The notes under the pieces: model-generated | Seen by the model: the letters and a program-made list of their open reading frames with translations, nothing else | Told to the model about the DNA's origin: nothing | Database searches by the model: none | Program-made: the position numbers and the translations under genes | Part shown: one piece after another, positions 1 to 64,000 of the stretch | How the letters are laid out: each line of letters starts with the position of its first letter | Position numbering within the stretch: position 1 is the first letter of the stretch | Assembly (NCBI GenBank): GCA_003707115.1 | Contig: PPNB01000012.1 | Location: 1-64,000 of the forward strand | DNA length: 64,000 nt | Origin: Tortispora ganteri | Taxonomy: Eukaryota | Reading direction: 5' to 3'

Positions 1-2179
1 TAAGGTCCACCGCCCACCTTCTTGCCAGCAGCGTCTGCGACGGTTTGCACGGGCAAGCATTAGACACCACTCCGCAGCTGCTGTTACTCGACACGCTAGA
101 ACTCCACTGAGCTGAGCTGGATACGCTCGAACTGACACTCGAAATGGGACTTGAACTTGAACTCAAACTAGAACTAGAACTGGAACTCAAACTAGAACTA
201 GAACTAGAACTAGAACTAGAACTAGAACTAGAACTAGAACTAGAACTCATACTAGAACTCAAACTAGAACTCAGACTAGAACTCAAACTAGAACTCAAAC
301 TAGAACTCAAACTAGAACTCAAACTAGAACTGGAACTCAAACTAGAACTGGAACTCAAACTAGACCTAGAACTCAAACTAGGACTGGAACTCAAACTAGA
401 ACTTAGACTAGAACTGGAACTCAAACTAGAACTAGAACTCAAACTAGAACTGGAACTCAAACTAGACCTAGAACTCAAACTAGGACTAGAACTTGAACTC
501 AAATTCAAACTCGAACTGAAACTAGAACTAGAACTAGAACTCAAACTGGAGCTAGAACTAGAACTAGAACTAGAACTCAAACTAGAACTAGAACTAGAAC
601 TAGAAATAGGACTGGAACTAGAACTAGAACTCAAACTAGGACTCGAACTTGAACTCAAACTAGAACTCAAACTAGAACTAGAACTCAAACTAGAACTAGA
701 ACTCAAACTAGAACTAGAACTCAAACTAGAACTAGAACTCAAACTCAAACTCAAACTCAGACTAGAACTCGAACTCAGACTAGAACTCGAACTCGAACTC
801 AGACTAGAACTCGAACTAGAACTCAAACTAGAACTAGAACTAGAACTCAAACTAGAACTAGAACTCAAACTAGAACTAGAACTCAAACTAGAACTAGAAC
901 TCAAACTAGAACTAGAACTCAAACTAGAACTAGAACTAGAACTAGAACTAGAACTAGAACTAGAAATAGGACTGGAACTAGAACTAGAACTCAAACTAGG
1001 ACTCGAACTTGAACTAGAACTAGAACTCAAACTAGAACTAGAACTCAAACTAGAACTAGAACTAGAACTCAAACTAGAACTAGAACTCAAACTAGAACTC
1101 AAACTAGAACTCAAACTAGAACTCAAACTAGAACTCAAACTAGAACTAGGACTCAGACTAGAACTAGGATCAACTGGCTCTGGTGATCCACTTGCAGAAC
1201 CATATACCGAAATAGTTATTGTCTCGCCACTGATGCTAGTGAACATCACACTCACGGTCACAAAGACTCCAGACTGACGCTTGAATTGACCCGCCGATCC
1301 AAAGCCCGCAACAGGAATCACTATACGAATTGGGAACAAATATCCACCGTCAAATTCGGCCGGAAAACTTGCCTTGAACCCATTCGAACTGTCCAGAGGG
1401 GCAGTCCCAGAAGTCCCAGAAGTCCCAATAAGCTCCATGTTATCGCACCGCATGGCCAATTCACCCTCGTACACGTACGCATAAGTATCTGCAAAGTTAC
1501 TAGCATCATTTGCCTGTATATCTACAAACCCAACGTCGCCTGATGGTTCAACGTAAAACAAGTACTCAAAATAGCCCTGTTCGGATACTGATGCCAATAT
1601 AGAGTTTGACGAAACTCTCGCGGTCACATTGTCTCGTTGGTAGTTCCTGTACTCACCGTTCTGGATATCGCTCGACAACAAGTCTACCGCACCCTCGAAT
1701 ATAGCGGCAAATACTTCGCCTGCCCTGTAGGCAGGTCTGGTTGAGCATGCGTCTGCAGGCACAGTCGAGGGAGCTGTCGTTGGAACAGTTACTGCAGCTG
1801 TAGTGGGTGGCGTAGCGGGGTGCGTAGGCGGACGCGGACGTACTATAGTCTCCGTGATAATAACTGGAATCTCAATAGAAACGTGCACGTCAACCGACAC
1901 CGACATAGACACGGACTCGTAGTATGACCAGACATAGGTGCAGTCGTCTTTGACGAGCGGCGGACTAGGAACATAGGTCACCGTAGCGGGTGTGCACTGG
2001 TTGCAGTACCAGCCTGAAACTGTAGACACATGAGGCGCGCATTGGTCGTCGTAGACAGTCACACGTTTAGCACCAGACTCAGAAGTGTACAACCGCCCGT
2101 AGACAGTAGAAGTTTCAACAGGTGGACTGCAAATGAGCGTGTTCGTTTCTACAATAGTACTGTATATTTTCTGTACCAT
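1..2179 (-). CDS. Ser-rich adhesin-like protein, copy 1 (3' end runs off the window); Cys-containing N-terminus, GLEYA/PA14-like domain, ~340-aa poly-Ser stalk
   Basis: Absent from the ORF track because it has no stop in the window. ATG at 2179 gives MVQKIYSTIVETNTLICSPPVETSTVYGRLY...GWYCNQC...GGYLFPIRIV, then (SS/LS)n, then SCGVVSNACPCKPSQTLLARRWAVDL at the window edge. Colinear with the 4020-5831 paralog. Confidence 0.8.
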   Translation of the reverse strand, partial: MVQKIYSTIVETNTLICSPPVETSTVYGRLYTSESGAKRVTVYDDQCAPHVSTVSGWYCNQCTPATVTYVPSPPLVKDDCTYVWSYYESVSMSVSVDVHVSIEIPVIITETIVRPRPPTHPATPPTTAAVTVPTTAPSTVPADACSTRPAYRAGEVFAAIFEGAVDLLSSDIQNGEYRNYQRDNVTARVSSNSILASVSEQGYFEYLFYVEPSGDVGFVDIQANDASNFADTYAYVYEGELAMRCDNMELIGTSGTSGTAPLDSSNGFKASFPAEFDGGYLFPIRIVIPVAGFGSAGQFKRQSGVFVTVSVMFTSISGETITISVYGSASGSPEPVDPSSSLSPSSSLSSSLSSSLSSSLSSSLSSSSSLSSSSSSSLSSSSSLSSSSSSSSSPSLSSSSSSSPISSSSSSSSSSSSSSLSSSSSLSSSSSLSSSSSLSSSSSLSSSSSSSLSSSSSSSLSSSSSSSLSSSSSLSLSLSLSSSSSLSSSSSLSSSSSLSSSSSLSSSLSSSSSPSLSSSSSSSPISSSSSSSSLSSSSSSSSSSSLSSSSSSSFSSSLNLSSSSSPSLSSRSSLSSSSSLSSSSSLSSSSSLSSSLSSSPSLSSRSSLSSSSSLSSSSSLSSSLSSSLSSSLSSSLSSSLSSSMSSSSSSSSSSSSSSSSSSSLSSSSSSSLSSSSSPISSVSSSVSSSAQWSSSVSSNSSCGVVSNACPCKPSQTLLARRWAVDL
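144..1170. repeat. Hexamer minisatellite (CTAGAA/CTCAAA/CTGGAA units) encoding the Ser stalk on the - strand
   Basis: Directly visible; reads TTCTAG/TTTGAG units (Ser-Ser / Leu-Ser) on the - strand. Confidence 0.95.
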
Positions 2180-2229
2180 AGAGAGCGATTGACGGCAAGA
2201 AGCGGCGCACAGTGCCTCTTTTAAATCTT

Positions 2230-3970
2230 AGCAGAAACCATATAAAGCTTATTGCCGTCTTCAATGAAAACTTATCGTTGTCTTATTCGGCCTAGCCTTC
2301 TTGACATTCTTCTAGTCGCCGAATCCTGTCACAATGCCTAAGTTTAAAGTTGACCTTGATTGGTTGCTGCGTATTTAGAGTTATTAGCATTGAGGCTAAA
2401 ACACTTCAGCCTCAAACTCGTGCGCTCGATATGCCGCAGAATGTAACTGGAAACAATGTGCATGTACCATCCAGCAACTTGCAGCGTTGTCGACACTGGT
2501 TCTATTCTGAAAAAGCAAATCCATTGTAGATTGTTATGTCGTGGAAGGCATTGATCATTGATCAGTCAATGATGTGCACTGGCCGTTGGCAAGTAAGGAT
2601 GAGTTTTTTCCATAATTTAAATAAAGATCAAACTAAGCTCTGCTCAATAAGTATGTAGGTTTTATGCACGTTCAAGGTTTAGATCATTCATTTAATCTGA
2701 AAAAGGACATGCTTGAGGTTGCAGTAATTAAGTAATTTTACAAATACTGCTCTCTTCGGTCCTATCGGAGCGCTTATTTCTATCAAAGTAAGTCGTTAAT
2801 AGCTCTGAAAACCACGTCCTATCTTGCTGTTAGTCTCTAAGTAACTCCAAATCGCACAATCACATAATTGTTCATTGATGAGATTAATCGTTAAGGGAGA
2901 CTCTTTCTCCTGATCATACATGATCACCCTTATTTCATAGACGCTTTGCATTGTTGATCTCTTCAGTTTCTTCGGTCTGGGAAACCAACACCAAAAATAT
3001 AGCTCGCAATCTAATTGCGGTAACTAGCCTGACTGATAGCTGGATGTTCTGAGATTTAAGATATTTTAGCACTGCCTGCACTTCTTGGTTAATTAGTAAA
3101 CTTAGCTCAAAATTTCATTAAGAGAAAAAATTGTAAGAGAAACTCTGTTGCACTTGCTTGTTCTTGCTTGTTCTTCAAGTAACGCAATTGCACTGCTTTG
3201 CAATACTCTGCTTTCGATACGCCATTGTACCCATCTTCGATTCCAAGCATATCATCCTTCATACTCCCGCGTGCTATACAGTCGCCATACTGCGAGATTA
3301 TAGACAGTTAATGAAATCCTCAATTTTTTCTTAGAGCGATACGCCAATAACAAGGTTCATAGATTTTGTTGCGCGCTAGAATCTACCGAAAAGCAAAAAT
3401 AAAAAACCTTATCTACCGTTAAACCAACTGCAATGGTATTTGTCATGTGCCATTAACTGCCTAATATTATGATACACCCTGCATTCCGTTCACTCGTTCA
3501 GCAACAAAGTATACAACCTTCTAGGCTCTGCTTCAATGATTTACTGGTCCGCGAGCATTGTTGCCATGGTGCAATTTGCAGTTTGCAGTTTGCAGTTTGC
3601 AGTTTGCAGTTTGCAATACAGCTGCGGTTATCGCACTAGTCTCCTCTCGCTCGCTTAATTAAATCTTAAGTTCACCTAACATTAGTTCAGTAGGCTTTCC
3701 AGATACCGCGATTCTAGTATCGATAGCTTTGGCAATTCACGTAGACAATGCCTGCTCATTTACATTCAGTCAAACATGCATCAATAGTAGGGGTGGCTGG
3801 GGTATATGTATACTGTATTCCAATTTGGGATGTTCTGTGTCCCGTTTCTATGGTGGCGGGGGCTTTTATATATATACCGTATTTCCGTTTCGGGACGTTC
3901 CAATCAGGAAATTTAACTAACTCTATATTATCTATTCTGTTCCATCTAATCTCCACTATCGCCGACATTA
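2230..3970. repeat. Tandem-duplication spacer A (near-identical to 5885-7580)
   Basis: Long identical runs, e.g. ctagtcgccgaatcctgtcacaatgcctaagtttaaagttgacc at ~2312 and ~5963. Similarity ends at atctaatctcc(a/t)ctatcgccga near 3945-3965 and 7550-7571. Confidence 0.9.
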
Positions 3971-4019
3971 TTCTCCCCACGCCCGCTGCACACTAGCAAT
4001 ATATAACTACAATAATAAA

Positions 4020-5831
4020 TTAAAAAAGCTGGAAGAAAGTAATACTAATCTCGTCCTGGCGGTTACTGTAGAACACAAATCGCAACGGCGTCCAGCCCAC
4101 CGACAATCGCTGATAAATATCCCACTCGAGGTCTGACTCGAATGGGTGCGCGATTTTCCATCCACCGCTTCCGATTGCCTCTATGTCCCCGCACCTCATC
4201 CCGCTTTCCCCAACGAACAGATACCCTAAGTATGGATCGGTCTTCCCAAGAACAGTATCTAATGCGTTCATCCCGGAAGCATACATAAGAAACTCCGTCA
4301 CTGCATTGCCCCTAGTTTCAAATTTATATATGGGTTGTTCTGGGTCAAAAGTTAATCTCACGTCAACCTTGCTGGAATTCCCCACCCGGTACTTCCCTTC
4401 CGCTATATCCGTTTCATTGTACTGTTCAAGATCCACCGTCCACTCTCGCGCCAGCAGCGTCTGCGACGGTTCGCACTTGCAAGCGTTTGACACCACTCCG
4501 CAGCTGCTGCTACTCGACACGCTAGAACTCAAACTAGAACTAGAACTCAGACTAGAACTAGAACTCAGACTAGAACTAGAACTCAAACTAGAACCAGAAC
4601 TCAAACCAGAACTAGAACCAGAACTCAAACCAGAACTAGAACCAGAACTCAAACCAAAACTAGAACCAGAACTCAAACCAAAACTAGAACTCGAACTAGA
4701 ACTAGAACTAGAACTCAAACTAGAACTAGAAATAGAAATAGAACTAGAACTCAAGCTAGAACTCAAACTAGAACTAGAAATAGAACTAGAACTCAAGCTA
4801 GAACTCAAACTAGAACTAGAACTAGAACTAAATGAGGAAATAGGATTAACTGGCTCGGGTGATCCACTAGTAGAACCATATACTGAAATAGCTATTGTCT
4901 CGCCGCTGATGGTAGTGAACATGACACTCACTGTCACAGAGACTCCGCCCTGCCGCTTGACTCGACCAGCCGATCCAAAGCCCGCAACAGGAATGACTAT
5001 ACGGACTGGGTACAAATATCCACCAGCAAAGTCGACCGGAAAACTAGCTCTGAACCCATTCGAACTGTCCAGGTGGGCAGTTCCAGAAGTCCCAGAAGTA
5101 CCAATAAGGTCCATGTTACCGCACTGCATTGCCAATTCACCGTCGTACAGGTACGCGTAAGTATCTGCAAAGTTACTAGGATCATGCGCCTGTACATCTA
5201 CAAACGCAACGTCGGCTGATGGTTCAAGGTAAAACAGGTACTCGACATAGCCCTGTTCGGATACCGATGCCGATATAGAGTTTGACGAGACTGTTGCGGC
5301 CACATTGTCTCGCTGGTAGTTCCTGTATTCACCGTTCTGGATATCGCTCGACGAGAAGTCTACCGCACCCTCGTATATAGCGGCAAATACTTTGCCTGAG
5401 CTGTAAGCAGGAGTAGTTGAGCATGCATCTGCAGGCACAGTCGTAGGCACAGTTACTGTCGTTGCAGCAGGTGGCGTAGTGGGCGGCTTAGGTACTATGG
5501 TCTTCGTGACAATCACAGGTATCTCAACGGAGACGTGCACGTCAACCGACACGGACATAGACACGGACTCGTAGTATGACCAGACGTAGGTGCAGTCGTC
5601 TTTGACGAGCGGCGGACTAGGTACATATGTCACCGTAGCGGGTGTGCACTGGTTGCAGTACCAGCCTGATATAGTAGACACATGAGGCGCGCATTGGTCG
5701 TCGTAGACAGTCACACGTTTAGCACCAGACTCAGAAGTATACAAACGTCCGTAGATAGTAGAAGTTTCAACAGGTGGGCTGCAAACGAGCGTGTTCGTTT
5801 CTACAATAGTACTGTATATTGTCTGTACCAT
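4020..5831 (-). CDS. Ser-rich adhesin-like protein, copy 2; two degenerate GLEYA/PA14-like domains around a Ser stalk; no evident signal peptide or GPI signal
   Basis: First ATG at 5831 with TATATAA ~40 nt upstream. Motifs EYLFYLEP..YAYLYDG..GYLYPVRIV and TEFLMY..YLFVG..GWTPLRFVF resemble the GLEYA/Flo 'G.YYPIRI' signature. Confidence 0.8.
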   Translation of the reverse strand: MVQTIYSTIVETNTLVCSPPVETSTIYGRLYTSESGAKRVTVYDDQCAPHVSTISGWYCNQCTPATVTYVPSPPLVKDDCTYVWSYYESVSMSVSVDVHVSVEIPVIVTKTIVPKPPTTPPAATTVTVPTTVPADACSTTPAYSSGKVFAAIYEGAVDFSSSDIQNGEYRNYQRDNVAATVSSNSISASVSEQGYVEYLFYLEPSADVAFVDVQAHDPSNFADTYAYLYDGELAMQCGNMDLIGTSGTSGTAHLDSSNGFRASFPVDFAGGYLYPVRIVIPVAGFGSAGRVKRQGGVSVTVSVMFTTISGETIAISVYGSTSGSPEPVNPISSFSSSSSSSLSSSLSSSSISSSSLSSSLSSSSISISSSSLSSSSSSSSSSSFGLSSGSSFGLSSGSSSGLSSGSSSGLSSGSSLSSSSSLSSSSSLSSSSSLSSSVSSSSSCGVVSNACKCEPSQTLLAREWTVDLEQYNETDIAEGKYRVGNSSKVDVRLTFDPEQPIYKFETRGNAVTEFLMYASGMNALDTVLGKTDPYLGYLFVGESGMRCGDIEAIGSGGWKIAHPFESDLEWDIYQRLSVGWTPLRFVFYSNRQDEISITFFQLF

Positions 5832-5884
5832 GGCGAGCAACTTGGGGGTAAAAGGTTGCGCCTCGCCCTTATATAACTGCTAGC

Positions 5885-7580
5885 CGAAACCATAATAAGC
5901 TTATTAGCTTTTGCGTGAAAACTTATCATTGTATTTTTCGGCCTAGCGTTATTGACATTCTTCTAGTCGCCGAATCCTGTCACAATGCCTAAGTTTAAAG
6001 TTGACCTTGATTGGTTGCTGCGTATTTAGAGTTATTGCACTTCACGCTAACGACTTTTAGCCTCAAACTCGTGCGCTCAATGTGCCGCAGAATGTAACTG
6101 GCAAAAATGCGCATGTACCGTCCAGCAACTTGCAGAGTTATCGATACTGGTTTATTCTGAAAAATCAAATCCATTGTAGATTGTTATGCCGTGGAAAGCA
6201 TTGATCATTGATCAGTCAATGATGTGCACTGGCCGTTGGCAAGTAAGGAGGAGTTTTTCCATAACTTAAATAAAGATCAAACTAAGCTCTGCTCAATAAG
6301 TATGTAGGTTTTATGCACGTTCAAGGTTTAGATCATTCGTTTAATCTGAAAAAGGACATGCTTGAGGTTGCAGTAATTAAGTAATTTTACAAATACTGCT
6401 CTCCTCGGTCCTATCGAAGCGCTTATTTCTATCAAAGTAAGTCGTTAATAGCTCTGAAAACCACGTCCTATCTTGCTGTTAGTCTCTAAGTAACTCCAAA
6501 TCGCACAATCACATAATTGTTCATTGATGAGATTAATCGTTGAGGGAGACTCTTTCTCCTGATCATACATGATCACTCTTATTTCATAGACGCTTTGCAT
6601 TGTTGATCTCTTCAGTCTCTTCGGTCTTGGAAACCAACACCAACGATATAGCTCGCAATCTAATTGCGGTAAACTAACTTCACTAATACCTGGATGTTCT
6701 GAGATTTAAGATATTTTAGCACTGCACTCATTTCTTGGCCAATTGGTAAACTTAGCTCAAAACTTCATTAAGAGAAAAGATTGTAAGAGAAAATCTGTTG
6801 CACTTGTTGTCTTTGCTTGTTCTTGCTTGTTCTTCATGTAACGCAATTGCACTGCTTTGCAATACTCTGCTTTCGATACGCCATTGTACCCATCTTCGAT
6901 TCCAAGCATATCATCCTGCATACTCCCGCGTGCTATACAGTCGCCATACTGCGAGATTATAGACAGTTAATGAAATCCTCAACTTTTTCTTAGAGCGATA
7001 CGCCAATAACAAGGTTTATAGATTTTGTTGCGCGCTAGAATCAACCGAAATGCAAAATTTAAGAACCTTATTATCTGCTTGGCCGACTGTGATCATATTC
7101 GGCATGTACCGCTCAATGACTATTTTATAATACACCCTGCATTCCGTTCACTCGTTCAGCAACAAAGTATACAACCCTCTCGGCTCTGCTTCAATGATTT
7201 ATTGGTCCAGGAGCATTGCTACCATGCTGCCATGCTGCAATTTGCAGTTTGCAGTTTGCACTACAGCTGCAGTTATCGCACTAGTCTCCTCTCGCTCATT
7301 TAATTGGATTTTAAGTTCACCTAGCATGTGTTCAGTAGGCTTTCCGGGTACCGCACTTTTAGTTTCGATAGTTTTGCCAATTCGCGTAGACAATGCCTGC
7401 TCATTTACATTCAGTCAAACATGCATCAATAGTAGGGGTGGCGGGGGTTTTATATATAATGTATTTCCATTTCGGGACGTCACGTGCTTTATGTTTATTC
7501 TCATCTTGTTTTGTCCCAATCAGGAAAGTTGCTAAACTCTGTCTTATTCATCTAATCTCCTCTATCGCCGAGATTAGTCT
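5885..7580. repeat. Tandem-duplication spacer B
   Basis: Near-identical to 2230-3970; differs in (TTTGCAG)n copy number and small indels. Confidence 0.9.
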
Positions 7581-7698
7581 CCATTCCCCTTCAATTCTCT
7601 CTCTCTCTCTCTCTCTCTCTGTTCCACACACTCCCTATTACATCACTGCCCTCTCCTACACCGGCCTCGATCCATCAATTTATAAATACAAAAACAAA

Positions 7699-9396
<1,698 letters not shown>

Positions 9397-9959
9397 CTTG
9401 TCGATAGAAGCGTGACAGCTGTCACTCTCAACTAAATGACCCGCAATCGGCCTATCCCGCTCCGACTCCGACTCCACCTCCGACTGAACGATTAATGTCT
9501 AAATACTGCGCGACCCGGAGTACGACCGCGATTACCCATCCATGCTAGCTTAGATACTACATATGCAATTTACTGCCTATCATTGCATTCTGTAGCCTCG
9601 CCAACCGCTCCTTCACATACCTAACAGTGACAGCATTTTCACCTAACTGCACCATGCCACCCAAACCCCTCAGAAAACTTCCAGATTGCCTCTCAATATC
9701 GCCTCCCTAGTTTCTTTTTTCTATTAGATTGATGCCCGTCAATAATAATGTAGATGTTATCATTAATTACCATCAGTCTGCTCGTGACAAATTCGTTGCA
9801 ACGTAGACGCGGGCGTCAAGCGGAACGTGGCGTTAAGGTTGGGTTTACATTGCCGTAACACCTCATCTCACATCTCAAATTAAGACCGCCAAGCCCGCCA
9901 ATTTAAAGCTCAACTCTAATGATCACCCAGACATACAAACCGTATAATCGCTATAATAG

Positions 9960-10990
9960 CCTGAATCCGATGACACGTTTGCTGTCGGCGATATGACTGA
10001 TCTAGAATAGCCAAATAAAGAGCCCGGTATAGGCAGTGAACCAGAGCTAGATGACACACTATGGTGTGATTGCGTACTTATATTTGACAAAACATCCGAA
10101 CGAGAAGGTCTAGTTGGTTTCGGCAGTTCAAGTGTTCCAGAAGATACATTGGAACCAGGATGCGTACTTGAGCCGCACACCTATGCGCAAACGCATTTCG
10201 GATAAGCAAAGCACAGCAACGCAACAGGGACGACGCCTTGGCCTTCGCGCGGCAAGGCTCCGATGCCAACATCAACTTCTCCGCTAGATAACTAAAAGCA
10301 CTGCGTGACAGAAATAACACCGCCTTCCCGGAACGCCGAACTCCGTGCAACGTGACCAGTCACATATTGCGCAAGATGCTGATGTCCAAGACATCGAACG
10401 ACCCAAGTTAGATTTCTTCCAGTATAAAAAACGGTGGCGGTCCAATATTTCCAGCACAGTGTCGACATACATGTGTCATACAAGCAGTTCATGCGGGTGT
10501 TCTGCGGCGGCAACAATGAGGATGAAGAGAACGAAAACGGGTCCGGAGGCGATCGCGTAATAGAGCGATCCCCGAGCCCAGCCGCGGCTACACTTGTAGA
10601 GTCCGAAACGCAGCTGCCGGAAGACGACATTGTGGATAGTGAGTTTACGGGTCACCCGCGCGAGAAAGGTCGCAGCCGGCTGCAACTCCTATAGTGAACA
10701 GGTCGCGATCAGGTCGACGCTCTAAGCGCAGACGTCAAACCGAAGCAGAGTCGCAGGTGGCACAACACAACGTTGCGCTTGACGACCACTCCGAGGTCGA
10801 CAGCAGGTTTGCGGGATGTCCCGCACGCAGTAGTTCGCAATTAGCTACAACGCTATCTACAACTCCCCGTCCGCGTGCAAGAGAAACCGACTTTGTCCCT
10901 GATAGTCCGTTTGTTAGAGCAAACAGAAATGGCTCATCTTCGCCACTTGCTCTCCGTAGACATAATCTACGGTCTAACCTTCGGGAGTAA
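9960..10990 (+). pseudogene. Degraded ORF with tyrosine-recombinase-like motifs (possible mobile-element relic)
   Basis: Joining frames gives IFDKTSEREG ... DDALAFARQG ... VTSHILRKMLMS ... VAVQYFQHSVDIHVSY, a K / HxxR / H...Y pattern, broken by stops and frameshifts and followed by an acidic low-complexity tail. Confidence 0.35.
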
Positions 10991-12404
10991 ATGAAATGAA
11001 TATATGTGATACACTAAACACATAGTAGACATTCATATCACGTATATCATTTACTTTTTCTATCACCTTTTATCTGTTAAATTGATAACCGTTAGAAAAA
11101 TGCTGAGGTGAGTTAGAGTGAAGACTGGCTGTCGTGGTGAAATTGGGAGTTACATACCAAATTTCGGAGTAACTTCAAACCTGATAAACAAATGTACCTA
11201 CTATACACAAGACGCAAGTGACTATATTCACCCGACCACTGGTTTAGAAAATCAAGAAAACCGCCGATATCACCTAGCACAGCTTGATGCGGCTTCGACG
11301 CAGTGAAAATAGGAAACAGCTTGCCACTAGCAAGAGAACCAGTCAGAGTCTCACCGCTAGAGCCAATCGTCGACATATTCGAGCGTCATTGCGAAAACAC
11401 CTAGGAATAGGTAACCTTTACTGCCTGCGTTGGCAGGGAACGTCTGAATTGATGTAAGAGTGCTACCTTGATTGTCTTTTTTTAGCACAGGAAAGAAATG
11501 TATTCTATTAGGTTACACTAAAAAGATTGTCGTACCGCGATTATATGATCCAACACCGGCGTGGGAATGATACTTGAATTGCAGTGTCAGTAAGCGCAAG
11601 GGTAACATCGATTCAGCCTTGATGGGCCTGAATCAGACCCGCAGATAGCATTATAATGATAGATCATACGCACCACACGAGTAGTGTGTCCTTAGAAGTT
11701 GGGCGAACTCGCAGAAGCTATGTTGCAAGTATCTGTGTTGACAGAACCTTATGCATGCTAGAGTTGTTGAACCACTTATCAGTAGTATCACCGTGCATCG
11801 TCCTTGCCAATATACTATATATTTAGCATTCTCCTACCTATTAAATTACTAGAGGTTTACAGCACAAGCCTGACTTACTCTCTGCCCATTGTTTATTGGA
11901 GTCAATCTTGCTAGTCAATGGTCGCTGCCGAGGTGACATCAGTGATTTCGAATTTTTTTAATCGGAGATGACCTTAAGTCCTTTCAAGGGTTGCTCAGGC
12001 TCCCGCGGCCCTGAAAAGACATAGGCACATATGCTGATTGATAACCTAGGCTTTCAGAAATAAATGCTTGAATGCATTGAAAATTGCCATCGAAAAATAA
12101 TTAAACCCTGAAATACTGATCGGTAATCAGAAAGCATTAGATGAAAGTGCAGCAATAAATAATAAAAAGAAACCTCAGACTAATCTCATCTTCTTTGCCT
12201 AATAAGGTACAGCCTGATTAAATCTTAATGTCGACAAAAGGGCTACTTATCACTTTGCGAGGCATATATTACGTGGAGTATAAATAGCATGTTAACGGCG
12301 CTAACAATCACTTATCCGTATTATTAACGACGGGTATATACCTCTGCCGATTATATATAAAATCATTGGTTCCACTATTCACTCACAGACAACCATCAAA
12401 CAAC

Positions 12405-13490
12405 ATGACTTACCCCGAAACAATTGATGCAGTCGGAGTTGTGGACTACGACAAGTGGCCAGTCCCTTCCAAATTCTCTTACAAGCCCAGAGATTTCCGC
12501 GAAAACGACGCTGATGTTCAAATTGACGCCTGCGCTATATGCGGTTCCGATATACATGCTGCTAATGGTTCTTGGGGCCGTCCTCACGCCCCTGTGGATG
12601 TAGGCCATGAAATCATTGGTAAAGTGGTGAAGGTAGGGTCCAAGGCATCAAGCAAATTCAAACTTGGCGATAGAGTGGGCGTAGGTGCACGATGATTCTA
12701 TTGCAAGAACTGTGATGCCTGCAACAGAGGGTTCGAGAATAACTGCCTAAACAAAGTATCAATGTACTTCGATATTAATAAAGAATCTGGTGTCCCGACA
12801 CAAGGTGGTGACGCCTCTCATATCCGTGCTGACGGAAACATGGTGTTCCAAATTCCTGACAGCTTGGAGACGAAATATGCCGCATCTCTGCTATGTGGCG
12901 GAATCACAGGATTCGCTCCCTTGTTGGATAACAATGAGACTTAAGGCACCAAAATTGGCATAGTGGGTATTTATGGAGTTGGCCATATGCAATTCTATTT
13001 GCTAAAGTTCTTGGAGCTGAGGTGACTGCAATTTCTAGTTCTCAAAGCAAAGAAGAAGATACAAAGAGGCTTCGAGCAGCCCACTATGTTGCCTCCAACG
13101 ATCCTGAAAGTTTGAGAGAACATAACGGTTCTCTTGATATCATTCTCAACACCACTTCTTCGCTATCGCAGAGTGCTATTGTACCTCTAGGTCTCAGTAA
13201 TTCGACAAGGGGTCCAATAGCACTGATTTCGTTCCCGCCAGCTGCCGAAAAATCGAACTCTCGGCTCCGACCTTGCTGTTATCCAATTTGACGTTAAAAT
13301 GATCTGCTCTTGATACACCTGAGCAGATTGAATTTGTATTGAACTTCGCTGCTGAAAATAATATCAAGCCTTGGGTTGAAACTTTCGATACAAACGAGAA
13401 GAATCTTGGCGAGGCCTAGGTGAATGTCGAATCAGGCAAGGTTAGGTACCGCGCAGTTATGACTGGTTTTGACAAATTCTTTGCCGATTC
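12405..13490 (+). pseudogene. ADH6: NADPH-dependent medium-chain (cinnamyl-type) alcohol dehydrogenase pseudogene, ADH6/ADH7-like
   Basis: MTYPETIDAVG..CAICGSDIH..GHEIIG..GDRVGVG, LLCGGIT, IKPWVE, GKVRYR. Broken by TGA (12693), TAA (12942), TAG (~13417) and frameshifts near 12990 and 13250-13300. Confidence 0.85.
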
Positions 13491-14159
13491 CCGTCAATAC
13501 TACGCATTTAACCGACTTCATTCGGTATTTGCAATCTTCACTTGTCTTTGTTTTCGTTCAATACATGAATATAACTTAGTTGTTAGAAGTTTGGTAGCTG
13601 GAATCTAATAATATTCCCTGTGTGGATTTGCTTGTCGTGTTGTTCTTCACACTAACTTATTAGCTTCGCGCGTTTGTAACCCAATCAGTCTCTTGACTGA
13701 CTTGTTTGGATCGTGAAGACCAAAATCAGATTGTGACCGTGCGTGACACCAATGTAATTATAGTCTAATAGCAATGCACCGCTTTCCAATTTGATATGCT
13801 ATACAGCGCGAAGATAGCAAACGCCTATTTCTCCTCAACAAGACGCAAGTTTCTCGCGGCCTGCGCATTTCAGATTTAGGGAGGCCCGACTGTCAAATGA
13901 TAGCACACCTTGCCTTTAGCAAATCACACTTTTATCTGAGACGCGTCAAAATTTATTATCTTGTGATAGCCGACAGGCAGGCACAACAGTAACAACTGGT
14001 ACCTCGATGTGCACGCTTTCAGTATGCAGCGATTCGTCGACGTTTGCCACATCTACAGCTGCAGGTACTGTTTCAGTTGATTTCCAATCGATAGCGACTC
14101 TGACAACCCTATTCGAGTACTGAATGCCAACAATTAAATGTTCCTAATTATTTTCAAAT

Positions 14160-14470
14160 TGCCCACTAGCACAGTAGGGTAATTAGCCCACCGATTATAG
14201 CGATCGGAGAGGGGTATCCGGATGAATTTGCCAGCCCTATTATCATCTCTATCCATACAGATGGACACTGACGGTAGAATAGAGTGATAGGGGACGGTTT
14301 TTGGGTCACATGATAAACGTAAACGGATCTCAGAAAGTGGGTGCTGATAGATAAGAAAGGTGGGTCGATAGCGCGGAGTGGGATGCTGATTATCCCACCT
14401 ATCAGTTGGCGAAGTTGGGAGAGAGCTTCTGTATGGCTGCAACGAATGCAGCATGGTACCTGCTCCCACT
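14160..14470. promoter_or_regulatory. Cluster of GTGGG/CCCAC motifs and GATAA sites upstream of the lactonase
   Basis: GTGGG/CCCAC at 14162, 14187, 14337, 14360, 14378, 14394, 14465. GATAA/TTATC at 14240, 14312, 14350, 14390. Confidence 0.55.
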
Positions 14471-14564
14471 CGCGGAAAGCCAGGCGGTTTCTATTAGGCC
14501 TTTCAGAGTTTTATATTTATGAGCGACTAATTCCCTCTTTGTCTTTCTCTTAACGCTACGTAAA

Positions 14565-15572
14565 ATGACAATCGATAAAGAAACCAAGCCGTGGTACGTT
14601 CTCGACAGACCTATGGTGCTCGGAGAAGGCCCTATATACCGGGAATCCGACCATACTTTGCATTATGTAGACTGTTTACATCAGCCTCCTCAGCTGCATA
14701 TATTGTCCTTAACTCCCGAAGGTGATGCTGTGCATCCCTCTACCGATCTGGCTAGCGCTTCTACTGAGAAAGTCAATGCGGACAAGCCTGGCCTTAGAGT
14801 GCTGAACCTAGAGGATTCAGTGACCGTCATGTTCTTCCGTAAGAACGTGCCAAAATCATATATTTGCCTGTATTATCAAGGTCTGGCCTTTTTAGATGAA
14901 GAAACGGGCAAGCTCGATGTCATCAAGGAAATCATTCCCACTAACGAGCGCCACATCAGGCGTTTTAACGACGGCGGTGTAGACGCCAAAGGTCGCATGT
15001 GGGCTGCCGAGATTGACGTGTACGCACTCGCTACCGGTCCTCATAATATAGACCCCAAAGAGCATCCAGAACTCCTCGGCAGACTCTGGTGTTATGACCC
15101 CAAGGACAGCAGCCTCAAGCTTATGGAGACTGGACTAGCTTGCGGAAATGGCCTCGCCTGGAGCCCAGACAACAAAGTCATGTACTTGAACGATTCTGCT
15201 AGCCAGAAGATATATTCTTACGACTTTGATTTGGAGACCGGTGCTATTAGCAACAAGAAGCTATTCTACGATGCTCGCGGAACCTCTGATGAGCCAGATG
15301 GTATGGTCGTAGACACTGAAGGCAACCTCTGGATCGCAATGTTCGGTGGAAGCAATATTTCTGTTATTAATCCCAAGGGTGAGCGCATTCGGGTTATAGA
15401 GATGCCTGCAAGAAACATGGCATGCACTACTTGGGGTGGACCAGGAAATCACATTCTTTACTCCGTTTCAGCGGTTGATAAGCTTCACCGCGACCCCAAT
15501 GACCAAGGTGGCCATCTGTTTAGAACTATTGTCGACGCAGAAGGAGTTACTAAGAATGAATACGACGGTTAG
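14565..15572 (+). CDS. SMP-30/gluconolactonase/regucalcin family lactonase
   Basis: LGEGP, RFNDGGVD, NGLAWSPD and PDGMVVD motifs; 335 aa. Confidence 0.9.
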   Translation: MTIDKETKPWYVLDRPMVLGEGPIYRESDHTLHYVDCLHQPPQLHILSLTPEGDAVHPSTDLASASTEKVNADKPGLRVLNLEDSVTVMFFRKNVPKSYICLYYQGLAFLDEETGKLDVIKEIIPTNERHIRRFNDGGVDAKGRMWAAEIDVYALATGPHNIDPKEHPELLGRLWCYDPKDSSLKLMETGLACGNGLAWSPDNKVMYLNDSASQKIYSYDFDLETGAISNKKLFYDARGTSDEPDGMVVDTEGNLWIAMFGGSNISVINPKGERIRVIEMPARNMACTTWGGPGNHILYSVSAVDKLHRDPNDQGGHLFRTIVDAEGVTKNEYDG

Positions 15573-16056
15573 CGTTTACAGTACAATGCTACACTATACT
15601 GTTCAATTGTATACTATACATGATTCGACTTTCAGCGATCGAGCTATAGTTTTCCAAATATGACAGTTATAGTTAATATATCACATATATGCAATATTTA
15701 AGTAAAAATTCTTACAATTTAGTACACTCCGCTATTTTTATGACCTGAAGTCTGTCGTATGACAATCTGACTCGTGTTATTATAGTTACCCTGCTTTACG
15801 GACACGTCTGAGTTTCTTAACTTGCCTCCACATCTGCCGTAATTCTTTGACCAGATCATTAGTTTACAACTGTTTAAGTCGACTAAGAACGTCATTTGCG
15901 TTATAATCCGCGGGCACACTTATCTAGAACGCAATAATAAGCTTGTATATACGTTGATTTCACCGGCTCCGGTCCACGGAGGTCAAATTCTTTTTTTTTT
16001 CTACCCGCCCTACCGACATTTCATCCTATTGTCACGGATGCTTTTTGCCGATCTAC

Positions 16057-18504
16057 ATGACAAATACGAGTTCTATCATGCAAACATCAGATAGTAGATT
16101 TTATTGTCACGTACCCGGTTGCCAGAAATCATTTGCTAGACGGGAGCATCTTAGGCGACATGCTCTTTGTCACGACCCACAGAACCAGTTATTCTGTGCG
16201 ATATGCGGCAAAAGGTTCTACCGGATGGACTTGAAGAGAAAGCACGAACGTAATCTTCACAACTACATATCCGATGAGCCTTTAAAGGCTCGAAAGAAAC
16301 GCTTATCACATCCCGAATCACTCGCAAATATACCGACATTGTTAAAAGTGACCAATAACCACAGCAGGTCGACTAGTCTTGAGACTCCAAAGGCCAGCGG
16401 CCATATTCCCTCTACAGATGCTAAACAGTTCCAAAAATCCGAGGAATCATCAACCATATCTGCTTCAGAGCCCGGATTAGCCTGCCTGACGTCTAATGTG
16501 CCTCAAACAACCATTCAGAACCGAAACTCGCAACAAAACCGCACCGTACACAGTCGAATACCCAATGAAATAGACACTATGGGTCTTTACGGAAAACCTT
16601 TTGGAGATTCATTTGGAGATCCCCATGCTATATCAGTTCTAGGTGAGTCACTACTAGAAGGCATATCCTTCGATGATAGCATAAGCTGGCTCTTCCAAAA
16701 CGAGGTAGATGATTCTCAGAGCTCTCGAAGCTCTGGCAGCAATGGCTCCACTCACACAATAAAACCAAGTGGAACAGATTACCCCCAGTATTCTCCCGAT
16801 ATTGACTTAACTAGAATTGAGACTCCGCGCGAGGCTCCAAATTCTGCGGATCTAGAAAACCAATGGATAAGCGTGTCTGAAAAAATTATTAAATGCTTGT
16901 TTGGAATTGATGCACAGGCCGGTGGCTCTCCGCTAGAAAGTCTAACTCTCTCTAATATATACTCAGATAATTTACTCAGAACGGACTTTTTTAACCCTGA
17001 AGTTTTGAGGCGGCACTTCGAGTTGTACTTTCAGAACTATCATGATCATTTTCCTATAGTTCATCAGCCATCCTTTCGAAAGCACCCTGAAGAAGTACAA
17101 CCATTGCTAATGGTTAGCATTATTACACTTGGTACTTCTTTCTCTCAAGACTATTTTAAGATATCTGTGGAGTTGCATGGTAGACTGCGTTTTCTAGTCT
17201 TAAGTCATCCGAAACTTACTCATCCGCCTTTATGGATTTTGCAATCCTTGCTGCTTATCCAAGCATTTGAGAAGATGCTTGGCCCGAGAGAGTTACATGA
17301 GCTTAGTACTACGTTTCATGGAGCTGTTGTGTCGGTATTACGTCGTGGACAACTGTCTGTTATGGAGCCTGAAACGATTGTTAGTCTTGATTTGGATACC
17401 ATCTGGAAAAAATGGATTGAAATAGAATCTACAAAGCGCGTTGTTTGCTTAGCGTTTATAATGGATGCTCAACATTCCGTACTATTCGGGCATAGGCCAA
17501 GCATGTCGGCCAATGAAGTTCAGGTGACACTGCCTTGCGCTGAGTATGTCTGGGAATACGAGACTGCCCACGAATGGTGGACAATGTTTGGCCAAGAAAA
17601 TACCTTTCAGAAGGCAGAACCGCTATTTCTGCACGCGTTGAAGTCTTTGTTGCAAAGAAGACCACTTAGCGCCAGTACTTCGGCGTTTAGCCGCCTCGTT
17701 CTTTTGCACGGCTTGTTCAGCGTTGCTTGGCAAGTACAGGAATACGATGCAGCCTCGCTAGGTATGAGTGAAATGACACATTCTAGTAGAGAAATGTGGA
17801 AAGACACCTTGTTAAGAGCCATTGATACCTGGTCATATAGCTTATTTGGTGGGCAGTCTCTTGGACTAGAAGTGTGCAAGGCTCTTTACCGAATATCTTA
17901 TGTTGCTTTGCATTTAACACGCACCAGTGTTATAGATATTCTTGTGTTTGCTGGGTACCCATCATTAGATGGCAGGCCGTTATGGAGACGAGATTATTTA
18001 CGCGCCAGTACCACGATCAAGGCTTGGGCTAGCAATAAGATAGAGGCGTTGAATTGCGTTCGACATTCACTACTTTTTATTCAGGAGACGATGTTTAGTA
18101 GTGGCCCCCTTCATTCTGAGGTGAATGGCTATCACACTGTGACCCAGTATTCCGCTGCCTCGGATAAAGTTGCATTACGTCCGTGGTGCCTGTTCCTCTG
18201 CCTATTATGCGTTTTGGCATATTGCGCCGCGAATGAAGGTAACATTGAGTTTGATGAGCCTCTGCGGAACTCATGGGTTGCAGGAGAAGAATACTCCTTA
18301 TATACTATTCAGAAGATTACACAATGGTTGGACTCTGATCGGGAGTCGGACATCAAGATCTGCGACCCGGACTTGCTGCAAGGGCTTTGCATTGCTGTGG
18401 TAGAGGCGTTAACCGGTACTAGATGGGAGCTATTAGAGGTCGCTGCTAACTGTGTGGACAGTTTAATTAGTAGTTGTCGACGCCGAAAGGTTAATGCAAC
18501 TTAG
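16057..18504 (+). CDS. Transcription factor with two C2H2 zinc fingers and a fungal-specific TF (Fungal_trans) domain
   Basis: CHVPGCQKSFARREHLRRHALCH and CAICGKRFYRMDLKRKHERNLH; LYFQNYHDHFPIVHQPSF and WKKWIEIESTKR motifs. First ATG at 16057. Confidence 0.9.
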   Translation: MTNTSSIMQTSDSRFYCHVPGCQKSFARREHLRRHALCHDPQNQLFCAICGKRFYRMDLKRKHERNLHNYISDEPLKARKKRLSHPESLANIPTLLKVTNNHSRSTSLETPKASGHIPSTDAKQFQKSEESSTISASEPGLACLTSNVPQTTIQNRNSQQNRTVHSRIPNEIDTMGLYGKPFGDSFGDPHAISVLGESLLEGISFDDSISWLFQNEVDDSQSSRSSGSNGSTHTIKPSGTDYPQYSPDIDLTRIETPREAPNSADLENQWISVSEKIIKCLFGIDAQAGGSPLESLTLSNIYSDNLLRTDFFNPEVLRRHFELYFQNYHDHFPIVHQPSFRKHPEEVQPLLMVSIITLGTSFSQDYFKISVELHGRLRFLVLSHPKLTHPPLWILQSLLLIQAFEKMLGPRELHELSTTFHGAVVSVLRRGQLSVMEPETIVSLDLDTIWKKWIEIESTKRVVCLAFIMDAQHSVLFGHRPSMSANEVQVTLPCAEYVWEYETAHEWWTMFGQENTFQKAEPLFLHALKSLLQRRPLSASTSAFSRLVLLHGLFSVAWQVQEYDAASLGMSEMTHSSREMWKDTLLRAIDTWSYSLFGGQSLGLEVCKALYRISYVALHLTRTSVIDILVFAGYPSLDGRPLWRRDYLRASTTIKAWASNKIEALNCVRHSLLFIQETMFSSGPLHSEVNGYHTVTQYSAASDKVALRPWCLFLCLLCVLAYCAANEGNIEFDEPLRNSWVAGEEYSLYTIQKITQWLDSDRESDIKICDPDLLQGLCIAVVEALTGTRWELLEVAANCVDSLISSCRRRKVNAT

Positions 18505-18693
18505 ATTTGCCTTTGTATTATTTATTCCGCGAGATATTAGCTTGAGTTGGAGACAATGGCGGTGTTGACAGAGGATTATGTGCAATATTTATTACAAATT
18601 ACTACTGAAGTATATGTATGGAGACGGTTGAACATTGAATAAGACGATTCATGCCAATAAGTGAAAGTGCTTAGCCGATCGATTACAAAAAAT

Positions 18694-19083
18694 TTAATCC
18701 TTCAAGGCAGCTGTGAGCTCAATTTCGACGTCGGTTCTTAGGGGCAAGTTTTTAACAGCTACGCAAGTCCTGGCGGGTTTGGGTTCGCCGAAGAACTCAC
18801 CATAGACCTCATTGACTTGAGCGAAGTTGTCAATGTCGTCGAGGTACACGTTGACCTTGAGGACATGATCCATGTCGCTGCCAGCGGCTTCAAGAACCGC
18901 AGAGAGATTCTTAAGGCATTGCCTAGCGCGGTCGGCAACAGTTCCGCTAACGATTTCGCGAGTGACAGGGTCGGCACCGGTCTGTCCAGAACAGTAGACA
19001 GTGTTTCCGTGCACAATAGCTTGGGAAAGCACAGGGATAGGGGCAGGAGCCTTATCGGTGAGAATAGCGCTTCTGGGAGACAT
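18694..19083 (-). CDS. RidA/YjgF/YER057c family imine/enamine deaminase
   Basis: APAPIPVLSQAI, VYCSGQ, KVNVYL, FAQVNEVYGEFF, PARTCVAV, DVEIE. ATG at 19083, TATAAAT ~50 nt upstream. Confidence 0.92.
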   Translation of the reverse strand: MSPRSAILTDKAPAPIPVLSQAIVHGNTVYCSGQTGADPVTREIVSGTVADRARQCLKNLSAVLEAAGSDMDHVLKVNVYLDDIDNFAQVNEVYGEFFGEPKPARTCVAVKNLPLRTDVEIELTAALKD

Positions 19084-19470
19084 ACTAACAGGTAAATCAG
19101 ATACAACCTTCGAGGCACGTCTGTGAGTATTTATAGCACCCTCGGAGTTCAGAATATTTGCAAAACAGCCATAAATGAAGGTAAGGGTTATATTCACAGA
19201 ACTTACAGTAATGCTGCTGCCTCTAATAATGGGGTCAAAAGGGCATGCTTCTGTTTTATTGGGTAGTTTGGTGGGATGTTAGTAAGGCTCCCCGGTCTGG
19301 GACGCCCACCTGTCATCTTACCTCCCACCACGGCCCGTCTACCGAATGGTCCGTGGGCCGTCTTATTGGGTTAGAATCTGCTTTTAGGCAGCGAGGCACT
19401 GAACTAAGGTGATATAAAAGAGCGAGACGATTTAATCTCTTCCTCCCTGCATCAAACAACGTCAAATATC

Positions 19471-20472
19471 ATGCCTTCCCCGCCATACCCTTTATCTCCC
19501 GAGATCATTCCTCTGCTCGACAAGCAGTACGAAGCCTTCTACAATAAGTACATTATCAACCAGCAACAGGTGCACTACCAACCTGTTGAGGCTTCTCGTA
19601 CGTCTGGAACGCTGATTCCTGGTGCGTCAGAGCCGCTAGAGGTTGCGTCTATCAAGGACTATTCCATTGAGCGCACCGAGACCGAAGGTCCTCCCGTCAC
19701 AGTTCGTGTGTTTACTCCTAAGGGAGACGCGCCCGAGGGTGGATGGCCTATTTTCCTATACATGCACGGTGGAGGATGGGTACTCGGAAACATTAACACC
19801 GAGAACGTTCATTGCACCTACTGGGCCAACAAAGGAGGATGCATCACTGTATCTGTAGACTACAGACTCGCTCCGGAGCACCCCTACCCGGCTGCCGTAG
19901 AGGACACCTGGGAGGCCTACAAATGGATTCTCGCTAATGGAAAGTCATTAGGTGGAAATGTCGACAAGATTGCCGCCGGAGGAAGTTCTGCAGGTGGAAA
20001 CTTGACAGCTGTGCTTACCCAGATGGTTGCCGAACGGTCTCTGGGCAAGATCATGTTCCAGGTGCTCATTGTGCCTGTTACCGACAACACTGCAGACGAG
20101 AGATACGAAAGCTGGAAAAAGTTTGGTGAGATAACACCGGCCCTACCTGCACCTAAAATGATCTGGTATCGTGTTCGTTATCTTCCTGACGAGGCTACTC
20201 GCACTGAGCCACATGCCTCTCCTATTTTTGGATCGGATGATATTTTAGCCCAGTGCCCTCCTGCCTTTTGTGCGTATGCCGGACTAGACGTGCTACGTTC
20301 CGAGGGTGAAGCATATGCTGCTAAGCTCCGCAAGGTCGGCGTACACACCGAGGAAAAGGTGTACGAAGGAGTTCCACACGTAGTTATGGCTATGAACGGT
20401 GTCCTTGATAAAGGCCAAGAGCTTGTTGATGACGTCTGTGCTAAATTGCACCAAGCATTCTATGGCGCCTAA
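19471..20472 (+). CDS. Alpha/beta hydrolase, HSL-like (Abhydrolase_3) esterase/lipase
   Basis: HGGGW oxyanion motif, YRLAPEHPYPAA, GSSAGG nucleophile, DVLRSEG Asp, GVPH His. Confidence 0.92.
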   Translation: MPSPPYPLSPEIIPLLDKQYEAFYNKYIINQQQVHYQPVEASRTSGTLIPGASEPLEVASIKDYSIERTETEGPPVTVRVFTPKGDAPEGGWPIFLYMHGGGWVLGNINTENVHCTYWANKGGCITVSVDYRLAPEHPYPAAVEDTWEAYKWILANGKSLGGNVDKIAAGGSSAGGNLTAVLTQMVAERSLGKIMFQVLIVPVTDNTADERYESWKKFGEITPALPAPKMIWYRVRYLPDEATRTEPHASPIFGSDDILAQCPPAFCAYAGLDVLRSEGEAYAAKLRKVGVHTEEKVYEGVPHVVMAMNGVLDKGQELVDDVCAKLHQAFYGA

Positions 20473-20589
20473 TAAACTAACAACAATTTACTGATTAGTT
20501 TAGTAGCGCCCAGTAAATATAGATGAATAGAACGACAGTGCCTACATTAAAGACGTATTGTACTCATTGTGCCTGAAGCCGCTGGGGAG

Positions 20590-21210
20590 TTACCCCCACC
20601 ACATTTAGACAGCCAAAACATCATAGCTTGTGGTTTCATAAAAAACTTAAAATCTCCCATTAGATAATATGACGTTCGCTAGTTAATTAAAGCTGTACGA
20701 TTCGCTATACTGTCTCTGTATTTGTGAGTCCTGCGAGCGCAAATTGCGCCTGTCATTTTACAGAGCATAGGATCACTGATTCGACAGCTTCTCCTTATCA
20801 AACCCACTCTGGTCCCCAAATAACAGATAAGATAGCACGGTTGCATGCGTGTTTATTTTGAGTGATTATACACGGAGCTGTTATCAATGGTCTATCTGCA
20901 ATAGCGATAATATTGAGCAATACGAAGGGCTCGAGTTTAATGAGCTCCCACCTAAGGTGGGATAACTTTAAATACTGATAATTGCTACTATTGGATGACC
21001 GGCTAGGTAGGTGGGATGATCACCCTTCACATCCCGCCCAAATCATTGTGTCACACTTTTCACCGCACTTCTTTCCAATAAGTCTAAGGTGCCATGCTCC
21101 TAAATCAAAGACATCACTTAGATTTTTCATAATTATCTGTTTATTAGGTGGGCGCACTTTATTGCGATCTGCACTCGCTCACTATCGGTAATTTGTGTGG
21201 GATGATAAGA
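20590..21210. promoter_or_regulatory. GATA-rich promoter with repeated GTGGG(A) motif, including the palindrome TCCCACCT-A-AGGTGGGA (20946-20962)
   Basis: About 9 GATAA/TTATC (20663, 20795, 20826, 20881, 20906, 20961, 20977, 21133, 21204) and 7 GTGGG/CCCAC (20595, 20803, 20947, 20957, 21011, 21148, 21197). Confidence 0.6.
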
Positions 21211-21301
21211 CAGTCTTGCCTCGTTTTACCCCAGTCGTATCTTGTATATATATAATTTATTGTGCCCGTCAAGTGCAACACCAGCAGTACAGTTAATCAA
21301 A

Positions 21302-22915
21302 ATGGGGTTCAAGTCCTTCGTCAAGCGCTTTGAACTTCCCGCTACCCGTCTTCAAAATGAGGACTTGCTTCCCACGCCGCCCGAAAAGATGACATGGACT
21401 TGGTTCAACTTTTTCATGTACTGGTTTTCCGAATCTTGGGCCATCTCTACCTGGACGCTCGGAAGTTCTCTCATGACCACTGGTGGTATGAAGAGTTATG
21501 AGTGTATCATTTGTATCTTCTTTTCAAATCTCATCATTTCTTTGCTCGTCGTCTGCAACGGAAGAGCTTCTGCCATGTACCACATCGGTTTCCCTGTTCT
21601 TGGACGTGTGTCCTTTGGAATATACGGTACTTATTTCATCGTCATAATGCGTGCTATGCTTGGTATTATCTGGTGCTCTGTCCAAATGTTTTTCTTAGGT
21701 CAGTTCATCGCTGTTATCCTCCGCGTCATTTTCCCCAGTTTCCACACAATGCAAAATCACATCCCTCTCAGCCAGGACGTTACTGTCCAGGAAATCACTG
21801 GTTTCTTCATCGCTTTTGCCATCACGCTGCCGTTCATGTTCATCCCTCATTACAAGGTCAGACATCTTTTCTCCGTGAAAGGTGCCCTAGTACCGTTTGC
21901 GGGTCTTGGTCTAGTCATCTGGTCTTGCAAACTTAATGGTGGAGCTGGTTCTCCTGATGCCCTCGTGAACTGGACTATCCGAAACAGTGGAACTACCACT
22001 TTTGCCTTCTCTGTACTCGGTCAGATGAACAGTATCTTTGGTGCTTCTTCTGCTTTAGTCGTTACCGTTCCTGATTTGGCCCGTTACTCCAATAGACCTT
22101 GGGCTCAGCTCTGGGGCCAAATTCTCGCCCTTCCCGTTGCTCAGACAATTTGCGCAGCTTTCGGTATCATCACAACCTCTGCTCTATATGAATACTATGG
22201 CGAAGCATACTGGGACCCTTACACCATGTTCAATGGTATCCTTGATCACAGTTACACCCCTGCCTCTCGTGCTGGCATCTTTTTTGCTGCTTTTTTCTTT
22301 GCCTTTGCTACCCTTGGAACAAGTATTGCCTGCAACATTGTTCCTTTCGCTGCCGATGCTACATGTCTCTGGCCTAAATATATCAATATTATTAGAGGCC
22401 AGTTCATCTGCATTTTTATTTCCCTCGGAACTGTTCCGTGGAAAATCCTGCGTGATGCTACCACTTTCTTGAACTTCTTAGGAGGATACAGTATCTTCCA
22501 GGGACCTGTTGTTGGTATTTTCGTTATTGACTATATAATGCGCCGGGGCAATATTGATGTCAACCATCTATACCATACTCAATCTGACGGCCCCTACTGG
22601 TATAAGAAAGGAGTTAATTGGAGAGCCATCGCCGCTTTTTTTATTGGCTTCATACTTCCATTCCCAGGTTTCTGTGCTACTTTAGCCGAATCAACTGGTA
22701 TTGCGGTAGGTGGATTCAGATTATTCGATTTGGGATACCTTCTTTCCGTGGTAATGGGCGCACTGAGTTACTTTTGCGTGTCATACTATTTTAAGCTTCC
22801 TCAGGTAGATTTCACGGCTCCTATAGAAGTCAATGCCAAAATGGTTATGGATTTTTCATCGGAAGAGGATCCCGAGCGCGCGTCGCCGGCTGTTGATTCC
22901 AAACCCGAATTATGA
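21302..22915 (+). CDS. NCS1 family (Fur4/Dal4-like) nucleobase/allantoin/hydantoin permease
   Basis: NEDLLPTPPEKMTWTW, YHIGFPVLGRVSFGIYG, PDLARYS, PKYINIIRG, GVNWRA; about 12 hydrophobic segments. ATG at 21302. Confidence 0.92.
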   Translation: MGFKSFVKRFELPATRLQNEDLLPTPPEKMTWTWFNFFMYWFSESWAISTWTLGSSLMTTGGMKSYECIICIFFSNLIISLLVVCNGRASAMYHIGFPVLGRVSFGIYGTYFIVIMRAMLGIIWCSVQMFFLGQFIAVILRVIFPSFHTMQNHIPLSQDVTVQEITGFFIAFAITLPFMFIPHYKVRHLFSVKGALVPFAGLGLVIWSCKLNGGAGSPDALVNWTIRNSGTTTFAFSVLGQMNSIFGASSALVVTVPDLARYSNRPWAQLWGQILALPVAQTICAAFGIITTSALYEYYGEAYWDPYTMFNGILDHSYTPASRAGIFFAAFFFAFATLGTSIACNIVPFAADATCLWPKYINIIRGQFICIFISLGTVPWKILRDATTFLNFLGGYSIFQGPVVGIFVIDYIMRRGNIDVNHLYHTQSDGPYWYKKGVNWRAIAAFFIGFILPFPGFCATLAESTGIAVGGFRLFDLGYLLSVVMGALSYFCVSYYFKLPQVDFTAPIEVNAKMVMDFSSEEDPERASPAVDSKPEL

Positions 22916-23559
22916 AAATGCACCTGGATGTATAAAAGGTAGTAAATTCGTTGTTATGTATTCTTTGTTTTTGAGTCTTCTCTTTAGATGTAGATGCTAT
23001 TTTTCAATAACGACTTATTTTCTTGTTTCTGCTACATGCAACCTGCAGGTAGTTTACCAACTTTCTGATCATATGCAAACAACTTAATTGTTTGTTATTG
23101 GCTGCTGGTGGGTAGATCCATATAACTTAATGCGGAGTAAAGCTATACTGTTAGCTTAGAATCTAAGAAAACTGAGTATACCCGCGTTCCATAATTCATG
23201 GTTTCAGCTTTTAACAAGTACACCCAATCCAGCGCAGAAATTTCGAAATACGCAACCAGTTGACACAACGGGAAAAGCAATGCCGAAAACTAGGTAGTAA
23301 ATTTCTTTTCCTCAACAAGTCCGTTTATTTGTCTTATAGGGAGTTCTCTACTAGAGTTTGAAAGAAGTTTCACCCAGATGTGGGGGTAAAACAATGTTTC
23401 TTTGCATCAAGCTGCTCAAAGCAGCGACTCCGTGCTGCATCATATATATATTTTATATAGGTCAGCGGAATGAATTTTAGCAGATTGTTTTAAAATTCGT
23501 ACCGAGGCGCCTTGGCGGTGGTAATATCCTGTGGCTCAAAATCGAGATGTGCGACAGCT

Positions 23560-24353
23560 TCTATGCTGTCGGTACATGATGCTAAGAGAAACGGCATCGG
23601 GTTTCTAGGGCTGCATACTACCAACACTGTCAATAAAAATTCACTAGAGATATTGAACAACGTTATCACTAAATGAAGCCAAACAATAAAAGTTCTGTAT
23701 AATACAAGCTGTGCGTACCAATTGGTTTGGCAATGTTAATGTATTGTCTGAACTTCTTCATATTGCACTTAATTTGTTAGGCTGGGCAGGCGCAGGAGAG
23801 CACAAAGCAGCTGTGGTGAGCATTTATCCAGACGTTAATTCGAGGTAACAGATGTTCATACCCGGAAACTCGTTAGTGTTTATTCTCTGATGTTGAAAGT
23901 CTGTGCTTGATATCATTGTCCACCAATGCTAATACCTGGTTCGGTGCTAAAGCTGCCTATTTAGCGACGGGAAACGCCATTAAAGGAGAAAAAATAGCGG
24001 GGTAGATTGTCACTTGCGGAATATTCTTCATTCCAGGGAGCATTGTATCGCTGGTTCTGGCGACTGCAGCAGGTATGGTCAATGTCCGTTTGTGCTTATT
24101 CTTGTTTCTGGTGTCCCTCACTTTTGCATTATATCTTTTTACAGAACAAGCGGTGATGCAACAGAATTGGCTCACTTAACGATAATAGCACGGACAATAG
24201 CGTTTGCAGCATCGTATATGACACTGTATTGGTCTGTGATAAGTGTCATGATATCAGTAGGTATCTCCTCTAAAGCTTTCCCCATTGACCATATCATGGC
24301 CTACTAGTGCGAAAGCAGAAGCACGTAGAGCGATATAGAGAATCGTGTCATAA
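23560..24353 (+). pseudogene. GPR1/FUN34/YaaH (AlcS-type) transporter pseudogene
   Basis: Fragments KPNNKSSV*YKLCVPIGLAMLMYCLNF, IPWFGAKAAY-like, YWSVISVMISVGIS and DIEN match the two intact downstream paralogs; many stops and frameshifts. Confidence 0.8.
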
Positions 24354-25340
24354 AAGTAACGTCATGGAATTGCCATAGTAACGAGTATTAAAAGTTTCTT
24401 GAAAAGTTAATTAAGTGTGAGGACTAACATTGTGAACCAAGAAAATTATATTTTAACAGTGCAGTTTACATTGGATTGACGTTTTCAATGATTGAAATGA
24501 CATACAATTACTATTTTAATGTGAATTATGCGTATTATGTGATATAGTTGAAGTGATTTCAGATATAACCATACAAAATGCCAAGAAGACTATGTGATGA
24601 TTTACGGAGAACGTGAGAGTGATGCCACAAGAGGCGAAGTGACAAGAAGCATTTTGTTGCAGTTTGGTTTCAAAAGTTGCTCATGCAAAATTAACAGTAT
24701 CAATGTGGATCAGGATCTTACTTAATTTTGATATGTGTCCTGTTTTTCCATTCCGTGCCTAACTGGTTGGCATGCACAACTACGACTTCTGCATCGTATT
24801 CGTAAATTTATTCGAATAATTAAACAAGGTGAATCGTGCCAAGACGAATGGCTGGTCTCTTTATCGTTCGAATCTTAGTGCCTGCCTAAAATGGCATCGT
24901 TAGTCTGTGACACACTACTAATCCGAACCGGTATCAGAACCTTGCCATACTTATTTTGCTGTCAGCGCACGAATGAAATACAAACAACCACGTATGCATC
25001 CGATGATCAGCGGATAATAGTGATATAAAGCAGATTGTATCGCGCCATGTGTTGGCCTTCTGAATTCGCATCTAGTTCAGAACAACTGGTTTAAACGTGT
25101 ACAACTGTGAGGTGATATCGTACGATTATAAAGTTACCGCACGGCATAGGAGACTTGTGTTTCTGTTATCCTTAATAGGAAGTGTTATATCGACCAGTGG
25201 AAATCTAGTCCTCACAGAGTTGATAGGTCGGGTAGTTACACAACTTTCACCATTGTACGGCTGAACAGATTTAATAGCTATATAAATGTGCAGCACTTCT
25301 TCAGATGCCCAGTGATCTTCTCTTATTCGGCAATATAACT

Positions 25341-26165
25341 ATGGCTCAAGCGAATTCATCTGGAAACAAGTATCTGGATAAAGATATCGAGGCGTTACGT
25401 GCAGTTAATACTGCAGGAACTCTGCCCCCAGAAATCTTTGAACGCCTTTACTATCAACCAAAACCAAACAATGACAGCTCATTGAGACACAAGTTAGGTG
25501 TTCCAACAGGTCTGGCTATACTTCTGTATACATTGAACTTTTTTTTTATGTCATTTGTTCTGCTAGGGTGGAGAAATGCTGGAGCAGATGGAGCTGCAAT
25601 GGTTGGTACTTTTCCCGCAGTTGGAATTGCAGGAATAATTGTCGCGATATTTGAGCTTATACTTGGCAATTCCTTCATTTTCACTGTTCTTATGGCTTAT
25701 GGCGTGTTCTTTATGGCGTTTTCTTCCACCTTGATTCCATGGTTTGGTGCAAAGGCGGCCTACTCTGCTGTAGGAGATCCGATTGCGGGAGGCGCGACAG
25801 AGCAGTACATTGCAACCTGTGCAATGTATTTTATAGCGTGGGCTATTATCTCGCTAGTTCTTTTTGCTGGTGCTCTTATGGTGAATGCGGTCTTGACGGT
25901 GTTTCTTTTCTTAGTATTTGTGGTGTTTCTGCTGCTAGGGTTGGGTGGCTTGTACGGCGCCAGCGGCAATTTAGGAGCTATGTCAGGCCTGACACGGTCA
26001 GCTGGTGCTCTTGCGTTTGTGGATGGCTGCATAGGACTTTATCTTGCATTTATGAACGTCATGATATCTGTAGGTGTTTCTCCTATTCACTTCCCGGTCG
26101 GTGATCTCACCATTTACTGGGCATCTAAGAGGGGTGGTCATACTGACATTGAGAATACAATGTGA
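25341..26165 (+). CDS. GPR1/FUN34/YaaH (ATO/SatP) family membrane protein, AlcS-like
   Basis: TLPPEIFERLY, LGVPTGLA (variant of NPAPLGL/NPTPL), FELILGNSF; six hydrophobic segments. Alternative ATG at 25305. Confidence 0.85.
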   Translation: MAQANSSGNKYLDKDIEALRAVNTAGTLPPEIFERLYYQPKPNNDSSLRHKLGVPTGLAILLYTLNFFFMSFVLLGWRNAGADGAAMVGTFPAVGIAGIIVAIFELILGNSFIFTVLMAYGVFFMAFSSTLIPWFGAKAAYSAVGDPIAGGATEQYIATCAMYFIAWAIISLVLFAGALMVNAVLTVFLFLVFVVFLLLGLGGLYGASGNLGAMSGLTRSAGALAFVDGCIGLYLAFMNVMISVGVSPIHFPVGDLTIYWASKRGGHTDIENTM

Positions 26166-27360
26166 GAACCGAAGATAATACCGTCACTGGCTAAACTCAG
26201 GGTCTATTAAGGGATTATAGAGAAGGTGGGATACGATTTCACGCAAACGGCCTTTATTCGTTAAGCTATGCTACTTGAACATTTATTGGCAGTATACGCA
26301 GTACGCTGTAAATAGTGTCTTCGTAGCCACGCCTGCTAATACTTATCAAAGAGCCATCAGATTCACTCACATAACGTGCAGATACGTTGATTGGCTACAG
26401 TTCTTTGATTACGGGTGCTTCATTGCAGTGCATCATGAATAAGGTTATTTCGAACGCCCGGCGATCATTTCGAACACTGATTAAAGGCAGGGTATCCTTA
26501 TGTTTAAGCCGAGAAAACATTGCAAGATCTAATGTCTGTGATATATAATACCAGTATGCTAATTTTAGCAGCAGATTTGCTGCTAATTTGCGTGATAGTG
26601 CTGTTTTGAAAGAATATTTTTCCCGGAAGTACGGACAGAGATCATTACCCCACTGTAAGGAAACTTTGTTTTTTTTTTCTCCACAACCTCCTGACAAGGA
26701 GCGTCTTCGTCAATATAACAATTACAGCGGCAGCGAACGTGTATTTTTGACCGAAGAGTAGCCTTGATGACTTATTAATTATACTGGTATATTTTTTTTT
26801 AAAATTTTTGGGGCAGGATTCAGTCATTGATTATCGAAAGTCGTCGATACGGTGATTGCCGTGTGATTTTTTCTAAAAGTTAAACTGGAATAAAGGTTTA
26901 AACTTCTCGGAAGAGAGTCATGAGATCTCCATTGAGATGCCGTCTATTTTCCGCAATGGAACTTCACGGGAATAAAAACGAGCTTAGGATGCTGAAGGAC
27001 GAGATATTGACCGCTAGAAAAGATGCAATTAATCTGCTGTGTGTTTATTGATGGATAATTGCTGATAATCTCACTAGGGGGAACTATGTAGCTGTTATTA
27101 CGCTGAGCTCAATGAGGTGCTGCTGCTTATATTGGCCAATTTCTCTGAAAAACAAGCAGCCTTTTACTGTTGTGCATTTGCATTTCAATTCACTAATTGG
27201 AGCCACTGCCAGCGACATAGTGTCATTTATACGTGCGTTAGTCCGAGAATAAGTGGGGCACTTGATTTAGGTTCATTGACTCCTCATATTAACTGTGCGG
27301 AGAGCATATAGTATAAATATGCCTTTTTTTAGTTGTTTCAGGCAATTAATATTTTGCACA

Positions 27361-28188
27361 ATGAATATGAACGACGATACCCACTCAGGAAATGGATATT
27401 CCGACAAAGATGCTCAAGAACTTCGCGCCACAAACACCGTACACACTATTCCACCTGAGATTTTCGAGCGTCTCTACTACCAACCCAAGCCCAACAATGA
27501 CAGCACATTAAGACACAAACTTGGTGTTCCTACCGGTTTAGCTGTTATGATGTATACATTGAACTTTGGCTACATTGCCATCTGCCTCATGGGCTGGAGA
27601 GGAGCTGGAGGTGGAGGAGCTGCAATGGTCGGCACTTTCATTTCAGTTGCCTTTGTTGGTATAATAGTTGCTGTTTTCGAGCTAATTCTTGGTAACTCTT
27701 TTATTTTTACTGTTCTGATGTCGTATGGTGTATTTTACTTGTCATACGCTTCTACTGTTATTCCTTGGTTTGGAGCTAAAGCTGCTTATTCTGCTACCGG
27801 TGATGCTATCGAAGGCGGATCTTCACCGAGCTATATGGTGACTTGTGCGATGTTTTTTGTTTTGTGGGGAGTGGTGTCCCTTATACTGACAGCAGGTGCT
27901 CTCATGGTCAACTTTTTTCTAACCTGTTTCCTTTTCCTCGTTTTCCTTGCTTTCTGCATACTGAGTGCTGGATACTTCTACGCGGCCTCCGGAAACATCG
28001 CCGCTTTGCAAGATTATTCGGTCGCTGCTGGCGCTGTTGCGTTTGCTGCTGCTTGTTTTGGTCTGTATCTATCTATCATGAATGTCATGATATCAGTGGG
28101 TGTTCCGCCTACTTACTTCCCTGTAGGAGACTTCACTTCCTTCTGGGCTAAAAGAATTCGCCCCAAAGATATTGAGAACACAATGTAA
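27361..28188 (+). CDS. GPR1/FUN34/YaaH (ATO/SatP) family membrane protein, AlcS-like, tandem paralog
   Basis: Same motifs as 25341-26165 and the same DIENTM C-terminus. Confidence 0.85.
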   Translation: MNMNDDTHSGNGYSDKDAQELRATNTVHTIPPEIFERLYYQPKPNNDSTLRHKLGVPTGLAVMMYTLNFGYIAICLMGWRGAGGGGAAMVGTFISVAFVGIIVAVFELILGNSFIFTVLMSYGVFYLSYASTVIPWFGAKAAYSATGDAIEGGSSPSYMVTCAMFFVLWGVVSLILTAGALMVNFFLTCFLFLVFLAFCILSAGYFYAASGNIAALQDYSVAAGAVAFAAACFGLYLSIMNVMISVGVPPTYFPVGDFTSFWAKRIRPKDIENTM

Positions 28189-28930
28189 AACAAGAGGCTG
28201 GTTTCAATTGCTCCATACAATGCTTTGCATCTATGCTATATATTGGTCTGATGGCAGAAATGGGTAAAATGGTATTTTTACTTGGTGATGGATAGCATCA
28301 CAGTTTTACCATCACGGTGAGTTTAATTAACTGAAATTATAAGGAACAGAATGAATCATGTGTAACGTTAAAATAATACCGTTGATTAGTGATTTTATAG
28401 CATAATAGGCTGATCGAACAATTAACTGCGTGAAGGAGTCTTCAAGCTAGCTAATAAGTGTGCTAAGCAGATCAGAATGCAAGTCATGTTAATGAATGAT
28501 ATTAAATTTTAGCTATCATTTATTTGTAAAGTACGGATTTATTGCCAAAAAGCAGTAAAAGTTGTAGATTTGTAATATGGAAAAGGTTAAATGCCAAGAC
28601 ATTTTGTCACTTGAGAGTTACAACGACCCAACCTTATTTGGAATCACACCAGAGATAGCTTATAAGTGTTTTGAGTATGTATTGTATATTCAGCGGTTAT
28701 CAGAAAACTTAAAAAACTATTCCAAGACTTGTCAGTCAAATTTTACTATTCAAGAAGAGCTTGGAATAATGTTTAAAATGCAATATAAAAAACTGCAACC
28801 CGGTACACCATCTACGTTAACTGTTAGTTAATCTCAACTATTATATATTCTGTACGTAGCAAACTTCCAGAAGTAAAGACATAAGCAATACTGCAATCTA
28901 GAATAACTTGCATTTGAAAGACTAAACTTG

Positions 28931-30544
28931 CTATTGCGCTTTTATTACTTCAAAACCTTCGAGGGTCTCACAGGACCTTTCCAGCATCTGCTTGTAGGAC
29001 GGCAAGCCTCCCAGCCAAGAAATGAGTTCAGGTTTCTTTCCTGGAACATTGGTACCCATATACCAGCCCTTAGCTAGATGAAACAAGGAGTTAGTACCCC
29101 AGTCACGAACTTGGCCTGACCATACCTGCTCGTCTTCGCGTTTTGGATTGACAGCCTCAATATGCTGATCGTTCATATTCTTGATCAGCTTGAAGATGGC
29201 GTTTGCCTGCACTTCGATGGTTGAGGGGTTATTCGAGAACGCAATAGGACTTTGAGGACCACCGAGGAAAAACATATTTGGGAACCCGTTGGTTGTGACA
29301 GCCAGGAAAGTGGACGCACCCTCTTCACCCCATTTCTTAGTAAGAGTTTGATTGTTGAGACCTTTGATGTTGATTCTAGTAAATGGACCAGTAAGAGTAT
29401 CAAAACCTGTTGCAAGAATGAGAGTATCAATCTTGCGCTTGCCAGTCTTCGTCACAATACTGTCCTCTGTGAACTCAATGATAGGTTCAGTGTTGACATC
29501 GATGATGTCAACATTAGGACGATTGAATTGCTCGTAGTAGTCGGTCTCCATACAAGGGCGGCGACATCCAAAGGGGTAAGGAGGTTTCTCAGGTGCCAGG
29601 ATGGCCGCCTTCTTGGGGTCCTTAATGCGCTTCAAAACTTGACTACGCCAGAATTGGTACGCAGCATCATTAGTTTCCTTATCGAAGAACAGATCCGCGT
29701 AGTTTCCAACCCAGAAAGAGAAACCTTTCTTGTCCCAGATCTTCTGGAAGAATTTCTGCTTTTCTTCTGGGCTGTCTTCAGTTCCCTTGCGTTCTTGGCT
29801 AGGGATATCAAATCCTGAGAACGAAAAAGCACGGTTTGCGTAGTAGTCCGCGTAACCTTCTTTGGTGTTCTGAGGAGAGTTGTCATTCAGTTCCTCCTGA
29901 GGCATAGGTAGACAGAGGTTTGGAGATCTTTGGAACACATACAACTGTTTAGCAATAGGGCCGAGTTCTTGAATGCATTGTACTCCTGAAGCGCCCGTGC
30001 CAATGATAGCAATAGTTTTATCCTTTAGATCAAGATTTTCAGGCCAGTTGCTAGTATGGTATACATTGCCTTTAAATTGGTCTAAGTTTTTGAACTCCGG
30101 GGTGAGAGGCGCAGCCGAGAGACCAAGGCACGGTAAGAAGATCTTGCAGCGGACATGTTTACCATCTTTGAAGTACAGGTCCCATCTGTGTGCTTTCTCG
30201 TCATAGATAGCATCAGTAAGGAATACTTTGAAGTCGTAGTCCTTGCTAAGGTTCAAAGTCTTGTCCAGATGTCTGAAATAGTTCTGCAGTTCCTCCTGGC
30301 CAGGATAAGTTTGAGTCCACTTCCAGTCTTTTTGAGATTCAGGAATTGCGAGCTCGTAGAAAGGCGTATGCGAGTCTACGCGTGCACCGGGGTAGCGGTT
30401 CCAGTGCCAAGTGCCTCCAAATTCAGTGCCAGCATCAAAGCCATGCACATTGAGACCCATTTTGCGTAAATGGTACATCAAGTAGCAACCGCTAAATCCG
30501 GCGCCAATAATTGCAGCATCGTATTCGGGAACTTCACTTGCCAT
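28931..30544 (-). CDS. Type I Baeyer-Villiger monooxygenase
   Basis: GAGFSG, GGTWHWNRYPGARVD, fingerprint FKGNVYHTSNWP, GTGASG, LATGF. Confidence 0.95.
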   Translation of the reverse strand: MASEVPEYDAAIIGAGFSGCYLMYHLRKMGLNVHGFDAGTEFGGTWHWNRYPGARVDSHTPFYELAIPESQKDWKWTQTYPGQEELQNYFRHLDKTLNLSKDYDFKVFLTDAIYDEKAHRWDLYFKDGKHVRCKIFLPCLGLSAAPLTPEFKNLDQFKGNVYHTSNWPENLDLKDKTIAIIGTGASGVQCIQELGPIAKQLYVFQRSPNLCLPMPQEELNDNSPQNTKEGYADYYANRAFSFSGFDIPSQERKGTEDSPEEKQKFFQKIWDKKGFSFWVGNYADLFFDKETNDAAYQFWRSQVLKRIKDPKKAAILAPEKPPYPFGCRRPCMETDYYEQFNRPNVDIIDVNTEPIIEFTEDSIVTKTGKRKIDTLILATGFDTLTGPFTRINIKGLNNQTLTKKWGEEGASTFLAVTTNGFPNMFFLGGPQSPIAFSNNPSTIEVQANAIFKLIKNMNDQHIEAVNPKREDEQVWSGQVRDWGTNSLFHLAKGWYMGTNVPGKKPELISWLGGLPSYKQMLERSCETLEGFEVIKAQ

Positions 30545-31493
30545 GTCAGATTATTTAAAAGATGAAGAGAATAGCGCCCTGATGTTCAACATCGGTCCTA
30601 TATATACTCCACAAGAACCAGCATAGAGTTCCGCACAACCGCTAAAGCATAATGTTTAGTTAATCATAAACCGGTAGCCCGAGCCAATAGTGAAATCATT
30701 AGCTGGCTAGTCGGCCTTGCCAGTGGTGGGTTCAGCTTGAGAGTTAAGCAGCTTGCCCCACATTTCCCACTGAGCTGCCCCTCAATTGCAACTTTACTTC
30801 GAAAGAGCCAATCACAAAAACCAACTCGACAGTCAGTGATTTAAATGAAAAGAGCGAGAAAGGAAGCTTTGCAAACTTAGACTCAGCGTGCGAGGCCTCT
30901 GATCTGTAGTGAGATCGATGGCCATCAGGGTTAATGGCATCAAGCGCAGATGCTTTGCGTGGACATCGATTGTCATACCAGCTGCTAGAGATTCTTCTAA
31001 CTACTGCAAAAGAGCATAGCTTTTGGCATCACTTGACCTAAATGAATAGGATTAGATGTCCAATTCAGTGGAAAGCTGAAATAGCACCGACCGTAGGAGG
31101 CTCTTACGTTAAGTTGGTCTCGGACAGAAGGCAAAGCGTACAGCACCAGTAAGCTACAAGCGAATTAAAAGCAAGTCCGAACTTATTCCGGTGTGTAGCA
31201 AGAGGCTACTACGTGGCTTTCGAAGAGGGGGATTTCCGAAAGAAGACTCGGTCACTGTTAACAACTTGCCGTTTAAAGGCAGTACTTACGGGTAGATGTC
31301 ATCAACGATGTACAGCCAATAAGAGGCCGTCAAATATCACAAATACTACTGCTATTGGTCAATAATTGCGGGGTAAGGAAGTCTCACATATGAATACCTC
31401 TATCCTTGGTGCTACATACATTCTCTTTAAGGAATTTTGGGGCAGCATTAATTAGTATTAATATCAAGAAATCAGTATATTTTATTTATTTAC

Positions 31494-33119
31494 TTAGTTA
31501 GCGGAAATAGCTTTGTTCACTTTGAATCCATTGAACTGTTTCATGTTATCCAAGAGGTCATTATATGCCTCGAGACCTCCCAGCCAAGAGAGCAGTTCTT
31601 CGCGCTTGCCCGGTACATTAGCGCCAATGTACCATCCCTTTGCTTGCATAAACAAAGAGTTGTCTCCTGCATCACGGACCTGCTTGGCGTAAGCAACTTC
31701 GTTGTCGAGGATGGGCTCGATAGTGTCGATTCCCTGGGCATCCATGTTCTTCATGACATCAAAGATCACATCTGCTTGAGCTTGCAAGCACGAAGGGTTG
31801 TTGCTAAAGATAATAGGACTCTGGGGACCACCAATAAAAAACATGTTCGGGAATCCATAGGTTGTAATACCAAGGTAAGTAGTTGCACCTTCTTCGAACC
31901 ATTTGTCTTTCAAAGTGCGTCCATTGCGGCCCTGGATGTTGATGCGAGTATAGGGACCCGTGAGAGCGTCAAATCCAGTAGCTGTAATGACCATATCGAC
32001 TTTCTTAGCACCGCTTTTAGTGATAACAGAGTCTTCTGTAAACTCAATAATTGGTTCTTCCTTGATATCAAACAAATGGACGTTAGGACGATTGTATTGT
32101 TCGTAATAGTGAGTCTCTAAACTAGGGCGCTTGCATCCGAAGGGGTAAGGCGCTACTTTAGGAGCGAGTTTTTCAGCCTTTTCTTTGTCGTGAACTCGTT
32201 GGTGAATGCTATCCCTCCAGTAAGCGTAAGCGGCATCATTAGTTTCCTTGTTGAAAAAAAGATCAGAATAGTTGGCTACCCAGAAATAAAAACCTTTCTT
32301 AGCCCAGACCTCATCGAAGAACTGCTTCTTCTGTTCAGGAGTCTCTTCAGATCCTTTGCGATCACAACTAGGAATATTGAATCCGCTGAATCCTTGTGCG
32401 CGGTTCTTGTACCAGCTTTCGTAGTTTTTGCGTCGATTGGCGTAGGAGTAATCAGACAGGTCTTCTTGAGGCATTGGCAGCGCAAAACAGGGAGATCGCT
32501 GGAAGACATAGAGGTTCTTGACGACTGGAGCTATTTCTTGGATGCATTGCAAACCAGAAGCACCTGTTCCGATGACAACAACATTTTTGTCGTCCATGTT
32601 CACTGTTTTTTTGGGCCATCTGCTAGTGTGGTACACTTCCCCCTTGAACTTGTCATTGAGTCCTTTGTAGTCAGGGGTCATAGGTGCCGCCGACAGACCA
32701 AGAGAGGGAATAAAAAAGCGGCAAGTAGCGCGATCACCATTCTTGAATTTGAGGTCCCATCTGTTCGTCTTCTCATTGAAAATGGCGTCTGTAAGCCAGG
32801 TGTTGAAAGTGTAGTCTTTGCTCAAGTTGAGCTTACTGTCCATATGGCGGAAGTAGGATTGAAGTTCCTGCCAATTCGGGTAATTTCTGCTCCAGTTCCA
32901 TGAATCATACACTTCTGGGATAGTGAGTTCGTAGAATGGGGCATGGGAATCGACGCGAGCGCCTGGATACTGGTTGAGGTGCCAGGTACCGCCGAATTCA
33001 CTGCCAGCATCGTAGCCGTGAACCTTGTAGCCCATCTTGCGGAGGTGGTGGACCAGGTAGCAGCCGCCGAACCCGGCGCCTATAACTATAGCATCGTATT
33101 CAGGAATTGATTCTGACAT
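31494..33119 (-). CDS. Type I Baeyer-Villiger monooxygenase, tandem paralog
   Basis: GAGFGG, GGTWHLNQYPGARVD, FKGEVYHTSRWP, GTGASG. ATG at 33119. Confidence 0.95.
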   Translation of the reverse strand: MSESIPEYDAIVIGAGFGGCYLVHHLRKMGYKVHGYDAGSEFGGTWHLNQYPGARVDSHAPFYELTIPEVYDSWNWSRNYPNWQELQSYFRHMDSKLNLSKDYTFNTWLTDAIFNEKTNRWDLKFKNGDRATCRFFIPSLGLSAAPMTPDYKGLNDKFKGEVYHTSRWPKKTVNMDDKNVVVIGTGASGLQCIQEIAPVVKNLYVFQRSPCFALPMPQEDLSDYSYANRRKNYESWYKNRAQGFSGFNIPSCDRKGSEETPEQKKQFFDEVWAKKGFYFWVANYSDLFFNKETNDAAYAYWRDSIHQRVHDKEKAEKLAPKVAPYPFGCKRPSLETHYYEQYNRPNVHLFDIKEEPIIEFTEDSVITKSGAKKVDMVITATGFDALTGPYTRINIQGRNGRTLKDKWFEEGATTYLGITTYGFPNMFFIGGPQSPIIFSNNPSCLQAQADVIFDVMKNMDAQGIDTIEPILDNEVAYAKQVRDAGDNSLFMQAKGWYIGANVPGKREELLSWLGGLEAYNDLLDNMKQFNGFKVNKAISAN

Positions 33120-33299
33120 TGTATTTGCTTTCTGCGTCGACAAAGTCGTAAACGACTATATATATATATATACATGCGCTAAGAGGGGTCTAAATTCCAA
33201 GTATATACCGAAACCAGCTCCGGATCAAACGACATACACCTGTCTAAAGAAGGCAGAAAAAGGCGTGGGCACGCAAATCTAAGTTTCCTAAACGGTTAG

Positions 33300-34115
33300 A
33301 CAAGACATACCCCGCTTTTCTTCATTAGTGCACTACAATGTCAGCCTGGGGTAGCGGTTGCTCCCTGCGAGCCCCGCGAACATTTCGTTCTTGCTACCGT
33401 ACGATTATTATTGCTGAATAACTCAATCTGTAGTATAATAGAATGTTCCAAATCTAGGCAATTATCGTATTGTCATTATTGTAGGCCAAGCGATTGAGGG
33501 GCCACCGATTGAGCGAAAAAATGTGACCGTTCCCCCTAGTCAGTAAGTTTACTAGACCGTAGTTTATCCGAGTAGGCCGCTGCCATTCCATTTCTACAGC
33601 GTACGTAGTACACGGACACAAGGAGGGTTTAGTCAACCAATAAGCAGAAATAGGGCGCATTCTGGGCAACTATTTGTAGCTAGGGTGACATTCCAGGGCG
33701 ACAATGCGATTTAACGTTATTACTGGCAACTGTGGCCAAGAGGACGCGAAAGCATATGTATGACTTCCTAATTAATTCAATTCCGCTATTATACTCTCGC
33801 AGCAATAGGAACACCATTTTCGCTCCCATAGTGATCGCTAACAGCAATCAGATTTCTATAGGTTTGAGAAACTCGGCCAATTCAATGTAGCTGATGACCA
33901 GCTCAAATATCACAGTTATTTCTCAAACATATACTAATTTTAACTTTCTTAGTGTACTGTACGTGCGAATAGTAGCTTCATAGCGACTACAGAGTGGGCT
34001 TATTGCAGTAGCAGTTGGAGCTAATAACCTATACTTGTATTCGGTCCACAAACTCTAATGCTCAGGTGAACCTTATTATTGACTGTACCCCACAAGAAAT
34101 AATGCGGGGTAAACG
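33300..34115. promoter_or_regulatory. Mig1/CreA-type SYGGRG sites in the BVMO2-TF divergent promoter
   Basis: CCCCGC 33310, CTGGGG 33346, CCCCGC 33372, CCCCAC 34088, AATAATGCGGGGTA ~34098-34111. A near-identical AATAATTGCGGGGTA at 31361 lies upstream of BVMO1. Confidence 0.5.
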
Positions 34116-34339
34116 TAGCTCAGTCAGTATACTGAATTTGTATTCAAGTTTCAGGTAGCATGACCGTAACGTACAATATGAGAGCAATATGTAAACTTTG
34201 ATATTATCTATATAGCCGAATTACTGAGGTAGAAAGTCTTGTTGCTATTATCCGAAAAAAAAATACCAAGTTATCTACTCTCCTTGTTTCACTACCATTC
34301 CTGGTTCAGCGTAATCCCGATTGGCGACCTGCCATACCA

Positions 34340-36310
34340 ATGCAAAAAGAGAGTACTTTACAGACTATATTGCTGGAAAAAGCTGACATCAATCCGTACC
34401 CTGTACGTCGTCGCAAAGCAATTAGCGCCTGTGACAAGTGCCGAATGCGTAAATTGCGATGTGATGACTACTCGCCTTGCTCTAACTGTCTTCGAAACGG
34501 CTGCGAATGTATCAATTCGAAGAAAGTAGTGTACGATGGTAAAGGAGGCCGACCACGTAAAAGCCCTGATCTTCATGTTCATATTGACACCATTCCATTT
34601 ACCGTCGCACCACAGCGGCAGTACGTTCAACCAAAACCGTTCCCTCTCACAATATGCATTAATGAGTTCCCTCTTCTTCCACTTGAAGACACTGTAAAAT
34701 CAATTTCAGGGTCAGATTCGACGCTCACACCAAACTCCTTGTGTTCTTTCCTGCTTTCTAATGCGTCTAGTCCTGGACCAACTGATGCTGTATTAACAGC
34801 CGACAATCTGAACACGTACAGCCTCAGTGAAAAAGGTGGCGAAAGCGTGCCTTTCGATCAGTTCTTAAACTGCAGCAGTTTGCCAAAGGACTGGAAAGTT
34901 TTGCGGAACTTGTTCGACGCCTACTTCCAGCGCACACAATGGTACATCTTGGTGACCGTCAAGGAGTTGTATGAAGAAGAGCTGGAATATATATTGAGAA
35001 CTTGGCAGGTGCGCAGCGACAGGGAGGATTACGCAGCATGTATTGCAGTTATGCTGCTGGTAGCACAGGCTATTGATTCAAACATTTACGGGACAAGTAA
35101 TGCAGAAAGTAAAGAGAAAACAATAATATCCGAACTGGCAAATTTCGCAGAGAGATACTACGAAAAGATTTTATTGCTTCCAGCAACTATTCACAGAATC
35201 GCTTTTGTTCTTCTGTATTTCACATACCAGATCAACTATAGCAGGTCTCAGAGTTGCTGGGAAACCATGCAAGTTGCAGTGGAAATGGCTACACAGATGA
35301 AGCTGAATGAAGTGATGCTTACAACAAGCTCTCCACTGGAAAAAGAGTGTTGCCGAAGACAATGGCAAACCATGTACACATACACTGAATTTTACCATGT
35401 TTCTAGGAATAGTAGCTGGAACCACGGTCTAGCAGCGCTTTTTGGAGCTTCCGCTGCAAATGATGCTGAAAGTATCAGAGCAAATAGTTCAGAGTGCATT
35501 TTTATGCAGTATCACATATACCGCAGCAAGCTGTATAAGTTTGTCGGAAAGATTAGCGAGATAAAAAAAGAGACCAACTCCTCGTTGACAAAATTGCTTT
35601 CGTTAAGAGACAAGGTAGAAGAGGTGTATTCACAGTTTGGCCGATTCCCTGAGCTCCTTCCAGAATCATTGAGATTCGATAATCTTAGAGAGATAGATGA
35701 TGATGATTCTCTTGAAAGCATTTACAGGAAGCTGCAAACGGTTAATCTACGGTTCCTTTATAACTTCTTGCTGTTCAGCTTGCTTGCACCACATTTGGCT
35801 GTATCGAAAGCTGCTATCAGAGATGCGGCGGTACATAACCCTGATATCAACGAACTCGAAGCATTCAGAAAGATCAGTATTCTTCGTTGCAAAAGTACGG
35901 CAATGTTGGCTTCTGATCTAGTCGACTATCCCCGTATCTTGAAAATGATTGGCCGCAGTATATCTGCAGTATTCTTGCACTATTTCTTCTTCAGTTGTGG
36001 TGTCTTATTATGTCTCATTCTATCGCAGAACGACGAAGAAACGCGTGAAGATGAAATTGCTCATGCATTATGCCGCATTTCAGATCAATTAAGGAACTTC
36101 GCTCAGCAAGATCGCGCAGCCAAACAACTTGCCAGTTTGCTAGAACGTTTGGCGGAAAATGCTTTCTCTAAATCTGCAAATCCAGTTATCAATGGCCTAA
36201 CATCTGATGAGTTTATATCTTTATACTTTACCAATCAGAACACTTTACCAGATGTTTTCTTATCGAAGAAAGGCCAGCCTCGCATCCTTTCGTCCCCTAT
36301 CTCGGCGTAG
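34340..36310 (+). CDS. Zn(II)2Cys6 fungal transcription factor
   Basis: ACDKCRMRKLRCDDYSPCSNCLRNGCEC, plus a Fungal_trans-like middle region (LFDAYF, AVEMATQMKLN, EKECCRRQW). Confidence 0.92.
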   Translation: MQKESTLQTILLEKADINPYPVRRRKAISACDKCRMRKLRCDDYSPCSNCLRNGCECINSKKVVYDGKGGRPRKSPDLHVHIDTIPFTVAPQRQYVQPKPFPLTICINEFPLLPLEDTVKSISGSDSTLTPNSLCSFLLSNASSPGPTDAVLTADNLNTYSLSEKGGESVPFDQFLNCSSLPKDWKVLRNLFDAYFQRTQWYILVTVKELYEEELEYILRTWQVRSDREDYAACIAVMLLVAQAIDSNIYGTSNAESKEKTIISELANFAERYYEKILLLPATIHRIAFVLLYFTYQINYSRSQSCWETMQVAVEMATQMKLNEVMLTTSSPLEKECCRRQWQTMYTYTEFYHVSRNSSWNHGLAALFGASAANDAESIRANSSECIFMQYHIYRSKLYKFVGKISEIKKETNSSLTKLLSLRDKVEEVYSQFGRFPELLPESLRFDNLREIDDDDSLESIYRKLQTVNLRFLYNFLLFSLLAPHLAVSKAAIRDAAVHNPDINELEAFRKISILRCKSTAMLASDLVDYPRILKMIGRSISAVFLHYFFFSCGVLLCLILSQNDEETREDEIAHALCRISDQLRNFAQQDRAAKQLASLLERLAENAFSKSANPVINGLTSDEFISLYFTNQNTLPDVFLSKKGQPRILSSPISA

Positions 36311-36445
36311 TTTTAATCATCATTCTGCGCGCACACAGGTTCAGCCAGCATTTATACATAACACTACACACACATATATATATATATATATATACAGCGA
36401 GGATTTTCTTATAATAAATACAAGAAAAAAAAAAAAAAACGACTT

Positions 36446-36548
36446 GGGGCTTTCCCGGGTTTGATCCGGGGTCACCTGCAATTACGGTCTGCCGCAACTG
36501 AGCTTCGCTTAACCCGAAGCAGGCATACTACCACTATACTAAAAGCCC
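36446..36548 (-). tRNA. tRNA-Pro(CGG) with ~32-nt intron (36481-36512)
   Basis: GGGCTTT/AAAGCCC acceptor with C73; D arm GTAT-AGTGGTA-GTAT; anticodon arm CCTGC-TTCGGG^T-GCAGG; T arm CCCGG-ATCAAAC-CCGGG; long oligo-T terminator just downstream (A run 36425-36439 on +). Confidence 0.88.
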
Positions 36549-36807
36549 TAACCCAAATTTCTCAGTAAGACATATACTGAAAATCGTACAAGATTATGTG
36601 CTTAGAATTATGTATAGCTAAAGTATAAAAACATAGTTAATAGATTATTGTGCCTTTTAGAGGTATTTGCAAAAATATATATTTATTTAGATGATTATTC
36701 ATAAAATTATTGCTATAGAGTACAATATGTGTAATAAATCTTGAGAAAAGCGTATGAAGATCATAAGAGGAAGTATTCTTCCAGCATCTTATTGCTCGAG
36801 TAGACAA

Positions 36808-37719
36808 TCAAGAACTCTTTAGAGCCATTATAGCGATATTGTTCTGAATTTCTGGATTCATTAGAGTTTCTGTTTGGTACTGTAAACTAGCTTCGTACGC
36901 GGCGTTCACAGTTGAATCAGAGATTGGAGCTTCAAAAGCAGCCAGAGCTTTTATGCAGCAGGCATAACGGGCTATTGACGATCGCGTGATAGGAGGAATA
37001 TATTCATTTTCATCGGAATATATAGACCATTGAGTTTCTTCTTCCAAACGAGTAATGGCCGGGGTATCGACTGCGGAGGGCTCTTCAGTCTGTTTCGACA
37101 GCCAGATCATACCGTTTATTCCAACAAGCATATTGACATTCGACTGTAGAATATGAGTATACGATCTGCTTCGAACTATAAGCTGTGATGGTACAACTAC
37201 TAGAAACCCATTTCTAAGTTTGCCATATTTCAAAGATCGTGTGTGCAGATGGACGGTGCCATGACCAAAGACGCCTTGGACTTCTGCATTGAAAAGATCA
37301 CCTTCCTTCAGTAGCTCCCTCATTTGGATTTCATCAGATTCAGATTTCCGCCGCAAAATACCGCCTGGAAGATTTATCGATCCAAGCATTAAAGTGCCTG
37401 CCTGAGCTGCGCCGATTTCGACTTTCCAACGTTTAAGACCAACTTCTATGACCCTTCCTATGACATGATCTCCGACTTCCGGCTGATACCTGCCCTTTAA
37501 CGGCCGCACACTGATCAGTTTATTTACTCGGGCCACCGTACCGGCCAAAGAGGCCTTAATCCCGCGAGTATCGGTGAATGTGCCATGACCCTTCATCCAG
37601 GTGACTTCCTCGGTGACCACCTCACCGGGCGTCACTACCGCATAGTTTTTGTAGTCATCAGAGCCATCTATTTCTAGAGAGTTTAAATTATTAGATTTCT
37701 TAGTAACTAGAAGCGACAT
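36808..37719 (-). CDS. RRP4: Exosome complex S1/KH subunit Rrp4
   Basis: VVTPGE..WMKGHGT, RYQPEVGDHVIGR, NLPGGILRRKSESDE, LHTRSLKYGKLRNG. Confidence 0.95.
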   Translation of the reverse strand: MSLLVTKKSNNLNSLEIDGSDDYKNYAVVTPGEVVTEEVTWMKGHGTFTDTRGIKASLAGTVARVNKLISVRPLKGRYQPEVGDHVIGRVIEVGLKRWKVEIGAAQAGTLMLGSINLPGGILRRKSESDEIQMRELLKEGDLFNAEVQGVFGHGTVHLHTRSLKYGKLRNGFLVVVPSQLIVRSRSYTHILQSNVNMLVGINGMIWLSKQTEEPSAVDTPAITRLEEETQWSIYSDENEYIPPITRSSIARYACCIKALAAFEAPISDSTVNAAYEASLQYQTETLMNPEIQNNIAIMALKSS

Positions 37720-37882
37720 GGGCTTGATTGTGGCTGTGTTTAGCGTTTTGGCTGGCTATTTTGGTGGAGGGGAGTAAGGGTAAAAATTGGGATGGGTGAG
37801 ACAAGCGAGATAACTTGCTTAGGAATAGGCTTAGCAGGTGTCGACACGACACAAACAGACTAAAGAAAACCTGATATAAGAG

Positions 37883-38974
37883 TTAAGATGTTTTGGCCAT
37901 ATATGACGCGGCTGCCAGCACGCCCGGGAGCTCTTCGGAATTCAGCGAAGTAAAGATACCGAGACCAAAGACTAGGGCGACGATGGTGATAACGCCGACG
38001 GTGACGAAGAGTGCGAATTGTGGAGCATAATCGATCTTCTGACAAGCGTTTCCTGCCCAGTAAGTTCGCTGCTTAGATGTGGCATTGTATGTAGAAGAGC
38101 AGGCACATTTCCAGCAGGTGCCAATGAAAGTGCAAGAACCATGACCGCTGCAGTTGGTGGTTCCTGCATTGCAGTCAGACTGAGTACCGAAACACCAGCT
38201 AGACACTAGTTGCAGAGGGGTTATAGGCTGCTCTGTACTAGTATTCGCTAACCAGTTATATTGTTCTGTCTCAATTTCCTGGGATTCTTCTTCGAACTCA
38301 GTGTACTCGGAAGTGTCGGCGACATTAGCGTCTTCGACCTCTATGGCGTACTCGTTAGAGCGTTTTGTCGGCTGCGACCATGTTTGGCCAAGGCCGATGA
38401 ACGCCAAGGCGACGTTTTCGTATTGGGTAACCACCTGACGAATCCATTCTGAAGGTTTCTGCATAACTTTTGGCGAGTTTGCACGCACAACGAGTAAAGA
38501 GCTTTCACGGGTATAAAGGTTTGATAAAGCTGACTCAAGGACGGATTCAAAGGAGTCTTTTTCGTAGTCTAATGGAAAAGAGGCAAGAATCTGTCCATTG
38601 GAATCACTATATTCATAGTATAGACCCATATTCTCTAATGATTTCAACACTGATTTATCAAAATCGGCGCCCTGTTCGATGGCTAAACTGTAAGATCCAG
38701 TCCATGCAAACTCTTCGGCTCTAGGACAATCATCAACGGTAACAATTAGTTTCGATTTCTTCCCTGAAAACGGCATCCCTACAAATTCTGCGTTCAAAAC
38801 GTCTTGAAGTTCGTCCGTGTATAGGCTTTGGCTTTGGCCTAAGAACTCGCCCAATGCGCTGGCGCCGCTCTTGCTCGAAACAATCTTTGAATCCCTGAGT
38901 CCAGGATAAAATCCAATGAAAGACGATTCAACAGCACCGCTTAATGCTAAAATTCCACCAATTAGCAACCGCAT
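37883..38974 (-). CDS. Signal-peptide type I membrane protein with DUF3844/Vps3844 EGF-like C-terminal domain
   Basis: N-terminal signal; CFGTQSDCNAGTTNCSGHGSC..CWKCAC..WAGNACQKID, a TM helix, then EELPGVL. Confidence 0.8.
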   Translation of the reverse strand: MRLLIGGILALSGAVESSFIGFYPGLRDSKIVSSKSGASALGEFLGQSQSLYTDELQDVLNAEFVGMPFSGKKSKLIVTVDDCPRAEEFAWTGSYSLAIEQGADFDKSVLKSLENMGLYYEYSDSNGQILASFPLDYEKDSFESVLESALSNLYTRESSLLVVRANSPKVMQKPSEWIRQVVTQYENVALAFIGLGQTWSQPTKRSNEYAIEVEDANVADTSEYTEFEEESQEIETEQYNWLANTSTEQPITPLQLVSSWCFGTQSDCNAGTTNCSGHGSCTFIGTCWKCACSSTYNATSKQRTYWAGNACQKIDYAPQFALFVTVGVITIVALVFGLGIFTSLNSEELPGVLAAASYMAKTS

Positions 38975-39167
38975 CGTCCTTGTTAGTAAGTAAACAAAAG
39001 AGAAAATTCCGCTGGTGGTGGTAGATGTGTGTGGTTAAAGCAGAGATTAAGCGTTGGTGGTTGGTGATTGGGTGGGACAGCTGACTTGCGCCTAAGACCG
39101 TCGCGGGTGCTCCATCTATATTGCCCTTAATCGCGCAGTTTCCTGTCTTTTTTATATTGTTCTATTA

Positions 39168-41225
39168 TCATTTCAGGTTATTAAATGCGCTGGATAATGG
39201 GGACTGTCCTTGCACGGGTTTGTTGTTGTATGCGTTAGTGGCCAGCAGCAGGGCATCGTCTATAGATCCAGCCAACTGTACCTGTGCCTGGACATGACTC
39301 GCTAATTTGTCCGCAATATCTGCTAAATCTGCATCTCTATGCTTATGTGTGACTTTGATCTGATCATAAAGTCGATCCTTCAGTAGATCAGCTTCTCTTT
39401 CTGGCTTTGCCGCATTGTCTGTAGAAAGCATTTCAACTATTTTGGCCAATGTATCCTTCTTCTTATCCTTCTGCGGCAAAAGCATAATATTCCGGGTTAA
39501 AGTGAGCTTTTTAGGCGTAGGATAATGTCGTAAAATTACGGGTACAATGTCTTTCCAGTCTTCTAAACTTTCGATCCTCAAGTAAACGCATAGTCTCGAT
39601 ACTCGTTCAAATGCAAATAGCACCAAACAGCTTATATCTTTCGTGAAAATCCGCCGCATATCGACATCCCACGTATGGAATAGCTCGCATGTTGGTTTGA
39701 TAGTAGCAGTATCGTTCGGCCGTTCCAGCATCCCGGACCCAACAAGCCGCGAAAGAAAGTCGGCTACTTCGTTTTTCTGCCCTGATTGAAACTGAATTGT
39801 TATATCAAACTCATTCAAAATAGCTAACTGACCTAGAATATTAGGATGAACACTTTTCAGATTATTGAACCACATAGGGACGCTAATGTAATCGGTTCTA
39901 AGTATAATGCGAGAGCCTTGAATGATCTCGCGCCACTCAGACAACGCTAGCCGGATAGCTTCCTGTTCCCAATACTCATTAGTCGAGCGCTTCCAGGAAG
40001 CCGTTTGCATAGGTTTTGAAATAAATGCAATAGCAAAGAGACTACTCTCTTTGGGATGCAATGAGTCTTTACGTGCTTTGGACTGAAAAAGAGCAGCACC
40101 ATATCCAAATTGTGAAGCATCTGTGCTTATATAAAACATGCGGTTTGGATTAGGCGAACAAATGTATGGTAGATTTTGAATAGATTGGCTAAATCGTGCA
40201 GCAGACTTGCGGGCAGAGTTGTAAAGCTCATCGATCTTGACTTTTTGCTGTGAGGTTGGTTTCTTTGGCAGTGTCGGCTGTTTTTGGATCAGTTCCAAAA
40301 TTGGAGCGGTCATACTCTGGTATTCAGGGTACCCAGATACGACAAATTGCACAATGTTCCAGTACTTGCACCATTGAGGCATGTTGTGTTTCGCAGGAAT
40401 AGGAAGTTGAGCAATAACGTCGAGTTTCTCAGGGTTAGCTCTATACCCTTGCTCAGAAAGCGTGAATCCTTCCAAAGTAATAGATGGAGCTGCCCAGCAG
40501 GTACCGTTTTGTTTCAAAGCGATGCCGTGTAGTTTGAGGCTCTCGGCAAGAGATTGAATGTTCGTAATGTGCTCTTCGGCTTTCTTTGAGAAGACCACGA
40601 AGTAGAGATACCTGGATCTGGCAAAAGATTTATGATTCGATACAATTAGTTTCGACAGCTTTTCCACGGTAGTCTGCGTTTTAGGAAACCCGACTGGGAG
40701 CACGTTATGGACGAAAGAACGACCGCCCACGGAAAAGGCTGTAAGTTCTCTCGAAGACTGTAATATCGGGAAGGCTGACTTTTCCATGTCAATGACGAGT
40801 TTAGCAAATATTCGAGAAGACGGAATTGTTCGAAGGACATTTTGGATAGGTGGATACGAACTAGTTGGCTGATCGATTAGCAGATCGAGATTTCTATAGT
40901 CAAACAGAGGTGACGTTCTTCCAGGTGGTAGGTTTATGCCGGAGTCCCATTCGCTGCTGTATTCGCTTATACGGCCTAGTTTAAGTTCATTATCAATCCA
41001 TTTGGCGATCGTCGGGACGGAGTCTACCTTGCTAGAATCACGCGAAATGTATGATTTCTGCAGTGGGTCTTTCAAGTGGATAGCGTGCTGGACGGGTGAA
41101 TGTGACGGGTAAGGCTGAACATCAAATATCGAAGGATGAACAAAGGTGGCAGATTTAATACATTGCTTTGATATCCGATCAAAATTATAGCTTGAATACC
41201 AGCGCACATTTTTACAGAGAAACAT
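39168..41225 (-). CDS. Ty3/gypsy Pol-derived protein (degenerate RT + RNase H + degenerate integrase core) with putative mitochondrial presequence; no Gag, protease or LTR
   Basis: RT-like: VQHAIHL, WIDNELKLGRI, DYRNLD, TAFSV, LPVG, EEHITNI, ANPEKL. RNase H: TDASQFGYGAAL, IAFISK, WEQEAI, RTDY, NEVADFLSR. Integrase-like: FHTWDVD, YPTPKKL, AYNNKP..SP. Uninterrupted 685-aa ORF. Confidence 0.85.
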   Translation of the reverse strand: MFLCKNVRWYSSYNFDRISKQCIKSATFVHPSIFDVQPYPSHSPVQHAIHLKDPLQKSYISRDSSKVDSVPTIAKWIDNELKLGRISEYSSEWDSGINLPPGRTSPLFDYRNLDLLIDQPTSSYPPIQNVLRTIPSSRIFAKLVIDMEKSAFPILQSSRELTAFSVGGRSFVHNVLPVGFPKTQTTVEKLSKLIVSNHKSFARSRYLYFVVFSKKAEEHITNIQSLAESLKLHGIALKQNGTCWAAPSITLEGFTLSEQGYRANPEKLDVIAQLPIPAKHNMPQWCKYWNIVQFVVSGYPEYQSMTAPILELIQKQPTLPKKPTSQQKVKIDELYNSARKSAARFSQSIQNLPYICSPNPNRMFYISTDASQFGYGAALFQSKARKDSLHPKESSLFAIAFISKPMQTASWKRSTNEYWEQEAIRLALSEWREIIQGSRIILRTDYISVPMWFNNLKSVHPNILGQLAILNEFDITIQFQSGQKNEVADFLSRLVGSGMLERPNDTATIKPTCELFHTWDVDMRRIFTKDISCLVLFAFERVSRLCVYLRIESLEDWKDIVPVILRHYPTPKKLTLTRNIMLLPQKDKKKDTLAKIVEMLSTDNAAKPEREADLLKDRLYDQIKVTHKHRDADLADIADKLASHVQAQVQLAGSIDDALLLATNAYNNKPVQGQSPLSSAFNNLK

Positions 41226-41340
41226 CTAAATGGCAGTCACCATCTCTTGAATCACAAAAGTGACGAGGTTCGCAGGGTAAGTTCCTGGGAGTAAATAAGG
41301 GACTGCGGGTAATCACCACAGGTATCAGAGGACCAGAATG

Positions 41341-41749
41341 TTACATGTAGAACTCACTGTACTTGCGTGTATAGTACACAGTGGACACAATCGACAATAC
41401 AGACAAACTAACCGGGAGCGGTTTACGGGTTTTAATGGCTCGCGGAATCGAAGAGCCTCCTAGAAGCACGGAGGCAAGTAGAGCAGTGTGTATACCGTAC
41501 TCCTTGCCATTGTGCATCAGGTATCCTGCAATACCGTAAATAACGCCGACACCAAGTCCGCCGATAAGAGACGGAACAGATCGTCGTCGTCTATAGTTAG
41601 TGCCTGAAACTGGCTGCCTAGTTGATGAACTTACATGTATCCAGCGGTGCCACCTATGGCACAGAGTGCTGCTAATGTGTATGCTGGGTGTTCCTGGTAT
41701 TAGTATGAATACAATATGTTATTTCGCCTAGACTACAAGTACTTACCAT
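41341..41749 (-). CDS. TMEM14 family small membrane protein (exons 41749-41747, 41693-41635, 41590-41341)
   Basis: Missed by the ORF track. Two GTAAGT..ACTAA(T/C)..AG introns; spliced product MEHPAYTLAALCAIGGTAGYIRRRSVPSLIGG...KPLP...YYTRKYSEFYM. Confidence 0.88.
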
Positions 41750-41940
41750 TGCTACAGTTATAGTGTTATTCAAGTAGAAATTGGCCAAAAAGTGAACGGA
41801 ATCTGAGTTTATAAGTGTTGACAGCAGCGGCACTAGTGTATTGTAGTTAGCCGGGTAACCGTCACAAACTATACAACGTGGTGGAAGCCACCGCAACGCA
41901 TCGAGCGATTGCCCAAGCAAAAGCGAAGAAAGCGAACAAA

Positions 41941-42357
41941 ATGAGCAAAAGAATTACGAAAAAGACTTCGAAGGAGCCAATCAGCATCAGTAATAGTAGT
42001 AGCGCTAATGCGCCCAAGTCCACAAAAACGTCCAATGCTAGCTTGTGGGAACAGTTTACAGAAGCGTATTCGAAGACAGACCGCCGATTGATGCAGATTG
42101 ATATGTTCATGGGATTTACTGTGATAGTCGGGGTAATTCAGTTTTTATTTGTCGTTGTCGCTGGAAGCTATCCGTTTAATGCATTTTTAGCTGGATTTGC
42201 TGCTGCAGTAGGTCAGTTTGTGTTGTTGGCTGCTTTACGGATACAAACCGACCCTGCGAACCAAGGTGAGTTCTCTAGCGGTCCAGGTCGTGCCTTTGGC
42301 GACTTCGTTCTCGCGTCGCTCGTTCTTCATGGGTTTGCGTATTCTTTTATTAATTAA
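41941..42357 (+). CDS. OST2: Oligosaccharyltransferase subunit Ost2/DAD1
   Basis: IDMFMGF..GVIQF..GSYPFNAFLAGF..VGQFVL..LRIQ..RAFGDF..SLVLH..FIN. Confidence 0.93.
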   Translation: MSKRITKKTSKEPISISNSSSANAPKSTKTSNASLWEQFTEAYSKTDRRLMQIDMFMGFTVIVGVIQFLFVVVAGSYPFNAFLAGFAAAVGQFVLLAALRIQTDPANQGEFSSGPGRAFGDFVLASLVLHGFAYSFIN

Positions 42358-42577
42358 CGACTTTACGTGCACATTTTTGATGCCCACGAGATGTAGAAAT
42401 GTAGAATGGACAACTGAATACATAAACCTACTAAACCTATATGAAATCAGGGGGGTTTGCCCGTTCTTATAACTTTATTTGCCGCGCAAAAGTTGTTGTT
42501 TTGGCTTGACAACACACTCACCCCGCTGCTAACCACACTCCTCCTAGGAAACCGATCAAAACAAAAGCATCGAGAAT

Positions 42578-43183
42578 ATGAGTGACGAAGAGCAATCAAC
42601 CACGGTGCAAGCCGAGAATACAGAGATTCCCGGTGATGATTCTGTCAATGCAAGCATGGGCGGTAATACCAGCGGAAATACGGGTGTGTTTTATGAAATC
42701 AAAGACCAAGATAGATGGCTTCCCATTGCTAACGTTGCGCGTATAATGAAGCAAGCACTTCCCGATACTGCAAAAATATCGAAAGAGGCTAAAGAGTGCA
42801 TGCAAGATTGTGTATCAGAATTTATCTCTTTTATAACCTCTGAGGCCTCTGATAAATGCTTGGCCGAGAAACGGAAAACTGTCAATGGAGAGGATATCTT
42901 GTTTGCAATGACTTCGCTTGGGTTTGAAAACTATGCTGAAGCACTAAAGATTTATCTTGCGAAGTATCGCGAATCGCAAACTCAAAAAACTGAAAGGAGC
43001 GATTACCAGCGCCGCCAGACTGAAGCTGACGACATTAATGCTGCAAGTTCCACTCATGACCCTTCTGTCGTGAACGCGGAACAGCCCACGTCTTCTTCGG
43101 CGGTGGCGGTCACTGTGCCTGAACAGACAGCACTGGACGCAACTGCAGAAATTTATGACTACCCACAGTCTTACCAATACTAA
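42578..43183 (+). CDS. HAP3: CCAAT-binding factor subunit Hap3 (NF-YB)
   Basis: [52 protein letters not shown]. Confidence 0.95.
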
Positions 43184-43680
43184 ATGGAAAGAATTATAAT
43201 GGGTATGATGAGCTGGCAGCGCGCAAAATTAAGACCGCTGCTAGTTTGTTTATATTTGGGAAGTAACGATGGGTTTTCGGCCAGTACTAAACGCTCAACT
43301 GCGGCCCTTGCTTTCCTCGTATAATGTCTTTGGTTGATTTATGAAACTGGATAGTTTCATTGTACATTACACAATTTTTTGTTAACATGCTTTCTAGAAT
43401 TGTTTATAGAGAGCTTTCTTTGAAGAAAGCAATATACGCGCTGCTAGCAATTGACTCTTACGGCTGAAAGTGGTAGAGAATCTCGTGGGTGGGGAGGGAG
43501 GCAAGAAGGCAGATGAATCTGTACACTTTATCAGCTAGGCTTAGCATTAGACAACGTTATTACATTTTGGCGTAACCTAACTTGATCGCAGCTTTTTCTG
43601 AACAAAGCAGCCAATATATATTGGAATATTCATATCGAGTGTAAACATAATTCATTTATTCTCTATCTTCCTTCTGACCA

Positions 43681-44904
43681 ATGAAGCGTGTAGTTAACAA
43701 ACTGTCCTGCCAGCCCGAATCGTATCAGCGGCGGCACAAATACGTATTTGGCAAAACGTTGGGCGCGGGAACGTTTGGTGTAGTTAAGGAATGCATGACT
43801 TCTGATAAGAAGAAGTACGCGGTGAAGGTTGTCTTGAAGAAAACGGTGCGCGGAAGAGAGAAAATGGTTATAGACGAGCTCTCTATGTTGCAAGCGGTGG
43901 ACCACCCGAACATTATCTCGTTGATCGATTGGTTCGAAAGCAAGGACAAGTACTATATTGTGACGCAGCTAGCTACGGGTGGCGAGTTGTTTGATAGAAT
44001 CTGCAAAAAGGGCAAATTCACTGAGGTCGACGCCGCTGATACTATGCGTGAAGTCATACAGGCCGTTGCTTATCTGCACAACGAGAAGAACATTGTTCAT
44101 CGTGACCTGAAGCCGGAAAATCTGCTTTACCTTACGCCCGACGAAAAGTCTCCGATTATGATTGCGGATTTTGGAATTGCAGCTGTGCTGGCACCCGGCG
44201 ACGACGATTCGCTGACAACTATGGCAGGCTCCTTTGGCTATGCAGCACCGGAGATAATACGCCGCCAGGGTCATGGCAAACCCTGTGATATATGGTCCCT
44301 CGGCGTTATAACATACACACTTTTGTCTGGATACTTGCCGTATAATTCAGAATCGGAATCCGAGTTTTTATTTGAGGTGGAAGCGGGCCCAGTGACGTTT
44401 CACACGAAATACTGGACTGCTATTTCGCCTGTCGCCAAAGATTTTGTCTCTTTGGCGCTGCAAGACGATCCCAAGAAGCGAATAACGAGTACGGAGATGT
44501 TGGCGCATCCGTGGCTGAACCAGAGCGCTCGTACGAAGGCGCTGCCACAAGAAGATCTTCTGCCTAATATCCGCGAAGGGTTCAATGCGCGCAAGAAACT
44601 GCAGAAGGCATTTGAAGCAGTGAGACTGGCGAACAAGATGAAGATGCTAATGCTTGCCGACGAAGACAACGACAGCGAGTTCTCTGAATCTAGCACTGCA
44701 GAGACAGACAAGAGTTCAGCCTCTACACTGGCAGTTGATGGGTTTCTGGAGATTCCTACGGGATCTGAACGATCGCGGTCGCGGTCGCCCAGCCGCGGCA
44801 GCGGGATGAACATGTTCAGGGAAGTTGTTGTTTCTGCTACCAGACTGGCGGCGATGGAGGCCGAAAACAGCACTAAAGCTACGGATACGTCGAGCGATCA
44901 GTAA
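43681..44904 (+). CDS. CMK1: Ca2+/calmodulin-dependent protein kinase (Cmk1/Cmk2 type)
   Basis: QPESY..Y.FGKTLGAGTFGVV, HRDLKPEN, DFG, AGSFGYAAPE, and the CaM-binding FNARKKLQKAFEAVRLAN. Cmk1 versus Cmk2 not resolved. Confidence 0.9.
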   Translation: MKRVVNKLSCQPESYQRRHKYVFGKTLGAGTFGVVKECMTSDKKKYAVKVVLKKTVRGREKMVIDELSMLQAVDHPNIISLIDWFESKDKYYIVTQLATGGELFDRICKKGKFTEVDAADTMREVIQAVAYLHNEKNIVHRDLKPENLLYLTPDEKSPIMIADFGIAAVLAPGDDDSLTTMAGSFGYAAPEIIRRQGHGKPCDIWSLGVITYTLLSGYLPYNSESESEFLFEVEAGPVTFHTKYWTAISPVAKDFVSLALQDDPKKRITSTEMLAHPWLNQSARTKALPQEDLLPNIREGFNARKKLQKAFEAVRLANKMKMLMLADEDNDSEFSESSTAETDKSSASTLAVDGFLEIPTGSERSRSRSPSRGSGMNMFREVVVSATRLAAMEAENSTKATDTSSDQ

Positions 44905-44987
44905 GACATTAAAAAAGGCGGAATCAGTTATAGTGGTTGTTGCAACGAGGCAGCGTAGCACGCCCAGTAAATTGTAGGAGTGAGGTA

Positions 44988-45433
44988 TTATATTCCTCTG
45001 CGCTTAGCGAAAGTGTCTAAATCCTCCTTGACGGCGACGCCGAGGACGAATTTGCGGTCGGCGTCGGTGACGATAGCCAGTTCGTTTGATTCGAAGAATT
45101 TATCGAGATCCTCGAGCGGGGAGTCGGGCGTGATGGTCCGGAAGGGCCTGGACCGGCTAAATTTTGTCATAACGTCTTTAGCTGGGGTGGAGGGGTCGCT
45201 GTTCTCGCGCAAATAATCTGCGGTAAGAAACCCCAGGAGTTTGCGGCCATCTACTACGGGCACGTAGGAGAACTGGCGCTCATAGCTGAGTTCGAGCGCT
45301 ACGCCCAGGGGGGTGTCTTTTTGCACGGTGAACGCAGGACCCAGCTGTAGGTCTTCTACGGTTGCCTGTAATGTTAGTTTATATGTACCAATAGCCAATC
45401 GCGGTGCGTACTTACCCCGCGGTAGTCTACCAT
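44988..45433 (-). CDS. Small tandem-CBS-domain protein (intron 45366-45415)
   Basis: ATG at 45433 gives MVDYRG | gtaagt..actaac..cag | ATVEDLQLGPA..FSYVPVV..KLLG..ITPDSPLEDL..AIVTD..RKFVLGVA..DL..RRG. Confidence 0.8.
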
Positions 45434-45525
45434 TAGGATGTGCGTGGCGGCGGGGGGTGTCTGTGTGGTAGAGTGTAAGTTTTTCGCCCGACGACCCACG
45501 CAAACTTCGACATCCACTTAGCGCC

Positions 45526-46611
45526 ATGGTTAGGCAAATAGCGGTGTTAGATAACCATACCGACAGAGTGTGGGATATAGAGCAGCACGACAGTCTGCCA
45601 CTATTGGCGTGCGCGTCTGCAGATAAGTCGGCGAGCGTGTTACGGGTACCCAGATCGCTCACTTTGCCCTGGACGCTCGTAGAGACGCTCACGGACACAC
45701 ATAAGCGCAGCGTGCGTGCGGTTGCCTGGAAGAGGAAAGACGCCGTGCTGGCCACGGCGTCGTTTGATGCATCTGTTGGGATTTGGCAGCCGGAGGGCGG
45801 TGAGGACAGCCATACATGGGAGTGTCTTGCAACATTAGAGGGCCATGAGAATGAGGTGAAAGACGTTGTTTGGTCGTGCTCTGGTCGGTACATCGCCACT
45901 TGTTCTCGCGACCGTTCTGTATGGGTATGGGAAGTCTTTGCCGAAGAGGAGTCCGACCTGGAGTTTGACTGCGTGGCTGTTCTACAGGAACACACGCAGG
46001 ACGTCAAACGGTTGGCCTTCAGTCCAATAGAGGAAGACTTGCTCATCTCGGCCAGCTACGATGACACTATTAGGGTATGGCGCGAAGACACAGACGGCGA
46101 GTGGTCCTGTGCGGCCACTCTGACTTCGCACAAATCAACTGTCTGGGGAATTGACTTCGAGCCACCCACTGAGTCGGCCACTGTTCCGCGATTTGCATCT
46201 TGTTCCGACGACCGTACCGTGCGAGTGTGGATTCGCGAGACGACCAATGCACCTGGCGCTTTAAGTACCGGCGAGGAACTCAACAATAATACACTAGGGG
46301 CTATGCCGTCTTCGTTCCGCACAGATCCCTGCCATGAAACGTGGTCCGTGCAGTGCGTGCTCCCCGAGGTGCACACCCGTCCAGTATACTCCGTAGCTTG
46401 GGGGCCTAAAGGAATTGCTTCTGCTGGCGGCGACGGCCTGATATGTATATACAAAGAAGACACCCCTGGCGTGTGGTCGATAGCCCAACGCATACCGCAG
46501 GCACACGAAGAGTACGAGGTTAATGTCGTCGCATGGGGCCAAGTGAATGGCCAGACCGTGTTGTATTCTGGCGGAGATGATGCTAAAGTCCGTGTGTGGC
46601 TTTTTGAATGA
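45526..46611 (+). CDS. CIA1: Cytosolic Fe-S assembly WD40 protein Cia1
   Basis: HKRSVRAVAW, LATASFD, LEGHENEVK, ATCSRDRSVWVWE, LQEHTQDVK, SASYDDT, YEVNVV. Confidence 0.95.
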   Translation: MVRQIAVLDNHTDRVWDIEQHDSLPLLACASADKSASVLRVPRSLTLPWTLVETLTDTHKRSVRAVAWKRKDAVLATASFDASVGIWQPEGGEDSHTWECLATLEGHENEVKDVVWSCSGRYIATCSRDRSVWVWEVFAEEESDLEFDCVAVLQEHTQDVKRLAFSPIEEDLLISASYDDTIRVWREDTDGEWSCAATLTSHKSTVWGIDFEPPTESATVPRFASCSDDRTVRVWIRETTNAPGALSTGEELNNNTLGAMPSSFRTDPCHETWSVQCVLPEVHTRPVYSVAWGPKGIASAGGDGLICIYKEDTPGVWSIAQRIPQAHEEYEVNVVAWGQVNGQTVLYSGGDDAKVRVWLFE

Positions 46612-46892
46612 CAGTAAGAGCTCACTTCCTGTGCAATAAACTCTTGAAAGTGTAATTTTTTTACGACTTATCGCATGACATGTGCAACACGATACAGATT
46701 TTATCGCTCTATACAGAGTTCACCGAACTCTATTGACAGAACAATAGTAGATCAGATCGCCATTTGATCCATACATTACAATGAGCAAATGGCTTACAGT
46801 ACACGAATTCATGGTGTGGAAACTGTGAAAACGCATGATCTGCTGCAGCGTAAATTCATGACGTATAGAATGCGTCAGCGTTGCTAATTAAT

Positions 46893-47440
46893 ATACAAAT
46901 AGCAAAAGTTACTGTCATTGAAAATGATCTATACGAATCGTCCTTGACAACTTCTACCGTGTACACCGAGCACCATTCAAGAAGAGTACGGAAAGTTTAC
47001 GGTTTATGATGAGTTTTGTAGCTCACGCTATGAAACCGGTTATTGGATGGTACTGCGATGCGTGCTTTTCTACCATGGTGACATATGTACTTGAACCACC
47101 TATAATCACCGATGGACACATATATATCTGGAGATATTTTAAAGAGGTATCTGTGTCTGTTAACGGCGAAATCGCTATTTAGGTACCCGTCACAATCACC
47201 ATTCTTGTTGGCGCCGATCGATCAGTCAAGCAATATAACCATACCACTGGCCAAACTTAATCTTGAAGAGATCATGTCTATGGTGAACGTATCCGTTCCT
47301 GAGACTGTGGCTTGGAAGACCCAGCACTTTATGCTATGGCCAGACAACTCATAGCGTATAAAGATCATCGTTTAGATTCATTCGCGCTATAGCTCATTAT
47401 TTTAGATCATTATACAGGGTAGTACCACGTTCTATTTGTA
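46893..47440 (+). pseudogene. Relic of the adhesin family found at 1-9396 (N-terminal domain)
   Basis: Frame-joined TTSTVY..FTVYDEFC..GWYCDACFSTMVTYVLEPPIITDGHIYIWRYFKEVSVSVNGEIAI*VPVTIT aligns with TSTIY..VTVYDDQC..GWYCNQCTPATVTYVPSPPLVKDDCTYVWSYYESVSMSV..EIPVIVT. End points approximate. Confidence 0.75.
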
Positions 47441-47827
47441 AACCTTAATAGTTAAACTTTCTGAGCCCCAAATGGGTCCTTGTATGTCCAAGCACATACA
47501 GAGTCTTATGACAACATCACATTACAGACGCAATTGTCGCGTTAATCAGGTAATTTCGATGAATTCTGAGCAAGTCATACTTAGATGTGGTTTGTTTGTA
47601 ATCCACCATAGAGTTTAGAAATTGCCGCAAAGGTGCTGACGCCGAGCCAAAGCCCCAAATACTTAGATTGTCGGATAATTACGGCCGTTGTAACATATAA
47701 ACTATATTGATTTTTTTCTCATCCCCTTTCTCCTCCCCGTTCTCTCTCCCTTTCTCTTCTACCGCCAAGGCTCAACTCTTGATCTGCATAAGATCAAGAC
47801 AATTTTACTTATTTTTGCTATTTAAAA

Positions 47828-49027
47828 ATGCAGAAAGAGACGAAAATTAAACTACTACTAACACTGGACTTTGTTTTCTTCCTAGTGGAGTTGATATCAG
47901 GTTATACTGTCCATTCGCTCGCCCTCGTCGCCGATGCATTCCATATGCTGAATGACATTATATCTCTATTGGTTGCGCTATGGGCTGTACGACTTGCTAA
48001 GAGTTCGAAGGCACCTGCAGAGTACACGTACGGCTGGCAACGAGCTGAGATATTGGGTGCGCTGCTCAACGGCGTTTTCTTGGTTGCCCTCTGTCTTTCG
48101 ATCTTTTTGGATGCCGTGGAACGACTTATCAATCCGCCCATTGTAACTAATCCTTTGCTTATTTTGTGCGTAGGTACTGCCGGCTTAGTGTCGAACTTGC
48201 TAGGACTTGTTCTATTTCACGATCACGATCACGGACACGGTAACCACGAGGCACACGGTGAAGAGGGAGACGCCGTTGACACTGCTGTGTGGCCTGAAGA
48301 TGTAGTCCAACAGGTCAGTGAGTCTTTGGAAGATGGATTGGATGATGAAACATCTGGACTTGTCAATGATACATCTAATGGCCAGACATACGGAACCGTC
48401 GCTTCTACCGACTATGACCTCGAACAAGCTACACACAAGTACCATTTCCACACAATCAGTGACCGTGTGTCCAGGAAGAAGAAAGGTCACTCAAAATCGC
48501 TAAATATGCAAGGAGTATTTCTGCATGTCATGGGCGATGCACTGGGAAATGTGGGCGTGATCACAGCCGCTCTGGTCATTTGGTACTATAAAGGCCACTG
48601 GAGGTATTACATGGATCCCCTTATCAGTTTGTTCATTACGGTTATTATTTTGTCTTCTGCAATTCCTTTGTGCAAGACAACTTCTAAAATCTTGCTGCAA
48701 GCTACACCAAAGGGATTTAAGATCCAGGAAGTCGAGAAAGATATCTTATCATTGAACGGTGTAGAAAACCTGCATGACTTGCATGTCTGGATTCTCCGCG
48801 AGAACTACTACATCTGCAGTTTGCACGCTACTGTATCGATCCCTCCTAAGGATTTTATGAAACTTGCACAAGATATAAGAAGCTGCTTACATGCCTATGG
48901 CGTGCATTCGGCTACTATTCAGCCTGAGTTTGTCTGCTCTGCTCTGCAGTCTGAGCCGTCAAACTGTGCCTTTTCGTGTTGTCAGAACCCAGTTCCACCT
49001 ATCGAGGTCTCTGGTCACCACCACTAA
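47828..49027 (+). CDS. ZRC1: CDF family vacuolar Zn/Co transporter
   Basis: SLALVADAFHMLND, TYGWQRAEILGAL, His-rich loop, LNMQGVFLHVMGDALGN, HDLHVW, HSATIQPE. Confidence 0.92.
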   Translation: MQKETKIKLLLTLDFVFFLVELISGYTVHSLALVADAFHMLNDIISLLVALWAVRLAKSSKAPAEYTYGWQRAEILGALLNGVFLVALCLSIFLDAVERLINPPIVTNPLLILCVGTAGLVSNLLGLVLFHDHDHGHGNHEAHGEEGDAVDTAVWPEDVVQQVSESLEDGLDDETSGLVNDTSNGQTYGTVASTDYDLEQATHKYHFHTISDRVSRKKKGHSKSLNMQGVFLHVMGDALGNVGVITAALVIWYYKGHWRYYMDPLISLFITVIILSSAIPLCKTTSKILLQATPKGFKIQEVEKDILSLNGVENLHDLHVWILRENYYICSLHATVSIPPKDFMKLAQDIRSCLHAYGVHSATIQPEFVCSALQSEPSNCAFSCCQNPVPPIEVSGHHH

Positions 49028-49294
49028 ACAAAAACCAAAAAAGGAAGAGTAAATTATTCCCATCTTATCGACATATGATCCTGTTTATTAATGCTTTATC
49101 TACACATTAAAGATCAATTAAAGTTTCTGCCCAGTCGATATACAGCCAAACAGAAAGAAAAAAACTTTACTATATTTAACACCCGCTAATCTTAATCCCG
49201 AATTTCTCCCCTTCGACTATCCTTGCCCTCCAACAGTAGCCAGACAATCGTCCGCCTATATTCTGCTGTTTTATACTTACACACACACACAAAA

Positions 49295-50760
49295 ATGAGC
49301 AATTTTATCGGAACAAGTCGTTACTTCGCGTATTCTTCTCTCGAAGACAAGGCCAAAGCTGTTGCTACTGAAGCTAAGGCTGAAGCCGCTAAACTCGCTG
49401 CTGAAGTAAAACCTGCTTCTATCGAGTTGTATTCCAAGGACTATTTTATCGCCTGTACCATTGGTGGTATTTTAGGTAAGTAACCCATTGAAATTGCGCC
49501 GCCTTGTTTCTTTTTCTCTTTTCGCACTTATTTATGTCCACCTTTTCGCTCTTCCTAGTTTCCCGTCGGATTCCAGCGGCTTTTGTGCTCAACCCAAAAG
49601 CTCTGATTGGCCGCGCTTGACATCCGCTGTCATATGCACATAATTCATAACGCCACTTAATTCATTGCAAGACTCTTGCCTTGTTTTTGTAGCCGCCTGC
49701 CATAACGGTTTTCACGCTCTAGTGCTGCAATATTAACTGCCTTGCGTTGTCTCCTAGCCAGGTACAGCACTCTAGCGCTTCCGACCAATCCCGACACGGA
49801 CACTCCCTGCTATCCCTTAGCAACACCGCCCCGATTGAAGAACAAACGATACCAGATAGATAACCTTGGCGTGTCGTCACTTAAAAGAAAATTAGTACTA
49901 ACAATTAATTAGCTTGCGGACCTACCCACGCTGCTGTGACCCCGCTTGACCTTGTCAAGTGCCGTCGTCAGGTCAATCCTGCCGCCTATGTCTCTAACGG
50001 TGCTGCTTTCAAGTCTATCATTCAGACTGAAGGTTTCGGAGGTATCTTCACTGGTTTCGGTGCTACCTTAATTGGTTACTCTTTCCAGGGTGCCGGAAAG
50101 TACGGTCTGTACGAGTTCTTCAAGTACTATTACAGCGGTCTCATTGGTGATGAAACTGCCGAAAAGTACAAGACCTCCATGTACCTTGCTGCCTCTGCCT
50201 CTGCTGAGGTTTTCGCTGATGTCCTTTTGTGCCCTTGGGAAGCTGTCAAAGTCAGAACCCAGACTACTCTACCTCCCTTTGCCAAGGGACCTTTCGACGG
50301 ATTGAAGAAGGTTATTGCTGCTGATGGAATTGGTGGTTTGTACCGTGGATTGACTCCTTTGTGGTTCCGTCAGGTGCCTTACACCATGGTTAAGTTCGCT
50401 ACCTTTGAGAACACTGTTCAAGCGATCTATAGACAATTACCTAAGAGCAAAGATGAGTATTCTAAGTTGACCCAGACTGGTATCTCTTTCCTCGGTGGTT
50501 ACATTGCCGGTGTTTTCTGTGCTGTTGTTTCCCACCCTGCTGATGTCATGGTCTCCAAGATCAACTCCGAGAAGGAGCCTGGTGAGTCTACTGGACAAGC
50601 CGTTTCCCGTATCTACAAGCGCATTGGATTCGGCGGTCTCTGGAATGGACTTGGTATGCGTATCATTATGGTCGGTACCTTGACCGGTATGCAATGGCTC
50701 CTCTATGACTCTTTCAAGGCGTACGTTGGTCTTCCCACCAGTGGAGCCCAGAAGAAGTAA
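49295..50760 (+). CDS. PIC2: Mitochondrial phosphate/copper carrier Pic2 (intron 49476-49912)
   Basis: [39 protein letters not shown] after splicing at g|gtaagt ... tactaac..ag; three carrier repeats. Confidence 0.92.
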
Positions 50761-51454
50761 TTTCTGATGCGATTTTAACCGCCCCTATTTTTTTGTTCTA
50801 TATATGTTCTATCATATACAAACTAGACCAGCCACCTGTAGAGCTAGCTGGATGACTCACTGAAGTACACACTGTCATCCCTCCCCACAAGCGTTACTGA
50901 AACAAATACTGCCGCATGCGCCAAGAAAACGGCTCGATGACTTTATCGAGAATGATATTGTTCGCAGTATATTCACGAACTTTAACCCACACGGCTCTAT
51001 GTGTGCACTTGTTTCTGACCAATCACGGAGCTTAAAACATATACGCTCCGATGGCATAACCCAAAACATAGTGCCGGTTTTCCAGCTGACTCTGACACTT
51101 CACCTTATTACCGTACACCGGCTCAAATGGCGCCGCACTGGCCGCGCAAACCTTTAGGAGTCCAGAATTGCCGTATTTATTGGCTTCAATACTTTTCTTT
51201 TCTAATGGAAATCCTATTAGCTAATTGTCCCTATTTTAAGTGTGTAGTTCGCCGGATACTCACACCCAAAATTGCTTGAAAACTTAGTTTTAGGGCCGTA
51301 AAAGGTAATCTCGCGGCTCCAATGTTAATGCATTGAGTGAAAATAGCTTTATTCCGTTTACCAGATCGTAATACTCACTTCATATAACCTACAACTCTCG
51401 TTCCTTTGATTGTCTTTCATTCATTCCTCGCCATCCACAACACCTTTGGTGCTG

Positions 51455-53191
51455 ATGCTAGAACCGATCCCAGACTTGGGCCCCAATTTAGGATCCAAAC
51501 GATCCCGATCCGATTCTCTTAATTCTTTAGATTCTCTAGATTCTCTGGACCTTGACCATGTCCTGGCTTCAGAACTCTCCACATCTTTAGGAACTTCGGC
51601 TTGCCGCGATTTCGCCACATCCTCGCTACCTCCTCCGAGACTTCGTGCTGATGCGCCTAGTCCAACGGTCGACAGTTTCGATCATGTCGCCAACTCAAGC
51701 TCTACAGCACTGCCTGCTGATCTTCTACGGCCACCTCAACCCGCTATTAACAGACCGGGTTCTATCCTTTCCATAAACAGTCACCAATGGACACCTGATT
51801 TAGCTGCCAAGCGTACAAATGCTATTAAAAACTATTTTATCAAAAAGTTCCACATTACCGAGACGGAGGCTAGCGAACTGTTTGATACAGACCCCTCGCT
51901 ACCGGAAGATTTCGAACATGGTACCGATTTCTCCTGGATAGTTACTGACTTACTTATCGATAGATCCATTACTCCATCTAAGTTCCTTGAACTTCGCCGG
52001 ATGCTGCGCAACCAACGACGAAATTCCCTTGTAACAAAGCATGCGAAACCAGTCAGTGATCCGCATCTATTCAACTGGCCTGAACATCTCACTACTACTG
52101 CAAGAATTCGACGCCTACGTACATACACTTCCTACGCTAGCATTCAAGGTTCAAATGCCGCCCGAGTTGAATCCGTCACTGCCAGGCTTGACGGTCATAC
52201 TCTTTTTACTCACATGGCTTCCTACAACTTGCCCAGACCTACCATTATGCATTTTCAACTCAGGCATACGCTTGCCGCTGTTGATACTTCTCACGTCTAC
52301 TACAACGAGAAGGATTCCATATCTTGTCTGGACCTTCATACTGGTGAATTGACGCCGTTTATGTCAACCAACCTAATCAAGCCGACCTGTGTGGCCGCGA
52401 ATTTTGACTACCTCATTACCGGTGGGTTTTTTGGACACTATTCAATCAAACCTATGCCGATGCGCTGCAGCTACTCCGCCACTCCTGTTCACCAGGGAGT
52501 TATAACATACGACCGGGAGAATATCACGAATTATGTGGAGGCACTCAAAGATTTTGCAGTGTTCTCTTCCAACGACCATCATGTGCGCACGATTGATGTC
52601 ATCACGAATTCGTTTGTTTCTGATTACGAATATGAATGGGCTATGAACTGTGTCGCCACTCATGGTAAGTCTCAGTTACTGGTAGGCGATTCACGGGAAA
52701 CTTTATGGACTGATGCTTCTTCTGGAAAGATAATATCTCGCATCCATGGTCATCGAGATTACTCATTTGCAGCAGCCTGGTCGCCCGATGGGCGCTACTG
52801 CGCTACTGGAAACCAAGATATGACTTGTCGGATATACGACAGCAGACGGATCTCGGAGCCCCTTGCGGTTATCCCTACTCAAATCGGTGCTTGCAGGTCG
52901 CTGAAATTCGACCCTACTGGAAGGTTCTTGGCTGTAGCTGAACCTGTTGACCGCGTACACATAGTCGATGTCAGAACACTTCCAGGAACGGTTACATCTG
53001 GCCGACAACCACGAACTCTTATCGGCGGCCACACTCTCGATTTCTGGGGCGAAGTGACAGGAATAGACTGGCTTGAGAGTCACAATGGGACGTCACTGGT
53101 CATTGGTAATTCAGACCGACTCACTGGTGGCATATTGCGATACAAGCAAAGTTTCAATTCGTTAGAGGCACTTGATCAACTTTTGGACTGA
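51455..53191 (+). CDS. WD40-repeat protein (DUF2415-like, uncharacterised conserved family)
   Basis: HFQLRH, ITNYV, SSND, WAMNC, LVGDS, GHRDYSFAAAWSPDG, ATGNQDMTCRIYD, AEPVDRVHI, FWGEVTG. First ATG at 51455. Confidence 0.8.
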   Translation: MLEPIPDLGPNLGSKRSRSDSLNSLDSLDSLDLDHVLASELSTSLGTSACRDFATSSLPPPRLRADAPSPTVDSFDHVANSSSTALPADLLRPPQPAINRPGSILSINSHQWTPDLAAKRTNAIKNYFIKKFHITETEASELFDTDPSLPEDFEHGTDFSWIVTDLLIDRSITPSKFLELRRMLRNQRRNSLVTKHAKPVSDPHLFNWPEHLTTTARIRRLRTYTSYASIQGSNAARVESVTARLDGHTLFTHMASYNLPRPTIMHFQLRHTLAAVDTSHVYYNEKDSISCLDLHTGELTPFMSTNLIKPTCVAANFDYLITGGFFGHYSIKPMPMRCSYSATPVHQGVITYDRENITNYVEALKDFAVFSSNDHHVRTIDVITNSFVSDYEYEWAMNCVATHGKSQLLVGDSRETLWTDASSGKIISRIHGHRDYSFAAAWSPDGRYCATGNQDMTCRIYDSRRISEPLAVIPTQIGACRSLKFDPTGRFLAVAEPVDRVHIVDVRTLPGTVTSGRQPRTLIGGHTLDFWGEVTGIDWLESHNGTSLVIGNSDRLTGGILRYKQSFNSLEALDQLLD

Positions 53192-53377
53192 AACTAAGAA
53201 CAGCATGGAAAAAGCCAACATGGCTAACATTACAACTACATTCCCTACGACAACAAAATGTGCAACAAATTGTATAGAGTTGACTGGATCAACTATTTCA
53301 CACACGTACACAAGCGCTGCATAATTATATAAAGATTTTGAAACTCAAGGAAATAAGGTCGTAGAAGAATAATAACC

Positions 53378-55735
53378 TTATATGATAATGCAATCTTTAT
53401 CTTTGTTTTTTCGGGATTGAGATTTATCGTCTGCAATACGGGCCTTGGCTCGCTGATCGCCATTATTAGCAGCTTTCACATACCATTCCATTGCACCAAC
53501 GGGATCGGGATCTGTTCCAATTCCTTCTTCTAAGAAGTATCCAACAGCAAACTGTCCTTTGGCATCACCAGCAAAGGCAGCACGACGTGCCCATTGGTAT
53601 GCCTGTTCTTCGTTTCTGTCTAGCACACCTTCTGCTCCTGACACATACCACGACAGCAAACCCATCATGGCCATAGGCTCTCCAGCCATAGCACCGATCG
53701 TATAGTAATGAATACTCAAACTTGCATCAGGGGGGCAGTTCAGATCATCATCGCCGCGTTCATAAGCTGAACCAAGTCGAACAGCGGCTGGGCCATAGTT
53801 TAATTCTGCAGAACGGGTAAGAAGCTGCAATGCATAGTTTTTATCTGGAATAATGAGATCTTCAAAACCATTCAAGAATATAAACGCTAGTTCATATGGT
53901 GCAGCAGGGAAAATTTCATTAGCAACCTCGCTTGCACGCATGAGCCACTTTATGCCGTCGTATTTCATTTTCTTTCCTTGACTTAAGCCAAGTCTCCCAT
54001 GGTAAGCAGCTACACCATAACGAAACATCGCTCCGGGATGATTTTTGCTGCATGCCTGACGAAGGTATTGAACACATTTACGATAATCTTTGGTAGTGCC
54101 CCAGCCTTTCTCATAACATAGGGCTACACGGTAAGTAGATTCAACGTGCCCATGTTTACTTGCCGCGAGGAATAAGTTGAATGATTCTACTAGATCAGGC
54201 TTGCCAATTGTGCCAACAGAAAGAATATCTGCAATCAAGTACTGAGAATCTGTATGACCGCGCTCTGCCAATTTCTTGAGGATTCCTATAGCCTCCTTGA
54301 GAATGGCTTTGTCAGGGTCGCGCCGACTTTGCTCTTGGTGAGAAGAAGATTCTGAGCTCAGGGCAACAGAACTAGAGGAAGTCGTCCGATCAGGAGACGA
54401 GGTAACACTAGGTATTTTACCCGAAGAAGGAAACAACATATTTAAACGGGATTTGCCGTTGAGTGTAGCAGATTCGCTAGTAGAGTCGTCAGCAGGAGCT
54501 TTTTCAGCGAATGCTGCTTTTATCATAATCAAAGCTAGCTCATACTGAACACTCGGGTCGTTAGTGCGTTTAGCATTAGCTTTGTATAGTTCAAAAGTCT
54601 TTGAATGAGGCATTAGAACGTTTGAATTATCTCCGAGATGCTGCAGGAGGTTGGACTGGTCGAGGGATAACGAGTCGGACAGGGATGCGACAGAGAAGCG
54701 ACTGTTTTGAAACTCATAGGTAGACATGCGAGAGGACGAGACTGATGCGGGTCTGTTATAGATGCTATTGCGGACGGGAGTGGAAGAGCGATTCACAGGA
54801 AGAGGAAGGGCCTGATTCTGATAATCCACGGAGTTGGTAGATGAGTGACCTGGAGAGAGGCGTGGACCAGCAGAAGCCGGGGCATAGTCAAAAGAAGGAA
54901 GTGAAGAAGAACTGTGATCGTTGTTGTTCGAATTACACGGTATATCTGCGGGATCAATATCGGAGAGCCGAGGAGGGACAGGCAGCTTCGGCCTGACTTG
55001 AGAAAGAGGCCTGGAAGGCGGGTCTTGGCTGCTGGCATAGCCGATGAACTCTGGAGTTGGGGAGCGGTCTAAATCAGAAGAAGAGCCTTGAAAATGAATA
55101 GAGACGTGATCGGGGTATCTGTATGCTGCAGGGCTGGACGGAGAAGCGGAGTTTCTCCTCCAGTTGCTCATGATTGTAGTGTCTTCGGGTATAGGAAAGA
55201 TAGGAGAAGAGGAGCTTCGCTTGGAGCTGAGAGAAGACAAGCTAGAGGAAACGTAATGGCGAGAGCGTAGCTTTGCAGAAGAATGATAAGGGGCAGCGAC
55301 CGTTGAAGGAAAGGACGGGCTAGTAGGCGAGACAGATGCAGATCTTCCGGGAAGGCGGAAGGACCTTGAGAGCGTTTCCGATACGGCCTGCGGCGCGGGA
55401 GATGAAGAGACCGACGGGTATGCAGATTGATCGTCTAACGGAGAAACAATGCTTTCCGTAGAGGAAGAGAGTGATTTTGAAACGGAGGTTGAGTCAGCGA
55501 GGGAGGGAGGGATGCCGGCGTCGGGAGAGGCTGAGTCGAAAGAATGCAAAGAAAGCGAGGCGGATGGTGGCGAGGAAACTATGTCAGCAGGAAGATCAGC
55601 AAGGAGATTATCCTTCTGCGGAACAAGTGGAATGGCAATAGAAGGTTCAAGGCCGCAAACGGAAAGAGGAAGAGACTGTGCTTGAAAAGAAGTGACGCGT
55701 GAAGGGTCGTGTTGAGGTGGAGAGGGTAAGTTCAT
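53378..55735 (-). CDS. SKT5: Chitin synthase III activator Skt5/Chs4 (Sel1 repeats, C-terminal CaaX)
   Basis: Ser/Pro-rich N-terminus, ELYKANAKRTND, Sel1 repeats (ASKHGHVES, SIHYYTIGA) and terminal DCIII prenylation motif. ATG at 55735. Confidence 0.9.
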   Translation of the reverse strand: MNLPSPPQHDPSRVTSFQAQSLPLSVCGLEPSIAIPLVPQKDNLLADLPADIVSSPPSASLSLHSFDSASPDAGIPPSLADSTSVSKSLSSSTESIVSPLDDQSAYPSVSSSPAPQAVSETLSRSFRLPGRSASVSPTSPSFPSTVAAPYHSSAKLRSRHYVSSSLSSLSSKRSSSSPIFPIPEDTTIMSNWRRNSASPSSPAAYRYPDHVSIHFQGSSSDLDRSPTPEFIGYASSQDPPSRPLSQVRPKLPVPPRLSDIDPADIPCNSNNNDHSSSSLPSFDYAPASAGPRLSPGHSSTNSVDYQNQALPLPVNRSSTPVRNSIYNRPASVSSSRMSTYEFQNSRFSVASLSDSLSLDQSNLLQHLGDNSNVLMPHSKTFELYKANAKRTNDPSVQYELALIMIKAAFAEKAPADDSTSESATLNGKSRLNMLFPSSGKIPSVTSSPDRTTSSSSVALSSESSSHQEQSRRDPDKAILKEAIGILKKLAERGHTDSQYLIADILSVGTIGKPDLVESFNLFLAASKHGHVESTYRVALCYEKGWGTTKDYRKCVQYLRQACSKNHPGAMFRYGVAAYHGRLGLSQGKKMKYDGIKWLMRASEVANEIFPAAPYELAFIFLNGFEDLIIPDKNYALQLLTRSAELNYGPAAVRLGSAYERGDDDLNCPPDASLSIHYYTIGAMAGEPMAMMGLLSWYVSGAEGVLDRNEEQAYQWARRAAFAGDAKGQFAVGYFLEEGIGTDPDPVGAMEWYVKAANNGDQRAKARIADDKSQSRKNKDKDCIII

Positions 55736-56933
55736 TTGGAGGGTGTATAAGGTTAACGCTTCGGGAGGCAGAGTTAGGCAGATGCTCTTTTTACCTAAGT
55801 GCAGAAAAAGAGCGGTTAAGTGCAAATAATGAGTACAAGTAGACAGATGTACTTGTAATAAAATAATAAACAGAGCAGAGACCCCTGTTAGTGCGCTTTT
55901 GAGTGTGCAGAGTAGGAAAGCGAGCGAATAGTTTTAAGCAGTAATAGGACCAAATGTCAAACTTTAATTCAACACAATTTTCTCGTTATACCCCTGTTGA
56001 GAGTGCAGGAGAGCTACGGCAGGCTGTGTAGTATTTAGTGCTTGGAGGAGGGATAAAGGATACGCGTAATTTTGGCGGGAAGGTATGAAAAATAGGAGGT
56101 CTGCGTAACAAAGAGATGAACAGACAATAAATAAGAACAGAAAAAGTTTAGAGGTCGGTACAAAATATGCAGCTTCGAAGGTGTACGCAAGAGTCTCTGA
56201 AAACCAGTCCAGTCGTTAGCGCACTAAACAATCCAACTTCTAACAAAAAAACTAGTCCAATTCAACCCGCTGTGGCAAGTAATGCGGCCGACCAAAGTCC
56301 TGGACTAGGAAAAATGAAGCGTTGAGGCTGGTTAAGAAAATACAAGACCTTTATATCGCACTGCACGTCGGATGGTGCTATTTTGATTCTGTGAGTTTAT
56401 TCGGAACCTTAATTTAAAGAACTGAACTTTATTATAAACGAGGGCTTGCTACAGTAGTTCCTTTTATCCAATAGCACTGTCTTAGAACTCATTCGTAAAA
56501 CCACCTTATATACTAAAATTGCACTGTTCCATAAATTCCATCTGTTCAGTAAACTGACGTTCAAAAGTTGCAATACTGTGCAGGATTGCTTCACAACTAA
56601 CTTAAAACAGCACGGAATCAACCTTAATGCTAAATGAACTACTCCATGCAGTGCCGAAACCCTCTCTTGGAGTTCTCCACTTCAGAATTTAAACGTCGAC
56701 TTCGTCATCGACACTGCGTTCGATATATATATCCGCTGTGGATATACTCTCATAACTCCATTAGCCAGACACGCAATATATAGCCGTACTAGATAATATG
56801 CTGTTCACTAACCTCTCGCTCGAATTGTGCCTTACGTGAAATATGGCCAGGAACGTAAAAATCCTATCCTCAAATGGACCCTGTAATCAAGAGCCTCTAA
56901 TATGGGCCGCCATTTTCCAAACCTGTCTCTCTT

Positions 56934-58736
56934 TTAGTTTGTGTATCGATATGAGGGGAAGAAGTCGCCCATGTTTGTTCGATTAACGTATGGGTAAAGG
57001 TATCGGTAGTCTCTTCGACCTTTCTCTCTATTGCGATTCTCTCTAACAAAAAGGATTGCTTGTAAAGACACTAACATGAGACTAAATATGCAAAGGCACA
57101 ACACAATCACAGTTATTCGGTGTATGCCTGCACTAGATGAACTCATAGATGATAATAACAACTTGGCAATTAACGTCATAAACGTGTCAAATATAATAAC
57201 CACCGCAGCCACAATCAATATCTTCAACTTGCCCGAACAGTTCTTCATTGCCCAGGCAAGGATCAAAGACAAGCTGACCAAGTTGCTTGCGTTCACAAGG
57301 ATAATCATCGCATAAAGAATGGATTCGCTGTCAGTTACAGAAGGTGCACTAGTCTCGCCTAACGCATACTGCAAAAACGTGTTCCCATAAATAATGAAAC
57401 CCCAGCCTATTATACCCATGGCAATAGCTATCAGCAGAAACGGAAAGAGAACGCCTGTGCGAACAGTCATTTTGCTGACAATAATAGAAACAATTAGTGC
57501 GAATAATATTGGAAAAAATGTGAGTACTGTAGAAATACCAACCAAGGCAGTGATGAATGCAGGAATAAGCCGTCCAGCTGTTTTTAGCATGTAGGGTGAA
57601 ACAATAGCAGTGTATCGCGTGATGCAAATAGCTGAAAATCTGCTAATCCCATACGATAGCGTGAGAATATACACTTTAGGATCCTGAAAAATAGATTTGA
57701 AAGCAAAGACCGAGATCTTGTTCATTTCACAAGGGCCATTATGATGGTTCTGGCGGTATTTTACATAATTTATTCCCTTTTCAAGAAGAAAAATGGCTTT
57801 CTGAGCATAGCCAGACATAAACACAAGTGTCAGTGCACTAATAACGGTACCAATCCCGCCTAAAATAGTAAATAGCCAGCGCCAACCGTCTCTTTCCGAC
57901 AGACTATCAATCCAGCGAGAGATATCGTGAAACCAGCCACTAACGGCGCTTGATACACCCAAGATTCCTTGTATAGCAGCTGAGCGCAACACGACATCAT
58001 CACCCTGATAATTCATTCCAATTGTGCTAGCAATTCCGGTCATGGCGGCGCCTTCACCAGCTCCTTGCAAGGCTGCGAGAGGCAGTATTTGATTTGGGCT
58101 ATTAACGGCACTCATGCCGAGATAAGCGGCGGAAACACCTAGCGCTGAAACTGGTAACACATAAGAGGAATCAAACATAAAATAGGGGATTGTCGCAATA
58201 ATAGACCCACCCATTCGAGATAGGTAAAAAGCGAGTAATGTAACAACGTCATCACCAGCCGGGATCGGTTCGTCACACCAGTTCGAACGGTAGCCAAACA
58301 TATTAAAGTTGTTGTTTCCCAAGCCTACAAAAATTGTTAATGCAAGAAGTCCAAGAAGCGAATTGAGATCGTTGGCGCTGTTCACATCTGAGGTGACACC
58401 GTTATCTCCGAGAAGATCATTGTCGAAGCCAGTACCGTTGGACGAGTCTGGGTCACCATTGTCTTCGGCGTTCAAATCGTCTTCATCATCAACGTCAAAG
58501 TTGATCTGTGAGGCATTGTCATTTATTACCGCGTTTGTGTCTTCAATGTCGGCGTCAACGTCCTGTTCGGCGTTGTTTGCATCTGTTGAATTGCCGGCGC
58601 CAGTGCCAGTACCAGCGCCTGCGCCCGCGGTATCTGCGGCAGCACTTGCGCCTAGAAGCAGACTTTCCACGCCCAGAAGCACATCGGGTATAAATGCCAC
58701 TCCTTTTGCAGACTTGTATTTTTCTTCGATCGACAT
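56934..58736 (-). CDS. Highly diverged MFS transporter, anion:cation symporter (Dal5/Tna1-like) family
   Basis: About 12 hydrophobic segments, DGWRWLF, FQDPKVY, LAWAMKN..G..K, and C-terminal RENRNRE..GD.FPSYRY. ATG at 58736. Confidence 0.7.
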   Translation of the reverse strand: MSIEEKYKSAKGVAFIPDVLLGVESLLLGASAAADTAGAGAGTGTGAGNSTDANNAEQDVDADIEDTNAVINDNASQINFDVDDEDDLNAEDNGDPDSSNGTGFDNDLLGDNGVTSDVNSANDLNSLLGLLALTIFVGLGNNNFNMFGYRSNWCDEPIPAGDDVVTLLAFYLSRMGGSIIATIPYFMFDSSYVLPVSALGVSAAYLGMSAVNSPNQILPLAALQGAGEGAAMTGIASTIGMNYQGDDVVLRSAAIQGILGVSSAVSGWFHDISRWIDSLSERDGWRWLFTILGGIGTVISALTLVFMSGYAQKAIFLLEKGINYVKYRQNHHNGPCEMNKISVFAFKSIFQDPKVYILTLSYGISRFSAICITRYTAIVSPYMLKTAGRLIPAFITALVGISTVLTFFPILFALIVSIIVSKMTVRTGVLFPFLLIAIAMGIIGWGFIIYGNTFLQYALGETSAPSVTDSESILYAMIILVNASNLVSLSLILAWAMKNCSGKLKILIVAAVVIIFDTFMTLIAKLLLSSMSSSSAGIHRITVIVLCLCIFSLMLVSLQAILFVRENRNREKGRRDYRYLYPYVNRTNMGDFFPSYRYTN

Positions 58737-59526
58737 TAGTGAAGAATTGTGAATTCTATGGAGTGCAACAAGTTGGTACCGTTCAGGGTAGGCCCGCAAT
58801 AGAGCACGAATTTTCAAGTATTAATGCATTGTACCCTTGATCAATTTTCAGCTATCAAATCGCTAAGACCACGGGTCCAAAAAGAAGGCTGTTATTTAAC
58901 ATCAAGTTGACGCTTTGGGCCAATAAATATAACCCTTTGTTACTAAGATGAGATTTTCGTAATTGACGCGATCGGAAGTGTAGCGCATATGCAGTCACGT
59001 GGTGTGGTTCAAAGGCGCAACAGACTAAAAAACTCTTTGAATAATAATGCAAGCAGAAAAAGAAATAACCTGACTGCACATAAATGCCACTATTTTGCTT
59101 GTATATTGTTGGTTATTCAACTTGACCAAAAAAAAGGAACATAGCAATCTCATTATCGATATGGTAAATAACAATTACCCTAACCCTATTTATTTGTCCC
59201 AATTTAAATTACGTGCCGTGACACACCTTTTATTTCGGACATACAAGATTTTTACTAGAACCCCCCTTGGAAGAAAAGTAAACACCCTAAAAAGTGGCTT
59301 CATTCAGGGCCCACGAGTCAATAGCTTAAACGACAAATCTAAAAATATTTCATACATTTGTTCTAGAAATAAACTTTGTGTTTGGCTGAGAACAAGAAAC
59401 TAGAATTTGCTCTTTCGGCGCATCTTCAACGTCAGACTTTTACTTATCCTCCCCCAAGCCTAGTTGCTTTCTTTTCTACTAAAAGTTCACACTTTCGCAT
59501 ACTAATTCAATTCCAGCAATTATAAA

Positions 59527-62500
59527 ATGTCTGGATTATCTCGAGGATTTTCGCTGAGGTCTCTTCGCCATAGTAGAGATCCTCAGGAATCACAAGAAGA
59601 ACAACCTGTACTCCCCCGCGATAACTCAGGTTCTTCCATCACGCGCAGAAAAACTCTGGTTCGCCCCGAACGATCTCGTCGCGATGACGAGCACAATCCA
59701 CACTACCATTATGAGCAGATGGCTCAACAGCATCACATGAACGTTCTACCTTCGACTACTGGCTATGATCCGATGCTCGTGGACAACCACCAGCATGCGC
59801 GAAATGCATACAACCCAAGCCCGTTGAGATTCTCCGCAGTCGATCACGATGATGCTGATCTTGCAGGAAATGATATCTATCGCCGCCAAAATTATCCCGA
59901 TCTAAACTATGCAGACAATATCTCCGAGTCTTACTCACAGGCACAGGGTGAACCACAAAATCTAGCCCGTCTCGCTGTCTTGGACTACCTCTCCCCAGCA
60001 AATGACATTCGCTTAAAAAACAAATCCACTTCGCCATATTCACAAAACACTACCCCTAATGATCCAGGACAACGCTCTACGACTGCTAAGTCAAAATCCT
60101 CTAAAAGCAAATCTAAAGAGCACCCCAGCATGCCTTCTCCTTGGCTCTTGTACTGCAATATCATCACCTTCTTCATTCCCGGAAGCTTGCTGAAGCTTTT
60201 TGGCATGCCTAACAAAGCGCAACAGTCTGCTTGGAGAGAAAAAATAGGTCTCATATCTTTAATTATCGTCATCGCTGCCTTAGTTGGTTTCCTCACCTTT
60301 GGTTTTACACAGACTGTCTGCGGTACCAATGAAGTACGCATTCGCAATGGTAACATCAATTCTGGATATTTGATCATTCACGGTAGAGCTTATGATCTAA
60401 CAAGGTCTTCACATCCTGGAGCTCCAGGCATACCTAGCGGCTCTAATATTTTATACCCACCCGTGAATGCTGGTGGCATGGACGCTTCCTTCCTCTTTCA
60501 GAATGTTAATGGGGCGTGCAAGGGACTCATTACTCCCAAACCGGATTCCACTATTCCTTCAAATTCTGATGGAGACGTTGCTTGGTATTTTCCGTGTAAA
60601 CTCCGCGACCAGAGCGGTACAACACCTGTCAATAACTCGTTTGAATATTACTCCGGGTATGCTTGTCATTTGTCGGAGGCAGGTCGAAATGCATACTACG
60701 ACCTTAAAGTGACAGGAGAGGTTTATTTTACATGGGAAGATATTAAAGACCCCAACAGAGATTTGATTGTCTATTCAGGTACGGTAATTGATCTTTCCGT
60801 GTTGGATTGGCTCGACACCGGAAACCTCTCCTACCCAGAAGTCTTTAACGCTCTTCGAGAATCTTCTGATATGAAGGGCACCGATGTTAGTTTACTTTTA
60901 ACCTCAGGGCAAGACCGCCAAGTTGCTAAATGTTTAATGGAAATCGCACGTGCTGGATCCATTGATTCAGATACAGTCGGATGCATCGCTTCTCAAGTCG
61001 TTCTGTATGTATCTCTAGTGTTTATTGTTTCAGTTGTGCTGATTAAGTTTTTGTTTGCTGTTTTCTTTGCGTGGGTGTGGTCTTACAGGCTTATGGGTAA
61101 GCGATCTAAGGATTTTGCTGCCCTTAAATCTCGTGATGATGAAATTGAGGAGTGGACGAATGATATATATCAACCTGCCCCTCATCTTCCTACACCTTAT
61201 GCAATGGAAAATAGAGGAAATGTTTCAGGACAGAAGAGAAAATTCTTCCCGAGCAGTTCTCGCTTTTCTACTTACGATGGAAGTGGAAATCGGAATAGTG
61301 TGTACGGAGGCAGTAGCGAGAAGGGCTCCCGGACTCAACTTACCACTATGGCTAATCAATTCCAGTCTTCAACTACCAGACTTTTGGGTAATAACTCGCC
61401 TAATGCATCCAGACCAAACTCAGTATTTGGTGGATCCATGGATTACAGACCTCCCAGTGTTTTGGGTAACCAATCTGCATATGGATATAGTATTCACAAT
61501 TCATCAGATAATGGTTCCATTGGCGGTGGCACTATTCAGCCTGGCCAGTATGACCCTACACAAGCTCCCTGTGGTTTTATTCATGAAGGTGTTATTCCTC
61601 AACCACCAGTAGAGTACCAACCTTTTGGCTTTCCGCTTGCACATTCTTTAATCCTCGTCACAGCCTATTCTGAATCAGAAGAAGGTATTAGAACAACCCT
61701 TGACTCTGTTGCTACTACTGATTATCCTAATTCGCATAAACTTCTGTTTGTTGTCTGTGATGGTATGATTAAAGGATCTGGAAATTCAAAGAGCACTCCT
61801 GATATTTGTCTGTCTATGATGCAAGATCTTATAATTCCCGAGAACTTGGTTGTGCCTTACTCTTATGTTGCTGTTGCATCTGGATCAAAAAGACACAATA
61901 TGGCGAAGGTTTATGCTGGATTTTACAAGTACGATGATATGACAGTTCCACTTGATAAGCAGCAACGAATACCGATGATATTGATTGTTAAGTGTGGTAC
62001 ACCTGAAGAAAGTACTATGTCCAAACCTGGTAACCGCGGAAAACGTGATTCTCAAGTTATACTTATGAGTTTCTTGCAGAAAGTAACGTTTGATGATCGT
62101 ATGACACAACTTGAATACGAGATTTTCAATGGAATATGGCGCATTACGGGATTATCTCCTGATTATTATGAAGTTGTTTTGATGGTTGACGCTGATACGA
62201 AAGTGTTCCCGGATTGTATGAATCATATGGTTGCTGCAATGGTGCACGATCCTACAATTATGGGTTTATGTGGAGAGACTAAAATTGCCAATAAGATGGC
62301 TTCTTATGTTACGATGATCCAGGTGTTTGAATACTATATCTCTCATCATCAAACCAAAGCATTTGAATCTGTTTTTGGTGGTGTTACATGTCTACCTGGT
62401 TGTTTTTCGATGTACCGCATCAAGGCACCTAAGGGATCTGAAGGCTATTGGGTACCAATTCTGGCGAATCCTGATATTGTGGACAAGTACTCTGGAAATG

Positions 62501-63309
62501 TTGTCGATACACTGCACAAAAAGAATCTATTACTTTTGGGAGAGGATCGTTACTTATCAACGCTGATGTTGCGAACGTTCCCTAAAAGGAAACAAGTTTT
62601 TGTTCCTCAGGCGGTTTGCAAAACAGTTGTACCTGATAAGTTGAAAATCTTGATGTCTCAGCGCCGACGCTGGATCAATTCTACTGTGCACAATCTTATG
62701 GAGCTAATTCTTGTACGAGACTTGTGTGGTGTGTTCTGCATATCTATGCAATTTGTGGTATTTATTGAACTAATCGGAACATTAGTTTTACCTGCAGCTC
62801 TTGCCTTTACATTCTATGTTGTTGTCATTGCTATTGTCAAGAGACCTGTGCCGATTATCTCGCTTGTTTTACTGGCATTGATTCTAGGTTTGCCCGGAGT
62901 GCTGATTATTGTTACGGCTAAGAGATGGTCATATGTGTTGTGGATGCTCATATATCTTTCTGCGCTACCCGTCTGGAATATCTTGCTGCCATTGAACGCA
63001 TATTGGAAGTTTGACGATTTCAGCTGGGGTGAGACAAGGACCATTCAAGGCGAAGAAGGTAAAGGACACGATACGGCGGATGGAGAATTTGACCATTCTA
63101 AGATAATTATGCGCACATGGAGAGAGTTTGAAATGGATCGCATTGAAGCAGCGAAGAACGCAGATGATCCATTCCCTGATCGGGAATATGTTTATGATCC
63201 GAATGCTCCAAGATGGCACGAGAATATTGTGATTCCATCTCGCACCGACTATGACTATGACGATTGGGATTCGTTTGCTGACTCTGTTCACCGTAGAGAC
63301 AGTACATAA
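59527..63309 (+). CDS. CHS3: Class IV chitin synthase
   Basis: [18 protein letters not shown], cytochrome-b5-like domain, [44 protein letters not shown]. Confidence 0.97.
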
Positions 63310-63380
63310 TTCATCACTGGCTAACGTCTATTAATTAAATTTAAAATATGCATTATTTCTTGCAGTAGAGATATGTAGGG

Positions 63381-63938
63381 TCACATAACTGGCATGAAAC
63401 TGAACGCTGACAGGCCGTCAGGTAGCGTTTTCTTCACAATAGTATGGTTTTCAAGAAGCGTAGCTGCAGCTGGGTTTGCTGATAAGCCTTTTATGGAACC
63501 ACCATCATTGTAAGAGTCAGCACAAAGATAAATCATGGCGTGACTAGAGGACCTGAAGCGAGCGAGTGCTTTTGGCGAAAGAGGCATGAGTGATGCGAAT
63601 ACGCCTATTGATTTTTCAGTTTCGCGACCCAGAACACCTTCCAGTTCGCGAATATTGATCTCACCTGGTTTTTTTGAAGTTGCTTTGCATTGAACAACTA
63701 TTTTAATGTGTTTCCAATTCCCTCTGAGATCTATACCGTGATCGCCGCCGCCGCCGACAATGAACAGATCAAACCCTAGCGGTTTAAGTGCGTCACGAAC
63801 AGTATGTTCAAAGAGTGTACCCTTGTAGACCTGAGAGTCATCAATTCCATGCATTTTTGCATACTGTGCGTATTCTTGTGCGGAATTAAAGTTTTTGAGC
63901 TTTGCCGATGAAGAGTGGCGGACCACTAAGCGTGCCAT
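63381..63938 (-). CDS. RRG7: Mitochondrial restriction-endonuclease-like protein Rrg7 (DUF2034/Mrr_cat-like)
   Basis: VYKGTLFE, VGGGGDHGIDLRG.W, VVQCK, IRELEG; N-terminal presequence-like VRHSS. Confidence 0.8.
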   Translation of the reverse strand: MARLVVRHSSSAKLKNFNSAQEYAQYAKMHGIDDSQVYKGTLFEHTVRDALKPLGFDLFIVGGGGDHGIDLRGNWKHIKIVVQCKATSKKPGEINIRELEGVLGRETEKSIGVFASLMPLSPKALARFRSSSHAMIYLCADSYNDGGSIKGLSANPAAATLLENHTIVKKTLPDGLSAFSFMPVM

Positions 63939-64000
63939 GGTGTTTGACCTGATCTGCGTAGGTGTGTGTCGAGAGAGTAACAGTGAAGCTTTACAGAACC

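What the first reader, a model, noticed from the sequence alone, without database searches (positions are those of the whole stretch)
14160..22915. Self-contained five-gene catabolic cluster of unknown substrate (lactonase, C2H2 TF, RidA, esterase, NCS1 permease)
Seen: five contiguous intact genes giving uptake, two hydrolases, an enamine/imine deaminase and a regulator. GATAA sites are dense upstream of the permease (~9) and lactonase (~4). Known: GATA sites mediate nitrogen catabolite repression; NCS1 carriers import N-heterocycles; RidA removes reactive enamines (cf. RutC in bacterial pyrimidine catabolism); C2H2 + Fungal_trans regulators control clusters such as A. nidulans hxn (HxnR). Inference: an uncharacterised pathway releasing nitrogen from a cyclic N-compound by ring hydrolysis then deamination. 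It does not match the DAL, URC, PYD or hxn gene sets.
Basis: partly seen in the sequence, partly recalled or inferred. Interest (0 to 1): 0.72.

Follow-up and report, generated by a model that had tools for sequence, protein, structure and literature searches.

The report
Conserved fungal uptake-and-hydrolysis gene cluster
Five neighbouring yeast genes (a transporter, two hydrolases, an imine deaminase and their likely regulator) form a gene cluster that recurs in distant fungi and probably breaks down a still unknown small ring-shaped compound.

Summary
Five intact, intronless genes lie at 14565-22915: an SMP30/SGL lactonase, a 2xC2H2+Fungal_trans regulator, RidA, an Abhydrolase_3 esterase and an NCS1 permease. 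GATAA counts are as stated: 9 upstream of the permease, the densest spot in the window, and 4 upstream of the lactonase, which is weak.

The window comes from a close relative of Tortispora caseinolytica. Chance neighbourhood is excluded for four of the genes:
- Esterase and permease lie 1-4 gene models apart in 6 of 6 named genomes checked, from Saccharomycotina, Eurotiomycetes and Sordariomycetes.
- Regulator and permease are adjacent in Pyricularia.
- Cirrosporium has lactonase and regulator in the same order, merged into one gene model.
- Kwoniella has esterase and lactonase as a single gene model.

RidA's linkage outside Tortispora could not be tested.

A new cis-element, AGGTGGGAT, places 11 of its 30 core copies in the three enzyme and permease promoters, which make up 2.8% of the window. 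It overlaps the site predicted from the regulator's zinc fingers.

No bacterial counterpart, no RNA data and no publication were found. The substrate is unknown. My best reading is a regulator-gated, nitrogen-repressed import and two-step hydrolysis of a hydantoin/uracil-like compound, with RidA quenching an imine product.

The parts
14160..14564 (.). Lactonase promoter. It holds 4 GATAA sites (14240, 14312, 14350, 14390) and GGTGGG cores at 14187(-), 14359(+) and 14394(-).
   Evidence: In the sister species laid, the stretch 14284-14498 shows 20 substitutions, but the block 14332-14405, which holds two GGTGGG and three GATAA sites, shows only 1.
14565..15572 (+). SMP30/gluconolactonase/LRE-type hydrolase (lactonase), 335 aa
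   Evidence: Pfam SGL at 190 bits. The four metal/catalytic residues are aligned to regucalcin. It is 58% identical to the N-terminal part of Cirrosporium P0098. The subfamily is small: 64 representatives at E<=1e-30 among 1.84 billion.
16057..18504 (+). Pathway regulator: two N-terminal C2H2 zinc fingers plus a Fungal_trans domain, 815 aa
   Evidence: Only 8 Fungal_trans-bearing homologues were found. The DNA-reading residues of both fingers are conserved in Tortispora and Pyricularia, and those of finger 2 also in Cirrosporium.
18694..19083 (-). RidA enamine/imine deaminase, 129 aa
   Evidence: Pfam at 133 bits. TIGR00004 is above its cut-off, while the RutC equivalog scores 61 bits against a cut-off of 169. 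The arginine of P-A-R-T is kept.
19084..19470 (.). Bidirectional RidA/esterase promoter with three GGTGGG cores (19270+, 19305-, 19324-) and no GATAA
   Evidence: In the sister species, indels at 19302, 19304 and 19307 disturb the 19305 site.
19471..20472 (+). Family-IV (hormone-sensitive-lipase type) alpha/beta hydrolase, 333 aa
   Evidence: Pfam Abhydrolase_3 at 220 bits. HGGG and GSSAG motifs are present. Many PDB esterases match at E down to 5e-52. It lies near the permease in 6 of 6 named genomes checked.
20473..21301 (.). Permease promoter. It holds 9 GATAA sites and 5 GGTGGG cores (20595, 20947, 20956, 21010, 21147), including the perfect palindrome TCCCACCTAAGGTGGGA at 20946-20962.
21302..22915 (+). 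NCS1 (Fur/allantoin-uracil type) permease, 537 aa
   Evidence: Pfam at 301 bits. In the Mhp1 alignment W117, Q121 and N318 are kept as W124, Q128 and N, while Q42 becomes A and W220 becomes S. The orthogroup of 42 tree rows follows fungal taxonomy.

Best explanation
The five genes are one regulated catabolic (nutrient-scavenging) unit of a Tortispora yeast, and the unit is old and widely but patchily kept in fungi. The proposed working is as follows. The NCS1 permease is kept off by nitrogen catabolite repression through its GATA-rich promoter. When derepressed, it imports a small polar ring compound of the hydantoin/uracil/allantoin shape. The C2H2+Fungal_trans regulator binds AGGTGGGA(T) sites in the lactonase, RidA/esterase and permease promoters and switches them on, presumably when the substrate or a product is present. 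The lactonase and the esterase carry out two consecutive hydrolytic steps on the same molecule, a cyclic ester or amide bond and an acyl bond. RidA hydrolyses the resulting enamine/imine to a 2-oxo acid and ammonium. That both yields nitrogen and removes a reactive intermediate, which would also explain why the genes stay linked. What is shown: gene integrity, the protein families, the catalytic residues, conserved linkage of four genes, and motif enrichment. What is inferred: co-regulation, the order of steps, the nitrogen yield and the nature of the substrate.
For: Linkage.
- Regulator and permease carry consecutive or near-consecutive accessions or locus tags in T. caseinolytica (ODV88500/ODV88503), Cirrosporium (KAI9739741/KAI9739740) and four Pyricularia species (for example MGG_04865 next to XP_003712344; PspLS_02493/02494).
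- Esterase and permease lie 1-4 models apart in T. caseinolytica, Kuraishia capsulata (KUCA_T00002501001/2504001), Talaromyces stipitatus (EED14071/EED14067), Xylariales sp. PMI_506, Stachybotrys elegans and Cirrosporium. That is 6 of the 6 named genomes in which both hits shared a contig length.
- Cirrosporium P0098 is lactonase (58% identity) followed by the regulator (34%) in one gene model, the same order and strand as here.
- Kwoniella mangroviensis has Abhydrolase_3+SGL in one model in 3 of 3 strains, and a Logan fragment shows the same junction.
- A sister species carries the whole 14020-22925 stretch collinearly on one contig.

Regulation.
- 11 of the 30 GGTGGG cores lie in 1,781 bp (2.8% of the window) of the three promoters. 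Only 3 of 500 random intergenic triples reach that score.
- The finger residues are R-1/E2/H3/R6 and R-1/D2/L3/K6, and they are conserved in orthologues. By the canonical C2H2 code, which I recall and did not test, they predict GTG-GGG, which overlaps the motif.
- The permease promoter holds the GATAA maximum of the window.

Chemistry.
- The hydrolases and RidA have intact active-site residues.
- The permease keeps the Mhp1 ligand residues W117, Q121 and N318.

Evolution.
- The permease tree follows taxonomy, with yeasts at 95, Pezizomycotina at 93 and Tremellomycetes at 100 SH-aLRT, so the unit is not a recent import.
Against: - No substrate is known and no expression data exist; no RNA run is listed.
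- RidA's presence in the cluster outside Tortispora is not shown. It rests only on one unidentified gene model sitting in the matching position in Cirrosporium.
- There is no oxidoreductase, amidohydrolase or amidase of the kinds that open N-heterocycles in known pathways. SGL and Abhydrolase_3 enzymes mostly hydrolyse O-lactones and O-esters.
- GATAA enrichment is limited to one promoter, and 2 of the 13 sites are part of the other motif.
- The regulator's own promoter has no GGTGGG core.
- In the sister species the 19305 site is hit by indels.
- The motif test weakens to 25 of 500 when coding repeats are allowed as controls.
- The esterase is not always linked. The best Pyricularia grisea esterase (MCOR25_007988) is far from the permease (MCOR25_005163). 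The listed esterases of Thozetella, Emmonsiellopsis and Phialocephala lie on contigs of other lengths. The one metagenome locus fetched (L001, 52% identity) has none of the other four genes within 10 kb.
- Linked esterases do not form one clade in the tree.
Confidence: 0.5

Rival explanations
1. The cluster is a salvage or detoxification unit rather than a nitrogen-yielding pathway. It takes up a vitamin-like or nucleoside-like compound, or a lactone/ester-bearing antimetabolite, and the two hydrolases convert it to a usable or harmless form. RidA only protects PLP enzymes from a side product.
For: Fur-type NCS1 carriers of yeast include thiamine and nicotinamide-riboside importers (recalled knowledge). 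Both hydrolase families are typical O-ester and lactone hydrolases. No ring-opening amidohydrolase is present. The conserved core seen in other fungi is permease, esterase, lactonase and regulator, without proven RidA.
Against: The permease promoter is the GATA-densest place in the window, which fits nitrogen control. Detoxification would be expected to use an exporter, not an importer. RidA shares a motif-bearing bidirectional promoter with the esterase.
Confidence: 0.2
2. The lactonase and esterase serve carbon catabolism of ketones together with the two Baeyer-Villiger monooxygenases 6-10 kb downstream. A ketone is oxidised to an ester or lactone, which is then hydrolysed to acid and alcohol, and the two acetate-channel (GPR1/FUN34/YaaH) genes handle the acid. 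In this reading the permease and RidA are bystanders.
For: Two FMO-like genes (28931-30544 and 31494-33119, minus strand) match the PtlE Baeyer-Villiger enzyme at E 1e-54. Two GPR1/FUN34/YaaH genes lie between them and the cluster. One AGGTGGGAT site lies at 26224 between the two channel genes. One of the 80 bacterial SGL loci also has a BVMO nearby.
Against: Conserved linkage elsewhere joins the hydrolases to the permease and the C2H2 regulator within 4-5 consecutive models, which leaves little room for BVMOs. The BVMO promoters carry a single non-consensus GGTGGG core (30725). The BVMO block has its own Zn2Cys6 regulator at 34340-36310.
Confidence: 0.1
3. The five genes are neighbours by chance in a gene-dense yeast genome and share no function.
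For: Each family is common in fungi. The region is a variable, accessory part of the chromosome, with repeat-rich wall-protein genes, a pseudogene, tandem duplicates and a retroelement remnant.
Against: The same linkages, and two kinds of merged or fused gene models, recur across Saccharomycotina, Pezizomycotina and Tremellomycetes. A motif is shared by three promoters.
Confidence: 0.03

Closest known systems
Aspergillus nidulans hxn nicotinate-catabolism clusters with regulator HxnR (recalled; no paper was read here)
   Same: There is a pathway-specific regulator with two N-terminal C2H2 fingers and a Fungal_trans domain. Transporter and enzyme genes are clustered. Nitrogen-source logic with GATA-factor input applies.
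   Different: There are none of the hxn enzyme types: no hydroxylase, flavin monooxygenases, cyclic imidase or amidase appears in the window. The carrier is NCS1, not MFS. Orthology of the regulator to HxnR was not tested, and no Aspergillus protein appeared among the 12 hits.
Saccharomyces cerevisiae DAL allantoin cluster (recalled)
   Same: An NCS1 permease of the allantoin/uracil type, under GATA-mediated nitrogen catabolite repression, is clustered with hydrolytic enzymes.
   Different: No allantoinase, allantoicase, ureidoglycolate lyase or malate synthase family is present. No S. cerevisiae protein appeared among the 95 permease hits, so close kinship to Dal4, Fur4 and related carriers is not indicated.
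Escherichia coli Rut pyrimidine pathway, lower part (RutC + RutD)
   Same: A RidA-family protein is paired with an alpha/beta hydrolase to dispose of an aminoacrylate-type intermediate and release ammonium. A nucleobase-type carrier is encoded in the same unit.
   Different: RidA scores 61 bits against the RutC equivalog cut-off of 169. The hydrolase is Abhydrolase_3, not the RutD type. No RutA, RutB or RutF equivalents are present. None of the 80 prokaryotic loci around the nearest SGL homologues holds an NCS1, RidA or Abhydrolase_3 gene.
Bacterial hydantoin utilisation with the Mhp1 permease
   Same: Mhp1 is the only solved relative of the permease (E 2e-13). Its ligand-contact residues W117, Q121 and N318 are conserved here.
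   Different: Q42 and W220 of Mhp1 are not conserved. No hydantoinase or carbamoylase is present.
Baeyer-Villiger monooxygenase plus esterase/lactone-hydrolase ketone pathways of bacteria (recalled)
   Same: An Abhydrolase_3-type hydrolase and a lactonase lie within 10 kb of two BVMO genes.
   Different: The conserved partners of the hydrolases in other fungi are the permease and the C2H2 regulator, not BVMOs.

Membership tests
SMP30/gluconolactonase/LRE (SGL, PF08450) | Profile match above the curated cut-off | tested here: met
   190.1 bits against 26.3
SMP30/gluconolactonase/LRE (SGL, PF08450) | Metal and catalytic residues E18, N103, N154 and D204 of regucalcin (the role of these residues is recalled) | tested here: met
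   They align to E21, N135, N195 and D245 and are invariant in 13 of 13 homologues.
RidA subfamily of YjgF/YER057c/UK114 | TIGR00004 above cut-off, and the active-site arginine present | tested here: met
   147.6 bits against 106.25. The arginine of P-A-R at residue 105 aligns with the P-A-R of PH0854.
RutC (pyrimidine utilisation protein C) | Equivalog model TIGR03610 above cut-off | tested here: not met
   61.1 bits against 169.1
Family IV / hormone-sensitive-lipase esterases (Abhydrolase_3) | Profile match, an HGGG oxyanion motif and a G-x-S-x-G nucleophile motif | tested here: met
   219.9 bits. HGGG at residue 99 and GSSAG at 171-175. No NCBIfam equivalog is reached: LipP1 scores 259 against 350.
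NCS1 nucleobase:cation symporter-1, Fur (uracil/allantoin) type | Profile match, and homologues named as allantoin or uracil permease | tested here: met
   PF02133 at 301 bits. TIGR00800 scores 333, just under its 353 cut-off. The homologues' names come from their sources. The substrate was not tested.
HxnR-type regulator (C2H2 x2 + Fungal_trans) | Domain architecture | tested here: met
   Two canonical fingers at residues 17 and 47. Fungal_trans at 151 bits.
HxnR-type regulator (C2H2 x2 + Fungal_trans) | Orthology to A. nidulans HxnR | not tested
   No HxnR sequence was available from a tool. No Aspergillus hit appeared among the 12.
DAL, URC, PYD and hxn catabolic gene sets | Presence of their signature enzymes next to the carrier | tested here: not met
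   Pfam scans of 36 of the 37 listed window ORFs of 120 aa or more show none of these enzyme families. The signature gene sets are recalled.
Fungal catabolic gene cluster (co-regulated, conserved linkage) | Linkage conserved across distant species | tested here: met
   Searches show it for permease, esterase, lactonase and regulator. For RidA it is not testable with these tools.
Fungal catabolic gene cluster (co-regulated, conserved linkage) | Co-expression under one regulator | not testable with these tools
   No RNA run is listed. The only evidence is the shared promoter motif.

The most novel reading that the evidence does not exclude
This is an ancient pathway, predating the split of budding yeasts and filamentous ascomycetes. 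It has survived as a physical cluster for hundreds of millions of years because its intermediate is a reactive enamine. It would be a purely hydrolytic eukaryotic route for a hydantoin/pyrimidine-like ring compound: permease, then lactonase-type ring opening, then deacylation, then RidA. It would have no bacterial counterpart, would use a dedicated zinc-finger regulator reading AGGTGGGAT, and the two hydrolases would be fused into one protein in Kwoniella.
Probability: 0.15. Interest if true: 0.8.

Novelty: new variant of a known kind. Interest (0 to 1): 0.58.

Why it matters
Fungal catabolic clusters with their own regulator have repeatedly revealed complete new pathways (nicotinate, allantoin, uracil). 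This one is compact and intronless in a yeast, and it is conserved from yeasts to rice-blast fungus relatives, black yeasts, dermatophyte relatives and Kwoniella. It also comes with a predicted regulator site. Pathway discovery is therefore directly testable: overexpress the regulator, screen nitrogen sources, and assay three small soluble enzymes. If RidA is a true member, this would be a eukaryotic example of clustering that guards against a reactive enamine intermediate. If the substrate is a common plant, soil or host metabolite, it would fill a gap in fungal nitrogen scavenging.

Tried and rejected
- **Whole genome.** None is held for this window, so paralogues such as a second RidA could not be counted.
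- **Earlier findings of the scan.** Five look-ups by place, relatives, words and sequence gave nothing.
- **Metagenome contigs.** The esterase found one locus (L001, 52% identity) with none of the other four genes within 10 kb. Its whole contig could not be searched.
- **Prokaryotic genomes.** The first alignment was too diverse. A 5-sequence alignment gave 80 loci with SGL homologues at 26-38% identity. None of the 80 has an NCS1, RidA or Abhydrolase_3 gene within 10 kb, and 1 of 80 has a BVMO. There is therefore no bacterial operon model and no hint of operon transfer.
- **RNA evidence.** No RNA holder is listed.
- **Laying a sister species' contigs.** The output listed only the first 40 of 752 substitutions. 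Footprinting was possible only for the lactonase promoter, and that block (1 change in 74 bp against 20 in 215 bp) is suggestive, not significant after allowing for the choice of block.
- **ESM Atlas.** It returned only generic SGL and RidA clusters.
- **Literature.** The searches were: MGG_04865/MGG_04864; allantoin permease + gluconolactonase + gene cluster + fungal; NCS1 + RidA + lactonase; Fur transporters/NCS1/A. nidulans; Tortispora caseinolytica + gene cluster; and AN8242. None gave a paper on this cluster. Only listings and abstract openings were seen, and no paper was read.
- **Esterase tree.** Linked esterases fall in at least three subclades among rows whose linkage is unknown, so the tree neither proves nor refutes a single origin.
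- **Horizontal transfer into Tortispora.** This is not supported by the permease tree.
- **Specific substrates.** I considered allantoin, uracil, hydantoins, creatinine, pyridoxolactone, acyl-homoserine lactones, benzoxazolinone and oxidised amino sugars. None is supported by any result, so I name none.
- **Carbon catabolite repressor sites.** I recall the consensus as SYGGRG. It fits only 1 of the 11 cluster GGTGGG sites (20595), so the motif is not simply a Mig1/CreA site.

Full report
**What is in the sequence**

Read with the standard code, the stretch holds five uninterrupted ORFs:
- 14565-15572(+), 335 aa
- 16057-18504(+), 815 aa
- 18694-19083(-), 129 aa
- 19471-20472(+), 333 aa
- 21302-22915(+), 537 aa

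Pfam assigns them, in that order, to:
- SMP30/gluconolactonase/LRE (SGL)
- Fungal_trans, with a sub-threshold zf-C2H2 hit
- Ribonuc_L-PSP (RidA)
- Abhydrolase_3
- the NCS1 permease family

The regulator has two canonical C2H2 fingers at residues 17 and 47.

The enzymes look active:
- The lactonase residues E21, N135, N195 and D245 align with regucalcin E18, N103, N154 and D204. They are invariant in 13 of 13 aligned homologues.
- The esterase has HGGG and G-S-S-A-G motifs.
- RidA passes the TIGR00004 cut-off but not the RutC equivalog, and it keeps its arginine.
- The permease aligns with the hydantoin carrier Mhp1. It keeps W117, Q121 and N318 but not Q42 or W220.

**GATA sites**

- The window as a whole is not enriched (165 observed, 151 expected).
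- The permease promoter has 10.9 sites per kb against 2.7 per kb for intergenic DNA. The Poisson probability is 6e-4 for one of 26 real intergenic regions, and the promoter contains the densest 829-bp stretch of the window.
- The lactonase promoter is only weakly enriched (P=0.026).
- The RidA/esterase promoter has none and the regulator promoter has one.
- Two of the 13 sites are the tail of GGTGGGATAA composites.

**Whose genome, and is the cluster found elsewhere**

The proteins are 91-98% identical to those of Tortispora caseinolytica NRRL Y-17796. The window therefore comes from a close relative of it.

DNA of other fungi could not be fetched, so I used the order of accession numbers and locus tags that the protein searches returned.
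- **Regulator and permease** are consecutive or near-consecutive in T. caseinolytica (ODV88500, ODV88503), in Cirrosporium novae-zelandiae (KAI9739741, KAI9739740) and in four Pyricularia species. Examples are MGG_04865 beside XP_003712344, MCOR25_005162/5163, PpBr36_03231/03230 and PspLS_02493/02494.
- **Esterase and permease** lie one to four models apart in all 6 named genomes in which both hits sat on a contig of the same length. These are T. caseinolytica, Kuraishia capsulata, Talaromyces stipitatus, Xylariales sp. PMI_506, Stachybotrys elegans and Cirrosporium.
- **Lactonase and regulator:** the Cirrosporium model next to the permease is 978 aa. It consists of a lactonase 58% identical to ours followed by the regulator (34%), the same order and strand as here.
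- **Esterase and lactonase:** a search of 1.84 billion representatives with the lactonase found a small subfamily, with 64 representatives at E<=1e-30. Within it are a Kwoniella mangroviensis model carrying Abhydrolase_3 and SGL in one protein, present in 3 of 3 strains, and an unnamed fragment with the same junction.
- **Contig-length coincidences:** two unnamed contigs (53,570 and 13,915 bp) are the longest contig listed for both a permease and an esterase relative. This is weak support.
- **Sister species:** its contig covers 14020-22925 collinearly at roughly 90% identity.

**Results against linkage**
- The best-listed esterases of Pyricularia grisea, Thozetella, Emmonsiellopsis and Phialocephala are not near the permease. 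Only the best 120 of 7,145 esterase hits were listed, so a linked copy may simply be missing from the list.
- The one metagenome locus fetched has an esterase (52% identity) and none of the other four genes within 10 kb.
In Cirrosporium exactly one unidentified model sits where RidA sits here.

**Evolution**

The permease tree has 54 rows: 53 of the 95 hits plus the window. Fragments and near-duplicates were dropped.
- It recovers an orthogroup of 42 rows (SH-aLRT 99).
- The orthogroup splits into budding yeasts (10 rows, 95), Tremellomycetes (6 rows, 100) and Pezizomycotina (26 rows, 93).
- This follows taxonomy. Nothing suggests a recent transfer into Tortispora, and the unit looks old and often lost.
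- The placement of the Kwoniella group beside Pezizomycotina (83), away from the other basidiomycete rows, leaves an old transfer possible there.

The esterase tree has 55 rows.
- It separates a yeast clade (16 rows, 87) from a Pezizomycotina-plus-Cystobasidium clade (38 rows, 96).
- Stachybotrys elegans has both a linked copy and an unlinked paralogue in different subclades.

None of 80 prokaryotic loci around the nearest SGL homologues holds an NCS1, RidA or Abhydrolase_3 gene. There is no bacterial model for this unit.

**A shared promoter element (new)**

A k-mer comparison of the four promoters gave CATCCCACC / GGTGGGATG words in three of them.
- The core GGTGGG occurs 30 times in the window, against 14.7 expected; 0 of 100 shuffles reach that count.
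- 11 of the 30 lie in the lactonase, RidA/esterase and permease promoters, which together make 1,781 bp or 2.8% of the window.
- The sites read roughly AGGTGGGA(T). They include a perfect palindrome, TCCCACCTAAGGTGGGA, at 20946-20962.
- In a permutation test that picks the best 6-mer each time, 3 of 500 random triples of intergenic windows reach the observed score. When coding repeats are allowed as controls, 25 of 500 reach it.
- The regulator's own promoter has no copy.
- One further AGGTGGGAT lies at 26224, between two downstream channel genes.

The base-reading positions of the fingers are R-1, E2, H3, R6 and R-1, D2, L3, K6. They are kept in T. caseinolytica and Pyricularia, and those of finger 2 also in Cirrosporium. 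By the canonical C2H2 recognition code, which I recall and did not test, they predict GTG-GGG. That shares five contiguous bases with the enriched core. This fits the regulator binding the element but does not prove it.

In the sister species, 14284-14498 carries 20 substitutions. The 74-bp block 14332-14405, with two of the cores and three GATAA sites, carries one. This is suggestive only. The 19305 site is disturbed by indels there.

**How it most likely works**

*Shown:*
- The genes are intact.
- The catalytic residues are present.
- Four genes are kept together across subphyla.
- Two kinds of merged or fused models join lactonase to regulator and esterase to lactonase.
- A motif is shared by the three structural-gene promoters.
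- The permease promoter is GATA-dense.

*Inferred:*
- The regulator activates the three promoters through AGGTGGGA(T).
- GATA factors keep the permease off when good nitrogen is available.
- The permease imports a hydantoin/uracil/allantoin-shaped compound.
- Lactonase and esterase act one after the other on it.
- RidA hydrolyses an enamine or imine product to a 2-oxo acid and ammonium.

I put 0.5 on this overall reading. I put about 0.8 on the narrower claim that permease, esterase, lactonase and regulator are one functional unit, and about 0.6 on RidA belonging to it.

*Weak points:*
- No substrate is known.
- No expression data exist.
- No classical ring-opening amidohydrolase is present.
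- Both hydrolase families usually act on O-esters and lactones.

**Rivals**
- **Salvage or detoxification (0.2).** This reading fits the hydrolase families. It fits the GATA-rich importer promoter less well.
- **Ketone catabolism with downstream genes (0.1).** Two Baeyer-Villiger monooxygenase genes and two GPR1/FUN34/YaaH genes lie 2-10 kb downstream. Ketone to ester or lactone to acid is chemically attractive. However, the conserved partners elsewhere are the permease and the C2H2 regulator, and that block has its own Zn2Cys6 regulator.
- **Chance neighbourhood (0.03).** This is contradicted for four genes.

**Comparison with known systems**

The unit works like the hxn and DAL clusters: a pathway-specific regulator or nitrogen-repressed NCS1 carrier sits beside catabolic enzymes. 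Its RidA plus alpha/beta-hydrolase pair recalls RutC/RutD.

It is a member of none of them:
- Their signature enzymes are absent from the window.
- RidA fails the RutC model.
- The esterase is of another alpha/beta-hydrolase family.

Six literature searches found no description of this gene set. Only listings were seen, and supplements were not consulted.

**Verdict**

This is a real, conserved and apparently undescribed fungal gene cluster with a candidate regulator site. Its substrate and chemistry remain open. It is a new variant of a known kind (fungal catabolic clusters). Interest is moderate to good, because it is compact and directly testable.

Noticed in passing
window 12406-13420 (+): A decayed medium-chain (zinc) alcohol dehydrogenase gene lies 1.1 kb upstream of the lactonase. 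ADH_N and ADH_zinc_N Pfam hits fall on three ORF pieces. It has in-frame stops at 12693-12695 and 12942-12944 and then a frame shift. It may be a lost sixth member of the cluster (a dehydrogenase making the lactone) or unrelated.
   Followed up: partly
window 25305-36310: This may be a second accessory block. It holds two paralogous GPR1/FUN34/YaaH channel genes (25305-26165 and 27319-28188, +) and two paralogous Baeyer-Villiger-type flavin monooxygenases (28931-30544 and 31494-33119, -; PtlE match at 1e-54). A Zn2Cys6 regulator lies at 34340-36310 (+). One AGGTGGGAT site lies at 26224-26232.
   Followed up: partly
window 1-9200 (minus strand ORFs 2-2179, 4020-5831, 7699-8874): Three serine-rich ORFs without any Pfam family carry 6-, 12-, 18- and 24-bp tandem arrays (129-1167, 4522-4832, 8235-8568). 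They look like repeat-rich cell-wall or adhesin-type genes, and the region has a strong GC skew (-0.30 at 8-10 kb).
   Followed up: no
window 39168-41225 (-): A 685-aa ORF has only RNase H-like reverse-transcriptase domains. It is a retroelement remnant at the border between the accessory left part and the housekeeping right part of the window (RRP4, DAD1, NF-YB, kinase, chitin synthase and others).
   Followed up: no
window 14390-14400 and 20955-20965: Composite sites occur in which the new motif and a GATA core overlap (GGTGGGATAA). Some sites counted as GATAA may therefore belong to the other element, or the two factors may compete or cooperate there.
   Followed up: partly
P0251, P0400, P0401 (Kwoniella mangroviensis, three strains); P0098 (Cirrosporium): Single gene models join esterase to lactonase (Kwoniella) and lactonase to regulator (Cirrosporium). 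Whether these are true fusion proteins or merged annotations is open. In P0251 the esterase part ends and the lactonase part begins within about 10 residues.
   Followed up: partly
window 44988-46611: Two ORFs on opposite strands overlap by about 520 bp: a CBS-domain ORF at 44988-46046 (-) and a WD40 ORF at 45526-46611 (+). The CBS domain lies outside the overlap, so the minus-strand gene probably starts later or has an intron.
   Followed up: no
permease tree: Penicillium nucicola and Aspergillus lucknowensis permeases sit inside a Sordariomycete clade (support 96-100). This hints at transfer of the permease, or of the whole cluster, within Pezizomycotina.
   Followed up: no

Follow-up and report, generated by a model that had tools for sequence, protein, structure and literature searches.

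A candidate host gene derived from a Ty3/gypsy Pol in Tortispora ganteri, with a lost polymerase site and a conserved RNase H tetrad

The window analysed in this study is a stretch of 64,000 nucleotides from a contig of Tortispora ganteri (PPNB01000012.1). The first-pass annotation had proposed that an unbroken 685-aa open reading frame (ORF) in it is a domesticated Ty3/gypsy Pol gene, and such an ORF is indeed present on the minus strand (Table 1). Its sense frame contains one stop in 686 codons, in comparison with 26–50 stops in each of the five other frames. The motif coordinates given in that annotation were all correct within a few bases.

The ORF was described as wedged between housekeeping genes, and the flanks were measured. 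The 115-bp flank ends at the stop codon of TMEM14, a gene with two introns (Pfam Tmemb_14 1.1e-20), and the 193-bp flank reaches the ATG of a Vps3844/DUF3844 gene, which agrees with the description. RRP4, OST2/DAD and NF-YB/HAP3 also lie nearby, and the spacing among the four tandem genes that include the Pol-derived ORF is 115, 193, and 163 bp. In this spacing and in its GC1/2/3 values (0.49/0.38/0.43), the ORF looks like the host genes. Its codon-usage score was 0.016 against a host mean of 0.029 ± 0.048, a measure that cannot tell the ORF from non-coding frames because the bias of this genome is weak. The start of the ORF lacks an A at -3, the upstream spacer is short, and a 5-codon uORF (41226-41243) lies there in frame, ending in a TAG that abuts the main ATG.

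The search for the remaining parts of a retroelement revealed no LTR-like direct repeats of more than 25 nt in 36000-44500 and no gag or protease upstream of the RT, where a stop codon abuts the ATG of the ORF. The window contains neither tRNA genes nor Rfam families at the gathering score. When 157 Pol/Gag-Pol sequences were compared with the window using tblastn, 197 of the 198 matches fell on the ORF; the sole match elsewhere (51884-52060) was weak (E 0.008). The repeat search, the upstream stop codon, and tblastn all agree with the claim that LTRs, gag, and protease are missing here. Namely, none of the features by which an LTR-retrotransposon element is recognised (LTRs, gag/protease, the RT aspartates, an integrase) was found for this ORF.

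Table 1. Features of the Pol-derived ORF and its flanks (positions in the window; aa, residues of the ORF product).
Feature	Position	Strand	Remarks
Ty3/gypsy Pol-derived ORF, 685 codons	39168..41225	(-)	Stop codon 39168-39170
Upstream spacer, 115 bp	41226..41340	(-)	Contains in-frame uORF, read directly
N-terminal ~40 aa before RT homology	41106..41225	(-)	Ty3 homology begins at aa 42
RT fingers-palm-thumb region, aa 41-335	40221..41105	(-)	phmmer to Ty3 RT, AF2, Foldseek
Former RT motif A, KLVID, aa 142-146	40788..40802	(-)	V144 in place of Ty3 D151
Former RT motif C (YxDD), RYLYF, aa 205-209	40599..40613	(-)	No acidic residue
RNase H domain, aa 355-494	39744..40163	(-)	Pfam RT_RNaseH 1.7e-10, RT_RNaseH_2 7.5e-12
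RNase H D369 (TDAS, aa 368-371)	40119-40121	(-)	= Ty3 D358; D in 49/49
RNase H E420 (WEQEAI, aa 419-424)	39966-39968	(-)	= Ty3 E401; E in 46/49
RNase H D445 (RTDY, aa 443-446)	39891-39893	(-)	= Ty3 D426; D in 48/49
RNase H D489 (ADFLSR, aa 488-493)	39759-39761	(-)	= Ty3 D469; D in 47/49
C-terminal 191 aa, possible integrase relic, not demonstrable	39171..39743	(-)	No significant match
Downstream spacer, 193 bp	38975..39167	(-)	Reaches VPS3844-like gene

The descent of the ORF was examined using sequence and structure comparisons. The phmmer search aligned residues 42-510 with the Ty3 Gag-Pol (7q5b, E 8e-18; 4ol8, E 2.4e-17), the identity to the Ty3 RT-RNase H being 19-21%. A HMMER library scan found 12,797 proteins matching the ORF at E ≤ 0.001, and the 10 of these matches that were scanned against Pfam were all Ty3/gypsy-type Pols. 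In the AF2 model, mean pLDDT values were 71-95 when residues 71 to 490 were taken in blocks of ten. Foldseek matched this model to the structures 8r0s, 4ol8, and 4mh8, with the CaMV RT (1.2e-27) and the Ty3 RT (2.7e-24, target TM 0.73) as the best matches, so the AlphaFold comparison to the Ty3 RT-RH bears out the proposed relationship. Together with the Pfam RNase H families, these results speak for descent from a Ty3/gypsy Pol and, as judged from alignment and predicted fold, the homology of residues ~42-510 to the Ty3/gypsy RT-RNase H is genuine.

The polymerase site of the RT region was compared with that of Ty3, whose catalytic residues (D151, D213, D214; D358, E401, D426, D469) are numbered as in the available text of PMC5371799. 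All three aspartates of the Ty3 polymerase triad D151/D213/D214 are gone in the ORF. In a 50-sequence alignment, the column of V144 carries D in 47/49 Pols, and the columns of L207 and Y208 carry D in 49/49 and 46/49, respectively; the phmmer register at motif C likewise places Y-L-Y-F of the ORF against Y-L-D-D of Ty3. The loss of YxDD and the KLVID reading noticed earlier were therefore confirmed in alignment register. Pfam RVT_1 did not match the ORF even at E ≤ 10, in comparison with scores of 88-132 bits for 10/10 comparison Pols. Going by these columns and by the model, the RT region keeps its fold and its polymerase is catalytically dead.

Meanwhile, both RT-linked RNase H Pfam families (RT_RNaseH and RT_RNaseH_2) exceed their cut-offs, and the four acidic positions said to be kept, D369, E420, D445, and D489, stand in alignment register with those of Ty3. 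With this D-E-D-D tetrad in place, the RNase H site looks catalytic, and RNase H activity is predicted for the protein. Several Ty3 residues are reported to touch nucleic acid in the available text of PMC5371799. In the phmmer alignment, four of these contacts are replaced (G294 by N290, R441 by P461, R445 by G465, and W446 by Q466), and at the contacts N435, Y459, and R473 the ORF has N455, F479, and R493, which are identical or conservative. The protein may bind RNA:DNA hybrids; as several contact residues are replaced, binding in the manner of Ty3 is doubtful. Cellular RNase H1 (RNase_H, PF00075) was considered as well and rejected, only the RT-linked PF17917 and PF17919 matching the ORF.

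A dead integrase had also been proposed for the C-terminal part of the ORF. It should be noted that no integrase homology was detectable here using Pfam, a profile, or hhalign. No Pfam family matched the last 190 residues at E ≤ 10, and neither Integrase_H2C2 nor rve matched the ORF at this threshold, in comparison with 6/6 comparison Pols long enough for an integrase, which show both. An integrase profile built from 93 segments scored 1.9 bits against the C-terminus, and hhalign of the C-terminus to integrase gave a local score of 18.6 and a probability of 1%, a score that 9/150 shuffles also reached. The library search with aa 495-685 returned 0/757 candidates at E ≤ 10, the PDB sequence search with the C-terminus returned peptide deformylase alone (E 0.75), and the Atlas search with it gave no usable match. 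A tblastn match to an A-Y-N-N ... S-P motif (E 4.2) is a motif-level resemblance only. The pLDDT of the C-terminus is mostly <50, with a mean of 45.6 in the single-sequence AF2 model, and no fold can be recognised in the last 190 aa as modelled. Because integrase homology is undetectable, the reported absence of the HHCC finger and the replacement of SDNG by LTRN cannot be anchored to an alignment. By eye, one register can be drawn as W-D-V-D ... L-T-L-T-R-N ... P-E-R-E ... A-Y-N-N, the distances from D to R and from R to E being about 56-58 and 31-33, respectively. The hhalign register, E-R-V-S-R ... D-W, is incompatible with it, and neither is statistically supported.

Relatives and further copies of the ORF were searched for in several collections. 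Among the 1.84 billion representatives covered by the HMMER scan, nothing was more than 28% identical to the ORF, and a word-based protein search found 7 distant Pols with 22-26% identity. The annotated proteome of Tortispora caseinolytica NRRL Y-17796, the closest one in the libraries (its RRP4 is 96% identical), holds no protein above 28% identity, so that a counterpart is absent or unannotated there. An exact look-up found 0/7 window proteins in the protein collection, and the library search therefore cannot see this genome or relatives without annotation. In the metagenome scan, 110 pattern stretches were matched, none of them a relative. No second copy was found in the 64-kb window using tblastn. 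In the sequencing runs X1 and X2, single contigs run across the ORF together with its two flanks, and they show 0 differences from the window. Since these contigs are unbroken across the ORF, the assembly was not interrupted by a second, near-identical copy; being identical to the window, they give no polymorphism. As far as near-identical copies go, the ORF is unique in the read assembly, and diverged copies may exist elsewhere. The runs X3 and X5 were discarded, as they come from unrelated organisms and match only low-complexity or short conserved stretches.

To describe the divergence of the ORF, its terminal branch was compared with those of 48 other Pols. The branch measures 2.18 substitutions/site, 3.7 times the median of the other Pols (0.59), the longest of which reaches 1.03. 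Part of the length of the ORF branch could reflect an unsampled element lineage. At the 34 invariant columns (≥90% conserved), the ORF keeps 23, in comparison with a mean of 32.6 and a minimum of 26 among the 46 matches with ≤2 gaps. The lowest-scoring comparison matches carry catalytic substitutions themselves. The two domains of the ORF differ: the branch is 2.40 for RT and 1.35 for RNase H (medians of the other Pols, 0.55 and 0.51), so that RT changed ~1.8 times faster. Columns conserved at ≥60% are kept in 29/74 cases in RT and in 31/46 in RNase H (Fisher p 0.0046), and those conserved at ≥90% in 10/19 and 13/15, respectively (p 0.064, borderline). The RNase H families keep ~40% of their typical bit scores in the ORF, with RVT_1 undetectable. 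A similar asymmetry between RT and RNase H was seen in one comparison sequence.

The survival of the frame was then estimated from the base changes that create stops, which number 281 of the 6165 possible ones. With indels not counted, the frame would stay free of stops with a probability of 0.009-0.018 if neutral divergence were 5%, and of 9e-5 to 3e-4 if it were 10%. As an arithmetic estimate, the excess loss of 28% of the invariant residues is equivalent to ~14% neutral nucleotide divergence, for which P is ~1e-6. Because neutral decay so large would almost certainly bring stops, the sequence is best explained by selection for a protein, which we infer from the frame kept open despite the divergence and from the unequal domain rates. 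The domestication proposed in the first-pass annotation thus gains indirect, sequence-level support.

These results suggest that the ORF could be an exapted Pol remnant of Ty3/gypsy (Metaviridae) origin, retained as an LTR-less, single-copy, protein-coding host gene with a dead-RT platform and an active RNase H; we give this interpretation an even chance. According to it, the yeast would retain a stand-alone RT-RNase H ORF as a host gene, the dead RT body would act as a platform without polymerase chemistry, and the RNase H domain would cleave the RNA strand of RNA:DNA hybrids. The protein would then be a permanent "RNase H-only" counterpart of that subunit of the Ty3 RT which contributes the RNase H activity. 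We put forward more tentatively that a budding-yeast lineage recruited the Ty3/gypsy RT-RNase H core, with the polymerase dead, the fold kept, and the RNase H active, as an extra hybrid nuclease (possibly organellar) or for retroelement defence. This would be the first LTR-element RT-RNase H domestication described in fungi.

The same ORF could be a non-functional relic, namely a truncated and decaying fragment of a Ty3/gypsy Pol whose frame is open through luck or youth. Decay of this kind would be in keeping with the closest annotated proteome having no annotated counterpart, with the poor start context, the uORF and the mere 115 bp upstream, with the structureless C-terminal third, and with a codon usage no different from that of non-coding frames (in a genome of weak bias). 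However, both the invariant columns kept and the branch length lie outside the range of the comparison sequences, too diverged for an unselected frame, the survival of which has P <1e-3 even at 10% neutral divergence. Nor does neutral decay predict an RNase H that changes 1.8 times slower than the RT, and we consider a relic unlikely.

As an alternative to a housekeeping nuclease, the ORF could have been exapted as a retroelement inhibitor, one that poisons the obligatory dimer formed by the RTs of related elements or degrades the RNA:DNA replication intermediates of these elements; the logic would be analogous to that of element-derived restriction factors. According to the available text of PMC5371799, the two subunits of the Ty3 RT form an asymmetric homodimer and divide the work, with polymerisation falling to one and RNase H activity to the other. 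A paralogue with a dead RT and a live RNase H could plausibly interfere with such a dimer, and fast protein evolution would fit an arms race. However, with ≤28% identity to any known Pol, pairing with the RT of a present-day element is doubtful, and the ORF has no Gag part for entering particles, which makes this role quite improbable.

The N-terminus was taken in the first-pass annotation for a mitochondrial-type leader. The R-3 rule describes mitochondrial processing sites, and an R-x-Y/S motif does occur at aa 8-11; the first 25 aa contain 5 basic (K/R) and 1 acidic (D/E) residues. Meanwhile, the hydrophobic moment of 0.47 lies inside the background range of the protein itself (0.41 ± 0.10), and the pLDDT of the N-terminal ~40 aa is 36-70 (AF2). 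On these figures, a mitochondrial leader is unsupported, its reading being a motif match only. A mitochondrial RNase H for mtDNA primers or R-loops, imported via an R-3 presequence, would agree with the intact tetrad, but the background-level amphipathicity, only 2 Ala/Leu in the first 30 aa, and the unusually short presequence that cleavage after residue 10 would leave make it very improbable.

Among the closest known systems is the Ty3 RT/RNase H of Saccharomyces cerevisiae (4OL8, 7Q5B), with which the ORF shares the homology over aa 42-510, the fingers-palm-thumb-RNase H fold, and the RNase H tetrad. Unlike Ty3, it lacks the polymerase triad, gag, protease, LTRs, and a recognisable integrase, several contact residues are replaced, and as far as the read assembly shows it occurs once. 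Catalytically dead RT folds serve as scaffolds in HIV-1 p51 and spliceosomal Prp8, of which p51 arises through processing in an element that is active and Prp8 is ancient and universal. Fungal rvt genes, which do not descend from Ty3/gypsy elements, still have an active RT. What the ORF has in common with p51, Prp8, and rvt is an RT fold that is retained by a host or used without polymerase chemistry.

Transposon enzymes retained as fungal host genes are another parallel. The available text of PMC10085805 names fission-yeast Cbp1/Cbt, a single-copy pogo-derived gene of Geotrichum candidum, and Kat1 and alpha3 of Kluyveromyces lactis as domesticated yeast transposases, and gives as criteria of domestication the lack of terminal repeats, presence in one copy only, and a locus shared among divergent strains. 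The ORF has likewise lost the terminal repeats and the other element genes. These transposases come from DNA transposons, whereas the ORF comes from a retrotransposon Pol. A full-text literature search returned no title or abstract that reports a host gene of Ty3/gypsy RT-RNase H origin in yeasts or other fungi.

If conserved and expressed, the ORF would mean that an RT fold is reusable without its polymerase while RNase H is retained, and it would offer a tractable yeast system for the role of an element-derived RNase H, the candidate roles being R-loop or primer removal, organelle DNA maintenance, and retroelement control. It also illustrates that gene catalogues may miss TE-like host genes. 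TE-like gene models may be dropped by the JGI pipeline. In the available text of PMC3516569, this pipeline masks repeats and uses homology and EST support for filtering, and no TE-dropping rule was found in that text.

Known Ty3/gypsy-derived host genes include RTL/SIRH, PNMA, ARC, ASPRV1, GIN1, NYNRIN, and KRBA2, and the ORF resembles them in this origin. According to the available parts of PMC3670739 and PMC3406341, the Metaviridae-derived genes of vertebrates are single-copy and have lost the terminal repeats and the ancestral activity. In the former source, so far as its available part goes, LTR-retroelement domesticates come from gag, protease, integrase, or env. The ORF differs from the vertebrate domesticates in keeping an RT-RNase H, in its budding-yeast host, and in an RNase H site that looks catalytic. 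RT_RNaseH is still present in an Atlas cluster with the name retrotransposon-like protein 1, which is a lead only.

The Ty3/gypsy Pol-derived open reading frame (ORF) is unbroken, and only the terminal stop codon is present in its sense frame, while the other five frames contain 26–50 stops. A TAG codon is located immediately 5' of its ATG and belongs to a short upstream ORF (uORF), which could be a remnant of an earlier start or a translational control element. The upstream gene has its stop 115 bp from the ATG and shows a Tmemb_14 match (Pfam, E 1.1e-20) in its last exon. The introns of this TMEM14-like gene are very short (about 50–56 nt); their donors read GTAAGT, and a sequence resembling a branch site, TACTAAT or CACTAAC, lies near the acceptor. 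The ORF stop is followed after 193 bp by the ATG of a Vps3844/DUF3844 gene and then, after 163 bp, by RRP4; the opposite flank contains OST2/DAD, an NF-YB/HAP3-type gene, and a CaM-type kinase.

Coordinates of the ORF and of other features in the window
Feature	Position	Strand	Remarks
ORF, 685 codons, unbroken	39168-41225	-	read from the window sequence
Five-codon uORF	41226-41243	-	in frame with the main ORF; own TAG abuts the main ATG
TMEM14-like gene, two introns	41341-41790	-	Pfam Tmemb_14 in last exon
Long tandem arrays, hexanucleotide-based	129-1167, 4522-4832, 8235-8568		(GAACTA/GAACTC)n and (AACTGG)n

No LTR-like direct repeats were found in 36000–44500, where the longest repeat family was 25 nt at 76% identity, and no tRNA genes were found within the 64-kb window. 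When 157 Pol and Gag-Pol proteins were compared with the window by tblastn, 197 of the 198 matches fell on the ORF and the remaining one was weak (51884–52060, E 0.008). The contigs of two sequencing runs, X1 (23,726 nt) and X2 (6,833 nt), each span the ORF and both flanks with no differences. As these contigs are unbroken, we conclude that the X1 and X2 data hold no near-identical repeat copy.

The Pfam analysis of the ORF detected RT_RNaseH_2 (7.5e-12, aa 340–441) and RT_RNaseH (1.7e-10, aa 360–473), and neither RVT_1 nor rve was matched. The best solved-structure match was the Gag-Pol of the Saccharomyces cerevisiae retrotransposon Ty3 (7q5b, E 8e-18, aa 42–510 against Ty3 581–1027); the Ty3 RT structure 4ol8 was matched at 2.4e-17. 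A HMMER search of 1.84 billion representatives returned 12,797 proteins at E<=0.001, and among the matches listed (150 of 12,797) the identity to the ORF was 23–28% and no best stretch extended past aa 553. An AlphaFold2 model, built from an alignment of the ORF with 49 Pol homologues, had a mean pLDDT of 71–95 per ten-residue block over aa 71–490 and below 50 over most of 495–685. Using this model, Foldseek found the RT of CaMV (1.2e-27) and of Ty3 (2.7e-24, target TM 0.73), as well as foamy-virus PR-RT and MLV RT. Taken together, these searches and the predicted model indicate that aa about 42–494 are a genuine Ty3/gypsy-type RT-RNase H with a preserved fold.

The available part of a review (PMC5371799) gives D151, D213, and D214 as the polymerase triad of Ty3 and D358, E401, D426, and D469 as its RNase H site. 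In the 50-sequence alignment, V144 of the ORF stands at an Asp present in 47 of the 49 Pols, and L207 and Y208 at Asp residues of 49 and 46 Pols; the phmmer register places Y208 and F209 at these YxDD positions instead. Further near-invariant RT residues are also changed (R105 to S, N114 to D, K241 to G, L252 to E, and G290 to N). Meanwhile, D369, E420, D445, and D489 match residues kept in 49, 46, 48, and 47 of the 49 Pols, respectively. The first-pass annotation was correct in describing a dead RT with a complete RNase H tetrad; its motif coordinates were accurate to within a few bases, and its observation as a whole was largely right. Among the nucleic-acid contacts of Ty3 named in the same part of PMC5371799, G294, R441, R445, and W446 are replaced in the ORF by N290, P461, G465, and Q466, and N435, Y459, and R473 are unchanged or conservatively changed. 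The replaced contacts call for caution and make hybrid binding of the Ty3 type doubtful.

The question of gene or relic was addressed by single-sequence tests. The ORF keeps 23 of the 34 alignment columns conserved at >=90%. Every one of the 46 comparison Pols that have no more than two gaps keeps more (mean 32.6, minimum 26), and those that keep the fewest carry catalytic substitutions themselves. The terminal branch leading to the ORF measures 2.18 substitutions per site (others: median 0.59, maximum 1.03). A stop would be created by 281 of the 6165 possible single-base changes, and the probability of finding none, indels left out, is 0.009–0.018 if neutral divergence is 5% and 9e-5 to 3e-4 if it is 10%. 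By our own arithmetic, the 28% excess loss of invariant residues corresponds to about 14% neutral divergence, and thus to an open-frame chance near 1e-6. An unselected relic is unlikely on this account, and also because neutral decay would give equal rates in both domains, whereas the ORF branch is 2.40 for RT and 1.35 for RNase H (medians of the other Pols, 0.55 and 0.51). Among columns conserved at >=60%, RT keeps 29 of 74 and RNase H 31 of 46 (p 0.0046); among those at >=90%, RT keeps 10 of 19 and RNase H 13 of 15 (p 0.064). RVT_1 scores 88–132 bits in all ten comparison Pols and nothing in the ORF; the two RNase H families score 41–46 bits in the ORF versus 95–131 in the single-copy domains of comparison Pols. 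The weak start context and the third of the protein having no recognisable fold speak against a gene. Based on the divergence, the surviving frame, the unequal domain rates, and the uniqueness of the ORF, we favour selection that keeps the protein and constrains its RNase H more tightly.

The ORF is a Ty3/gypsy Pol homologue outside the element class, since LTRs, gag, protease, an intact RT triad, and a recognisable integrase are all missing. Its loss of terminal repeats and, provisionally, its apparent single copy fit a domesticated TE gene. The available part of PMC3670739 derives retroelement-derived host genes from gag, protease, integrase, or env, and that of PMC10085805 derives fungal domesticated TE genes from DNA transposases; the ORF differs from both in originating from the RT-RNase H of a Ty3/gypsy Pol. 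No yeast host gene derived from RT-RNase H was described in the titles and abstracts of the literature searched. Domestication, as claimed in the first-pass annotation, stands as the best-supported reading on the basis of one genome. The ORF may well be a remnant of a Pol that was exapted as an independent nuclease of the RNase H type, whose dead RT body would serve as a platform while the RNase H domain would bind and cleave RNA:DNA hybrids. The Ty3 RT is an asymmetric dimer according to the part of PMC5371799 available, and the proposed role would be that of its subunit B. It is rather improbable that the protein inhibits retroelements, whether by poisoning their RT as a subunit or by breaking down replication intermediates.

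The same annotation had read an integrase in the C-terminal part, which found no support. An integrase profile (420 residues past the RNase H, 93 hits) scored 1.9 bits against the C-terminus, the best local hhalign alignment (18.6) was matched by 9 of 150 shuffles, and Pfam gave nothing at E<=10 for these 190 residues; Integrase_H2C2 and rve were both found in all six comparison Pols long enough for an integrase. PDB, Atlas, and word-based protein searches were blank, and AlphaFold2 gave no confident fold with or without an alignment. The integrase motifs seen by eye fall into two mutually exclusive registers, the earlier one and that of hhalign, which is a warning rather than support. The C-terminus is possibly an integrase relic; a functional integrase is excluded.

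The proposed mitochondrial leader fared no better. Residues 1–25 include five basic residues and one acidic, and R-W-Y-S occurs at aa 8–11; the hydrophobic moment (0.47) is within the background of the protein (0.41 +/- 0.10), and aa 1–30 contain only two Ala or Leu. These features would neither support nor exclude import, and a mitochondrial RNase H is the least probable explanation.

Among named organisms, Tortispora caseinolytica NRRL Y-17796 comes closest for a neighbouring gene: its RRP4 is 96% identical to that of the window (next best 58–60%). Counting against the domestication reading, nothing more than 28% identical to the ORF was found for the T. caseinolytica proteome among the matches listed in the searched libraries. 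As none of the seven window proteins is present in the searched collection, relatives without annotation are invisible to the search; the gene is either absent from T. caseinolytica or merely unannotated, and the available part of PMC3516569 favours neither.

Elsewhere in the window, the array at 129–1167 has two open frames, encoding Glu-Leu repeats on the plus strand and poly-Ser/Leu on the minus strand. The ORF at 144–1277 (+), with GC1 of 0.81 and GC2 of 0.08, may have been called on the wrong strand, opposite a gene for a Ser-rich protein. The ORFs at 4020–5831 (-) and 7699–8874 (-) have Ser-rich repeats and share the motif G-E-x-G-M-x-C-G-D ... I-G-S-G-G-W near the C-terminus, which in the latter is found close to both ends; they resemble members of a small family of paralogues whose products are rich in repeats and possibly located at the cell surface. 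A low-complexity (TA/CA)n and A-rich tract at 36358–36445, downstream of a Zn-cluster transcription-factor gene, was the sole spot where contigs from two runs of unrelated organisms (X3 and X5) accumulated.
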